A DNA stretch of 64,000 nt from Laetmonice hystrix (Eukaryota), in NCBI GenBank assembly GCA_965235115.1, contig OZ249436.1:32552001-32616000 (forward strand). The letters run 5' to 3'. Numbering within the stretch: position 1 is the first letter of the stretch; the number at the start of each line of letters is the position of its first letter. The translations under genes and the position numbers were made by a program. Below are positions 1 to 64,000 of the stretch, piece after piece. The notes below the pieces were generated by a model. The model saw only the letters and a program-made list of their open reading frames with translations, made no database searches and was not told where the DNA came from.

Positions 1-1695
1 AGTGTATGGTGGATCACCAGACGAAGTGCCCATTTATCTCCACCTAGATCATGCTGATAGGGGAAAACCTAAGCCTCGACCGTTGCCATATAGAGCCACT
101 CCTGCTTCAACTACCACTTCATCTGAGCAACAGACAGATAATATAGTATCTGGTAGGTAATGTTAATACAGAAGTAAAGTTTTGTAGTCATTTTAACATA
201 TTCTCATCTAAAGTTGTATATCAGTATTTCTTGTGATTTAGTGGAGCTTCAACAGGAACATTGTTCACTTTTATCAGATACATGTATCTTCATTTTGAAA
301 GATTTGGACTCAAGAATTTTTATCTATTTTTGGAGAAACAAGTGAAAACTAAAATCAAGGATGTTCAATGTCATCCATTTTAGAAAATGTGTACATTGCA
401 AATTATTTTGTTTATACATACAGAGATCTATATTTCACATTTTCTGTTTATCATTATATGGATGCTGTAAATATGCGGTCTATTATAGTGATGAGTGTCC
501 ATGAATCCATGGGAGCATCAGCTTAGTTTAATGTAAAAAAAAATCCAAGCACATACTAAAAATATTTGTTGTTTTCTTTTCAGTTGAGCATCTGGAACCT
601 GAGCTGTCAACACCATCTGTAGAGCAATCCACTGTGAGCTCCAAAGCCATCCAAGTCAACATTATAGGTGCCAAATTGCCATTGACCAAAGATGCATCTT
701 GTCAAGCCAATCTGCCTGCTTTAGGTGTACATGTACATGTGATTCGTGATAACGATGCTAAAACAAGATTTTATACTGGTTTCAAAAACTGGGGCACATT
801 CTGGTTAATGTTCTGTACACTTCTGTCTCATCATGGTGCTGACCGCCTTAAATATTGGGATGGTGAAAAAAGATCTCTTGGTGACCCAGTGAACAGAAAG
901 TATACAAATCCCACAATAAAGAAACCGGGAAAACGCAGGACTCTAGCATTGGAAGATGAATTCTTCCTCGTATGGCTTCGTCTTAGACACGACATCCGTC
1001 AAGTAATGCTTGCAGATTTATTTGGTATTTCTCAGAGCAGTGTTAGCCGGATTCTCATTACATGGGTGAATTATCTGTATGATCATTTAAAAGGTCTTAT
1101 AGCTTGGCCAACCCGGGAGCAGATCTTAACAAATCTTCCTCGTCATTTCTCTGCTCGTGTGATGGTGCGCACTATACTGGACGCCACAGAAATATTTTGT
1201 GAGAAACCTTCCAGTCTCGAATCTCAGCAGCTTACGTGGTCCGAATACAAATCTCACAATACTATGAAAATAGTGATTGGAGTCACTCCAAATGGCATGG
1301 TTAAATTTGTTTCTAGGTTGTGGGGCGGGAGAGCTTCTGATAGGCACATCACCGAGTTAGATGGAAATGACCCAGGTATTGGATTTATTCCACGTTTGTC
1401 CCCTGATGATGTTGTAATGGCAGATAAGGGGTTCACCATAGGCGATCTCCTTCCTTATTATGCAGGACTTAACATTCCTCCATTTGTCTCCACACAAAAA
1501 CAGATGACCGGAGAAGAGTTTTTTAAAACACAAGAAATTGCTTCAGCTAGAATTGTTGTGGAGATGAAAATGGAGCAAATAAAGAACTATCGAATTTTGA
1601 GTTCTACATACGAGCTCTCAGAAGCGGCGATTGCAGAGCAGATTGTACTTATTTGTACTGCATGTACAAACTTATTAGATCCACTCCTTGTATAA
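1..1695 (+). CDS. PIF/Harbinger-superfamily (ISL2EU-type) DDE transposase, 5' truncated by window edge; exons <1-152 and 584-1695
   Basis: ORF 634-1695 has an HTH_Tnp_4-like segment (LEDEFFLVWLRLR...LADLFGISQSSVSRI) and DDE_Tnp_4 motifs ILDATE / YKSHNTMK / MADKGF / RIVVE. The GT-AG intron 153-583 joins in phase 1 to an open upstream frame (...DEVPIYL...KPKPRPLPYR), which resembles the end of a THAP domain. Confidence 0.9.
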
Positions 1696-1794
1696 AATCA
1701 TCTGAAATGCCTGTAGCCTGTGTAATACTACTAATAATCTCTTTGTAATCTGTAAATGCTTAAAGTTTCACGGGGTTTCCTTACACAAATTACA

Positions 1795-2158
1795 TTAAGC
1801 GAACACCGAGATTACCCGGTAGATGTACTATTTATTAGATTTCTCCATTTATTTTTAGATAGTTTCCACCCCCCCCCCCCGGGATTTTTAAGTTACTGAG
1901 TTTCGTCTTCACTATTCTAGTTCTTGTTCCAATTCTTTTTCTGCTTCTTCTTGTAATTATTCCTGTAGATAGACTATCGTTTTGTCATGTTCATTTCTGA
2001 GGGCATCGTGATGAAACTGAGTAAATATTGATCATGGACTAAACTGATCAGATGACGTCATGTCACGTAATATCACTGCCTTATGACATGTTAGATGTTT
2101 CTCAGAGGAGGGCTCATTTAGATATCTGTATTGCTTTGCAATAAGAGTTTCTCTAGTT
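1795..2158 (+). mobile_element. Helitron/HINE-like short repeat fragment
   Basis: Ends in a short hairpin TATTGC-TTT-GCAATA followed by CTAGTT. Internal TGACGTCA/TCACGT motifs resemble those of the element at 34022-35513. Confidence 0.35.
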
Positions 2159-2491
2159 ATTAATTACATGTATGATTATTAATATTTATAATTATTTATT
2201 ATGCATTATTATGTACATTGTATTACATATGTTTCATTGTTATTGTTGTACCTGGTTTATTTTACTCTCTATCATAAACCCATACATATAACTGAATGTA
2301 ATTGTTATTAATAAAGACAAGATAAATACAGATTAACAAAAGTATACATGTACTAGTACATTCAAAGAATGTTTATTAATAAATGTACTTGAATAATGGG
2401 TGCGACCTCCAGAAATTGTTCATTATATCCATTGTTCGTTGTAGCCAGGAAAACTTTGAACTGCGACTGTATCACTTTAATCTGAAGTTTG

Positions 2492-4695
2492 TTAGGCATA
2501 CAGCTTTTTCCGACGACATATTCTGTGAGACATGATTTCTGCCACCAAATGCCTGTAAAATTCAGTCAGCTTTGATGACATGGAAGACCACAAACTACAA
2601 TCTAATGTTAAACGCTGCACTGAAATTCCTTTTCTTGTGTACACGATGAAATCACAGTATGCAGCTCCAGTAAGTGCCAACTGACCCATTATCTGGTAAT
2701 AATAGCCGTGGTTGGGCTTTAGTGTGACATCACCAGTATGAGAATCAACCTCACAGCAGAAAGAACCACTTTTACAACAGTCCACAACAGACATATTTCT
2801 CCACAAACAGGTCTTCCGGCCATAGGGACACTTGATCTCGATGATACCTTTTCCACATGTTGGGCAGTCCACCTCTCCATCAACACTGGTTCCTAGGTAT
2901 GGGTAATCTGGGTTCAAATGTAACCCTACTTCCTGGACAGTGACACAAGCTTGGCACTTTCGTTGATGGTGCTCTGCATAAATCCTCCTGCAAAATTTAA
3001 AGAACGTAGATGTTTACTTCAAAAAAAATATACTTTCAGAAATAATTGTAAGAATCTCAGGCCTCCCAGCCCATTCAAAGAAAAATATAGACTATAAAAA
3101 TAGGCCATCGTCACAAAATATAGGTTTTACAGGGTTCAGTGGGAGGCCTGAAATTTGTCTGCACACTCTGACTCAATCTTTACTTTAAATTATATTAATA
3201 TTATGGAAAATGTTTTTATCTTGGACAAGCTGACATTACATCCGGACAAGTAACAGGTGTAGCCCTGCCTGCCAGACAAGTCCCATTTTTCAATGTCCAT
3301 CAAATTCATGTGATGTGGTCAACTAGGTCTACTGCCCAGACAAGTAGAAGTGATTGTCTGGTTGTGCTTGGGGACTAGTAGAGATTTTGGGATTTGGGCC
3401 CCCTGATTATAAAAATGATTTTTCTTGGAAATTTACCTTGCTCTAGATTCATTCCTGCGACCATAGATGATGGCCTTGATTCCCTCGGGTGGAGTAGTGT
3501 AACCTCGCTGGAGTTTCACCAAACTGTCGGGAGCAGTGGCAGGTTTCCTTTTATACACTGCCCCAAAATTAGAAGATGTAATGAGCACAGCTCTAGCAAG
3601 GCACCAATTATTATTGTTGTGTTGACCTGTGGTCGCAGTTTTCAATTTGGAGCACATCTCCTCTGTAATTGATGCATACAGCCCAGTTACAAAAGCGCTT
3701 ATCTGATGTTGAACATCAGAATCTAGTAGATCAGTTTTGTCATGGAAACAAAAGTCAACTTCATAGCTCTTCAAAAAATCACTGATGTCTTCTTTTTTGG
3801 AGCACAAAGTAGAGTAAAGAACACACCCAGGATTGACATTGCCAAGTCCCTTCAACAAGTCACTCAGAAATGCACTAGCGTCTGCACAAGGTCCAGCTTG
3901 GTATACATCAGGATAAGGTTTAATGGGTTGCAAGTCACTTGGGTTTTGATGTTCTGTGTTGAGAAAAGAGATGTCTTCCCAACGCTTTGGTTGTAGAGGT
4001 GATTTCATTGACGGTCTGTTCCATTCACAAGCACTTGACGTACGAGAGGGAGTGGAGATTTTAACAAGCACCAGAAGACTAGCACCGACATGAGCACACA
4101 GACCTGCAGCTCCTGCTTTACAGTCACAGTCACAGTTGACAATATAGCCGGGCCGATATATTGTTATATACTGGGTGTACTGCTGAACTGTCTCCCCCTT
4201 CACTTTTACATTTTGTCTCATTGAAGGTCTACATTTTGACCGAAGATACAGCAAATTACTATTCTGAGAAACGGTATGATACACTATCAATCCAACATGC
4301 TTTTCATTTGCAAGTTTTTTTGCTTTGGAAAGCTGGCGCTGAAAATTTCCAAATTTTCCAGAGTTAGGATTCTTATGGTGTTTGAAGTAAATCTCCACAT
4401 CCTTTTCACTAAGTGATAATGTTGTATCTGTAACATTCTCCCAGCCAGTCAACAAAGACTTGGGTGCTGGATATTCAGTTTCAGGTTTAAGACTACAGTC
4501 ACTGTCTGTTGAATCATACTCATAGTCACTGCTATTTTCATTATGCATAGTTCGCATTATCCTTGCAGCTAAAACTTCTTTGGTCCCACTCTTTGGCTTT
4601 TTCCTTTTGGCCAGCCAATCCGCCATTGACTGCTTGCTCCATTTTAATAGATCCTCATGCGATAAGCTGGTATTTTCCACATCTGATTCATCCAT
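2492..4695 (-). CDS. SAP + SWIM zinc finger + YqaJ (lambda-exonuclease-like) protein, second gene of an ISL2EU-type transposon; exons 4695-3437 and 2987-2492, ~584 aa
   Basis: ORFs 3433-4776 and 2492-2917 are joined in frame by a GT-AG intron 3436-2988 (...YGRRNESRAR|RIYAEHH...VGLHLNPDYPYLGTSVDG...IEIKCPY...YYYQIMGQL...CDF). SAP-like MADWLAKRKKPKSGTKEVLAARI, SWIM CDCKAGAAGLCAHV, and YqaJ ITSSNFG motif are present. Confidence 0.88.
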
Positions 4696-5154
4696 ATTTA
4701 CCTGGTGGGCCCTGCCTTGGCCTAGGCCTATCTGAAATGGATAATGATATTCACTTTCAGTACTAGGCCGTAACACAATTTTTCAAGGCCTGTTATTGTT
4801 AAGCATCTGTTAAAATTTAGGGCATCTTGACTTAAGGTTTGGTAAGAAAGTGTTAAAACCCCGCATGCAAAACATCTATGATCTTCATCTATTCTAGACC
4901 TAACATTCAGCCTTGTATAATTGTAGTCTAATTTAATTAAATTCAGATCTAGATTTCTAAAAAGCCAGGCTAATCACTTCCGTCAGTACAGTGGCACTTC
5001 TTTTTCTTTCTTTTGAAAATGTTTTTAAAGACTATTTCAATTCTTTCGGCACCTGCAAGTTGCCTCTTCATCAGGAATATGGTGCATTAAATTTACAGAT
5101 TGCATCAAAATCGGGGTTTGAAATAATGTGAACTAATGTCTACCAATGATCCAA

Positions 5155-5187
5155 TCTACCACTACTCCTACTACTACTACTACTACC

Positions 5188-5231
<44 letters not shown>

Positions 5232-5254
5232 TACTACTACTACTACTAGTACAG

Positions 5255-5329
<75 letters not shown>

Positions 5330-5350
5330 AGTACTACTACTACTACTACT
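5155..5350 (+). repeat. (ACT)n/(ACC)n trinucleotide microsatellite
   Basis: Directly visible run of actactact interrupted by accacc. Confidence 0.97.
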
Positions 5351-6871
5351 GTAACTAGGTAGTAGTAAGTACGCCTAGGCCCTAGCCGTAACTCAGACTC
5401 AGTAACGTTAGAGACAGTAGAGTTAAGTAGAGTCTCAGAGACCATGTTTTTCAAGGGAATCAAGCTTTTTTTTTTGTCAAGTCACTGAACAGAGGTGAAC
5501 ATTGGTCAGGCCTAATTAAACATTACAATATTAGTATACAATGCATTTCGAAGTTGGTAGGCATAATCGGCTAATAGTGTTACAATCATCATATTGGTTA
5601 TACCAAGTTCAACCAAGGTTATGACATGAGTAAGCCACGCGTGTGTCAACACACAAAAGCATACTGTGTGCAGTGTGCTGTACCGTCTGTAGCATGGTAG
5701 ACAGTGTAGACTAGACTAGTTCGCGGATCTCACTAGTCTCAGCCTCTGGCTCTCAACTGAAACGTTGCTCTCGGTCTCATGCATTTTATTCTAGCCTAGA
5801 TCTAGCCTATAAGTAGTAACAGTTCAGTCGGTTATGAGAAGTACCGGTAAATACCTACCTAGTAAGTGTTGTCAGGGCGAGTGCCGAGTCTGTGTTCCCC
5901 ACGCAGCCGGCATGGACTCACGTCACGAGTAAACCGGAACTGTCCAGGACGAATTGTCACGCATGCGCAGTAAACGCGATACGATTGCGGGTAGCGGGAA
6001 TTGGTCCACCCCTCATTTGCATAAATCCAATATGGCCGCCATCTTACCCATGGCGATTCACTTTTGGCATTATCTCCACCCGTAAATTGTCTTTTTTCAT
6101 TATTTAATTTTTTCTAGGAGGTTCTGGGACAAGGTACAAGAAAAAAGAGAGTGATTGGTCGCGCCCTCATTTGCATAACTTAAATATGGCCGCCATCTTA
6201 ACACGAATTTGAGCTATTCTGGCTATATCTCAACGTCAAAATGGAATTTTACTCCTTATAAAGTACTGTTCAGGAGATAAATGACGTACACAATCTTTTT
6301 GCAGTGACACATATTCTTATTGGTCCACCCCTCATTTGCATAAATCCAATATGGCCGCCATCTTACCCATTGTAAGTCACTTTTGGCATTATCTCCAACT
6401 GTAAATTGACTTTTTTTCATTATGTAAATTATTTTTAGGAGGTTCTGGGAATCGGTTCCTAGAAGAAGAAGAGTGATTGGCTCGCTCCCTCATTTGCATA
6501 AATTAAATATAGCGCCATGTTAGCCAGAACTCGAGCTATTCTGGCTATATCTTCACGTCAAAATGAGTTTTACTCATTAAAAAAGCTCATTTGCAATATG
6601 TAGTCTATTTCTTGTGGCAAGAAAGTGAAGTGGTAAGCAATCTCTGTTGATATTGTTGCCCGTGAGGGCTCCCTACATGTTTTGACTGAGCTTAGACTGA
6701 AACAAACACTACAGTGAGGGCTCCCAACATGTACTGCCTGGCCTCATACTCGAGCACACACTACAGTGAGGGCTCACCACATCCACTGACTGATCTTATA
6801 CTCGAGCAAACACTACAGGGACGGTTCCCTCCATGTAATGACTGGCCATTGGCTGCAGCAAACCATACAGT

Positions 6872-8848
6872 CACTGTGACGACACCTACCAGCGTAACTC
6901 GAGTTACCTAGGTTCAACATGGCGGACGTTAATTTCAGCCCATTTTCTCCCTCACGATTGCTTCTCTATTAGCGCATTATATATCTAAATATTTGGTTTG
7001 GGAAGAGTTTATAAACGGTTCATTATGTGTATGGGGTTCCTTCCATGTAATCTTAGTTGCTGAAGGAGAAATCGCGTACTGTTTTGGGGCTAGTACCTGC
7101 GTAACTCATTCTGCGGTACCTGCGTAACTCTAACCCAGTTTTGGGCGGTTACCAGCGTAACTCGGCAAAGTCTATAAATTATAATTATTCATAGTCCATT
7201 ACGATGTACGTCTATGTATTGAAATTAGGTTGCAATTACTACAAAGCGCATGTGTTGAAATGTGGCTGCAGAGTACTATATTTTTTTATTAATGAATGTT
7301 CAAATTTGTTGGGAAAGTACCGGTACATACCGATCCAGTGCATTTATATCATAATGAGAAACAAACAAAGAACAAACGGGAATTCCGAATGTTAACATTT
7401 TAAATTGTAACATTAACCCAGTATGAAGTTATGACAGTGGACTGTAATTTTCATTACTTTCATCTAGGAAGAGGGGCGAGACATGTGAGAGGGAGGATCT
7501 TACCTTACAGTACTAGTACATAGTTTGCCTATGAGATACCACATAAAATAATATTACGGTGGGAGGGGCATGGCAATTAGTCCATGATAAAATTAATGAC
7601 TAATGAGGCATTAATGTCCTCTGATAAACCCCACAGTTTGTCAGTATGGTGCTAGAACCAATATAACAGGACCTGGCAAAAGAACATCTTCAACCTCAAC
7701 AAATAATTTCACTTATACAAGACTTACCCTCTACATTGAATGACTGAAATTTAATTAGCATTATAAATACCGGTACATGATAACAATACAGGAACCTGAG
7801 CTGGAACTCCACTTGGAATGATTAACACAATATGTTAAATGTCCATTTTTAGACAAAATATAAACTGTAGAGCTGCATTGACTAGCACTGGTAATATGGA
7901 TAATATCATTATGAATAAATATACACTACAGGCCCGTAGTCAGCCTTCCAGTTGGGGGGGGGGGGGGGGGGTCTGGACTTTGATGGGCGGATCAAGGTAT
8001 GGTTGGGCAGTCTAGGACAGGGCCGTAGCTAGAAATTTCTGAGTTGGGGGGGGGGCAGTCATGGGTGGATCCAGGAGAAGGCGAAGGCTCCAAGACATGA
8101 GCGGGGGGTCTGGGGGCCCTCCCCCAGAAAAAATTGGAAATTACAGGGCCAAATACGCGTTTTCCTGGCATCTGGGAAATAAATCCAAGGTTTTCCAGAG
8201 CCTATCCAGCACTAAAGGGTGCAACAAAATCTTAGGGATGGGCAACTGGGGAGGGGTCGTCCGACCCCCCCGACCCCCCCTGGCTACGGGCCTGCACTAA
8301 CTAGCTCTTCCTCGATGATGCCCGTCAACAAGGTGGCCGCTTCTTTAACTTCTGAAGTGTCTATCTCGGCATAAAAAATGTCCATGATTATTATAATGCT
8401 TCAAAACATGTCTATGGATCAGTTTGTGCTGGGCACACCCGTCAAAAGTATGGATAGGACAAAAATAAGGGTCCTTATGAACACTCCTGGGTGTAGGCCC
8501 CCTAATTGTCTCCTTGCATCATATTATCTGGGTGTGCACCTTAGTGCATAAACAGAGAGTTACGCAGGTACAAGCCTTCGAGTTACGTTGGTTTGTCTGT
8601 TTCCCTGAGATAGAGTTACGCAGGTACTCGCCCCAAAACAGTACGCGATTTCTCCTTCAGCAACTAAGATTACATGGAAGGAACCCCATACACATAATGA
8701 ACCGTTCATAAACTCTTCCCAAACCAAATATTTAGATATATAATGCGCTAATAGAGAAGCAATCGTGAGGGAGAAAATGGGCTGAAATTAACGTCCGCCA
8801 TGTTGAACCTAGGTAACTCGAGTTACGCTGGTAGGTGTCGTCACAGTG
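6872..8848. mobile_element. Non-autonomous Transib-like DNA transposon (CACTGTG...CACAGTG termini, 236-bp TIRs, 5-bp TSD ACAGT)
   Basis: TIRs 6872-7107 and 8613-8848 differ at 2 positions by my reading. ACAGT flanks both ends (6867-6871, 8849-8853). The paralogous uninterrupted repeat unit at ~9500-9540 has a single ACAGT. Confidence 0.85.
7929..8294. mobile_element. G-tract MITE (hAT-like CAG termini) nested in the Transib-like element
   Basis: TIR CAGGCCCGTAG[T/C]CAG, 14/15 match; flanked by direct repeat CACTA (7924-7928, 8295-8299). Confidence 0.75.
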
Positions 8849-11429
8849 ACAGTGAGGGTTCACTACATGTAGTGAGCGGCGTCATACTCGAGCAAACACT
8901 ACAGTGAGGGCCCCCAACATGGACTGTCTGGCCTTATACTCGAGCAAACACTACAGTGAGGGCTCTGTACATAGATTGACTGAGCTTAGACCGAAGCAAA
9001 CACTACAGTGAGGGCTCTCTACATGTATTGGCTGGCCTTAGACTGGAGCAAACAGTACAGTGAGAGTTCCCAGCATGTACCGTCTGGCCTTACACTCGAG
9101 CAAACAGTACAGTGAGGGCTCTGTACATGGATTGACTGAGCTTAGACTGAAGCAAACACTACATGTGCAGTGAGGGCTCTCTACATGTATTGGCTGGTCT
9201 TAGACTGGAGCAAACACTACACTGATTGCTCCCTACATGTATTGACTGCGCTTGGGCTGGAGCAAACACTACCGTGAGAGCTCCCTCCATATAAAGACTG
9301 GCTTAGCGCTGGGGGAAACAGTACAGTGAGGGCTCCCTACATGTTTTGACTGAGGTTAGACTGAAGCAAACACTAAAGTGAGGGCACCTTATACTCGAGC
9401 AAACACTACAATAACGGGTCACAACATGTACTGACTGGCCTTATACTCGAGCAAACACTACAGGGAGGGTTCCCTCCATGTAATGACTGGCCATGGGCTG
9501 CAGCAAACCGTACAGTGAGGGTTCACTACATGTAGTGAGTGGCGTCATACTCGAACAAACACTACAGTGTGGGCTCCCAACATGGACCGTCTGGCTTTAT
9601 ACTCGAGCAAACACTACAGTGAAAGGTCACCACATCGACTGACTGGCCTTATACTCTAGCAAATACTAGAGTGAGGGTTCTCTACATGTATTGGCTGGCC
9701 TTAGACTGGAGCAAACACTACAGTGAGGGCTCCCTACATGTATTGACTGCCCTAGGCCTGGAGCAAACACTACAGTGAGGGCTCCCAACATGTACCGTCT
9801 GGCCTTATACTCGTACAAACACTACAGTGAGGGGTCACCACATGTACTGACTGGCCTTATACTCGAGCAAAGACTAACAGTGAGCGCAAAAGGCCAAACA
9901 CTGTAGTGTTTGCTCGAGTATAAGGCCAGTCAATACATGTAGGGAGTCCTCACTGTAGCGTTTGCTCCAGCCCAAGCGCAGTCAATACATGTAGGGAGCC
10001 ATCACTCTAGTGTTTGCTCCTGTCTAAACTCAGTCAATCCATGTAGAGTAGTGTTTGCTCGAGTATGACGCCACTCAATACATGTAGGGGGTGTTCACTG
10101 TACTGCTTGCTCCAGCCGAAGGGCAGTCAATACATAGAGGCAGCCCTCACTGTAGTGTTTGCTCCAGCCCAAGGGCAGTCATTACCTGTGGGGAGCCCTC
10201 ACTCTAGTGTTTGTTTCAGTCTAAGTTCAGTCAAAACATGTAGGCTAAGGGAGCCCTCATTGGTAACAATATCAACATAGATTGCTTGCCACTTCACTTT
10301 CTTGCCACAAGAAATAGACTACATATTGCAAATGGGCTTTTTTAAAGAGTAAACTCACTGAAGATTTAGCCAGAATAGCCAGAGTTCTGGCCAACATAGC
10401 GGCTATATTTAATTTATGCAAATGAGGGAGCGAGCCAATCACTCTTTTTCTTCTAGTAACCGATTCCCAGAACCTCCTAAAAAATAATTTACATAATGAA
10501 AAAAGTCAATTTACAGTTGGAGATAATGCCAAAAGTGAATCGCCATGGGTAAGATGGCGGCCATATTGGATTTATGCAAATGAGGGGTGGACCAATTAGA
10601 ATATGTATCACTGCAAAAAGATTGTGTACGTCATTTATCCCCTAAACAGTACTTTATAAAGAGTAAAATTCCATTTTGACGTTGCGATATAGCCAGAATA
10701 GCTCAAATTCGTGTTAAGATGGCGGCCATATTTAATTTATGCAAACGAGGGCGCGGCCAATCATTCTTTTTTTTTCTTGTGACCGATTCCTCTGTCCCAG
10801 AACCTCCTAAGAAAAAAATTATACACTGAAAAATGTCAATTTACGGGTGGAGATAATGCCAAAAGTGAATCGCCATGGGTAAGCTAGATTTCAGATGGTT
10901 GCTGGCGGCCATCTTGGATTTGAGGGTGAAAATGGCCGCCAAATGTCAAAATAACCCTGCAGATGGATTTCTGACCCCCAAATTAGTTGAAATCCACCTA
11001 TCACACGTATTTCTAAGTGAATTGGTTCAAAAGTTAGAAATCGACTTCCGTCGGGTGCTAATTAGCATAATTTATTCAAATTAGGGGCCTCTATGCATAG
11101 AGACAACTTGTCTCTTTGGATATTTTTTTTCCTTTTGCCCTAAGGACCAATCATGCCAAGTTAGACATTTGCACTATAAAATGCAGTGTTCACCCCTTTT
11201 TGAGCTCTTAGCATGTCTACTATATGCTACAGTCAGTAGACTAGTACGGAATGATAACATTGATTAGGCCATCGGCCGACCATCGCACTAGTTGCAGCCT
11301 CGAAGGACTGCAGGCGGTGGTTTGTTGCCGTAGAAGAGAGCTCCTTCAGTGAGATGGACATGCCCGGCCGTCGACTGTCTGCTGCAGCTGTCTGCTGATG
11401 GCTGAGCTTTTCCCCCGCGTCTTCTCCTT

Positions 11430-11960
11430 TTTGCCACCCTTGACCAACGAACGTAACACAACACAGGGATCACCACAGTGAGGAATGACAGCTCATAGTT
11501 TCCCAGTTTCTGAGCATCGCCAGATCTGGGCGTGCTTCCTGGATGATGATAGGCCTACAGCACGGCCACCCAAGAAACTGCCGGTCCTCTCAGCTTGACG
11601 ACTTTGTCCCCTGTGGCCCTGCAACTCTTCTGGTTCTGGCTCCAGCTCGAGAAGCTCTTGAGTTTGAGCTTTTTCATCGGGTCTCATATTGACTGTGGTG
11701 ATGAGATGAGAAGTCTGTCTGTGAAAAAGGTCTTTCTCCAGGTACTGAATGATGTCGGGTTTCACTGATTCTGAGATGAAGTTGAAGAGACTAGATGCTC
11801 TTCAGTGGAGCTGCGTTTTGTAGGGATTGCCCAAGCCGTGCATGCACCTTGATGCCGGACTTGAGCTTGAGAGTATTCTTGCTTGAGCGCACTGAGACGT
11901 TGCCAGCCAGTTCGTATAGTGATCGGCTGTCATGGGGCTTGAAGACTGACAATGGGCTGT
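11430..11960 (-). pseudogene. Degraded transposase fragment, possibly Academ-type
   Basis: Frameshifted minus-strand pieces (KLKSGIKVH..GNPY, SLFNFISESVKPDIIQYLE, ATGDKVVKLR/EDRQFLG/IIIQEARPDL/LGNYELS) recall the GNPF and 'KLxEDRxLFxR...YELS' motifs of large marine-invertebrate transposon proteins. Recognised from memory only. Confidence 0.4.
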
Positions 11961-12734
11961 CATGCACTCCGCTGTGCAAGTGGCAGAGTTCCAAGCATTA
12001 CTAGTATATTATTTACGGTTTAGCCTAACAACCTGTGGACGTGGTCCTTAGGTTTTATGGGTTGACCAATACAGGCAGTAGTAACATTAAGGTTGATTAT
12101 CAATAGTTCGTAACATCAAACTGTTGCTTTTGTCATCAGTGTTTGTTTAAGAAGGATAAAATCATAAAACCTTGCACATTTAAATATTGATTGTGTACCC
12201 CTTTTGCAATTTTTTAAAAACTTAATTTACCACTAATAGGCCCCCTTTTTTTTTTAGGAATATGGCCCTCCGCAGACTTACTAGGGCCTTCCGGAGGACC
12301 AAATCCCCATCACAGCTGATCACTCAGACACACGAAATAGGTGACGGCACAGGTTAGTATGATTCCCCTTGAATATACACATAGGCCTAACATAAATCTT
12401 TTATCCTTATGCTTCAATTCAATGGCGATAATCATGTTGCTCCTTAAATTCGGAGGAAGAGTAATGTTCTACCAAAGAGTCCGACATGACTTTTGGGGAG
12501 TCTCGGACTGGAACTGTCCCTGACTGGAGATCGTGGTATAGATCTTGACGCTTTCGCGGTGCGACATCACGAATAAGAATTGTTATGACCACTATACGAA
12601 ATAGCTACGAACCACTAAAATTAACCTGATGGATGGACCTGCTACTCCTCACCAGCAGACTTCTGTATGATCGGCTGATTCTTAATCGATACCATATCAA
12701 TGCCTATAATTTACTGAAATACATGTACTTTCAG

Positions 12735-14235
12735 AGGAACACCACGCACACATCACAAAGAAGTTGGCGAAGCATGAACTTGTTGGCAGACATCGACAAC
12801 TTGGTGCAGAAATAGAAGATATCAAGAAACGACTCAATGACCTACGGACCGTCCTCCAGCAGCTCTCCGACGCATACCACTCAACTAAGAATGACTGTCC
12901 GTGTTTTCACTGCCAAGACATTCAGGTGAGGCGACTATACAAACCCTTCCCCCGTATCATGCCCTCCCAGTGGCGTATCCATGGTTCCAGGTATCCCGCC
13001 CCCCCCCCCCCCGTTCAAAAATTATTAAGGATATTTTTTTAAAACAGCAGTGTAAAAAGTGCAATAATTATTTTAACCAAAAAGGAAATCATATTTCCAC
13101 ACAAGATGTCCCGAGATTGCGTTATTTGATGTCCTTTTTTTTTTTTATTTCCCAGAGGAGCATGGCCATGGCCATCTCAGAAGCCCCGTAAATTTCGGAC
13201 CCCTTCCCCCGATCAATTTCTGGATACCCCACTGGCTCAGTCCATCCTTGTTGCTCAATTTGAAAACGGCAGCCACCCGGAAGGTGTCACACCTTAACAG
13301 TTAAAGACCACAAACAAAAATGTCAGATATTTGCGTGAAATTATATGGGGAGAAGTTTCGTGTTCAGTCAGTGGAACGACAGAAAACATTTTCTCAAATG
13401 ATTGATGATCAGAGAGTTCATTCAAATTTAAAGACAAATACAGGTTTATTGGGGTCGGTATTTTCTACGCTGAACCCCAATATTCCGCCTAGGTTATGGC
13501 CAGCGAGGCGGTTGACGCGTACCAACGGTTGGAATTGGAAGATGGCCACAAAGAGGAAGATGAGACAAGCAAACTGCTGAGCCCGCTGCAAAAGTTGAAA
13601 GTGCATGCACGTCGATTGTCCTCTTTGGATAGTGCGTGGAAGGAACAAGAGATAATGTATGCTGGTAGGTGGGGTATACTCAATCAGGAGGTGGGCGGAG
13701 AACTGAGCTTTGCCCTTGTTTTCTTATCTTCGATATTTGCGGGGGTAAATATTTCCCAGCAATCCCTCAGGCACAATTAGGCTACAAAAGATTCCCTGCT
13801 TATCCACCCATAAATAAAAGTTTGTTATTATTTAAAAATTTCGTTCATTTATCTAATTGCATACAGTTACGATAACCAGGTGAACAGCAAGCTCCGTGTC
13901 ATCTGACTTTATCCCGATACTGAACCAACAAACCAACCAGATAGGTTAGGCTTGTCTTCCCGAGATAATTTATTTACATGTCATAACCTGTGGATACGTG
14001 TAGGCCTACATTACAGTTTTGCTGTGCAGATCTTTCTGAGGAGGACCTTGAATCGGAAGTTGCAGTCTTTGAGAAGACGCGAGACCGTCTAAAAAGAGAG
14101 GAGAGCAAGGAGGTCGGGCGGCTAGAAACACTACGTAAGGCACTGAAAGATTCCAGGAACTATAATATATTCGGCCGGTATTTCATGCTGAAATCTCACA
14201 TAAGAAGTGCAACTACTGACTGTCTGGTAGACTGA
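12735..14235 (+). CDS. Uncharacterised helical/coiled-coil protein; exons 12735-12925, 13493-13664, 14030-14235; 5' start unresolved
   Basis: Three AG/GT-bounded exons splice in compatible phases (0 then 1) into one open frame: EHHAHITKKLAKHEL...CPCFHCQDIQ|VMASEAVDAY...IMYA|DLSEEDLESE...YNIFGRYFMLKSHI...stop. Confidence 0.55.
12968..13214. mobile_element. G/C-tract MITE (hAT-like CAG termini)
   Basis: CAGTGGCGTATCCA ... TGGATACCCCACTG imperfect TIRs with a C-tract; no clear TSD. Confidence 0.6.
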
Positions 14236-15047
14236 TGGCTGTCACCGACCAAGCGACTCTCCGGAGCATGATGGATATAGTCTGCAATGAATGCATTCCA
14301 AATTAAGAAATACACAATATATTGTATGTATTAACCTTAGAATTTAGCTGGGGAAGGTGACTTGTCTTCCTCCCTATTCCGGATAAATATATTTTTGGGA
14401 TAATAGATCCGAAAGGTAAGGGTAAAGCATGACAGCGTGCCAGTGTGCCAAGAAATCTTCATTCTGAAGCTTAGCGTTGAAATTCCTTGGTTCGTTTGTA
14501 GGGCCCTTGCTGGGTTACATGATGCCTCATTGTGCATGTTAAATCTGCGCCCTGCTTCTATTAGAGAAACAGTCGAATTCTTATTTGTTGGATTGAAGGT
14601 CTATGAAAGACGAACTAATAAATATTAAAAAGTTTTTGTGGTGATCTAATTTTATTTCGAAAAGGCAGAGGAAATAAAAGAAGAGCTTTACAGGAACCTA
14701 CTGGTTTTCTACCTTACGCTATGCAGAGTTGACAGAATGCTTCTCCAATGGAATGACTGAAACATTCCGTGAAATCTTACAGAACGTTCTTCCTACCACA
14801 GAATGTGCTGAGAAGGCAATGCGACTTCTTGTTCCTTTTGTTCCATGTTAATAGCACGAGGGGGGACCAAAAGTTCATGGATTGTATAAAATAAATTAAA
14901 TGGCAAACTAACTAGTGGCGTAGGAAGCTGCTGCCCCCCCCCCCCCCCCATTTATACGGAGGGAGGCAGAAATGACACCCCCCCCCTCCCAAATTTGGAC
15001 TTACATATAAGCAAAGATCTATGAATCATTCATAGGTCTTTGATATA

Positions 15048-15384
15048 AGGGAGCGTAAGTATGTCACGTCACAATGCGTGAATCGACGAGAAATGCGGTC
15101 TAGAGGCCCAAACTGGCGCCAGCCAAATTTCGGTTCCGTTCATTATATAGCATTGGGAGGCTTTGTTATCAAACTTACTATACATCAGAAACAATATCTC
15201 TTATGTTAGAAAAAATACACTTCATACTTAAAAAATATTTAATTGTCAAAAGAAAGGCCGATGTTTGGAGAGGTGTACGCTCGCCCTACCGGTGGGGAAT
15301 TGTGACGTAACGGAAGTTGCATGTCGCCAGCGGTCTGACCTAGTTAGACCGAACCTCGTTTTCGGTCGCGAGACTTACGCTCCC
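15048..15384. mobile_element. Short MITE
   Basis: 13-bp TIR AGGGAGCGTAAGT ... ACTTACGCTCCCT. Confidence 0.5.
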
Positions 15385-16679
15385 TATACTTCTCAAACCC
15401 ACTTTGGAAACCCACACCGATTGAAAATCAAACCCCAACCACCACTGCCCCCCCCCCCCCCGCAAGCTGCCCCCCCCCCCCGCAAGAAGGCTCATCCCAG
15501 AGCCGTCGGCCAAAGTCATTGTGACGTCACTCGTAGAACCCCCCCCCCCCCCCCCCACACACACACAATATTTTGTCCTTTCTACACCTCTGCTACGTAA
15601 AGCGAACAAATTATTTAATGAAAAAAAACCCGCAATGTTTCGATATGATATTAAAGATAGGATTTTATTGAAAGCTGTCCCTCTTGAAACTGTTATTATA
15701 CCGTAATTAATGAGAATGAATGAGTGGCAAGAATGCATTAAAGTTCATAGTTACATGATTTCTCTCTAGCAGATGCCTTTTAAACTAGAAAAACATATGC
15801 CACCATTTGTAGTTATCACCTGCCAAGTGCGTAATTCCCTGTTATGGGACATTTATATGTTGCTACCATAAAAGATGTTTAATGCACACTACTGGCTTTA
15901 AGTTATAAAGTGAGCGTGCATAATTTCTAACACTACGAATGAGACACATACGAATAGGTATGTTTCCTGTTTCTAACTTAGATGTGATAGATGCCCGGGT
16001 TGTTAGCAATGAAGATTTTTTAAGTGATATATCAACGCGTAGACATATCTAAATTATTGCAGATAATCTATATACAACATATAAATACGGACAGTAGGGC
16101 CTTAACGCACATATAATTCGGATGCATACGACAAATGGGTGGCCATATTTGTATATTTCCAAATTCCACGCACCAATAACATTGGGATTATGGGGGAGAG
16201 GGTGATCATTCCGTACATTGGAAGTCTGCTCCCCAGCATTTTATAAAATATCGTCCTGTATGGGTAACTCCTAAATTGTGCACATACCGTCATTAAAAGT
16301 GTTAATCGCCTATGATAAAAATTTAGGCTTTAATATATCTAAAGACATGGTTTCACCGACTCGTATTGCTAATGTTATTGCTTTAGCCATCCACATAATT
16401 GGTCATTTTTCTAGGGTCTCAGTCTTGATCCACTTTACTTAAAGTGCATCATAGTATCCCAAACACATAGCATCCCACCCATAGAACAACTGGTCTAGTT
16501 CTATTATCTTACCCAATTATTAGACTAGAGCAAAGCGCGCCAGTTCATGTCAGTCGGCTTATATACGTCACTTTCTGTGGGAAGACACGGAAATTCCAAT
16601 ATAATACGTGTAAAACAACAATGGCCTCTATTATGGTAAAGTCGTAAACGCCTTCCTCTATATGTCAGACCTGTGAAAG

Positions 16680-19600
16680 TTACAATGTACATGTTAAAAT
16701 ATCTTCTGTGCCTTCGCAAATCTCACACTTAACGGCACAGCACCAATGAAATTTACAGTTGCATTTTCTGCGGACTCGTCTAACGGTCTTTTTCACCTTA
16801 AAACCACAAGAGTAGCACAAGAGTTTACAGCTGCGTCTTTCCGACCGACTGTCTTTGCCGGGCTTGCCCGGATTGACGCAGCGCCGTCCCAGAGTCCCCG
16901 GCGTGCCCAATGTCAGGTTCTTTTTACAATAATCCGGTGACTTTTCGAGATACACCAGTTCCGTTTTACGGATGGTCGGAATGTCTTTAGTGTCCGCCGC
17001 CTTGTGCAGGATGCCGTTCTGAAAGTCGGCCTTGACCGCTCGGGTGTACTTGCGGCGAAGATGGATGCCGACGTTGCGCAGGTCGGCCAGTTGTCGCCAG
17101 CAGGTCTTGGTAGTACAGGCTCCGGAAACGCCATGACACTTGCAGGTCATGCGCATCGTACGCCTCACCGACTGCAACACCCAAATGGTTACTTCATTGA
17201 GAACACGCAGATCTAAGTTAAGCGTGAGAGGGAGGTTTAACAGGAACCATTTGCATCCATTGGCATTGTTGAAAGAAAGACCCAAATCTTGTAGGATTGG
17301 TACATTGTATCTCCATAAAGAGCTAGCTAGCTTCTTAAACACATTGTGTGATTACTGAAGAACAGGTTCAACATCTGCTTATATTTTCTTGCTGCTGCAT
17401 TTCTGTCCATTAAAGGGGTTTCTAGCAGTCTGGTACCATGGCGCGTCCATGTCGACAATATTTTTAATTAATTTAAGCGTTTACCTATTTGGCTAGAGAC
17501 GAGAGCACGCGAATCAAATCATGCCCTTATTTGGATTATGGCGGGAGGGCGGGCGGAGCAGTGCGAGGCAACGCATGCGCCCAATCCCGTTGCTTAGTAA
17601 CGACCGCCCTAACAATGCTAACGCGGGCATGGCGGTCGTTCTACGTTCTCAGTCCATTGAGATGAGAAATATGGGATGTATCGCCTCATTATGGCTCAGA
17701 ATCAACAACAGACCTAGCACAACAATGTTATGGATACGACAGAATGTTTTATCACTCAAGATTTGTTTTCGGTAATGAAGCGACTCTGAGACAAATTATA
17801 ATGTACCTTCGTATCTACTATCATTAGGGCATCAAGTTAGGCGTTGATTTATTTTATTTTTTTATTAGTTTTCGGACAGGTTTATGGATAGATCTATAGC
17901 TTTGCCCTCCCTTTATAGATCTAACCAGTTTCATGAAACCAGCCACAGCCGATGACGCGCTTTTGACCCCATTGCACGTTTTGCTAACGCGTTGAGCTAT
18001 TGCCCATCACATGTAGGCAGAGCGTACAGAGTGGACGTGCTTTTTGCCGAATGGCATATACATCGATTTAGCTACAGACTCAGTAGACGTGAGATGTGAA
18101 ATAAACAAAGAGACATCCCCACCCGCCTGCCTGCCTCGTTATTGTGGAGGTTGACGGTTGCCCTGGCGTCTTTGCCCGTCTCCAGTGCGTCGACAAATAG
18201 TTTAGAGATGCGCTCACCAAAACGAATGTTGTCGCTGCATCCTCCCCAGTTCCAGTTGAGCCCACCTGGCCATCATGAAGAAATAGAAGGATATCATATA
18301 TACGGCTCTTATCTAGATCAATAGGTCCGCTGTACTTTAGTAGAGTTCAAGATAGGCCTATACAGGGTGTCTAAAAAAGTAAGCCATGTTCGAAGGGTCA
18401 TTATGGCCAAACTATATTTCAGTTCACATTTATTATGGTTTTAGCATAACGTAGAGGTTTTGAGCTTTCCATTGATAACTTGGTTATCTTCCTCCAGGCA
18501 TTTATCACAAGCAAGATTTCAAGACACTGGTGCTCAGTGATAAAATGACTGGCAGAAGATAACTGAGTAATCATTGGAAAGCTCACAACCGCCATACTTT
18601 ATGCTAAAACCTTACCACAAATCATAATAAATGTGAATTGAAATAGAGTTTTTTATAGGGAGGTTTTTTTTATCCACCCGATATAATGACCCTTTGAACA
18701 TGGATTACCTATTTTGAGACACCCTGTACATTGAACCAACTGCACATGCACCTTGTCTAATGATCCAAGTCATCTCAGAATAAACTGATGATCTACGGAG
18801 AATAGTTCGGGCCTACTTTAAATTTCTTAACATTGGGACAAAGTTCCAAGAAAGTTTTTAATCATAGTCTTATACTATCAAGACCAGCAAACAAAATTAA
18901 TGACTATTACGGAGTACATGCATAACGTTGTAATCTAGTTGGGTAGGGTAAGACCAGCTAAAAAATATTTTTTAATAATAATTTTAAAATGACATCCCCA
19001 TCTGTCAGGCATAGCAGGAGAGTCACTGCCATCTTTAAAAACCCCACTCTACGTGTATATACAAACCCTGGTATTGTTGTGGACACAGGGTGGCGTTTCT
19101 ATTGCATGCATGGGATTGAAAGATAATGTAGGTCTATGATATACACAGCGAGTCAAAAAAGCGATACACTCAAAAATAGGCTGAGGAATCAAAGATTTGG
19201 CAAAAAAAGGACAATGTAGTAATTGTTACAGAAAGAGTAACTCTTTTGCTTCAACTTGGTCGTTGCCTATATGCGACCAATAATAAAGAAATAATGACCA
19301 TTTTTCAAAGACTCCAAAAATACCACTTGCGCCAAGTGAGACTAGGCTCAATTCAAACAAAGCATGATGGAAGCAATGGAAAGCAATGAAACGGACCATT
19401 GCCATGGTCATGGATTGCATAATCAGTTCAGATCGGTGCATGGATCTTTATAGGCCTGCTGAAACATGGTGCGTCCACAGTTCACGCCCCCATGCGTTTG
19501 GGCAAATTCACTGATCAATGGTCCGTTTCACTGCTTTTCATTGCTTCCATCATGCTTTGTTTTAATTGAACAGGCCTATAGTCTCACTTGGCGCAAGTGG

Positions 19601-22600
19601 TATTTTAGAGAGTTTTGGAAAATGACCATTATTTCTTTATGGTCGCATGATCAACCACCATTCACCAGCCTATTTTTGAGAGTCAGTATAGTTTTTTAAC
19701 TCTCTCTATATATGCGCGGTAGGGGTTGGTCAGTTAAGTGAGCCCGAGACAGTTGCTCACATGCATGCAGCATGCGCAAAGCATGAGCGTATGTATGGTG
19801 GAATCACCGTTTGGCGGCGCATGTGTCTGGGCTGGCAGCGTCGCCGGGGGCTCACCTCTCTGGCCCTGGCGGCTGTCGTCGCAACCACACCGGTCGATGT
19901 CCCCCAGACTGCAGTTTCGGGTCAGCGTGTACACGATGCCCGCCGCACTCATTGCTTGAACGAAGGAAGTCTCACGGGTAGCTGCAGCAAGGAATTATAA
20001 AAAGTAAAGATGATAATAGATTCGATATGTGAGTATAGAGGTGGGTTGATTCAGGCAGTGTGGAGAGCATTGTCTTAATAGGATTGGAGGGTCTAATTTG
20101 TGGAACCAAAACGCACCGCTTATCAGATATCTGCAATCTTTTAGTGATTATAATTATTTCCCCCCTAATTTCACCGAACAAATCAAAATCAAATGAATTT
20201 AAATCGGATAATAACCGTATCAAAACTAAATTGAAATGTAACACTTTACCTATAGCCTCAAAACTAACCCTATAACATCCTAACCTCTGACCCCGGACCT
20301 CCCCCTATAACTTACCCCTTACCCCTACCCCCAATGGGAATGTTACTACGGGTTGATAACCTGACATGGACTGACCGTGCCTGGGGCCACTGGCACTGAA
20401 GACTGAGGTGGCTGAGCGCGGACAGTTCCACCTGTCCCACCGGAATTGGTACTGGCACTCCTCCATGCTGGCCTGGGCTCCGGCCGCCACACTCTCAGCA
20501 AACGCCAAGTACGCCTGCCGGAAAATAAAGTCACACACAAACAGTGGCATTGATAACGTATATACCGAGATCTGACCATTAAAACGGCAGGCCATGCAGC
20601 AGCGGATAACATTGACTGAGTGTCGTCCTAGTTGCCAGCAAACAGGGACTGACATCGTGGGTCGTTAAAACTATACCTCCAATGCGAACTCACTGCTGTG
20701 TACAATTCGTCGTGAATCTGCATGCCGTTTGATCAAATTGTGATATTCCTTCTCATCAAACCGCTCCACTGCTCACTTTTCTTTTTGATTTTTATCCCAT
20801 ATATTTAATAAATCAGACATTTGAAAATGCCAAACGAGCAGTTTGATTTCCGTTGCCTGCAATATTGTTAGTCCTAATGCGCATGCGCACTGAAGGCCAG
20901 TAGGGGAGCATATCATCACACAAGGAGCCAATCACTCCTCCATTATGGCCCGAGATCCGGGCCCCCTTCTTAGATAATAGCTGCTCCTTAAATTTAAAAT
21001 GGCCGCCGGCCGTGACGATGTTGAAGTGCTCGCTTGGTTTGAAAAACCACCTGAATCTGCTTTGTAGAAGGACTTGAGCTAAATTCATTGGACTCAATGG
21101 CTGAAAACTTCATTTGAAATGACTGGCTGTGTGCGCTATAGCATCCCACTCTGCGCGTTTTAAAATTCTCTCATTTGTGTAGCTTTGGCAATAGGCCGAG
21201 TATTGCGAGGCCTATCACAGAACGGATAACATATCTATATAGCCGCCTGTTGATGTGTACATTTTGATATCTCTCATTTTAATGACTCCAAAATGCAGAC
21301 ATGGGCGATGAACCAATGAATTTGATTGCCTGTTAAAATCAATGCCAGGTCAACAACCTGCCATGAGACGTTCGCTTCATGGCAACTGGAATGTTGAATT
21401 TCATTACATTTCTCCCGTTCGACACGTGTGTAAACATTTATTGATTTATGTAGTCTAAGGCCTTATCTAACCTAACAGCCCATGTCTGCATTTTGGAGTT
21501 ATTGAAATGCATACTTGGTGATTGTTTTAACGATGTATTTCTTGTGTTGTTAATTTCTGAAATCAACCATAATAGCTAAACCTACTTTTTCGTGAATAAT
21601 TGATACACCTTTCCATGTTCCGCACCGCGTTTCCGTATAAATACGGGAGTTGAGCTATACATAGAATGCTAGACCGGGTGAGCAAATTCCTTTTCAGATC
21701 CGCTCTAATCCCTATAGCTCCGGTAAATCTATTTTACCACTGCTGCCCACGTCCGGAGACCGACTTGTTGTCTATCCCAACACTTCCAGGCACACTTTTT
21801 CCGGGTGTGGCGCCAGTTTCTCTGACTCTGCCGAAACTTCCCAGAAGAGAGAGATACGCTTCGAAACCAGACACTTTGGATCTTTATTATGTCTACCAGC
21901 AAACCAGGTGCAGGAGAAATATAATTATCGCGATAGAGCACTTGACCTCTCAGCATATACGATGCTATAGTTGGAACACTGCAAGTGTATTGCCTCCTTG
22001 TGTGGCAAACGCATTGGTATAGGGCTTCTGATAGATCTATCGCCGGTCACTTAACTTAGATCTATAGTGTCTGGGACGATATCACCGCAAACACGTCTTG
22101 CAAGGAAACAGGTCAAAACTAGAAGCTGACACACCCTGTGGTATGAACTAAAGCATGAATTATTCGGGATCTTATTTTCCTCTTTGCTTACAGCGTCTAT
22201 TGGGGCGGAGTTTAGGATTATGGTCCTGACCAAAGAAGGCCTATTATATGGTTTGTACTTTTTCTGACAGATATTGGGATACGGAGCCATTGTCTCCCAG
22301 CATGTGGCCCTTAGAACACTTGTCCGTGGTATGTGGATATTTAGGACACAGATGACCCGCCATCCCAGCGTCCGTTTTCCTTACTCCAATTTCAGAGAAA
22401 CAGACCGTCGTTCTTCACGGGTATTTACAAGATGGAGCAACCAGGAGGGGTAAAAAGGGCCTTGAAGACACCGCACTAAAATGGCGGTAATATCTTTCTG
22501 CTGGTTAAAAATCTTGGCCGGATTGGCCGGTCTGACTTTCTCCTGTGATACCGATCCTTTATTTTGATAACAGGAGCGCGGGGCCTGACCGTGTGTATGC

Positions 22601-25600
22601 GCAGCAGACGCGATGGACATGCGATAGGCGCGAACAAGTAGAACGTACCCCGACAATGCTATCGCTTTCTTGTGATCTTCTCCTGTCTGGGGTCGTAGAG
22701 GCACTATCGGTGTTGCGCCCCTTATAACAAAGTGTAGAGTGTAGAGTTGCAAAAAGTGGGGGGCATATTGAAACCAATAACAGTTTATGTGCGAACTGAG
22801 ACGTGGGTTGTATACAGGACAACAAGAACTGTTGTGTGTCCTCCACCGGTTTAGCCAGTCCCGCTTCCCGTGGCTGCACGAAAAACGTTATGAGCCTCCA
22901 GCTGTCGGAGGTCCGCCTGTTCTGTAACTGTAGCGGGCTCTAGCTATTAGCCTCCCTTGGTGCCAATATACCACATGTGCGCGCACGTGTAAGTCACACT
23001 TAAACAGACCTAAATTGGTACTTGTTATTTTCCATTTTCAATAAGAAAAGTAAAGCGTAGAACTAGGCCTATAGCTAAATGCAACGCTTTTAAATTTGGG
23101 TTAAACAGGAGGGCATTGCTGTATTAAGTGTCAGAGACTGAAACACTGACTACAAATTATGCGGCGCACCATGGATTGAATTAGGCATATAAATGAGCCA
23201 TAGGCCTAGATCAAAGTATATGAGTTTGCATCAACGATGTTTAGAAAAGTCAAACATAACGAATACCGCGTGTGAACGAATTCGGTATCAAGGGATTACG
23301 TCCAATATAGGCCACATTTCTCCGGTACGAACTGGTGCTTTACCCCATAATTGTGTCCGCCCGTGTAATCTATAGGAGGTTCCATCTGTCATGACAAAGG
23401 AATCTGCTTCGGAAATTGCGCATGTCTATACGCACTTAGTTGTACAGCAATCAGTTCAAAAATGGTTAAAGCCTTGCCAGCTAACGAACAGTTTCAATTC
23501 CATTTTGATCCTTTTTTCGCCTGATTAATGCTAAAAAAGTAGGAAAACAGGTCTATATAGTTTCGATACGATTCAATCCATTTGTAATCAGACGAACGGC
23601 AATGCGATACATTTGACGCGATATCAGATATCCTTGGTGTCAGGATGCCCCGTTGATCTTTTTCTGAATGTATAGATCTAGGCCTATGCTGATATTAAAT
23701 CTATACTCTCATACCAAGTCTAATTTATTGTCGTACATTTCAACGCTGTAGATTTCTCAAAAATTCAATTGCACGAAACGTATTCCTTCTTTCGTTTTCC
23801 CCTTCCAGCATAAGGGGAAGTATGTCCTTGCTTGATACTCTTCTGATACATTTCTTTCGATGTGACACATATAGAAAGCTCCACATATACGCCGGTGGTC
23901 CATGGTACCTGGACGCTAGCGCAATCCGCGGTGTCTGGGTCATTCCTAACGAGCGTCGCACCTATCGTCCGGCCCAACGACCGACGGCAAATCGAAATGA
24001 CAGGTGACAGCCGGCTGAAACATCCGACCTGACAGGTCACCATGAAAGCGGAGCGTCCACTTGGTTTAGTCCACACCCCTGACGAAGCGCTTAACGCCCA
24101 CGCTCGTTTCTAAGATGAAACCAATTGAAGCAGGCATAAAGGTCCGTACCGCGGGGATTCACATTACACTGTTCCTATTGTCGTCTGACAACAAAAATGG
24201 TTTTCGCGCCGATTCAGTTCGGCCCATTCCGGCAGACAAGGCGAGGAAAGCACGGCACCGGTTTGCTCCCCGGTGGTCTTCAGGAGCTTTATATCCCCGA
24301 CTCCACCCAGCCAGCAAGGATATCTGTCCGGGCCCCCTGAATATACCCCCACCCCCGAACATCTTCATTAAAACCCCCACCCCTTAGGCGATGTGTTCGC
24401 ATGAACGATATCACCCAAAGAGCTGACTGAGATGTTCTGTCACTGATCCAGCGTTGAGGCGGAAGGCCATTGCAAACACTCGGAAACCCCGTTGGTTTGT
24501 CACAAACTTTTGATAGGGAAATGATATCAACCCTTCCCTAATTGAATCAGAGTTTTAGCTATGCAGTTGGTGGCAAATGTTCCTCGTATATCTGAAAGGT
24601 GCGGTATAGAGTACAGCGGAGATAGATCTATAACTTAAATGTGCACATGGATCCAGCTATGGATATAATCTACCACAGATCATTTAAACAGTAGACATAA
24701 AATGAAAATGATTCCGGTTGAGAAATGAATTAAAGAAAATACGCTCAGTATATAGTCAAACGTCCTTTGATTCAAAGACAACTATAAGGATCGAGAAAAC
24801 CCAACTTATCACCCTTCATAGCCTACTTCCGGTATATAGCCCCTCAGTCCTGATATGCGCTTTTTCCTTCAAAGGTTCACCATATATAATATGATATAAT
24901 ATACCAAAATATGCCAAAAGGACGCCATAACATCTTCGCCGCGATCTCTTGTCTGTGGTGCGTATATCTGCCATTCTGCACTGATTTTCCAAATGTCGGT
25001 CTCCATACACCGGCAGGCCGCTGGCGATGTCCCTCGGAGGTGGGGTCTACCCCGTCCGGTGTAACGCTACACCCTGTTACTGTCGCCTCGGGCGGTTTGC
25101 GTAAGGTAAGCCATGTCACGGTCACTTTATCAGTCAGGGTTCAAAGGTGCATATCCCTAAGCATTTTTGGCTCACAACTTTGCATGTGCACTCCGTGGGC
25201 GAGCATATTCTGCTGCCTTCTCTTTAAACGTTCTGCACATGTAGCGTATACGATAGAAGCATATAGGCCTACATTTTCGCCCAAAACAAGCTACAAACTA
25301 AGCTATAAGACATCACATTATTTATGATGCATCAGAGGGGGATAAGGCGGATCTGATGTGATTTCACAATTTCGAAGATTTAAGACATTTCTCGTTTAAT
25401 TTCGTTAAACCTGAAGGCTATTCATGTAAAGCAAAGCTCAAAACTTTGGGGTGGACTTTATTGAGGCGAGTACGGGGGTATAGTGTCAGCCACCACGGCA
25501 CATGATCCGACATGGCGTAAGTCACAGCGGAATTGGCTCGTTTCCTCCATAAGAACTCGAATTTGACAGAAAAACCATATAAATCCCTTCTTTACCAATT

Positions 25601-25938
25601 GAAAGAGGAACTTTTCTTACCTTGGGTCCTGTCATAAGGAAGTTGTTTAAAGACCTGAAATAGAAAAGGATTGCCTCCTCAGACTTTGCTTTGAACTCGA
25701 GGTATTAAATATAAAAGAATGCACGATATAGGATGCCAACAATTTAATGTTTATCCTTATTTAATAAGGACTATTAGACATTCTTCTTTGGAGTGTAATG
25801 TCGTATAGATAGTCCTTTCAGATATAAATATGTTCATAACACTTACAAGCTTTGGCCTTTCGTTGAGACCAGCGTGAGAGACAGATACAGTAACGATGAA
25901 GCCAAAATCTTAGACAGGTATCCAAGTAGCAAATCCAT
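16680..25938 (-). CDS. wnt8: Wnt8 ligand; exons 25938-25847, 25654-25621, 20514-20376, 19981-19856, 18265-18123, 17171-16680 (~341 aa)
   Basis: Signal peptide followed by the Wnt8-diagnostic [14 protein letters not shown], then [58 protein letters not shown] and [13 protein letters not shown]. All introns are GT-AG and phase-consistent. An alternative in-frame ATG lies at 25959. Confidence 0.95.
18363..18726. mobile_element. Tc1/mariner-type MITE in a Wnt8 intron
   Basis: TA|CAGGGTGTCT...AGACACCCTG|TA with extended internal inverted symmetry. Confidence 0.85.
19144..19707. mobile_element. Long-palindromic Tc1/mariner-type MITE in a Wnt8 intron
   Basis: Inverted arms (CTCAAAAATAGGCTG / CAGCCTATTTTTGAG; ATACCACTTGCGCCAAGTGAGACTA / TAGTCTCACTTGGCGCAAGTGGTAT); TA-rich ends; boundaries approximate. 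Confidence 0.75.
21269..21510. mobile_element. Dispersed MITE family A, copy 1
   Basis: TIR ~TCTCATTT[T/C]AATGACTCCAAAATGCAGACATGGGC; homologous to 37870-38164 and 47954-48214. Confidence 0.85.
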
Positions 25939-26164
25939 TTTCCCCGATTTTGGTAGCATCGGTTCCACAAATCAGTGTCACTTTAGGAAGACTACATCTC
26001 GAGTGTATTCCCGTACGATGAGACATTCAACGTATACTCCAGGCTTGATCAAAACCTACTCATCCAATCCATAGTCTTCGATTATAAATATTACAGCTGC
26101 GTCAGCGGGAAAGGTTTAGCCGACAGCGTCGGTTGTGTGGTTGTGTTTATATTATATCCGATGG

Positions 26165-26280
26165 TTGGCGTATATATATAGGGGGCCTATACGGGTATAG
26201 CGTTAATGTCGGCAGACAACCCCTGTACTGACGTCGCTGCGACCAGCCCCCGAACCAAGTGCGAGACGTCGACCAATTAG
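26165..26280 (-). promoter_or_regulatory. Putative Wnt8 core promoter
   Basis: TATATATATA at 26171-26180, ~230 bp upstream of the ATG; CCAAT at ~26273; TGACGTC (CRE-like) at ~26228 and ~26297. Confidence 0.5.
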
Positions 26281-28046
26281 AGCGCTGAAATGGAGATGAC
26301 GTCGGACGGAGTCCGAGCCCTCGACTGGCGATCTACATGGCGTTTTCATTCTCATCTTGAAACCTATACTGTACGGCCACTGTTATATATCTCTTGGGTA
26401 TATGTGAGAAAAATTATTTATTTTGTTAATCGTCTATAGTAGTGCTAGATATTGGGGAATTGTATCTATAGGCATAGGCTCTACAATAGATGAATTATAC
26501 GAACCGTTTCAACCCCAAAAGATATCAAGCTGGAACTTCCTATATCTTCGTCGCTTACCATGCATGTAGGCCTATATAACTACACCGCGAATGTGAATGG
26601 CACCTGAACAGATAGTTATATTCATGACATAAATTTTAACAAGAAAGACAATAAATGGAAACCCGAAGTAGGCTAAGAGTACGATGACATTCACAAAACA
26701 GAGACCCAAAAGAGCGCGATATTATGAGATGGGAGAGGGATTTTTAAGTTGACGCAGGAAACTTTCCAAGACTCTTCCCCCGCCATGTACACCCTTCCCT
26801 CGCCTATAAAAACAATATTTAAATTGGTATGGCGCAACAAAACGACGGCTGCTTGGTTCGTCTATCCCCACTCTATAGCGCATGCATTACAAGATGTCTG
26901 GGTGGCAGATCTACGTGAAGGTTCTGACAGAAAGTCTGTTGCATAGAAAGAGGCCCTACAAAATGTATATAATTTGCTAGAAAAAACTCTTAGATATCAG
27001 AATCCATTCTGCGATGAAACGGTAACGACTTTATTAAGCAAGAAGCACTTAAGGAAAGAAGAATTCAAACTTGTCAATGTCGTCTGCTGATACATGCCGA
27101 GGCCTGTACCACGACATCCTTGCCTATACAACACACCATTATCGGACACCAACGTATTATACAGTGTCCCAAACATCTCGCACCTTTTAATATGAAGATG
27201 GTAGCACAAAGATGATGGTCGCTATTTACACTTAAATATACATTTTGTTACACGTTATAAAAAAAGTTACTATAATTGTTCAATGTATTTACATGCTGTA
27301 TAAGAGTTCAATATAATACGTTTCTCTCATACTTCCATCATTGCATCACATATTTAAATCCCTTTCACTGAGTCTCCGTGTTCCCCTAGTGTTCTCCTTT
27401 GCTTTATACATGAGAAATATTCAGTCTAAGCCACTATACCCTGGCCACTACACATCCGTTCCATGAACTGGAAACTGTTAAAACTGGGATTACTGTAATA
27501 AAGCATAACGATTAACCGGTTGATCGCAGCCACTAGTCAATGTAATGAATATACTCAGTAAAGAAGTTAAGTTTTCACTTCTTGGAGCAAGAGTTCTGTA
27601 AATATGATTCAAATATTCTAAGCTTTCCCGATATCAAAATCGTATACTAGCGACTCCATCACTCGGAAGCTGAGTAGAGAAAGCATACTATCCATGTTTT
27701 TAAAGTTGACCACAATTTTTACATAAACATCTTAGCAGCGCCATCTTAAATTGGACTGGAAAATATATCCGTAAATTAACACATAGACGGAACCAACCTA
27801 TATACTAAAAGATAACACGATACGTTCATGATTTCTACTCAAATCACAAGCGCTAACATTGTCCCATGCGGGTATACTCTCAAACTCCATGCACTAAAAT
27901 ATTCACAACACAATGGAACGATGGCGACGTTCTCTTGTTGTGAGGGTTAATAGTTGGATAATTATTCCTTCAACCATCGATTGCCTATGTATATGAATAC
28001 GTTGCCATTTGGTCTGGTAAAGCCCTCAACTATAGGACGAGCGGTA

Positions 28047-28430
28047 TCCAGGTTATCATACAGACGGGGGATGGGGGGAGATAAATCCCCTGCATAACTT
28101 CGACAAGGGGGACCTCCCCCGCAATCAATGCACATAGCAACCTTTTTTTAAATAACATTTTTTTTTAGCTCTAAACTGGATATTTTCACGCAGGCGCAGT
28201 TGGCCTATGATATAAAATCTTATCAATCCTCCCTTACGATGTTCAATATTTTCAAAAGTATACATTGAGTTTTATGTATAGGGTAATGTTCTATGTGAAT
28301 CTCATGCTGATTTTCTATGTACATGTAGCCTATCACGCATAAAAATGATGGAATTTCGTTGATAGATTTGGGAGAAATTTTTGCTCTGAGATGCTCAGAA
28401 AAGGCGTCTCCGGCATTCCTGGAAAAAATC
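28047..28430 (+). repeat. Dispersed repeat family B, copy 1
   Basis: Shares blocks ATAAATCCCCTGCATAACTT, TTATCAATCCTCCCTTA, AAAAATGATGGAATTTCGTTGATAGATTTGGG and TTTTGCTCTGAGATGCTCAGAAAA with 52802-53110. Confidence 0.85.
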
Positions 28431-29748
28431 TGAATTTGGCAGTAAGGACATAAAACTAAACTGGCTATAATGTATGTTTCAAATACCAATTCCGTCCGAA
28501 TTGGAAGGAATAAAGCTTTCAGTTGACCACCAGAAGCAATTCCAACGTATTCATTAACATAAAAGGCTACAACTGAAATATTAGTTGCATTTGACGGTTC
28601 GTTGGATATATTTCATGCCTCTTAACGGGATGCGTAATGAAAAAAATACCACAAAGTTCCATTTGGCGATTTTTCCCACCAAAACCATAAAGACCTGGAT
28701 ATAATAATAATAACATCCATAGAATATATTGTCATTATAATCAGTGATTTTGCAATAACCCGAGTTGAAATTACCATTTCCTCTGCTATGGCATACGCAT
28801 ACGCAGTGAAAACACGACCGTCAGCCTGTTTCACAATATACCATTTTAATACATTTATTTTAAACTGCAGTAGCCTACCTAATTCAGTTTATTAACAACA
28901 TCTAAAGTAGGCATACATCAGACATTCAATTAATAAAGAAATAGGGCCCAGCCGCAGAAGTATCACAACAGAATTGACAAGCACGTTAACTTTGGTGCTT
29001 CCCATTCGCTATCAATACGAGGCTGTTGTAAAGTCGCTCTGCGAAACAGTCTATAATCTGAAAGGTTTATCTGTTCTAATTGAACGCAAATAATGCACAA
29101 CAGGGTAAAATATAGTTGAATGTCATTATATGATAAAGGAAGCTCATAAGTATAAAGAGTCAAGCCCCTCTCAAAACGTCTTTCCAACCGTCACATATAG
29201 GCAACCCCATGGGGGGGGGGGGGGCTATACATGTAAGAGGTAGTTTAACCAACGGTTCCCAAAGGAAACTTCAGGTCAATATTTCTAAAGACCCAAAGCT
29301 GGCGAAAAGTTTACAGATATACTATTCCATATTTGCCCCCCCCCCCACCCGATATTTAAGTCTGCTATACTCTATACCGCAGTATACGGGATTATTTTAT
29401 AATACGGCTATCATGCGTATGGTACACTCAGAATACAGTTTGTTTGGCCTTATAGATGCTGAATGGTCGCAGAATACCAAGTTCAATAATGATTAAGGTC
29501 ATAAATACATGTATGTATATGTTAATCGGTATGTAGGTAGATACATACGTCCGTTTATAAGATTACGAAGTACATGTCAGGTCCGACAAACCGTGTGGGA
29601 GAGGTGAGATGGCAAAACTTACTGCGAAGTATCAAGTCATGAGAGGTCTTTCTGGCATAAATAGAGATCTAGGGCTATACTTTAAAAATCTCAGTTATTG
29701 TGCATATCCAAGCCGGTAAAAGTTTGACCAGAAATAACCGGCCAAAAG

Positions 29749-30855
29749 CTAATCCCACTTCAAAACCAATTCGTCTCCTGCCATCTTAAGTGTGCTATTG
29801 ATACATTCCCGTTGTAGGGTTTTACAGAGCCAAAGAACATCGTCCCTGGATGCCTTGTTCACCCGAAGTTTCTTGGTTTGTGTTGGTACCAGAGTAACAT
29901 CCACCAAATGACCATCACTGGGATCGAGGCTGACAAAGTACATGAGGGCAAGATCTCCCCGATACTCCTCTTCACCACCAATACCCTCATAATCGTTCAG
30001 AAAGTCTCCACATCCGTACATAATCAGCTTGCCGTTATATATTTCTAACGCTTTAGCATGATGGGAGGAGTGGCCATAAACAACGTCAACGTGAGCTTTG
30101 TTGATGAGGGCCTGGGCGAATTTCCTAAACATTGGGTCTATTTCGTAGCCCCAGTTACTGCCCCAGTGGATTGAATACACGACCACGTCGTTGTGTTTCC
30201 TCTCGGCCTTGAGGCGTTCTTTGAGCTGACTGACCACCTTGCTGGAGAGTTCCAACACGTTGATACCACACCTATCAGATGCTGCCTGCCATTCATGTGG
30301 AACGCCGCTCGAGGTATGACCCCCCGCGAAGAGGAGCACGCGACCCTTTCCCGCCACTGGTAAAATGGTCGCGGAGCAGGCGACGTCACGACTCCGTCCG
30401 GCGCCTGCGTATTTGATATCGGCTTTCTCTAGCGTTTCTAATGTCTCCAAGAGTCCCTCAAAACCCCAATCTGCCGTGTGGTTGTTAGCCAGAACGCAAC
30501 AACTTATCTTCGCGGCTTTCAGAACTTCCGCGTTTCCCGGGTGCATCCGATAGTGAATGCCTTTCATTGGCCAGGCATTGTTACACGTAGTCACAGCATT
30601 CTCTAGATTTATAATACGCAAATCAGGGTTCTTTTCGGCAAGGATCTGTAGAGCATCACCCCACACATAGTCAACTGGCCTTTCCTCCTTAGGAGGTAAC
30701 TGCCCGTTCTGAATCACTGCAAGTCGCACATAGTCATGAGCATTCAGACCGTTTCCTTCGTGCAGCCTAGGATCGCATGAATAGTTGTTGATCATGTCGA
30801 TTCCACGAGCCATCATTACATCTCCACAGAGGAACAAAGTGATCGGTTCAGCCAT
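29749..30855 (-). CDS. CapA/PGA_cap family (poly-gamma-glutamate synthesis accessory, metallophosphoesterase fold) protein, 368 aa, intronless CDS
   Basis: Motifs GDVM, INLE, LANNHxxDWG, SIHWG, GHSSHH and YGCGDFLNDYEGI. A polypyrimidine tract plus AG acceptor lies 7 nt upstream of the ATG (30863-30864), implying a 5'-UTR intron. Confidence 0.92.
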   Translation of the reverse strand: MAEPITLFLCGDVMMARGIDMINNYSCDPRLHEGNGLNAHDYVRLAVIQNGQLPPKEERPVDYVWGDALQILAEKNPDLRIINLENAVTTCNNAWPMKGIHYRMHPGNAEVLKAAKISCCVLANNHTADWGFEGLLETLETLEKADIKYAGAGRSRDVACSATILPVAGKGRVLLFAGGHTSSGVPHEWQAASDRCGINVLELSSKVVSQLKERLKAERKHNDVVVYSIHWGSNWGYEIDPMFRKFAQALINKAHVDVVYGHSSHHAKALEIYNGKLIMYGCGDFLNDYEGIGGEEEYRGDLALMYFVSLDPSDGHLVDVTLVPTQTKKLRVNKASRDDVLWLCKTLQRECINSTLKMAGDELVLKWD

Positions 30856-32920
30856 GTTAACCCTAGAAAAGAAATAAAGAAATACATAAAAGTAATTATA
30901 TCCATATTCTTAGTTTTGATGCCCGCAATATAAAATTGCACCAGACATTTTGTCAGGCAATGATATGTCTTCTTTACCAAAAATATTGTATACATTTTGT
31001 ATGCAAATTACTCCTAGGCCGAAGTTCAGCTACTATCCCCAGGTTTCTATTTCATACGCCGCAAAAACTGCCAACTTTATCTCAGTGTTATATTTACTTT
31101 GTGGGAACACAGGGTAGGTGGAAAGAAGAAAATTTTCGGATCGAGGTGGATAAATATGGGTCACCCTGTAAATATAGACGTACATGTCCTCCACAGTCTG
31201 GCAAAGCAGGAGAAAAGGCTGCAGTGTACCGTATAGCAAGTAGGCCTAATGGCAGTGGGAAACGGAGACAAGTTGAACGTTGTCGATATGTTGCTTCTTA
31301 AAATGCCAATATTTTAAATGTCAACTTGTAAGGTAGAGAGAACATAACTCCCTGCTAACTTCATTAATATATTGATGGACATACCTGGGGGATTTATACC
31401 ATTTTTTCAATACCTTTGAACACTTTCACTCTGGCTTTGAAAAAGGGTGAAGGGGACATTCCTTCTCATCTATGCCTATGCACGAGAGGGTCAGTGTGAA
31501 AGATATTTAGTACGGTACTGTAGTGTAAATAGGCCTACTGCAACAGTGCAATACTGCCAGCAATAGGCAAGCTTAGCAAGCTCTACCTCCATGAACTTGC
31601 CAAGGGCAAGGACTGGCTGAGGCTTACTACGTAAGCTATAGACTAGGGTGGCTCCGAGTCTGTTTTACCAGCATTTCATACTGAAATCTTCCATGTAGGC
31701 CTATATAATATTATTGGCTATGTATGAAAATATCTTCCTAAAATGTCATATTTGGCGTCTGGAAACCCTTTTAATTTACCACTGATTTTTGTTTTGCTCC
31801 AAAAATGGCCTGCGCCTCCCGCGGTTTATAGTACACGAACGCGACTTAACCCAGTACATGGAGGACTGCGGTAGTCTCAGCCCCTGAAGCAGTGTCCAAG
31901 CAACTTAAATTAGGCAAAGCCAAGTGCAAGGCGACAGAATCCACTCCGAGACCGAGTCCGAGCCTTCACCATGTTTCAAGCCAAGGCCATAAATTGGAGG
32001 TACCCGTAAAAATGTAGGGATTCTTTGTCGGGGCTAGACTTCGCTTTCGGATCACGCACCGTAAATTCGTAATTGTGCCACTGTAAGAACGAAGTGCCGT
32101 AAGTAATAACACCTGTGCTGTGGTAATAACCTCCGAAACTGGTGAAAGGCCCGTTGGCCGCTGGCGTTGACGTTGTTCACTGAACTTGTTGACTTCGCTT
32201 GTCCCGACAAAACTCTACACTCACTGAGTGTACACTGCCACTGCCAACCAAATCTCAAAAGTCTTCCACTGAGGAGACTCCTCATTACAAAGACATGTCT
32301 GTTTGGCTTAAACTTAAAGTATAATACGGCCTGTCACTCATGTTTTGTTTAAAGAATAACCCGAAAAGTTTATGACCATCATTTTGTTCACAACCTTGAC
32401 CTTCCCGTCTGAAAATGGCAAAAATAACAGCGACTAATTGGTTAGAGATACATGAATCCGTTCACGAAAACTACGACGACTCCAGCACGTGGCGCCGTCT
32501 TGCGGTTCGTAGAAGACTGATTGTTTGCTTCAAACCCTTGGCCAACAGTGAGTTCTCTGGAAAGAGATCAAGCCTACACTACAAAAAAAGACTGGAATAT
32601 CTCTTCTGTCTACCACTTAAGGATCATAATTAAATGCACCATAACTTACATAAGTGCATAACTTGCAAAAGATGGTACAACACGGCCAAAGATACAGCTT
32701 AAAGTAGGGTTAATAAAAAACCAAAGGAGTAGGCCTAGTTCACACGGTAGTGGCGCCACCATAAAATTGCACTAGTGCGCCATCTCGTGTCGTAGGTAGG
32801 GAAATATCAACAGTTCCCGGGAAATTGAGAGAAAGTCAAAACTTAAGAATAGACCAGCCTAGTTAGGGATGCGATTACTTCATGTTGTAGTTCAGCCGAA
32901 GTGGAAAGAAACTGTCTGCG

Positions 32921-35900
32921 ATGTCCAGTAGCCCTACAGACCGAAAGATCGGCACCAAGCATGAGGGCGGCTTTAGGTTGAGCAAGGATTCCTTTTATGG
33001 CGGGAAAAAGTGAGTGGACGGGACATGCAAGCCTGGCAGGGCCAGAGTCAGAGATATAGCCTACGATAAATTTGTTCAGTTTATTGATTTCGCAGTTTAC
33101 ATGGTTTAGTGATCCAAAGGCATTTAAAGTAACTCCGTACGTTACTGCCCTAATGAAAGTGAACCGATTTCAAGTGGTGTTTTTTAAAGAAATGGGGGGG
33201 GGGGGGCAATTAAGAGGGGGGCAAATCAAATGCCCCCCAGAAATTTAGCTTGCCCCCCCCCCCAGTGTAAAAATGGGCTATAAAGATCAAAGCGTACGAC
33301 ATATATATATACCCGAGTGTCTGTTTGTCCCCACTTTGCCCCTGGGGATTTTTAGGTCCGGCGCCGCCCATGATTTTAACATTTTGCCCCCCCCGAACTT
33401 AAAGTGATAGACTAGATAATGCGGCCCAGATAAGCGGGGAGGTCATGACATTGAGAGCCGTCTGAAAAGTTTCAGGCATATAATGTGTGATCATTTAATT
33501 TATATAAAGCCACCTGTCAGCTTCCATGCTAGACGGAGTATCGGAGTATATGTGAGAGGCTACTTCCATGCATGCTGTCTGCCCTGTCAGGGTAACAGAT
33601 TTGTGACTTCACATGGGTGGGCCCAGAGCTCAGTATTCTATAGGCCTATATCAGAGTTGAGTAGGGCAGGGGTCGAGTGGGGTCAAGGGATCGAGTGGGG
33701 GTTTCAGATTCCTGGATGATTGAAGATGGGGGGGGGGGGGGGGGGGGAGAGGGATCTGAAAAAAACGATTTTTAAAGTTCCCGCAAGTTCCCGGGGAAAA
33801 CTTGAATAAGGGGGAACTTGAAATTGTTACAGCGGGGCAAGGCTATCCCACAGTTTTCTAAGCAGTGAAACCACCGGGGTTTACGGTTTACCCCTCAGCG
33901 CCTCCACCTCTCTGGATTCCCTTTTTTCCATTATGATTCCGACTGTGCCCCCCTAGGCCACCCCCTCCTGACTGTGCCCACCCCCCCCACCCCCCCAGGA
34001 CACCCCTTCTGGAGCTGCCCCTTAATTATCCCATCCCCTACAGGGGGATGGGATCTTCAGATTGTACGGTTTCGTCTTCCCTATTATTATTCTTTGCGTC
34101 GTAGTAGTAGTAGTAGTAGTAGTAAACAGTGGCGTCTATCTCAGTCAGTTTTCAAGATATCTGAATCAAATTTGGCACACATCTTGACCATGACAAGGAC
34201 TGGTCAGACAATGAGTTGTGACATATCACGTGACGTGACGTATGACGTCACGTCATGACGTTCATATTGGGAATTTCCAAACCCCATCATGGCGTTTTAA
34301 TCAGGCAAGGGTCTAGTCTAACATGGACCCTTCATTTGTCATTTGACCTTGAACTTTGGGAGAACTGGGTCCTCAGTCACAAATCTCTTAAATCGCTACT
34401 CCTTCTTCATTTTTTGGTGAAATTCGACAATATTAGGCAGGAGGACTCTCTAACATGAGCTTGTCTCAAATCATCAAAAGATAAGCGATTTTCCTAATAT
34501 TCACTGAATCACGTGACTTTGAAATTTCGAACAATTTTTAATTTTCTAGAACTTGTAAACGGTGCCAGATATGGCATTGGTTACTATTAAACACAGATAA
34601 GAAGTCATATATGCTCTTTTATGATACATTTTTTTCAGGTCACGTGACCATTTTTAAAAATTAGAGGGAAAAAACAAAAACAAAAAGAAACGTGACTCGG
34701 CCTGGGATTGAACGCGGGACCCTTCCGGTAGAAGTCCAAAAAAATAGGTGACTCGGCCTGGGATTGAACCGGCGACCCATAGCATATGAGTCAAGACACT
34801 TATCGCCAGTGCTACGCCATCTGACAAGCTAATACTGGATTGAACTGGTACTGATTACCACAGCCAGTGAACCTATATTTTGTGAGGGCTATAACTTGCT
34901 ATCACTTGGTATTGTCATCCTTAAGGTCACGTGACCTGTGACGTCGTAAAGATGTCATCGATATGTTCTAAGGGATATAACTTGTTAATGCTTGAAGTTA
35001 GACCCATAGTTACTATTGAACACGAATAGGAAGTCATGTATACTCTTTCGTTTGGCATCATTATTTCTTAGGTCACGTGACCCATGACATAACGATGTCA
35101 TCGATATTTTCTCAGGGTTTTAACTTGTAAATGGTAGGAGTTAGACCCATAGTTAGTATTGAATATAAACAGGAAGTCCTCATTATGTTCTTTCAATTGA
35201 CACCAAGATTTATTCTATTGTGTGATCTATTACATCCTTATGACGTAACTGAGCCCTTCTAAGGATTGGTAGAAGCCTGTAACTAGTAAACGGTGCTAGA
35301 TACACCTATAGTTATTTTTGAACATGAACAGGAAGTCCATTGAGATCAATATTTATGATGTAGCATAAGGTCATAATGACGTAACTTCCATCTTCTAAGG
35401 CTCATAAGTCGTCACGGGTGCAAGATAGTACCATAGTTATCCCTATTCAGAACATGTTACATGGGACACCCCGGGGATGGGATCCATTGTGGTACTCCAC
35501 AACGTATCTAGTTATTATAGGTCCCCTGCCAAGAGTTCTGGCATGTGTACCCCTTGGTTTGGCTATATGTTCTCAACCAGACTTCATTTGCAGTTCCCTA
35601 GCAAGCAGACAAGTAGATCGATGGAATCCATTAATGTTCTTGACCCATAATGTAAAAATCTTCCTTTTCTAACGACCATGCATCAACTTTGCATCCCTGT
35701 ATGTGCTGTGGCTGTAGTTGCTAATTAAGTTAGTAGGCCTATATAGCTGCCGGAACAAGTTGCCTGACTAACTTTGAAACTGAAACTTACATTAAATGTA
35801 CGTAACATGCAAACATGATTTGCAGGTTGAAAATTGTACCTGTCCAAGTGCGTGTGGAGCGACAGGTTCAGCAAATCCATGAGAAACTAGTTCCTCTTCC

Positions 35901-38900
35901 TTTCAAATCAAGGTAGGTTTTAATTATATAATCGAGGAACTTCTTATAGGGTCTCAATTTTTACCTTTTCTTTAAAAGTTTTTTATATTTTAAAAAGTGT
36001 CACCTTTTAAGCATTGTATTGATTCAAAATTACATACCAGTATCATGTAAAGTGTTATTTCTAAATGAACTGAATGTGATTTACTGTTGATATTCTTTTT
36101 CAGTTTGTTAGGTCCATCGAGGCACTGGCGTGTATTTTTTAGACAACAAGAAGCATTTGATTTTGCCCGTTCTGCTGCCCAGGTATGTACTAAGAGGAGG
36201 GTATGGAGTATCCAACTACAGAATTTTATCATTTGCTGGGGTGGCTCTAAGAATTCAGGGGGTTAAAAGAGGGAGATATGGCCGGGCTGAGCCAGATCAA
36301 TTCGGAAAGTTGTATGGCGAAAAAAGAAAACCCAAAGGGGGGGGGACCCTTGGATCTGCCAGTGATTTGTACAAGTCAAGTGTAATAAAGGTGCCCTTTG
36401 AAAATATATGTATTTGTCATTTACATGTACACAATTTACAAGTTTGGAAGAGTTACTTATCATGTTGGACCACTGCCATATTCTTTGTTCCTAAGTTGTT
36501 TTAAACTTTGTTTCTGCCCAAAATTTAATATTTCCTGTTTTTTGTTTTTTTTAAAAGGATTTGAAGGTTTTCTCATATGAAAGTGATGTTTTTCCTGAAA
36601 GACATGGACAGCGGTTGTTCTTGGCAGCAAGTATTCCTCACTTCTGGCATTACTACAGGCAAGTTGTTTTTATACTGCGAGTTACATTGTTGATAACTAA
36701 ATAGATTTGAGTGAGTATATTTTAGATTATGCTGTAAAGATATGTGACCAAATTCAGTTTGAATTTAAGAAGTTCTTTTGAAGGGATATTGTATAAGGAA
36801 TTTTAGGTTTTAAAGATTTTCTTACTGGAACTTTCAACACGTGTCTGAAATTTTTTCAGCCAACTGTCCTCGCCCCATCGACATCACTATGAGGTCATAC
36901 CTGAAGGTAAGATAAAAGATTGAAAATGAATCATTCATGTCAATACTGTATTTTCCCTGTTTAAATAGTTGCAGATTCAGCAGTAACATGAAAGCAAAAA
37001 AAGCACAATAGTTGTATAACTATACAAATCTTGCAAGACTTTGTTTGTATTCTTGCAGGTGCAGTGTGTCATTTGTACTTTGACCTTGAGTTTAACAAAG
37101 TCATCAATTCAGGCTGCGATGGGGTTGCCCTTGTGGCCATCTTTATAAAGGTAGGGAGAATTACTTTGTACACATTGATAATCATAGGCATTACTATTAT
37201 CCAAAAAGTTTAAGAACAAAACTATTACACGTGATCTGAGAATTTGAGTGTCAGTGGTCTTCAAAATAGAATTGAACTTCTAGTATCACAAAAAAATGTA
37301 CTTGATATGGAATACTTGATGACATTTATCACTCATAGTATGTGTGCGGCATGCTGAAGGAGTTGCACAACGTTGCCTGTTCCCCAGATGATGTGCTTCA
37401 GCTTGATGCAAGGTTTGTCTTAGAAGTTTGCTAAGGTTGTTCTTGGGCTTCAATGGAAACTACTTTCCAGGAGGGTAGTCATGACATTATCTAGCCTCGG
37501 ACAACTCTAAGCTAGAGAGGACCCCGGTCTCCATGTAAAGTGACTTAAGAACTCCCATAGTTGGCTTGAAAAAAGTGAGCTATTGCCTTAAATTGTAATG
37601 TAACTAATGCTTCTGCAGGTCACTCAAGTTGATTTTGGTTTGTGTCAGTGTTTGTCTTTTTTTATGACTGCAGCACAAATGAAAAGTTCAGCAATCACTT
37701 GGTGTTTCACCTTGACAATGCTGTTTTCAGGGATAACATCCATGCTGGTAGGTGCTGGAACTGTCTTACAGAAGTGTTAGCTGACTGTACAGTACTTAGT
37801 TAGAAAGGGACATGACTCACAGGAGAACTGTCTTGGGCATCCTTAGACTGTCAGTACAGACTACAAGTATTAATGACTCCAAAATGGAGACATGGGCTCT
37901 TAGGTTAGATGAGGCCTTAGAGTACTTAGACTACATAAATCAATAAACGTATTCTCACAGCAATGGAGAAATCTAATAAAATTCAACATTCATGGTGCCC
38001 GTTGTCGCTATGAACCGAATGGCTCATGGCTGGTTGTTGACCTGGCATTGACTTGAACAGCCAATGAAATTGATTGGGCGATGAACCAATGATTAATATA
38101 GTCCAAGGCCTTATCTAACTTGAGAGCCCATGTCTACATTTTGAAGTCATTGAAATGCGAGATACTGCCTGTTTGCTTTCAGGTATATATGGTTCAGCTG
38201 TATTGGATTTATGAGATCTAGCCACCTGTAAATGTTTTAATTCCTGTCACTGTAACCATTTGCTATTACATACTTTGTATACATAATCATTTTCCAATAG
38301 TGAGAACCTAGAACTATTCTTATGGACAATTACATGTACCAAATACTTTTTCTGCAAAATTTTACAACAGTCCTGTTTCTGGTATTGAGCAGGCCTCTTT
38401 GTGCATCACCTCTGTGATGTGCTATTGGTAACAGTCGAATGCGTCGCCAACAACGGAAGCACAGCAGACCCACCCGTATGCACCCATGAAGTGAAATGCG
38501 ACAAGGGCACAGCTCCGAAGGATGCCAATGACAGCCCTGATGGTCATCATGCTCATGTCTCCAGCAAAGATGGCCCAAAAGAATGTGATACGAATCAACC
38601 CTGGACACCTTGTGGTAGAGACTGCAGGTCTCAAGGCATGGACCAAGTGTGGCTTCATGGCAATGGTCTGTCTGTGGATGATCTAGCCAGGCTCATTGTG
38701 AAAGATAAACATGGAAATAAAGTCTTATTCTGTGATACAGGTAAAGTCTGACAGGTGCAGCATGCCAGTGATCTGCTTTATAGAACCTTCAGCAATCCAA
38801 GATCTTGTGTGAGAACCCCATATTGGATTTTTGCCATTTATTACATTGAGCATGAGGCAATGATCAAAACTTTAATGTTCTCTTGAACACTTACCTGAAG

Positions 38901-41068
38901 CCGTTTTAAAATTAAAACAAAAGGAATCTAGTACTATACATCATTAGCTTTATCCCACTGTGTGAGTTCATTGTTATCTTATCGAGTCAATAGTCAGGCC
39001 ATTAAATGTTTCAGGTGTCTACACAAAGAACAGAAACTTCCGCCTGTTTCTTTCATGTAAGCTTGGCAAAGCGAACCCCCTACTGATTGCAGATCAGAAC
39101 CTGTATAAACCCAAGGCCACCAAGGAAATGTTGCCGATTGATATCAGGAAGCAACTGTTTCTAGATTCTCTCGTCACAAATATACCGTGAGTTAGTTTGA
39201 CAGTTGTCTTACATGTTTGTGTGCAAGCGATTTGTTGCACACAGGTTATAGCCATACTTGAAGGTGCACCTCCATACCTGCCAACCACCCCCAATTTAAT
39301 TGGAATGTGCTCGATTCTTACGTTTCCAGATCACAAAATATCGCGACTTCCGATTTTTGCCAAAAGAAAAAAAAAAGAAATTTGTTGACCATAATGATTA
39401 ATTTCATGATTGATAGCTAATAATGCCAACGTTTAAGGCTCAAAACAGCCCTTGCAAACACCACCTGCACTACTCACACAGGGGGACTGCCACTGGACCC
39501 TGCAGGGGGGCTAGGTGGCCCCGCTCGACCTCCGGGCAGTATCGTGTTCCTATTTCTGAATTTCTAATGTTGGCAGGTATGCGCCTACCTTCAGTATTTT
39601 ATTCATGTTTATCTTTCTGTTAATGGGAAACGTTTTTGTTGACAGCTTTATGACATTTAATGAAACTCCTTTTTAATGCCGAAACACTTACACACACATA
39701 CAATTGCATTCTGTGGTTCTTTGTGACAGCTACACCGAAGGGCTTCGCTTGCTGTCAGGAAGTGGATCCAGGTGTAACTGTGGAAAGGAAACTCGCTTTG
39801 CTTCTACAGTCTCAAGTCCTAAATCTGGTGGGTTTCCCATGGGCCTGTTATTTTTCTGCAGAACATTATGCCTTAAACTAGTTAGCATGAACATTATGGC
39901 TTGAAAAACGGTTAGACCTTATATGCTGCCTTCTGTTACTTTAGGACTTTGGGATGTATTTGGTGGCAAAATATATAAATATATAATGTGCTTTGGTCTC
40001 TTACTAGATGCAGGCTACATGTAATGTCAGGCTTCAGGGATGTAGTTGTTCACAGTAATAAAGAGCCCCTCCTTGCCTCGTTTAAATTGTTTTCCCTGAC
40101 TGGAAATCTCGAACTCAAGAAAAGCTGCCCTGGTTGATTTGTTTTCCCCTGCATGCAGCATTCGTCGAGGGGATGAGTATTGACTCTCCTTACCCTGAAG
40201 TGGATAGATTCGTGTCCTCAGTGATCCACTGGGGAGGTGTAGTTGGTACCATACGTCGCTGGGCCTACTTTCAGCAAGGAGAGCTACTGATCTACGACAT
40301 TGCACACAATCGATGGTGTCACAACATTGGCCGAGCACATCACAGTAACAACATAATGTAAGATTCCCTCACTTTCTTTTATTGTTGTGAAACTACCATT
40401 CTAGGTGAAACATGAAGGATTCTATTGTTAATTAAATACTTGAGAACTTGATTTTTTTACTTGCAATAAAATTTATAATAATTTGACTTTATGATAATGA
40501 TAATGATAATTTCAGATTTCCTTTCAAGATGTAGTTTTTATTTACTGTAACATTTGCATTTACGAATGCAGGGTGGTTGCTGACCTTCAGCGAGGAGTGT
40601 ACTACCAGAAATGTCATGACCCATCCTGTAGGGCAGTCAACTATAAGTCTCCAGGTAATGCACTGGTACAATTGACACCTTACCAATATTTGTGTGTTTG
40701 ACATCTCTACTAATAATTAGTGTGAAGACAAAAGTTCAGTAGAATGAAAGGTATACTTTACAGGACTGATTTCCTTTCCAGAGTGGCCTCTGCCAAACAA
40801 TGTCCTGCCATCAAACTACTTTCAAGATGGGAGTGATTTTGAGCTCGGATATGACGTAGCTGATGATGATACTGACTTAGATGACGATGTGTTGTTGAAA
40901 GCCGTCACTGACCTAGAACAAAGCCAGAATAAACAGCATGAAGACTATGTCCAGAAGCAAAGAAGCAAAAACTGCTGCGAAGAGTTTGAGCTTGATGACC
41001 ATGACCTTTTGGAGGCAGTGACAGATCTGGAACAGTCCGTTATACCGGAGAAAGTTGCTTTGAAGTAA
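32921..41068 (+). CDS. PRIMPOL: DNA-directed primase/polymerase PrimPol (~14 coding exons)
   Basis: Exons give WRVFFRQQEAFDF, GQRLFL, HHYEVIPEGAVCHLYFDLEF (AEP motif I DxE), EKFSNHL (SxH), FCDTGVYTKNRNFRL, SPYPEVD, zinc finger RWCHNIGRAHHSNN...YYQKCHDPSC, and an acidic C-terminus. The first exon (32921-33009) is phase-consistent but less certain. Confidence 0.93.
34022..35513 (+). mobile_element. Helentron-associated (HINE/DINE-1-like) non-autonomous element in PRIMPOL intron 1
   Basis: 5' subTIR ATCCCATCCCC (34028) with nearby inverted copy (34044), (GTA)n microsatellite, internal ~120-bp degenerate repeats with GTCACGTGAC, 3' subTIR GGGGATGGGAT (35473), hairpin TTGTGG-TACT-CCACAA, and terminal CTAGTT. 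Confidence 0.75.
34692..34815 (-). repeat. Two tandem tRNA-derived (SINE-head-like) fragments
   Basis: Minus strand 34815-34747 has A-box-like TAGCACTGG and B-box GGTTCAATCCC followed by AGGCCGAGTCAC. A partial second copy lies at 34737-34692. Confidence 0.6.
37870..38164. mobile_element. Dispersed MITE family A, copy 2 (PRIMPOL intron)
   Basis: AATGACTCCAAAATGGAGACATGGGCTCT ... AGAGCCCATGTCTACATTTTGAAGTCATT; internal GGTTGTTGACCTGGCATTGA shared with the other copies. Confidence 0.85.
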
Positions 41069-41846
41069 CATTGTGTAACATAATTCTGGCTAAACAAATT
41101 TTCTATTTATCAATGGTGTCGATTTTAGCCAGAACAGATCACGTTTAGTTTATGTGGGATATAATATGACATAAATTGGGATTAGATCAGTAAGATCTTT
41201 ATTTAAATTCATAATCTCTCCTTGGCAAATAATACAAAATAGGGATTGCCCCTCCCCTTATTCTCTACTGAAGGGGAATTACTATTATGTGTGTCTATTA
41301 GAATATTTTATCATTGGGACCCTCAAAATAAATGTTGCTTTTATCTGCTATGTTCCGTTTATTTTGGTAAGCATGTGTATCATACATACTGGTACATAAC
41401 TTATCCGGGAAGATCCATTGTTTTCATCAGACATTGGAATATCTGCAGATGTGTGTCCTCTACTCGTTAACCATGAAAGGAGATGCCATATTTTCTTTTG
41501 TGTCTATTTGTGGCAGCCCTAGTCCCTCAAAATGAAATGTATATATGTATATATGCGCCTTGTATGAAAGTGGTGAAATGTCAGTCAAACCGAAAGATTT
41601 AATTATTTATGAAGGTCATAAATCACACATACACATTATGTGATCTATTTGTAAATGTTGGATTATTGTTTGTTATTCTTCTACTGTTATTCTTCTGTAT
41701 GTATGTTCCTAAGTAATTCATATGATGTTGCTTGAAATAATTTTGCAATGGTAATCATTCATAGTATTCCCAGGCAGCAGTAAAAACATTACTTGCTTCT
41801 CGTTAGATTTTACCACCCCTCTCAGGTGGATGATAGATTAAGATAA

Positions 41847-42903
41847 GCCCGCCGTACGCCCGTAGGCCCGCCGCAGACGACGAACAATCTTTCTTCTTCT
41901 AAGCCCTGCTTACATTTTTTTATGTATCATTTTGTGTTGTCCATGTCAACAGACAGACTGACCTTCATTCAGTTCTGATATGTAAGGCTTTTATGCTGTG
42001 TTCAGGGATCAGAATCTTCTGTCCCTTCATCAAGGGTTCTAATATCATATAATAGCATACCATATCGTGACCTTTCCCATTTTTTTGCGTTTTCTGTTGT
42101 TAGCCATTTTCAGTGCTGTGTGTTTTACCTACACATATGGGACCTAAAAGATAGTGTTTGTGCAGTGATAAGTATTAATTTGCCATGGTTATTCCCGTGC
42201 AGATTTTTAATAAGATAATATACAAAGTAATGTACATTTGAATGATATAACCATATTGTTTTTATAATTTTCTGACCAGGAAATATTAGAATTGTACTTC
42301 AAAAGTACAGTACGGTATGTTGGCAAATGTATAGGAAGAAAGTTACTCATCCTCCAGACTTTTTTTCATTTTGCATAATTGGTTGATATACATACGTGTA
42401 CTCTCTTCATATGGGCTCTCTAGATTATAGTTTCTATTAGGCTATAGCTATGCTGCTATAAGTCCACAGGAGCATCAGTACATGTAGTTATATATCAAGA
42501 GGTACCTGTGTTATGAATAAATTGTTCAGAGCTATCTTTCTTGTGATCATTCTTGCTAGTACACTAATCAGTTTGAAATACATGTGTACTGAAATACTGA
42601 ACGGTATAATGACATACACTGTACTGTGTACATGTTGTATTATTTTGGAAAATCGCCCCCTTCCCCCCATCCTCCATGCAATACGGCGTACCTGGGTTAC
42701 CTTTATAACTGCAGGAGCCTTGTTGGAACTTGAAGCAAGATGTAAACAAAGCGACGCGGTAGCCTCTTACTCTTAGCAGGCCCACTGTGACGAGTGTCAA
42801 GATTTGCGAATCATGCGTAGGGGACATCCCGGCAAGGCCCGCCGTACGCCCGTAGGCCCGCCGCAGACGACGAACAATCTTTCTTCTTCTAAGCCCTGCT
42901 TAC
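41847..42903 (+). repeat. Perfect 67-bp direct repeat, copies at 41847-41913 and 42837-42903
   Basis: GCCCGCCGTACGCCCGTAGGCCCGCCGCAGACGACGAACAATCTTTCTTCTTCTAAGCCCTGCTTAC occurs identically twice, 990 bp apart. Confidence 0.95.
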
Positions 42904-43186
42904 TGCTTAGATCCTTTCTAAAACCGGGGCCTGAATCGCGTGAGGTTCACGTTTACAAAAACCATAGACCTATATGACAAAAAACAACCCCCACAACATC
43001 CTTTAGACCTTACCGCCGCACACCGGTCAACTTTGACAGCTCCCGACCGACGCATCACGCACGTGGGTTTGTTTACTTCCGTGCCGTGTGAATAACGTCA
43101 TTGAAAGGTGCGTATCACGTGAGAGGTTTTCCACAGAGGAGTGCAAAAGATACATGCTGGGGGGACTTTAGGTTTTAAAAATCATC

Positions 43187-46100
43187 ATGAGTACGACAAA
43201 TGGAAATAGTGATCCTGTCATATTGGCCACGGCAAGTTACGATCACACCATCCGCTTCTGGCAAGCTCACAGCGGTATATGTCATCGAACCGTGCAGCAC
43301 TCTGACAGCGTATCCTTGACGCTTGAGTCAAGTTGAGAGCGGGTAGTGCAGTGCAGCCTATGGCATGCTATGGCCATAGTCAAGTACCACCCACAGTCAG
43401 AGTAGGCCCTACCACCCAACCCACGAATCCTTGTTTTTTCAAAGGGTTACGCCATCGCCATAGACTAGAGCTATAACAACACCCTCACATAAGGGTGGTA
43501 CTACAGTAACTCATCATGGGTTGACTTAGGTGGTACTTAACTTTGACTGTGGCCACCCACAATGTTGTGAGTGTGGGTGGTACTTTAATTAACCCTGTGT
43601 GGGCTGTACTGTAGTGTTGTAGTGCATAGTGGGTGGAGGGTGGAGGTGGGGAGGGCAGCAGAAGCAGACCTGCATTTTGCGGGAGTCTCACGCATTTGAA
43701 CCCCTAATTTCTCCCGCACTGCCCCACACTGCTGCGCGCCCAGTGCATTCTCATGCAAAACTCATAGAAAATTAGCATTATAGTAACATTAAACATAGCC
43801 ATAGGCTATAGGCATAGATCTTACTACTCCAACAAGTCAAAAGTAAGATCTTACCAGATCCGACACTCAGCCGAGTCTCCTCCCCCTCTTTATCAGGCCG
43901 CCGCAGACAATGAACATGTTTACGAACATTTGTACACGAACAAAAATCCGCTCAAACAGTTTATTTTTCATGAACAATTGTTCGTCAGTATTCAACACGC
44001 AGATGTTTAACAGAAATTCGTGGTTTACCGCAGACGAACATTGGTTCGGAAATAGTAAACATGTTGAACACCAACGATCAATTGTTTGCGTTTTGATCAC
44101 TGCACACGAGTGGATTTTTGTTCGTGAAAAACGGTACTCAAACATGGGATAAATGATCACAATAGGGAGCCGAAGTAGGTCACGAGATGTTGCGTTACAA
44201 CGCGATAAAAGTCGATTTTGTTGACACGTCATTATCGCTCACGCTTGTTTAGCATTGCGCCGGCCATAGGGAGCGGCGACTGTCAACTTTAACTTGTGAT
44301 TTCTCTGTAATTATGCTGCCCTTTGTAATGAAACCTTCCCAGATATTTGTATCAACCTGTTTTATGCTTGAATAAGTAACTGTTATACATAACAACATAA
44401 AAATCTTCAAGACTAGGCCGATCTTTGGAACGATGTCTCTTCATCCTATGTTAAACCAATGGGGAAATTTGTGACGCAACAATTGTGTGTCAACATTGAC
44501 GCTCCATTTGTACCTCCTATCCAGAAAATCCGTAACTGTGTCACGAGACTTCGGCTCCCTATAACCATAGTGTTTTGAAAATATATGTAATCAGAACCTC
44601 CAAAATGAGCCAATGAGGTCCCACAAAATGTTCTGAACCTCCTGCAAGCAGGTAGAAAATAGCAGTAAACCATACTATATGTGGCCCCAAGTTTTAAGGT
44701 TAGCAGCACGAACCTTAAACTATCACTAAAAGAGAAGACAGATGATTTTTTGGGCCCAGACCTGAGTCCTGTAAATGTAAAACTAAAACATTTACTAGTA
44801 AATTTAAGATTTCAGGCTCTGCAAAATTGTAGTTTTACTTTTTAGGCCAGTCCTCACCCCCCCCCTGCAAAAGTGATTGGTGAATAAGTGTAAACTTGTA
44901 TGTTTAAATATCCAAGTTATTGCCTTGACATAGTTTAGCAGGTCAATGCATTGGAGATCACTCCAGATAAGCAGTTGATAGCAGCCGCAGGTATGTTAAT
45001 TTGGAATCATTTAAAATTATTTGAGACATTCAGATACTCCTAACAATGCTAGGCTTATAAATATGATAATTATAATTCAAGATGCTTTAAATTATGTCCT
45101 TCAGGGCTGTGTTCAAAATCAAATGTATTAGAAACCTAAAAATTGAAGAAAAAATATGCAGTGAAATTCATTATTGCTGTTTCTGAATTGCTTCCCTTTT
45201 CATGCATAGGAGGACGTGATTATGAAATTGAGCACTGATGATGTTTGATTCCTGTTCCAATAATTTCAGGCTATCAACATATCCGTATGTATGACCTGAA
45301 TTCAACCAACCCAAACCCTGTGATAAATTATGATGGTATAGCAAAGAATGTGACGGCAGTGGGATTCCATGAAGAGGGCAAATGGATGTACACAGGTGGA
45401 GAGGATAATTCAGCACGTATCTGGGACCTTAGGTAAGGAAATCAAATCAAATGCATTATGTAGTGGATCTCAATTCAAAGAGAATCTCTGTGGCCCGAGC
45501 TCCATATGTTTGATCAAATTATTAGTCTAATTGAGTCGAGGGTGAGAGAATCATAGATCATCATCATTAATGTTGTTATAAAGGAATACACATGTAGCAG
45601 TACATTCCTAGGTCAAGAGCTTCTATTTATATCAGGTTAAATCTGTAGATTGCTGAAATTGTCTTTACTTGAAATAAACTATTATAATTCTTTTATTCGA
45701 AACATGTAAAAGACTATATTTGAATGCACAGGTCACGCAATCTTCAGTGTCAGCGCATCTTCCAGGTGAATGCACCCGTAAATTGTGTGTGCCTACATCC
45801 GAACCAGGTAAGTTTCTATTCTTTCCAGGCAAACTGGCATGATTTCTTGATATTTATTAAGAAAGAAGGAAAAAGAAAAACATGATAGAAACAGCAAAAA
45901 CACTACAACTCTTATTAAGGACATACTGTATATGATAAGTTATCACATGGGCTCAGTAATTCATGGGTGTTTTTGTGTCTTTTATGGAAATTCATGTGAG
46001 ACTTTTATTTCAACTCAAATCAGGTTAATAATGGGCCTAAATTCCAACTTCGTTATAATACTTTTGATTTCAGGGTGAATTGTTTGTGGGTGATCAGAGT

Positions 46101-48407
46101 GGAGCAATTCATGTGTGGGACCTTAAAACTGATCATAATGAGCAGTTGGTGAGTTTACCCATATCTTAGTGCCCTGATTAGGCCCTCACATATCTGATAG
46201 TTTACCTTTAAAAAATTACATTTTGATAACAGTTGTCTGCATTTGAGTATCAGATCAGATCTAATTTTATGCTTCAAATTTTTATATAGTACATTTCGTT
46301 ACAAAATCATATTCTCTCTTGCCTGGTAGACTTATTTTAGTAGATGGACAAAACTAAGATTTCTTCCAATATTCAACAGGTTCCTGAGGCAGATGCTGCC
46401 ATTCAGTCTATTAGCATTGACCCAGATGGCACCTATATGTCAGCTGTAAATAATAAGGTATGTGCAGTGAATGCATGATGAAACACATTACATGTACATG
46501 TATATCCAATAATTTGCAACTTCTAGCTAGGAAGAAAAAGAAATATAGGAATGCAAAAATGTTTGTCGGAATAAAATTTTGCTACACGTATAGTGATCAT
46601 TGCAATGCATGATTTACAAGTAAAATATGTGAAATGTTATGCTATTGACAAAAGATGTGTTGAAATAAAATAGTTATAATGTATACATAATGCCAGCCAC
46701 GTATAATGAAGAATGAAGTTGACGTAATTGGTAGTTGATAGAGAGAGTATAACTCCCCTTACTATGGATAGATTGAAACCAATTGGACATCCTATGAACT
46801 TTGATGAAGGGTCGGTGCTATGTGTGGACCATGACTGGCGGGAGAGGAGAAGAGGCCACACAACTTCATCCCAAAACAAAGATTAATGCGCATGAGAGAT
46901 ACAGCCTTAAGTGTCGCTTCAGTCCAGACTCTACGTGAGTAACAAACTCTTTAACATTTGGTCTCCGATGTTGCAGTATTCATCGGTCTGCGATGTTGCA
47001 GTATTCATCGGTCTCTGATGTTGCAGTATTCATCGGTCTCTGATGATGCAGTATTCATCATAGGAAATTAAAGTGACACCAAACAATTGAATATTGGAGG
47101 CCCATTTCACTAAGCTGGCGTTGTTGCCCGTCATAAATGTCGCCCGGTGCGGCCCATGTCAAAGCAATGGGTGATGTCGCCAGAAAGGGCGCCATTTGAC
47201 CTTAGATGGGGTGGCGACGTCTCCGGCTTAGTGAAACAGGGTCTTGATTTCAACAGCAGTCCTACCCTAACCATTTGTGATACTGAGTTTAGAGCACCGT
47301 GGTCTGGCCTTCAAACAGCCAGAGCACTCCCGGTGGCTGCGTCTGAGGCAATACTAAAATTTATATGACTGTAATTCACCCTTTACCCTTGAAATGGCAC
47401 TGTTAAACGTATAATAAAAAAATCAACATGAGTGGATTTAGGCTGGTGCTTGAAGTCCAGTATTCAGTTAACACTGCTAAAATGATTGAAGGGGCTGTAT
47501 GATACTGTTGTCATTTTATATTGTAGTTTATTAGCCACAACGTCAGCAGACACAACTGTTCGCATCTGGAAGACTGCAGATTTCACATTGCTGACAGAGC
47601 TGAAGGAGACAAACCAACGCTGGGTCTGGGACTGTGCTTTCAGTGCTGACTCACAGTATATAATCACAGGTAGGTTGGACTAGCCATGAAATTAGTGAAG
47701 GCAGAAAATTAGATTTCTAGGTGTGAAAGTTAGTGAGGCCAGTGAAAATCTTTATCCTTGGGCCTGGCTAGTAACCTTGTAGTAGTGCTCCAGGTGGAGA
47801 TGATGCAAAAGCATTATGTCCTGCAGTATTTCTATTATAGATCCATTGCTAATTGAAGGTACAAATGACAACAGGTTAATCATTAGACTGCATACCATGG
47901 TTCATACTGAGGCTTTATCTGTGTTAATGCAAAATACCAGTTTATTTAAAGCAATCTCTCATTTCAATGACTCCATAATGCAGACATAGGCTGCTAGGTT
48001 AAATGAGGCCTTAGACCACATAAATCAACAGATGTCTACTAGCAGAAATGGAGAAATCTAATGAAATTCAACTCCAGTTGCTTGTTGTCGCCATGAAGCA
48101 AACGTCTCATTGCAGGTTGTTGACCTGGCATTGACTCGAACAGCCGATGAAATTCATCGGCCGATGAACTGACAGCTCACGTCTGCATTTTGAAGTCATG
48201 AAGAAATGAGAGATACTCAGTGATTGCTTTAAAGGTTTTGTGTTTGAATTGTGGTTGGAAGCTTTATTCTATCATATGTCTGTTGCAGCCTCTTCAGACA
48301 ACATGGCTCGGTTATGGACTGTGGAAACGGGGGAAGTAAAACGGGAGTACAGTGGCCATCAAAAAGCTGTGGTCTGCCTGGCATTTCGAGACGATGTACC
48401 TGAATAA
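43187..48407 (+). CDS. MLST8: Target of rapamycin complex subunit LST8 (WD40)
   Basis: [115 protein letters not shown]...[15 protein letters not shown]; about 10 coding exons. Confidence 0.96.
43310..44938 (+). other. U12-type (minor spliceosome) GT-AG intron 1 of MLST8
   Basis: Donor GTATCCTTG; branch-like CCTTGAC (44923-44929) about 10 nt from the AG; no polypyrimidine tract. Confidence 0.88.
46960..47059 (+). repeat. 25-bp tandem repeat x4
   Basis: Unit GATGTTGCAGTATTCATCGGTCT(CT/GC) in an MLST8 intron. Confidence 0.92.
47097..47243. mobile_element. Short Harbinger-like MITE (degenerate)
   Basis: GGCCCATTTCACTAAGCTGG ... CCGGCTTAGTGAAACAGGGTC inverted ends. Confidence 0.55.
47954..48214. 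mobile_element. Dispersed MITE family A, copy 3 (MLST8 intron)
   Basis: ATCTCTCATTTCAATGACTCC ... AAATGAGAGATA; interior homologous to copies 1 and 2. Confidence 0.85.
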
Positions 48408-49584
48408 GAGGCAGCCTTTGTTCTTTGACAGAAATTCTGGTCTGATCCTAACACCGATCTAACAGTCTATCAGTCAGATGTATGATAAATAGGATGAGTA
48501 TGGTTCTTCTGTTTGAAGATTGGGAGTTATATCGCTACTCGGTGTATGTACAGCACACATTTTTTTCAGTATCGATCGCGACGTGATACAAAATACTCTT
48601 TTAAAAGTGCTAAGGAATTTCCAAATTGATAAGTGCTTATTGCTAATCCAAAAAGTTCAGCCCTAAACTCTACTACGATTGATCACCATCAACATGCCAT
48701 TGTCTCACTCAACTGCCGACCTCCCATAAGGTACCTATGCTCACTGTACAGCTTCATTCACTCAGCATCTCAGATAAAAGTAATTGTTTTATACCTTATT
48801 TTTTAATTTAAAAAATGTTTCACAATATTAGAAATTGCTAATCAATTTCGAATTGATTAGCAATTGTCACTAATCAAAATTTTCAAAACAAAATGTGTGC
48901 TGATGTACCCCTTGTAATGTAAGACTGGAAACATTGTTGTACATGTGAAGACATGTAATCAAGTAAGATTTTAGAGAAATTTCAGCGACAGTATGTTGTA
49001 AAAGTTTTGTTACAAAGCACAAGGAATTCACTGCAAAGTTCCAAATGTCCACAAAAACTTGTCTACGAACTTTACAAAGTCTAAACATCGTCAGTTGTAA
49101 TGAAACACAGATGGACTACATGTATGGAGAAAGGAATGTGTTTCTGGATATTGTTTTATTTTGAATGCACCGAATTTTAGGTATTGTATTGATCTGTTAT
49201 TAAATTGGAAGGTGAATTTGTCCAATGAGCAGAAGAGAGCAAGAATGAACATACCAAACTAAAAGTCAAGTAATTTTGATAAGATGTACTGGTATTGTTT
49301 TGTAAATATGAAAATAAATAATGGATTTGTAATCCTCAATGTAATTTCTTCCATTCTTCATTATTTTGGTGGTTATAACTTTGCAATATTACTGCTTTGC
49401 AATATTATTCGCCCAAGCTAGTTTTTTAAAGTCTTATTTTCTTTTTGACGAAGCAAGGAATAAAACCATTTTCATCAGTCGGTGGACTACATTAAACTTT
49501 AAGCTTCCAAAAAGATGCTCTACCGTTGTTAATCTTAAATTGTAAATATATTCTTGTGGATGATATTGAAATCCTAAGCAAATA

Positions 49585-50079
49585 CATTAAAACTTGTATA
49601 AGTCGGACGTGCATATGTCGGATCTTTGCTCATCTCGGACAAAGTTCCGTGGTACGGATGATTTGTAATGTTTTACTATGTGAAAATCTACACACAAGTC
49701 AGATTTTTTAAGTCTAATCTTTGCTCATCTCGGAGAAAATGCTTGACATTTGAGCCAAATTCCCTTGTTTTACCTCGCCTAAGTCGGAGAGGCAGCACAT
49801 TTCGAAGGGGTTTCCCCAGGACGCACAAACTACGGGACTTCCCCGGAAGTTGAACGCTGAGTAAATCACGCTGCTGTGGACCATTCTCTGTTTAGTGTTA
49901 ACTAGACGTTGTTGTTATCCAGTGTTGATCTTGTGCTCAAATAACGTTTGTTTTAATGACTTCCACTACTCATCTACCATAGTTCCTATGAGGATCTGAA
50001 AATGACGATCTTTAGATAAGTCGAATTCTCAGCTAACATCGCTTGGTCCACTTGAATCCGACTTATGCAAGTTTTACTG
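49585..50079. mobile_element. pogo/Tigger-like MITE
   Basis: TA|CATTAAAACTTGTATAAGTCGGA ... TCCGACTTATGCAAGTTTTACTG|TA (21/23 TIR match, TA TSD). Confidence 0.8.
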
Positions 50080-51823
50080 TATATAAAAAGAATTCTTTAA
50101 AAAAAGAGGAAATTCGATCCTTGGAGATCTATGACCAAACAACAAAGAATTTATAGATGAACAGAGTATCATTTATTACAAATAACGACATACTCAACAA
50201 ATCTTTCAACTTGTTGATTCTCAATGGTTTCAAGATGAAATAACTAGGAAAACCTCATACACACTCACTATACTTGAGTAGATAATTACAGGACTTGTAA
50301 TGAATATTCAATGAGGGAACATTATTATGAAATACAAGTACATTGTTTTTTGTACACTCCTCTCCCATTTGTCATTGGGTATGTACGCTTAAATATATGT
50401 TTGGATAGTCATACAATTTCTACGTGATCCATTCAATACACAGCATTTGTGTAACTGTATAGGTATATATAAATCCGATAGTAGGCATATCTTCATACTA
50501 ATTTGAGCCTTTCAGAAGGTTCGATTATTGGTATGGTTAGGTACTTTAGCATACTGACCACAATCACATTGGCTAATGCAGTGCATCTTTGCTTTGGCCT
50601 TTAAACATTGCTTTAGATTAAGGTGGATCCGGCTAGATCAGTAGATGTAGATTCAGTGGGTGGAATTAATGAATTTGCTTGAGCTTATTGGCTATTCAGA
50701 TATTTTTATGTACATATTAGGGGGTTTCTGCATGTAGAGTTCTGGAATTGAGACATAATGCACACGATTGTTAACACCATAACTATGTCATTCCTTATAA
50801 TCATATAAAAATATACCAGTTTTAATACTATGATCTTCAATGCACCATGTATAATTTTTTTTATTTAAAATATAATTTTGATAGGGAAATTCCAGTACCA
50901 CTCTTTCAGTTTCATTAGTATTTTCTGACTAGCTTTCATCCAGTTAGCCTGAAGAGAGAGATGAACACAATTTTCTTCACTCACGATAATATATTCTTAC
51001 ATACCTGAAGATAACTCCACTCTGGGGTATTCTAAATATTCTCCTGCTCTTATAACTTCACCTTTCTTTTAACCATTCATTGCTTGCTATGAGTCCCATG
51101 TATAAGCCACTAGAATTTCGGGGCCAGAGACTACAAAGTAATTCTTTGGCTGCTGACTCTTGGCAGAATTTGGATTCCTTTTCTATCCTTTGCCCATGAA
51201 TTACGAACCTCAGCCTGTGGTGGGGATGTGAATGTTAGTCTTCAGTCTTTTTAGCATAAAAGTGTTAGCAATGCTATGTATACTCAAACAAACGCCCACG
51301 CATCTGGACAAGTGGTTTCTATCTAAGGGGAAGGGGCGTTCGAGGCATTATATTCTAGATAATCTGGGTACCTTATTTGATCTCTGAGCTGAAAATGGGA
51401 GTGGGAAGTGATAAAAGCCAGTTACATAATATAACATACATGTATTATGTTCATGTCTGTATGCGTGTATGTGTGGGTCCGGTGTATGTACGATATTTTT
51501 AGGGGAGAGAGAAGGACTCGATCACCACTGTGCACAGGTGTCCTGTAACCCAGTAAACTTTCAGAATCTTCCGAAAGAGAAATTGTATGGCACCCACCGA
51601 ATAAAACCTTGGCCCCCAAAATACTGCACTCATACGCAGAGCAGGTATCAACGTCCAAGCCATTCAATGTATGGGCGTTTATTCAGAGGTTATTCGGTAT
51701 AATGAATACTGTAAAATCAGTAAATTCATTGATTTGATGAATCAAAAATACTATTTTTTTTCAAAATCTTTGAAGGGTCTGTATTGACCTTCATTCATTA
51801 GCCAGAGTGGAGGACACTATGAA

Positions 51824-53630
51824 CTAGCTGAAGACTGCTCCACAATTTGGACAGTGACGTTGTCTCATTGCTAAGCAGCAGAGTATACCAAGGGGGAAGA
51901 ACAGGATAGCGCAGCAGACACCACAGAGGGTGAAGTCATCTTCTAACACTCCAATCTGAAACAGGGAACATGCCAATATAATATTTACTCAGTTAGGTTG
52001 TTAAAGTGAACATACTGAATGTCAAATGCCAAATAATGGGAAATTAAGCAGAACTAATTTCATGCCATTATCCAAGGAAAGACAGCCTCAGAGCTTTTGG
52101 GATATTTATTATAAACGTCATGAACAAACAATACGATCATATTTTAAATATCTTCATGTGAAATGTTAGAAACTTCCAAGTTTTGGTTGTAATTGACATT
52201 AACGGCTACGATTCTCAATACTCACCCGACAGGCTGGACACCCTCCAACAACAACAACAGACGGTTGGTGTTGTACGGTGATTGTTGTGCCAAGGTAAGA
52301 CGGCTGCTGTCCCATCACAGGCTGGTATCCAGGGGGCCCCTGATACACTCCTGGTGCTGCTCCACTTTGATAACCCCCTGAAAAATTCATCACTCTCTAA
52401 CATTAGATTCAGACTAATGTTGTCTCAGGTACATTCAATAATATTCCTCCATATACCAGCACCTATAATATCAAATACAGCATAAGATGAAAACTTATTA
52501 ACAAAATAGAAAAAAAGGCAGAAAAGACTTGGGGACATTTTATGATAACTATCATATTTATTTAAACGACTGTGGACTGAAACAAGTATGATTTTACCAC
52601 TTGATTTAGCTGAAAGTGGTGAAAATTTGGACACACTGACAGATTCTAATCACATGCAGCTTGAACCTAAGTGATTCCTAAAGTAACAGCTGTAAAACCA
52701 TTTGCAGTGTTGAATGAAATCCCATCCAGATCTTCCTCATAATATCATAATACAAGACCCTGACACAGCCACCAACTGGGTAGGGACTACTATACCTGGG
52801 GCAGGGTTTCATACGGGGGAGGGGGGGGGGGAAATGGGGGATAAATCCCCTGCATAACTTGGGAAAGGGGGATATATCTCCCCATCAACCTGCAGAGCAA
52901 CTTTTTTCTGTCGGGAAGTATGAAAGGCAACTAAGCAGGAAAGCGTCTATGTATAAAATGTTATCAATCCTCCCTTATGATGTTCAATGTTGAGTTGGAA
53001 GTACTGCAGGGTAATGTTCTGTGTGAAAAATGATGGAATTTCGTTGATAGATTTGGGCGAGTTTTTGCTCTGAGATGCTCAGAAAACATATCTCCTGAAA
53101 AAAATTCTGGGGGAGGGTGCCCAAAGGGAAAGAGTGCCAAATGAAACTTACTAGCCTTCGTTTACAGCGAGAGTAAAAAAATCTTTTTGAACTGTATCCC
53201 CCTCAAATAGTCTGATCATTGCTTTTCAGGGAAATTTTACGCAATATGACCCATTCACTTCTTAGAAATCACCATGGATGGATGGAGGAATGCGGTATTG
53301 ATGGAGATAAAATCAGACGGTTTTTGGAATCATGGTTCTGCAAGCAGTAATGTATATAAGTTCCTTTTTGAGACCTTCTTCATCTCTATCTGTATGTCCG
53401 GCATATTTGTATGATTTGAAATAAACCATACCTGCATATGGTTGTTGGTATTGTTCTGGTTTGTATGCACCAGCTGGCGGTTGACCGTAGGCTCCCCCTT
53501 GGGTCCCATAGGTGGCGCCACTAGAGCCTGCCTGATTCATGAGGCCACCTGCAGCCCCAGCAGGAGGTGGGGCCGCAGTGGCTTCCATGTATGTTGGGGG
53601 CTTGTCTTCTCCACTGACTGGTTCAGCCAT
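51824..53630 (-). CDS. BRI3: Brain protein I3 / membrane protein BRI3; exons 53630-53432, 52377-52226, 51955-51824
   Basis: Pro/Gly/Tyr-rich N-terminus with PPTY, then VVVVGGCPACR|IGVLEDDFTLCGVCCAILFFPLGILCCLAMRQRHCPNCGAVFS*. Confidence 0.93.
52802..53110 (+). repeat. Dispersed repeat family B, copy 2 (BRI3 intron)
   Basis: Homologous to 28047-28430. Confidence 0.85.
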
Positions 53631-54429
53631 CAGAAGGAAAACTATGTATCCTGCAAATACAAAGTGGAATCATTTTACCGTCTTCTTCATATTATATCAA
53701 TATCATATCAGTTCTACATTATATTACACTTTACAGTGGAGTAGGCTATCTCTCCTGCAGAATGGACCAGAAACACAGGTGTGGAATTAGGGGTTATTTC
53801 CCCCATGGGCAAGGGTTCGGGTTATAAGGTGAGGGATAGGGATAGGATAGGGATATGTTTTTGGGAGGTGTAGGGACCGGGGTTAGGATTTCTTTGGACC
53901 TGACAATTTGTCACAGACAATTCAATGATGTTCAGGGATGTTCATGGGCTGATCCAGGAATTTTTTTAGGAGGCTAACCGTCGGGCAAAAACATATTATT
54001 CGGTTTTTAGGCCTAAAATATATGATAAATATGATCATAGTTGGTTGATAAAAATAACATCGTTTTTTTTTGGGGGGGGGGGGCGGGGGCTGAGCCCCCT
54101 TAGACCCCATGGATCTGCCACTTTTTGTTTCTGCCTTTACTTTTAAAGTTTTAGTAATTACTAACTAGGCCTAAGACTAAGACTAGATCTAAGTCTACCA
54201 AGAATAAGTCTATTATAAGACTAGATCTAAGTCTAAGTCTCATCTACCCAGTCTGACGACGAATAAAAGAAGAAAAACAAAAGAAAAAGCAGAGCCTCGC
54301 AGTCAAACGTTAGGCTTAGGGCTGGGTGCCCTCGGCACTTCCAGTAGTAAAGGAGGCCCACTGCGTTAGGCCTTCTCGGGGGTAGGGTTACTTGGCCTAA
54401 CTAGTCTACACTAACATTACACTTTGACT

Positions 54430-55020
54430 TACCGGGTACAGTGTAAGGTTAGCCCGGTTTAGGGCAAGGCTAAACCGTGAACGTTCGGTTTTTGAGGCGA
54501 GCGCCGAGCCCGAGGCTGAGCCCCATTTTGACAGCTGTCAAAAAAGCGTGTTCTCCGACAGAAAAAACACAACTATGAGACGTAAATACTAACACTGATA
54601 TAGGCTGTTGAATGTACCCCCTTGTCTCTTAAAACATCAGATCTTTCTGTAGGTGAAGTGTAAAACGTTGACAACTGCCGAGGTCCTAAGTGTTTACCGT
54701 CCCAGAGATCACGTCATGATGGTCTTGTGATTCTTTGTCAGTTGGATCCGACGATTTGTTTCGTAACGTGTATTGCAGGCGATTAGGTTTATTTCTCAAT
54801 TGATTTAAAAAGCTAATTTTGTTACGAAAATAGAACTGTATCTGCCAAATGAAATTAGTTACAAAAAGGGAGGGCGGCGTAAGAGAAACTAAGGTCATAA
54901 CCTGATGGCTGAACGAAGCAGACAGCGCCACCTTCCGTAAGGTGGAAGACCTAGCACTGCAGAGCAAGTGCTCGTTTTTCTCGTCATGTCAACTTGCGTA
55001 GAATCCTGTCACCATGGGTA
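54430..55020. promoter_or_regulatory. Putative bidirectional promoter and non-coding first exons of BRI3 (-) and TECPR1 (+)
   Basis: CpG-containing island between the divergent genes. Minus-strand donor CCG|GTAAGT at ~54432. Both genes have acceptor sites just upstream of their ATGs. Confidence 0.55.
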
Positions 55021-55285
55021 GAGTGTGTAAGCTAATGTTACTTTCATAATAGTGAAGATGTGATTGAACGGGTGTCTGTAACCTTGTTTAGGGTATGTAG
55101 AACATTCTGCAGCTAAATACCCGTGACTGGCCTTAGCAGGCTTCAACGTTACAGGCTCATTCCATTTCCACTTGTCTATGCTTCTTGTATTTCCAGTTCA
55201 TTCATTCTGTCTTTTGCCAAGTGCCCTTGCCCTTGAGTCTGATCCACACACACTGACGGATTGGTGTTCTAACTCAGTCATACTG

Positions 55286-55472
55286 CAGTGGTGTATCCGG
55301 GGGTGGGGAGTGAGGTCTGACGCAGCCCCTCTGGCGTCAATTTTTTCCCCAGAGTTTTTACTCTGTTAACCGTATTGGACGTACCCCCCCCCCCCCCCCC
55401 CCCCCGGCTTGCAAAATTCCCCTAATGCCAGTCATGGACCCCCCCCCTTCCAAATTCCTGGATCCGCCCCTG
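55286..55472. mobile_element. G/C-tract MITE with 5-bp flanking direct repeat
   Basis: CAGTGGTGTATCC ... GGATCCGCCCCTG flanked by TACTG (55281-55285, 55473-55477). Confidence 0.65.
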
Positions 55473-55725
55473 TACTGTCTCATACTGTCATAGAGAAATA
55501 TGTTTGTATTAATTTTCTCATAAATTTTATTTTTATGTCTGCTTGAAGTGCTTCTATAAATGTTTGAGTCTTGTTTTTTTCTATTCAATAATTCATACTC
55601 AGACAAATATTTATGCTTATAATCATATGGAACTACTAAATTACCAACCTAAACTGGCCGTTTTGATTGTTATATTTTCAGAATGTAGGCCCATAGCTTG
55701 ATTAGGTTATTACCTGGCATTCAAC

Positions 55726-58700
55726 ATGCCTGGTGCCAAGCTTTGGGCCATAAGTGGCCGAGGTAATGTCTACACATTATCCACCAAAGGTCGGCGTTGG
55801 TGTCAGGTACCCAATCAGTCACGTTCATTACGTGGATTCAAGAAGGTATCGGCAGGCATAGAGAGTGTCTGGGGGTTAGGATGTGACCACCAAGTCTATG
55901 TGTTTGTACCTGGCTCTGATCTACCCATTCGATGCCAAGAAGCAACCTATGAGAACGAGGTACCGTAGTATTTAAGTCCAACTTAAATTTCATAAGTATG
56001 AAGTCATGTTAAAAGCTGGATGTAATTCTTGTGAAAAAAGTGCAAGTAATTCAAGGTAATTGATATAGAATATTTGAAAAGGCCAGCCTTTATTTGTACT
56101 AGATGTGTCAATTATTCTGTGACTTCCTAATGCTATATAATTAATTATTCCAGTTGAGAGAAAATCTATTAATTAGATTTGACATATACAATGTATTGCT
56201 TTCAGTGGGTCAGTTATATTGAAAATGTATCCATGGGGGCTATTCTGAAGAAAAGAATTTATATGCACATTTTTCTATATGCAGTTGTAATGGATAAAAT
56301 GGATAATGGGACGTTGTTTGTTTATGGTCTATCGACTCTATGGTCTGTTTTATCAGAGGTGGATCCCATCAAGGGGATGGTCCAGTCATAACCTGCTTCC
56401 AGTGGATCCATGGCAATGGAGCAGTGAGGATGGCCTCCGACACCTCCCAAAGGAGGACTTCACGTTACCCTCGGATCACTGGCAATGGGAGAGTGACTGG
56501 TATGTCGATGAAAACGTTGGGGGCTACCTGACTGACAAAGGGGTAAGTGTTGATAAGGGCTTCTGGCAAAGGATAGGTGACTCAAGATTCAAGGTTATCT
56601 TTCATATTATTACTCTTAAACTATTAAAGGCTATAAAAATATTGAGTGTTTTTTAAGGTGTTGTACAAAAACAGACTACCTCTTGTAGATTGAAGTTAAT
56701 ATTAAAATCTTGTTTTCCTACCCAGGGCTGGCGTTATGCTACAATGGACTTCCATCATGACTTTACACACCAGAAAAAGCTCAAGTCATGTGTCCGGAGG
56801 AGACGCTGGATCCGATATCGTCGATATGTGGCCACAGAACGATGGGGCAGGGTGAGTCAGAATGTGGTTTATTGGCAGATTGCCAGATTTCACATGATTC
56901 ACCTGGTCAGGAGCATCAACTTTGACAATAATTTCTTTTTCTTTTTCAATCTTATGCCAAAGTAACATGGTTCCTATGGGTCAGGGAAGCCATGAAAAGG
57001 TCTGTAATTTTATATTGGGACCTCCCGGGCTGGGAAAAGTCCCCTGGGGCCTGTCTTACTAAGGCTGGTTAATAACCAGATCGTTACATTAACATTTGAG
57101 CGAATGGAAGTTTGCTGAATACAGCCACCATTCACTGCTATGTTAACTAACTTAACGATCTGGTTATTAACCAGTCTTAGTAAGCAGGCCCCAGGAATTT
57201 TATAAATATGTGCTCAAGTCTGGGAAAAGTCCAGAAATTTGACAAACAGACTCAGATTCTAGGTGGCTGATTCACAGTCAGGGTATCGTTCTTTAATCAT
57301 CGTCGATATTCCATACTAAGAAAAACAGAAGGAGACCTGAACATGGTCCTGGAGAAAATGATAAAGATCAGAAAAAGTTCAGGAATTTTGGAAAACTGAT
57401 ACTGTGGGAACCGTGAAAGTAAATAATACCCCCCTTGAATTTCCAGAAAAATTCATAACATTCATATCTTTTTCCCTTTTTCTGATGACTTAAGAGAAAG
57501 TTGTGAAATGTGGACTTTTTTATGATGGTTTTATATATTATTACTACTACTTTCTTGCTCTCTGTTTAGGTTCCCAGCTTACATGTTGACCCTCTTGAAG
57601 AACCGACAGTTGATGTGGCTATTGGGGGCCATGATCTCATAAACCAGGCTGAGGGGTATGTCAGTGCTTGGGTGGTCACCATTAATGGCAGGGTAAGCAA
57701 GCTCTTACCTGAGAATAGGAACACCAGACTACCTCAAACCAGTGAACAATCAACCTGTCATATGGATGCTGTATAGAAAGTTTACATCTCATAGAATAGA
57801 GACTTGTTATGCAGTTACGTTTTGGTATGTGTACAAAATGTCAAACATTGTGCTCCTGCATGTAAGGCATGGATAACCTTGGGGGGGGGGGAGGGGGGGG
57901 GGAGGGGGGGGGAGGGGGGGGGGCAAGTGCATCTTTTACTCTGGACCAACCTACTCAGTAGTCTGTCAGACCTGGCATTGTATGTAATGACTATATTTAC
58001 TGAATATATAGGAAGATCAGTTCCAGATTCCCTAAGCTAATATTTGGCTGTTTTCTGTCTCTCTCTGACAGCTGTTGTACCGGTCAGGTGTATGTAGGAA
58101 CTGTCCAGAGGGGTCCAGCTGGGAGGTCGTACGGACAGCCGAGGGTTGGGAAGTCCTCAGTGTCTGCGTTGGACCGTCTGGTCTCCTTTGGGCTGTGACA
58201 TGGTCTGGTACAGCTATTGTACGTCTGGGCTTATCATGGCAAAAACTTATGGGTGAGTTGGCTTTTAATTCTGATGTAAGGTAAATGATATAGATAAAGT
58301 GCATATGAAATTTTGTAGTCACTGAAGTTAGCAAGTAGTATATGGAAACGGTTATTAGAATCAGCAGTTATTTGGTAAGACAGGATTCCATTTTCATTAA
58401 TTACATCAATATTTTCGATCAGGACAAGGTGAAGAAAGTTTGAGAAATATCTGAGATATTTGGACCGCTTGTGTTCTCTAGGTGTATCATGGGCTGAGGT
58501 AGAGCCGCCAGAGGAGGAGGACAAATTGGTTCAGGTGGCAGTTGGGCAGAACGCCGTGTGGGCTACAACAGTCAGTGGGAAGGTAAGGGCGGATGCTGCC
58601 AATATACAAGCTCTAAATGTTACTGGATTTTCATGTTTATGACGTGAAAACATGATGATTTAGTCAGTAGAGTTGTTGAAGTGAAATGTACCTCAAGTTT

Positions 58701-61700
58701 TTGTGTTTTTGTAGGTATGGTTTCGGAAGGGAGTGAACTGTTGTAAGGCAGCAGTAGATACTGATGCAGCTACTGGTACAGGCTGGGTCGCCATGATACA
58801 TAGGATGAGGCTGGTGACAATCGGACCGGGAGATCAGGTAGGACATGAATAGTTGATCATGTATTGTTCTTACCCTGTCATTTGTTAAAGTCTTGTAAGT
58901 GCTGATCCTAAATGGTTGTAGTTTGTGTGAACCCTGCCAATGGCTTTGTAGAGCTATAATTAAAGCCTTGATTACGTGTACATTTTTCAAGCTCTGTCTC
59001 AAAGAGGCCATCTGGATAAGCTTCATGAAGATTGATCTGATTTTTGATGAAATAAAGGATGTTGTTCTTGAAGACTTACGATACTCATGGTCTTTGAATA
59101 AATTATTTTATGATCTACATTAGGTTTGGGGAATAGACTATGATGACCGACAGATCTATTTTCGTACGGGGATCTCTACAGAAGAGCAGACTGGCAAAAA
59201 CTGGCGCCATGTTGAGCTCCCTTACTGCTGCTACTATGGTGCCAGTACAAGGAAACGGACTCGATCCACATCATCAAGGACTTCCCGAAATAGCTTGGTG
59301 TCTCCATCAGCTCAGGATGCACCAGCAGATGGAGGTGTTAGAATGTCAGAAGGGGTTGGTGGTGACCCTGTTACTGCTGACCAAAAAAGTGGTCAGGACC
59401 CCCAGGAGGAGGAGAAGGAGGACTACGCTCCGCCAGGTTTGGATGTGAGAGTAGTGCCTGATGAGACGATAGGGAATGGGTTTCATGGTTGTTTGGAGGC
59501 GAGCACTGCTGTCTATGGGTACACGTGGGGGACAGCGCTGGAATCTGCTGACCCTGCTGAGAGCAGGGACGCTCAGCCTGGCATTGATGTAGATGTAGAT
59601 GAGGGGAAGAATGTAGGGGTGGAGCATGGAGCCTCTGCGGAGCGGCCTACTTCTGGGCTGGACCTGGGGGCTACTGCAACCACAGTAGAGGGCTCTGAGG
59701 TGGCTGGTGGCGGTGGAGAGAAAACTCCGACCAACATGGACTCGCCTACTGCACAATACGAGGCTGTCATGGCTGCCATGGCTGCTCTGAAAAAATCAAA
59801 GAGCTTACAGCAGATTAAGTCACTCATCAAGAAAAAAACAGACCAGATTGTTGAACGTATCTCACCAGAGAATCATTCACCATCCGGTGCCTTGCCACGT
59901 GACATCACTGTTACATTCAAAATGGGGTCAGAAAATGTGAATCTCATGGAATCCAGTATGACGTCACTCCCACGTGGGATCATGGAAACCAGTATTACGT
60001 CCTTGCCGCGGAGTGCAAGTGACCTTAGCACCGAGAGCTCCTTTGCATGGTCTGAGTTTGGGTCAGTTTGTGGCTGGGACCCCACAGGACGGGGAATGGC
60101 TGACACGGATGACCTTGAGGAAGAGGACCTGGATGATGATAACGAAGAAAGCCTTGAAGTGTTTGACGAGGGAGACATCCACTGGGTGTGGGTGTCACCA
60201 GCTGCCTGCCCCATCAAGGACGAGGCCGAGGTGCGACACTGGCTGGCTGCGGAAGCAGGGTCCAACAGAAGCAGCTCCATATTCTACCAACGACAGTTCA
60301 CATCCGGCACGTGGCGTAATACCATACTGGCCTCCCTGAGGGGACGTAACAAAACACAGCATGACCCCTTCAGGCATTACCCACTAGCCATTGAGAGGGT
60401 TAGTTATGAGTCTCTTTAATTCACATTGCTAGTGTCATATCGTCATGTTACTTTAGAAATTTCATTATTATGTAGCACTTTCCAATCATTAGGATAGAAT
60501 CAATGTTAGTGTTACCCTCATAATAAAAAAATGATGTAAGAAGTCCAGATGTATAGTCTCTGATATAAGTGTTTGGAGTATTTTGATGTTGTTGACTTGT
60601 TATGTAATACAGGTAAACAGATCTAGAAGTGTATAGTGAAGAACCATGTTGATTAGTGTGTTGATTGGTGTCGCAGGCCTGCTGGAGTAAGAAGGGCCAG
60701 CTGTTATGGTGGCAGGATGTGACACGAGGCTCCAGATGGGTCTCGTGTCAGGTGGAGCTGACACAAGATGTCGACGGCACAATGGACGGGAGCTTTGTAC
60801 TTCAGTATGAGGTGCACGCACAGCAAAAAGTGAGAGTTCAACTTTTACCTCCATCTTCTAGTTGATTTATGGCAAGACGTAGTTTTTAAAAGGCTATGAT
60901 CTTTACTGAAGGCTTCTGATTGGCTGTTTACATGTGACCAGCTGTTTGAACATGATGTTTGAACATGCTGTTTGAACATGCTGTATGAAAGTTATGTATA
61001 TTAGTTAATGTCAAAGATGCTGGCACTGAAGTAATAGCCTTAAAAAGTCAGAATGTTATATGTGTGCGTGTTTTTCAGTTCAAATAGATCAGTTTGCATG
61101 ATGTGCTGTGCATGTTTTTCCGTTCCAACAGATCAGCAAGAGAAACATGCGGTACATATTTTTCATGCTGTGTATGTTTTTCAGTTCCAACAGATCAGCC
61201 TGAGTGATGTGCTGTGCGTGTGCTCCATCGCAGACCCAGGTCCTCTGCCAGCCTTTGTCATCCACACCACATCAAGAATCACGACAGTACCACGTGCACA
61301 GCCAGTCAAGATGGTTGCCCACCGCGAGGAAGAAATGGAGGACTGGGTACGTAACTGAAAACCCAGCAAGATTTTATTCCATGTTTCTATAAGTTGAGCT
61401 TCGTGTGAAACCAGAGGGGATTAAAATAATAGCAAACTTGCCAACCCTTCTGCATTCTATGGAATCTTTCCGCATTTGAATGTTGTATTCCGGACTTTGT
61501 ATTCTTCTCAAAATATTACGGAATCATGCAATTTACCAAAAAGTAAACATTCACCCTCAGTGGACGCTAAATTTCCCGTTCAAAGTACATATTCACCAGC
61601 AATATGTCACCACCATTCGTGTCATCTTGGGGGAACATGTAAGTTTGGTCTGGCAAGGAGAGAGAAAAAGAGTGTGAAAGATCCAGATTGACAGACGAAT

Positions 61701-64000
61701 AAGAAAGAAATTAAGTTATTAAGACAAAGTTATTGAAGGGAATGCCATTCTTCCTCATGAAGATTCTGCTTTGAGTTGACCAAATGTTGGCAGGTATGTA
61801 ATAGGGTAGATGGTGATAAGACACAATACATACGTTTTTAGATGGCGTCCCTGACCGTAGCTTGTAGTGACCAGAGAGGGCTCCATGGCTCGCCACATCC
61901 AACCTCTGTGTGGGGGGTCACAGAGAGGGGCGACATCCTGGTACATGAACCCGAGGGGGAGGACAGGAATGGAGAGCCCTCCTCACAGATGTATGTCCAA
62001 CAAATAATACAGCTTTCATAAATGTACAACACACAAATTTCCATTAAATAAAGTGTGGCATTAATTAACTTCAGTACCAGCGTCCTGTGTCTGATTCCCA
62101 TAAAAAACTGATAGGTGGTAACAAATGTAAACTTTTAATTATTGATAATGAACTAGGGAATTTAATTATGTGCTTTATGTATAGTAAACCTTTGAATCTG
62201 GGTATGAAAGATGGCAATGGCGGAATTTCATCCATTTACCAAGCTTGAGTTCTCCTCACACAGCCGGAAATTTCAGTATTGTTTGTTTGGTTACATTTGT
62301 AGGTTTTGGCACCAACTTGGTGGTCACCTTGCTCGGGTGGAAACCAACCGTATTGGTATTGTCTGGGGAATAGGGTATGATGGTACTGCTTGGGTTTACT
62401 CTGGTGGCTATGGCGGTGGATTCTTCAAGGGTGAGTAACTCTACAGCTGTCATTAGGGCCCCCACCTCCATACTCTATGACCTGGAAAGGAAGCTGTTTC
62501 TGTCGAAATAGAGGTGTTAATGGTATACATACCACTATTAGCATCAGAAAAATCAGTAGTATAACGTGGACTTCATTTACTTTGTACATGTAGGTGTTGC
62601 CAGCAGTCCACAGGGGATTCACCAGCAAACTGATCTCAGGGAAGTCTTTATATATGAGAACCAACGATGGAGGCCAGTCTTTGGATATACAGACAAGTAA
62701 GGCAGTACCTTGATATTTTGAAATGTTATACATGTATTTCCTTTTTGTATTTACCCAACCAGCAAAGCTTGGCTTACTGAGACTCCATCTTTGGGGTTTG
62801 GAAGTCAGCATTTTAAAAAAATAATTTTAAAGTAGTGCTTACTTTTTATCTTTTGGGTTGAACAAAATCACATTTTCTGCCCACGGGTTCAGCCGTATAA
62901 GACCTCTTGTCATATTGGAAGCTAATCTATATAATAGAATAGAAAACATTGCAGTTTGGTGGATGGAAAACGGTTTTTTTTGCAGGGTACTGCTGAGTGA
63001 CAGGTACACTTGGAGTGATGAGACAGGAAAAGTGGAATGCACCAAGCAGAACACCAAATTAATGTCAAGGCACTGGATCTGGGTAGGTGACATGTTGAAA
63101 ACAATATTGATCTAAAGGGCAATGTATTTATTATAGACTGAAGTATGGATGAGGAAACATTGTTATGGCTATTTATTGTTTTATAGGTAACTGACTGGCA
63201 GGTAGATCATCGGACCCCTGGAGGTGTGGACAAGGAAGGATGGCAGTATGCCAGAGACTTCAAAGGGTCAGCAGCCACACTTTTACTAAAGACACATAGA
63301 CATTAGAATTTAAGGAACTCTTTATAGAACTCTGAACACTGATGTTCTGAACATTTACTCTACATTAGTAGTAAGAGTAGTACTTAATAAACTCAATGTC
63401 CATCTTATGGTACTGCTAAACTTAAAAGGTTACTCCAGTAGAGCTCATACTGGTAATACCATACTGGCAAAACCACTGAAATTATTACCTTCTTTGAACA
63501 ATTTCTGGATGGCTTGATACAGTCCCAGAGGTTTTGCTCTCATTTTTTTAGACCTTTCCGACCAAGACCTCGGTTGAGGAGCTATGTACGGCGAAGACGA
63601 TGGATGAGGTAATGACCCCTATTTATCTGTAGAGACTTTTGAGAAGTATATTGAACTTGTGCATCAAGGGCCATACACTTCTTTTTGGAATTAATAAGTT
63701 TAGAGTAATTCAGAAAGATCCTATATTTTTTAATACACAGGGCCTTTTGGAATCATGGTATTAAGACTTGCTGTCATGTAGTACATTAACTCTGTACAGG
63801 AGATGTAAAGTTGTGACCAGTGGACCATGGGTGGATGTTCTACCTCTACCATTACGGGACGTGTCCCTCCAGCTTGACCCACGTCCAGTCGACCGTGACA
63901 TGGTGGCAGTGTGGGCGATCAGTGTAACTGGTGATGTGCTGTGTCGAGTAGGGGTCACTCGACAGGAACCTGAGGTAAAACATAGTTTTAAAAAAATATT
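55726..64000 (+). CDS. TECPR1: Tectonin beta-propeller repeat-containing protein 1, 3' end beyond the window
   Basis: Tectonin repeats (FKKVSAG..SVWGLGCDHQVYV, VAVGQNAVWA, IVWGIGYDGTAWVYSGGYGG), two DysF domains (TYENE|RW...WQWESDWYVD...GWRYA...CVRRRRWIR; IYENQRW...DWQVD...GWQYA...YVRRRRW), a PH-like region, and a large low-complexity exon 59124-60398. Confidence 0.93.
57047..57190. mobile_element. Palindromic Harbinger-like MITE nested in an older hAT-like repeat (~56966-57415)
   Basis: GGGCCTGTCTTACTAAGGCTGGTTAATAACCAGATCGTTA ... TAACGATCTGGTTATTAACCAGTCTTAGTAAGCAGGCCC, flanked by CTG/CAG. The host element has GGAAAAGTCC repeats and CATGGTTCCTA/TGGGAACCGTG ends. Confidence 0.75.

What the first reader, a model, noticed from the sequence alone, without database searches (positions are those of the whole stretch)
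6867..8853. Recent Transib-like insertion with RSS-heptamer-like ends and a built-in empty-site control
Seen: termini 5'-CACTGTG on both strands (the + strand right end reads CACAGTG), near-perfect 236-bp TIRs, and a 5-bp TSD ACAGT. The paralogous repeat unit at ~9500-9540 (GCAAACCGTACAGTGAGGGTTCACTAC) shows the pre-insertion state. Known: CAC-initiated heptamer-like ends with 5-bp TSDs characterise Transib and RAG-like (ProtoRAG) transposons, relatives of the V(D)J recombinase. Here the TIRs are long and symmetrical, with no nonamer or 12/23 asymmetry. Inference: an active or recently active Transib/RAG1-like transposase exists elsewhere in this genome.
Basis: partly seen in the sequence, partly recalled or inferred. 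Interest (0 to 1): 0.7.

Follow-up and report, generated by a model that had tools for sequence, protein, structure and literature searches.

The report
Non-coding Transib-type transposon with long ends
This is one young, protein-less copy of a multi-copy cut-and-paste transposon in a marine invertebrate; its ends and 5-base target duplication best fit the Transib/RAG-like group, but the enzyme that moves it was not found, so it stays an ordinary new family with an unproven link to RAG.

Summary
Observation confirmed. The element is 6872-8848 (1,977 bp), with 236-bp TIRs (234/236 identical) starting CACTGTG and ACAGT on both sides; removing it restores the 52-bp repeat unit. It is non-coding. 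Contigs of one public sample show a young multi-copy family (11 differences in 1,269 letters), a form without the nested 366-bp insert and a form of about 780 bp.

Because ACAGT is near-palindromic, the empty site fits CAC + 5-bp TSD, TCAC + 3-bp or GTCAC + 1-bp equally well. The TIR lacks the Transib nonamer tract and the RAG-like AAA at positions 8-10. It carries a 13-bp motif four times per end. The nested CAGG-ended insert also has a 5-bp TSD, so 5 bp alone is not diagnostic. No transposase was found, and no genome was held.

Best reading: a non-autonomous Transib/RAG-like element (0.6). Side result: one run shows T>C clusters confined to both TIR arms, probably A-to-I editing of a fold-back transcript. 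The scan's notes showed no look-alike.

The parts
6867..6871 (+). Left target-site duplication ACAGT (5-bp parse)
6872..7107 (+). Left TIR, 236 bp, starts CACTGTG; holds the ACCWGCGTAACTC motif with its 9-bp core at TIR positions 21 and 228
7118..7163 (+). Two further copies of the subterminal motif beyond the TIR (core at positions 251 and 284 from the left end)
7108..8612 (.). Non-coding interior; longest stop-to-stop frame overlapping the element is 85 aa
   Evidence: 17 of the 33 frames scanned against Pfam, none reached a curated cut-off
7172..8405 (.). Segment replaced by 37 other letters in a shorter family member (about 780 bp if its ends are the same)
   Evidence: joint 7171->8406 in X1 and X3; length
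7924..8299 (+). Nested 366-bp MITE (7929-8294), ends CAGGCCCGTAG / CTACGGGCCTG, flanked by the 5-bp duplication CACTA; probably hAT5-like (inference)
   Evidence: joint 7923->8295 (skip 371) in 3 of 4 runs; the only parse that fits both TIR and TSD
8557..8588 (-). Two copies of the subterminal motif beyond the right TIR (core at positions 284 and 261 from the right end, the latter with one mismatch)
8613..8848 (-). Right TIR, 236 bp
8849..8853 (+). Right target-site duplication ACAGT
9465..9562 (+). Paralogous empty stretch of the 52-bp array (ACAGT once, at 9512-9516)
6000..10883 (.). Host structure: fold-back repeat with arms 6043-6660 and 10262-10883 (91% identical over 631 columns) enclosing 52-bp arrays at 6662-6871, 8849-9884 and, inverted, 9899-10244

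Best explanation
A non-autonomous cut-and-paste DNA transposon of the Transib/RAG-like branch of the CMCT clade. SHOWN: it encodes nothing, has CAC-starting 236-bp TIRs, sits in one unit of a 52-bp array, and belongs to a young multi-copy family with at least three structural forms. INFERRED: a DDE transposase encoded elsewhere binds the ends (the terminal heptamer, and probably the 13-bp motif repeated at the same distances from both ends). It cuts flush at CAC by the nick-and-hairpin route known for Transib, ProtoRAG and RAG, and joins the ends to a target with a 5-base stagger, which gave the ACAGT duplication. A hAT5-like MITE later jumped into this lineage. INFERRED side effect: read-through transcripts fold back on the TIRs into about 235 bp of dsRNA, which ADAR hyper-edits.
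For: With a CAC terminus only a 5-bp TSD fits; 2, 3 and 4 do not. Published rule: Transib 5 bp versus CMC 2-4 bp, Chapaev 3-4 bp with CAC ends, RAG-like CAC ends with 5-bp TSDs. The heptamer CACTGTG has the CAC-W-R/T-TG form of the seven published non-autonomous Transib families seen and differs at one position from ProtoRAG CACTATG. Published Transib targets are themselves near-palindromic (CASTG, CAWTG, CARTG), so a 2-base extension of the inverted repeat into the TSD is not surprising. Non-autonomous RAG-like elements of 0.7-2.6 kb are documented. Echinoderm and hemichordate RAG-like TIRs share little but CAC. Young family: 11 differences in 1,269 letters against five X1 contigs.
Against: The site parses equally as TCAC + CAG. 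A random 5-mer of this window gives a 2-base extension in 7% of cases, and the one foreign flank seen again has T before CAC. Position 8 is A, whereas all 7 published Transib families seen have G there and an A-tract near positions 31-37; this TIR has no such tract. There is no AAA at positions 8-10 as in protostome RAG-like TIRs. The TSD is 40% GC and ends in T, while Transib and RAG prefer GC-rich targets. Long symmetric TIRs with repeated subterminal motifs resemble CACTA or hAT ends more (recalled, from no call). TSD and TIR are described as labile traits that should not override transposase evidence. No transposase is linked to the element.
Confidence: 0.6

Rival explanations
1. A CMC-type element (EnSpm/Chapaev/Mirage side of the CMCT clade). 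Either its true terminus is TCAC with a 3-bp TSD (CAG), or it is a CMC lineage with CAC ends and an atypical 5-bp stagger. The repeated subterminal motif would be the binding site of a CACTA-like transposase or helper protein.
For: The TCAC + 3-bp parse fits the empty site exactly. X4 record 26 aligns from 6871, one base outside CAC. The 9-bp core occurs 7 times exactly within 300 bp of the ends and 0 times in the other 62,023 bases; three copies lie at the same distance (21, 228, 284) from both ends, the last outside the TIR. The CMCT clade as a whole makes 2-5 bp TSDs.
Against: Described CMC elements start CAC, not TCAC, and CAC with 2-4 bp does not fit this site. A T before CAC arises by chance about one time in four, and more often with an A...T target preference.
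Confidence: 0.25
2. A hAT5-type or other unclassified element with a 5-bp TSD whose CAC start is coincidental.
For: hAT5 families make 5-bp TSDs. The nested insert shows that a CAG-ended family with a 5-bp duplication exists in this genome. Subterminal repeats are common in hAT (recalled).
Against: hAT ends follow YARNG (lizard families), and CACTG has C at position 3. The nested insert shares no sequence with the TIRs (self-BLAST).
Confidence: 0.1
3. For the X4 pattern only: the T>C changes come from a diverged genomic copy rather than from RNA editing.
For: X4's library is not on record. Contigs drop rare variants, so a single diverged copy could be hidden in X1-X3. Each arm rests on one contig (depth 22-25).
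Against: The changes are T>C on the + strand in both arms, at non-mirrored TIR positions; a diverged TIR subfamily would give mirrored changes. 19 of 51 T positions in the TIR parts are changed against 1 of 203 outside. 0 of 19 have a 5' G against 9 of 32 unchanged sites (p = 0.018; 1 of 19 and p = 0.069 with the window's own letter at 8629).
Confidence: 0.2

Closest known systems
Non-autonomous Transib families (TransibN1-3_AG, TransibN1_DP, TransibN1_DM, Hopper, TransibN1_SP; PMC1131882, Fig. S4)
   Same: CAC-starting heptamer ending in TG; no ORF; 5-bp TSD (under the CAC parse); several are symmetric.
   Different: All seven have G at position 8 and an A-tract near positions 31-37; the paper's consensus TIR is 38 bp with a nonamer. 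Here position 8 is A, there is no A-tract, the TIR is 236 bp and a 13-bp motif is repeated.
Non-autonomous RAG-like (ProtoRAG/RAGL-B) elements of lancelets and pearl oyster (PMC7204232 Fig. S2b; PMC8289069)
   Same: CAC start, heptamer one base from CACTATG, 5-bp TSD, size around 2 kb, no coding capacity.
   Different: ProtoRAG TIRs are short and asymmetric (27/31 spacer); protostome RAG-like TIRs have AAA at positions 8-10. Neither is seen here, and no RAG1L/RAG2L remnant was detected.
Chapaev / Chapaev3 and EnSpm-CACTA (PMC4079192, PMC3014272, PMC4158355, PMC12730594)
   Same: CAC...GTG ends; same transposase clade as Transib.
   Different: Their TSDs are 2-4 bp (TWA for Chapaev3), which do not fit a CAC terminus at this site.
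hAT5 (cited in PMC12730594)
   Same: 5-bp TSD; a likely home for the nested CAGG-ended MITE.
   Different: The CACTG terminus of the main element does not follow the hAT YARNG pattern.

Membership tests
Transib | Transib/RAG1-core DDE transposase in the element or its autonomous partner | not testable with these tools
   The element is non-coding; no genome held; the collection scans gave only chance hits or nothing.
Transib | 5'-CAC terminus | tested here: inconclusive
   CAC, TCAC and GTCAC all fit this one site. One foreign flank aligns from the T, which argues against GTCAC but does not separate CAC from TCAC.
Transib | 5-bp TSD | tested here: inconclusive
   Met under the CAC parse; only 1 insertion with both flanks was available.
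Transib | Heptamer like CACAATG / CACAGTG / CACTATG | tested here: met
   CACTGTG is 6/7 to CACAGTG and to CACTATG.
Transib (canonical, as in PMC1131882) | A-rich nonamer after a 22-23 bp spacer | tested here: not met
   The 9-mers at spacers 12, 22 and 23 are AGCGTAACT, GAGTTACCT and AGTTACCTA (criterion).
Transib / RAG | GC-rich target preference | tested here: inconclusive
   One TSD only, 2 of 5 GC (criterion).
RAG-like (RAGL/ProtoRAG) | RAG1L and RAG2L gene pair between the TIRs in autonomous copies | not testable with these tools
   No autonomous copy reachable.
RAG-like (RAGL-B) | A-rich TR2 next to the heptamer (AAA at positions 8-10 in the protostome consensus) | tested here: not met
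   Positions 8-10 read ACG (criterion).
RAG-like (ProtoRAG, RAGL-A) | Asymmetric 5' and 3' TIRs | tested here: not met
   The arms are identical for the first 141 bp (criterion). Symmetric RAG-like TIRs are reported in some species.
Chapaev / EnSpm-CACTA | CAC terminus with a 2-4 bp TSD | tested here: not met
   For the CAC parse only lengths 0 and 5 fit, and the empty site needs 5.
hAT5 | YARNG terminus with a 5-bp TSD | tested here: not met
   The main element starts CACTG (pattern). The nested insert starts CAGGC, 4 of 5 positions, with a 5-bp TSD.

The most novel reading that the evidence does not exclude
The element is the passenger of an undescribed, recently active branch of the CMCT clade that cuts and inserts with Transib/RAG geometry (flush CAC end, 5-bp stagger) but recognises its ends through long symmetric TIRs and a spaced array of 13-bp subterminal sites, instead of a nonamer or TR2. 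That would be a third mode of end recognition among RAG relatives, and its transposase would sit between CACTA/Chapaev and Transib/RAG1.
Probability: 0.15. Interest if true: 0.6.

Novelty: new member of a known kind. Interest (0 to 1): 0.3.

Why it matters
As it stands it is one more young non-autonomous TIR family, useful mainly as bait: its TIR would pull out the autonomous partner from the assembly in one search. If that partner is Transib- or RAG1-like, it would add an active RAG relative with unusually long, motif-bearing ends, which bears on how end recognition (nonamer, TR2 or subterminal arrays) evolved before V(D)J recombination. The locus also teaches caution: a near-palindromic target makes TSD length undecidable from one empty site, and a second, CAG-ended family with a 5-bp duplication sits inside the element. 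The probable A-to-I editing confined to the TIR arms suggests how the host meets fold-back transcripts of the family; editing of inverted repeats in transposons is known in general.

Tried and rejected
Whole genome: none held, so no genome-wide TSD table and no partner search.

TIR pattern scans: 1 hit in metagenome contigs and 2 in viral contigs, all limited to 19-20 matching letters in unrelated DNA, so chance; 0 in prokaryote genomes; 0 in a second viral scan. No second copy in the window.

Sequencing runs: no RNA holder listed; this blank is no evidence on expression. Read-laying was swamped by the 52-bp array: it showed 40 of 209 difference rows, 15 of 266 joints, 24 of 1,307 loose ends and 32 of 47,019 pieces, so flanks of other copies were mostly not shown. 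The empty-site joint has depths of 2,953 and 10,409 and probably comes from paralogous array units, so I rejected it as evidence of polymorphism. I rejected TIR identity as a clock, because DNA-transposon TIRs are not reset at insertion (own knowledge). Depth was not converted to copy number.

Coding remnants: 17 of 33 frames against Pfam gave four weak matches, none at a curated cut-off; one frame against PDB sequences gave none. Rfam over 5500-11500: none. The transposase at 532-1695 is DDE_Tnp_4 with a YqaJ partner, an ISL2EU/PHIS-type layout (label recalled), and was rejected as the partner.

Other searches: a homolog search with 59124-60416 found nothing. A full-text search for the terminal 9-mer with 'transposon' listed 15 of 16 papers, none relevant by title or abstract start. 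Supplement searches in PMC7204232 and PMC9435367 showed no matching terminus in the passages returned (only some of the hits were displayed, for example 30 of 69). The Lanisha lead gave no TSD information. bioRxiv supplements (Table S2 of the Nozomi preprint, the RAGL-A TIR files) and figure images of TIR alignments could not be seen and may bear on the TIR comparison.
Full report
OBSERVATION. The element spans 6872-8848 (1,977 bp) between two copies of ACAGT. The first 236 bases and the reverse complement of the last 236 differ at two positions, 142 and 220. Removing the element and one ACAGT gives a stretch that aligns without gaps to 9465-9562, with 5 mismatches in 98 columns. There is no second copy in the window. 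The insertion lies in a 52-bp tandem array enclosed by a larger fold-back whose arms, 6043-6660 and 10262-10883, are 91% identical. The host is a marine invertebrate by inference. The Wnt8 exon at 16680-17351 is 57% identical to a nemertean and 54% to a hemichordate protein, with no close relative.

THE ENDS ARE AMBIGUOUS. Because ACAGT is a palindrome except for its middle base, the perfect inverted repeat runs two bases past CAC. Three parses fit both the TIR and the empty site: CAC + 5 bp, TCAC + 3 bp (CAG) and GTCAC + 1 bp. With CAC, duplications of 2, 3 or 4 bp do not fit. A random 5-mer of the window gives a one-base extension in 26% and a two-base extension in 7% of cases. Published Transib targets, however, are themselves near-palindromic. 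The only foreign flank displayed, a 151-letter X4 contig, aligns from 6871 after 24 unaligned letters. That argues against GTCAC and is a weak point for TCAC. The 'built-in control' therefore fixes the total length removed (1,982) but not the TSD length.

ANATOMY. The interior has no frame longer than 85 aa; 17 of 33 frames gave no Pfam match at a curated cut-off. The core GCGTAACTC, within ACCWGCGTAACTC, occurs at positions 21, 228, 251 and 284 from the left end and at 21, 228, 261 (one mismatch) and 284 from the right end. It is absent from the remaining 62,023 bases. Its position is kept at 284 on both sides although the TIR stops at 236, which suggests spaced protein-binding sites (inference). 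A 366-bp insert at 7929-8294 with CAGGCCCGTAG ends is flanked by CACTA; only the 5-bp parse fits both its TIR and its TSD.

FAMILY. Five public runs hold the element or part of it; four come from one sample, which may be the source of the assembly and so is not independent. Laid contigs show the joined empty site (skip 1,982) in 2 of 4 runs, the element without the nested insert (skip 371) in 3 of 4, and a form in which 7172-8405 is replaced by 37 letters in 2 of 4 (about 780 bp). In X1 the TIR contig has depth 4,107 and the interior 762-1,077, against 14-23 for two listed contigs of the nested insert. The tool warns that depth is no copy number, so I take it only as 'multi-copy'. Five X1 contigs differ from the window copy at 11 of 1,269 letters, which fits a young family. 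Both arms of the window copy share two letters (TIR positions 58 and 62) that differ from the main contig, so the copy belongs to a sub-lineage or its arms were homogenised (inference). Polymorphism is not shown, since the empty joint can come from the very abundant array.

CLASSIFICATION. In favour of Transib/RAG-like: a CAC start with a 5-bp TSD is the published mark of Transib and RAG-like elements, and CMC elements have 2-4 bp. CACTGTG is one base from both CACAGTG and ProtoRAG's CACTATG. Non-autonomous RAG-like elements of similar size exist. Against: the seven published non-autonomous Transib families seen all have G at position 8 and an A-tract near positions 31-37; this TIR has neither, and no nonamer at 12, 22 or 23 bp. 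It lacks the AAA of protostome RAG-like TIRs and the ProtoRAG asymmetry. These absences do not exclude the branch, since echinoderm and hemichordate RAG-like TIRs share little but CAC. A 5-bp TSD is not unique: hAT5 has it, and the CMCT clade spans 2-5 bp. A 2026 preprint reports Transib transposases with apparent 3-bp and TA duplications and says TSD and TIR should not override transposase evidence. I therefore file it as working most likely like a Transib/RAG-like passenger (0.6), not as a proven member. It fails the canonical Transib nonamer test and the RAGL-B TR2 test.

MECHANISM. Shown: non-coding, TIR-bounded, target duplicated, multi-copy, little diverged. Inferred: mobilisation in trans by a DDE transposase. 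For the Transib/RAG branch this means nicking and hairpin formation, then strand transfer with a 5-bp stagger. The subterminal motifs are probably binding sites.

SIDE RESULT: PROBABLE RNA EDITING. X4 is much smaller than X1-X3 (58 against 517-599 million letters) and its library is not on record. Its contigs carry 19 T>C changes inside the two TIR arms: 8 at 7048-7094 and 11 at 8628-8737. That is 19 of 51 T positions against 1 of 203 outside the arms (p = 4e-14). The count uses the listed rows only, 32 of the 40 differences on these three contigs, and one T>C shared by all runs, at 7612, was set aside. At 14 of the 19 places at least one other run has depth and none shows the change. For the other 5 the mirrored positions in the X1 TIR contig are unchanged (my reading of record 8). 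The changes are not mirrored between arms, so they read as A>G on one strand. 0 of 19 have a 5' G against 9 of 32 unchanged sites (p = 0.018, or 1 of 19 and p = 0.069 with the window's letter at 8629). 3' G is 7 of 19 against 5 of 32 (p = 0.10, not significant). This matches the ADAR neighbour preference. The minus strand folds with 235 of 236 TIR pairs. I put A-to-I editing of a fold-back transcript at about 0.8. The X4 contigs share several letters with the family contigs rather than the window, so another copy is probably the source.

VERDICT. A real, young, non-autonomous TIR family; most likely Transib/RAG-like, with a CMC-type rival at 0.25. New member of a known kind; interest 0.3. I did not find this terminus in print, within the limits; Repbase and Dfam could not be searched.

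PAPERS SEEN. PMC1131882: passages, sections 8 and 9, supplement passages (Fig. S4). PMC7204232: passages, supplement 2 in full, supplement 9 passages. PMC9435367: first part of the text, supplement passages. Passages only: bioRxiv 10.64898/2026.08.26.747230, 10.1101/100735, 10.1101/2023.08.20.553239, PMC12730594, PMC4455052, PMC8289069, PMC3014272, PMC8355894, PMC4158355, PMC4079192, PMC5800060. PMC6004678: the term search returned no passage. Statements on subterminal repeats in CACTA and hAT elements, and the ISL2EU label, are recalled and come from no call.

Noticed in passing
window 7048-7094 and 8628-8737 (run X4): Nineteen T>C changes confined to the two TIR arms in one run only, with 5' G depleted on the minus strand: probable ADAR hyper-editing of a fold-back transcript of this family.
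   Followed up: partly
window 7924-8299: Nested 366-bp MITE with CAGGCCCGTAG ends and a 5-bp duplication (CACTA), absent from other family members; it holds a second similar CAGGGCCGTAG start near 8018. Candidate hAT5-like family.
   Followed up: partly
window 6000-10883: Fold-back repeat of about 4.9 kb: arms of about 620 bp (91% identical) built from sub-repeats of about 160 and 320 bp rich in ATTTGCATA and ATGGCCGCCAT, enclosing 52-bp arrays in opposite orientations. The right arm stops at 10883 against other sequence; no TSD was determined. The 52-bp unit is extremely abundant in the public contigs.
   Followed up: partly
window 6662-10244: The 52-bp unit contains ACAGTG, whose reverse complement CACTGT equals the first six bases of the element's TIR (16 + 4 occurrences in 1,639 bases); the insertion hit exactly this word. 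Possibly a target preference, possibly chance.
   Followed up: no
window 532-4782: Convergent ORFs of another DNA transposon: a DDE_Tnp_4 + HTH_Tnp_4 transposase (+, 532-1695) and a YqaJ/alkaline-exonuclease protein in two frames (-, 3433-4782 and 2492-3013); ISL2EU/PHIS-like layout (label recalled).
   Followed up: partly
window 29749-30909 (-): Single-frame 386-aa ORF with a full PGA_cap (CapA) domain (E = 9e-70) in an animal genome.
   Followed up: no
window 16680-17351 (-): Last exon of a Wnt8-like gene.
   Followed up: partly
window 59124-60419 (+): 431-aa frame starting with a Hyd_WA propeller repeat, probably a large exon of a TECPR1-like gene (label recalled); the homolog search found nothing.
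   Followed up: partly
window 6929, 6933, 8787, 8791: Both TIR arms of this copy share two letters that differ from the main family contig, hinting at a sub-lineage or at homogenisation between the arms.
   Followed up: partly

Follow-up and report, generated by a model that had tools for sequence, protein, structure and literature searches.

How does a gene of the bacterial CapA/PGA_cap family come to lie between two animal genes, and what might its product do there? We refer to the whole stretch of DNA analyzed here, 64 kb in length, as the window. An earlier note on it had described an intact ORF of 368 codons without coding introns between Wnt8 and PRIMPOL, and both the ORF and its position were borne out: it runs uninterrupted to its stop codon on the minus strand and is flanked by the mapped exons of Wnt8 on one side and by an exon that matches human PrimPol (E 1.6e-6) on the other (Table 1). 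Because the ORF aligns from end to end with bacterial homologs (for example, over residues 5-367), we consider the coding region to be free of introns. The CapA-type gene, as we call it, is intact, belongs to an animal, and is a member of the CapA/PGA_cap family.

Table 1. Features of the CapA-type locus and its neighbors, in window positions
Feature	Positions	Strand	Remarks
CapA/PGA_cap-family coding region, MT0602-like subgroup	29749..30855	-	single exon, 368 aa; predicted calcineurin-like fold, MslH nearest
Seven exon bases (GGTTAAC) that separate the ATG from the acceptor	30856..30862	-	5' UTR, or in-frame if the upstream exon is coding
Polypyrimidine tract and AG of predicted 3' splice site	30863..30882	-	7 nt upstream of ATG; crude score
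Candidate upstream donors, best CAG/GTATGT at 31384 and TAT/GTAAGT at 32649	31379..32649	-	consensus match
Candidate poly(A) signals AATAAA 28893 and 28859, ATTAAA 28850	28845..28893	-	consensus match
Wnt8	16680..20571	-	at least 4 coding exons, 4 mapped
PRIMPOL, 5' part	32921..37150	+	exon 37061-37150 by match; putative first exon by eye

The protein matches the PGA_cap family (PF09587) over residues 6-289 in a Pfam scan (E 7.5e-70), with 235.8 bits against a gathering score of 27 and with the whole profile covered (1-255 of 255). The translation contains the YRMHP, HWGSNWGY, and GDFLNDYEGI motifs that had earlier been singled out as a signature, and 423 of 465 family sequences carry a GHSSHH motif. 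Homologs in corals are named 'polyglutamine synthesis accessory protein MT0602' by NCBI; MT0602 is presumably the same gene as Rv0574c, whose subgroup the signature had been said to resemble. The lack of a transmembrane segment, also noted before, agrees with a top 19-residue hydropathy of 1.42, versus 2.4-2.5 in Bacillus PgsA/CapA. We found no second copy of the gene within the 64-kb window, and in its flanks neither an Rfam match nor a repeat that frames it.

At its 5' end, the gene has the appearance of a spliced transcription unit. The predicted acceptor reads TTTCTTTATTTCTTTTCTAG, followed by GGTTAAC and then the ATG; its AG lies exactly where an acceptor 7 nt before the start codon had been proposed, and a crude score of pyrimidine tracts ranks it second among all 7656 AGs of the window. 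Splicing is predicted to join the coding exon of the CapA-type transcript to an upstream exon. Many homologs begin at the same methionine as the query, and RefSeq isoforms from corals vary solely upstream of this shared residue, which suggests, as far as protein models can indicate, that an exon boundary at this point is common to the homologs. Candidate poly(A) signals fall ~860-900 nt downstream of the stop codon. With a putative first exon of PRIMPOL at 32921 on the plus strand, the two genes are apparently arranged head to head, and a promoter may be common to both. In a tree of 24 Wnt rows, the other neighbor, Wnt8, is sister to that of the annelid Ridgeia with weak support (85/82) and belongs to neither the chordate nor the arthropod group; its top identity is to the nemertean Lineus. 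We take the host to be a spiralian, probably an annelid.

We then considered which organisms share the gene. Among the matches listed, the best 42 of 120 homologs score 624-430 bits at 52-74% identity, and bacterial-type homologs reach at most 424 bits at 50-56% identity. The best homologs that could be named, directly or via cluster members, come from Paralvinella, Acropora, Montipora, Porites, and Oculina, to which a profile search (with a profile from 36 top homologs) added Capitella, Lingula, and Owenia; together, the named animal homologs from annelids, a brachiopod, and four coral genera are 50-59% identical to the query. Using 'animal' as a label that was given once a first tree and the ranking of hits were at hand, and that is therefore not independent, the query and the animal homologs form a group of 46 of 124 rows with FastTree (support 1.0), of 39 of 87 rows in a quick mixture-model tree (SH-aLRT 87), and of 24 of 50 rows with IQ-TREE (94/88; LG+G4, longest branches excluded). 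The last of these groups holds every named animal but Globodera, with 15 of its 23 'animal' rows carrying no name, and within it the query belongs to a 13-row group (99/98) that includes the annelids Capitella and Paralvinella. Thirteen alignment columns set the animal group apart from 134 rows of bacterial type; at 10 of these columns, the query carries the residue typical of the animal group. The 80 loci from a metagenome scan, at 46-53% identity, included none that was recognizably animal; phage and viral collections held nothing close apart from one locus on a 1.9-Mb record; and searches of a protein-cluster atlas matched only bacterial CapA clusters.

These distributions leave very little room for bacterial contamination or for a recent transfer confined to this lineage. 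A coding region without introns and identities of 50-56% to bacterial proteins are what such an explanation would lead one to expect, but animal homologs outscore bacterial ones, the query is nested among annelid sequences, the predicted splice acceptor is strong, GC3 (0.53) compares with 0.54 and 0.61 in two host exons, and the neighbors typical of bacterial operons are absent; we regard this explanation as extremely improbable. Rather, because the family is common to other annelids, a brachiopod, and corals, the gene likely represents an old acquisition, and the transfer is neither recent nor specific to the lineage from which this DNA comes. The earlier note had called the gene a horizontal-transfer candidate; a bacterial-type, domesticated gene remains of that claim, whereas a transfer into this lineage does not, given annelid, brachiopod, and coral orthologs in one group.

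Inheritance among animals looks vertical. The same note had set vertically inherited orthologs against a transfer, and this pattern was found in part: the best tree departs from the species tree by placing Owenia and Lingula outside the corals and the other annelids, and a topology constrained to keep Spiralia together was not rejected (p-AU 0.138). The misplacement of these two sequences could also be a sign of an older eukaryotic gene—inherited vertically with massive loss, or passed from eukaryote to eukaryote—or of repeated transfers from animal to animal. Pointing the same way are six sequences beside or inside the animal group, placed without support (P0242, P0252, P0270, P0304, P0323, and P0394), which look eukaryotic as judged from their N-termini and composition, and a constraint joining Globodera to the named animals that was likewise not rejected (p-AU 0.244). 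However, the six sequences require three changes on the tree and are set apart by a single branch in 0% of the bootstrap trees (200 in all), Globodera clusters with bacteria (95/94) in the best tree and has a relative tabulated as horizontally acquired (PMC4901422, available text), and the family is overwhelmingly bacterial, such that we consider an older eukaryotic origin unlikely. The alternative concerns origin alone; any chemistry fits it. Gain from bacteria at or before the cnidarian-bilaterian split is likely the best fit to these data, and the simplest account is one of an old gain followed by many losses.

What, then, would the protein do? It is not a CapA of the capsule-operon type because it shares only ~25% identity with such proteins, has no membrane anchor, and occurs without capB/capC in the window and in 91 bacterial subfamily loci. 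For the window, the absence of these partners had been noted before; tblastn with PgsB and PgsC from B. thuringiensis found no match either there or in the 91 loci (median 6.3 kb), and the same queries matched a control locus. Among seven incomplete genomes that carry the gene, one has capC. The same observations weigh on the proposal made for cnidarian pgsAA, applied here, of an accessory subunit in an animal poly-gamma-glutamate pathway with an unlinked host ligase. Membership in the same Pfam family as PgsA, the orthologs in corals, and nematocysts filled with PGA, credited to pgsAA in the available text of three sources (PMC5375639, PMC4083563, bioRxiv 10.64898/2026.08.23.746573), speak for this role. 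On the other side, in addition to the low identity, the missing anchor, and the scarcity of PgsB/PgsC and capC, no Nematostella, Hydra, or Clytia name appears among the matches listed. Nematocysts, moreover, are absent from annelids. Overall, we judge a PGA-accessory role to be improbable. Such a role could go together with epimerase chemistry.

Structure prediction pointed in another direction. For an AF2 model of the 368-residue protein (pLDDT 88), the nearest fold was that of MslH (Z 37.0, rmsd 2.3, 314 residues aligned), followed by a YmdB-like phosphatase (Z 17.7, rmsd 3.7, 236 aligned); Foldseek likewise gave E 8.8e-21 for MslH versus 9.2e-10 for the next match. MslH is also the only solved structure related by sequence, at 17-23% identity. 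Its essential residues are D11, E44, N87, H88, D91, H259, H261, and H295, and it epimerizes a C-terminal residue through the dyads H88/D91 and H295/D11 (PMC10406935, available text). Seven of these eight residues are matched in the query, both His/Asp dyads among them: printed alignments pair N125/H126/D129 with N87/H88/D91, H230 with H259, and H265 with H295, and motifs alone place D12 and E85. All seven are highly conserved among 404 family sequences (D12 in 361, with 41 gaps; E85 in 401; N125 in 400; H126 in 401; D129 in 401; H230 in 400; and H265 in 393).

The metal site is less complete than the dyads. MslH holds one Ca on E44, N87, H259, and H261 (PMC10406935); in the query, the H261 position is G232, and the position of the corresponding His in PgsA and YmdB is S263, leaving E85 (by motif), N125, and H230 of the four ligands. 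With the fourth ligand His missing, the site is incomplete by comparison with MslH or YmdB, and the 'complete metal-binding motifs' of the earlier note were therefore overstated.

Based on the MslH-like fold and residues, and on an earlier proposal that CapA is an epimerase (PMC8179263, available text), we favor a soluble, metal-dependent peptide epimerase as the best reading of the product, with a probability of about 45%. In the mechanism we envisage, one metal of the Ca or Mn type would be held by E85, N125, H230, and a substitute fourth ligand, which might be S263 (invariant in the family), H266, or water; a peptide or gamma-glutamyl oligomer would bind to this metal through its C-terminal carboxylate. 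The dyad H126/D129 would take off the alpha-proton and H265/D12 would give a proton back on the opposite face, such that L and D forms are interconverted. PgsA itself was reportedly shown to be an epimerase in a 2024 paper. Two bacterial proteins in which the subfamily domain is fused behind domains resembling Mur ligase and cyanophycin synthetase—P0249, as identified by Pfam, and P0250, by cluster names—link the subfamily to amino-acid polymers.

Several observations speak against an epimerase. The MslH ligand H261 is missing, and the position of the Bacillus PgsA histidine is without one as well (GHHPH vs GHSSH); the protein is no more than 17-23% identical to MslH and scores 49 bits on the NCBIfam MslH model (NF038314), for which the cut-off is 700. 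A shared fold, in general, shows no function. In addition, bacterial neighbors tend towards nucleotide and RNA enzymes rather than peptides: 88 bacterial subfamily loci include phosphoribosyltransferase (7), RtcB (6), CBS (6), PRPP synthetase (4), PolX (4), and archease (3), and Mut7-C is also present. (The neighbors formed 29 recurrent groups besides CapA, with 17 representatives scanned against Pfam and the rest judged to be shadow frames.) Finally, Asn86 of the query resembles Asn40, a second-metal ligand of YmdB.

The last two points form part of the case for a metallophosphoesterase, similar to YmdB or to a 2',3'-cyclic-nucleotide phosphodiesterase, that acts on nucleotides or RNA ends. 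Fold matches below MslH are all phosphoesterases, related metallohydrolases, or nuclease domains, and the pair E85-N86 resembles E39-N40 of YmdB; with its ligands D8, E39, N40, N67, H150, H175, and H177, YmdB could be matched at six positions by D12, E85, N86, N125, H230, and H265, by motif only. RtcB, archease, phosphoribosyltransferases, PolX, and Mut7-C among the neighbors would suit such substrates, as would the membership of Rv0574c in the DosR dormancy regulon. H126/D129 also correspond to the catalytic dyad of YmdB (PMC10406935). Against this reading, MslH is far nearer in structure (Z 37.0 vs 17.7), His175 of YmdB has no equivalent and its position is taken by S263, Asn86 is replaced by Thr in 373 of 405 relatives and occurs in B. 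thuringiensis PgsA as well, and the neighbors are loose, each being found in at most 7 of 88 loci. A phosphoesterase is therefore possible but, in our view, doubtful. Of the domesticated bacterial metallo-hydrolase proposed earlier, 'domesticated' and 'bacterial' hold, whereas 'hydrolase' describes the rival chemistry, the nearest solved relative being an epimerase.

As the discovery of a horizontal transfer, the gene is not new: this is an old event, already published in its main lines. That an ancestral animal received a PGA-synthase subunit by transfer was published by Denker et al. 2008 (PMID 18812079), as cited in the available text of PMC4083563, PMC5375639, bioRxiv 10.64898/2026.08.23.746573, and PMC5566210, and the list in that study may already include bilaterian homologs. 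Coral, annelid, and brachiopod homologs are likewise already annotated at NCBI, by automatic annotation only. In searches that covered open-access papers, we found no account of the family in annelids or brachiopods, no functional study of animal MT0602-like proteins, no epimerase reading of the animal family, and no epimerase assay of PgsA; tables of transferred genes in the supplements of genome papers may list these genes. Our analysis adds a broader range of animals that have the gene and an epimerase hypothesis that can be tested. In its fullest form, which we regard as possible with the odds against it, these would be the first animal MslH-type peptide epimerases. A single gain before the coral-bilaterian split would have been followed by retention in annelids, brachiopods, and corals, and the proteins would make D-residue peptides or D/L gamma-glutamyl polymers inside animal cells.

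If the gene is the same as cnidarian pgsAA, the latter would be an epimerase rather than a PGA synthase, and the true PGA ligase of nematocysts would still be unfound. The transfer is often cited as a story of cnidarian stinging cells; since it extends to a brachiopod and to annelids, the role of the gene may well be more general. Sequences are known for few of the L/D peptide isomerases of animals, with two proposed (PMC10089201, available text), and a soluble, conserved animal protein with MslH-like dyads is a directly testable candidate. It fits poorly with known neuropeptide isomerases because the activity from Aplysia was assayed at the second residue of its substrates (PMC11277431, available text), as opposed to the C-terminus for MslH, and because no signal peptide is evident.

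Comparison with known systems places the protein among several partial likenesses. YmdB-type metallophosphoesterases (4B2O, 1T71, and 1T70) share the calcineurin-like fold and the NH..D dyad, but match much more weakly in structure and have a two-metal site with the His175 that the query lacks. Bacillus PgsA/CapA, from the pgsBCA/capBCADE operon, shares PF09587 and the GDVM, NNHxxD, HWG, and GHxxH motifs; it differs in sequence (~25% identity), in its membrane anchor (the predicted 368-residue exon encodes no N-terminal anchor), in GHHPH where the query subfamily has GHSSHH, and in its genomic setting, between pgsB/pgsC and a gamma-glutamyltransferase gene. The 'PolS' of plant-parasitic nematodes (Globodera GROS_g07961), tabulated as horizontally acquired with function not known (PMC4901422), has the same subfamily motifs in its G. 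pallida form (A0A183BY44), and since it groups with bacteria it probably reflects an independent transfer, with a shared origin not rejected. Cnidarian pgsAA, too, is a bacterial CapA-family gene that, according to the papers citing the 2008 study, passed to an animal ancestor (PMC4083563, PMC5375639). MslH, the epimerase of the C-terminal Trp of a lasso peptide (PDB 8GQ9), is alike in its whole-length fold, both dyads, and three of four metal ligands (PMC10406935, PMC8179263), and unlike in having the H261 ligand, a precursor peptide, and a RiPP cluster. Closest are the other animal MT0602-like/CapA proteins—from Acropora (XP_074638289.1), Montipora, Porites, Oculina, Paralvinella (KAK2159114.1), Capitella (CAPTEDRAFT_143582), Lingula (LOC106164428), and Owenia—which belong to the same tree group, have the same motifs, and share a core that starts from the same methionine as the query; coral models additionally carry N-terminal extensions, which the query either lacks or encodes in an upstream exon.

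Alternative first exons may give the animal CapA-type family dual targeting. Longer isoforms of the coral homologs P0039, P0179, P0194, P0028, and P0040 begin with MG(S/T)S(K/R/N)S, a start that resembles an N-myristoylation signal. The N-termini in longer models of the Paralvinella, Lingula, and Oculina homologs and of P0394 are basic and acid-poor, resembling mitochondrial presequences. P0394 is one of several CapA proteins of eukaryote-like appearance placed close to the animal group—the tree group uniting the CapA-type gene with annelid, brachiopod, and coral homologs—along with P0242, P0252, P0270, P0304, and P0323; among these, P0304 and P0323 appear to carry an N-terminal signal and a hydrophobic C-terminal tail. 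Another homolog, P0043 (347 aa, encoded on a 619-kb contig), starts with MLYILFS followed by the conserved GNGL; the first of these stretches looks as if it were intron read-in, and a coding-region intron may have been gained in this gene. Separately, three contigs from viral collections (L091–L093) bear a CapA-like segment that is 31–32% identical, and one of them is named GVMAG (giant virus).

Within the window, the CpG observed/expected ratio of the CapA-type gene, set against that of the PRIMPOL body (0.87 vs 0.32), suggests that the CapA-type gene, like Wnt8, would be free of gene-body methylation. The transposase and exonuclease-like genes are convergent, lying face to face, and likely constitute a single transposon. 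The Pro/Gly/Tyr-rich gene start is possibly BRI3-like.

Features and CpG observed/expected ratios in the window
Feature	Position	Strand	Detail
DDE_Tnp_4 transposase	808-1695	+	
Exonuclease-like protein	3433-4695	-	weak match to viral alkaline exonuclease
Wnt8			CpG 0.82
CapA-type gene	29749-30855		CpG 0.87
Repeat, ~59 nt	34549-35338		4 copies, spacing ~145 nt; within PRIMPOL intron
tRNA-like duplicated stretch	34681-34778		same PRIMPOL intron as ~59-nt repeats
PRIMPOL body	35800-39000		CpG 0.32
Gene start, Pro/Gly/Tyr-rich	53313-53630	-	
TECPR1 gene	56306-56653 and onwards	+	match to 8P5P, E 3.5e-17

Two bacterial proteins, P0249 (1295 aa) and P0250 (760 aa, Lysobacterales), carry a C-terminal CapA domain of the same MT0602-like subfamily, fused to cyanophycin-synthetase-like/Mur-ligase domains; fusions of this type could possibly represent a one-gene system for an amino-acid polymer with D-residues.
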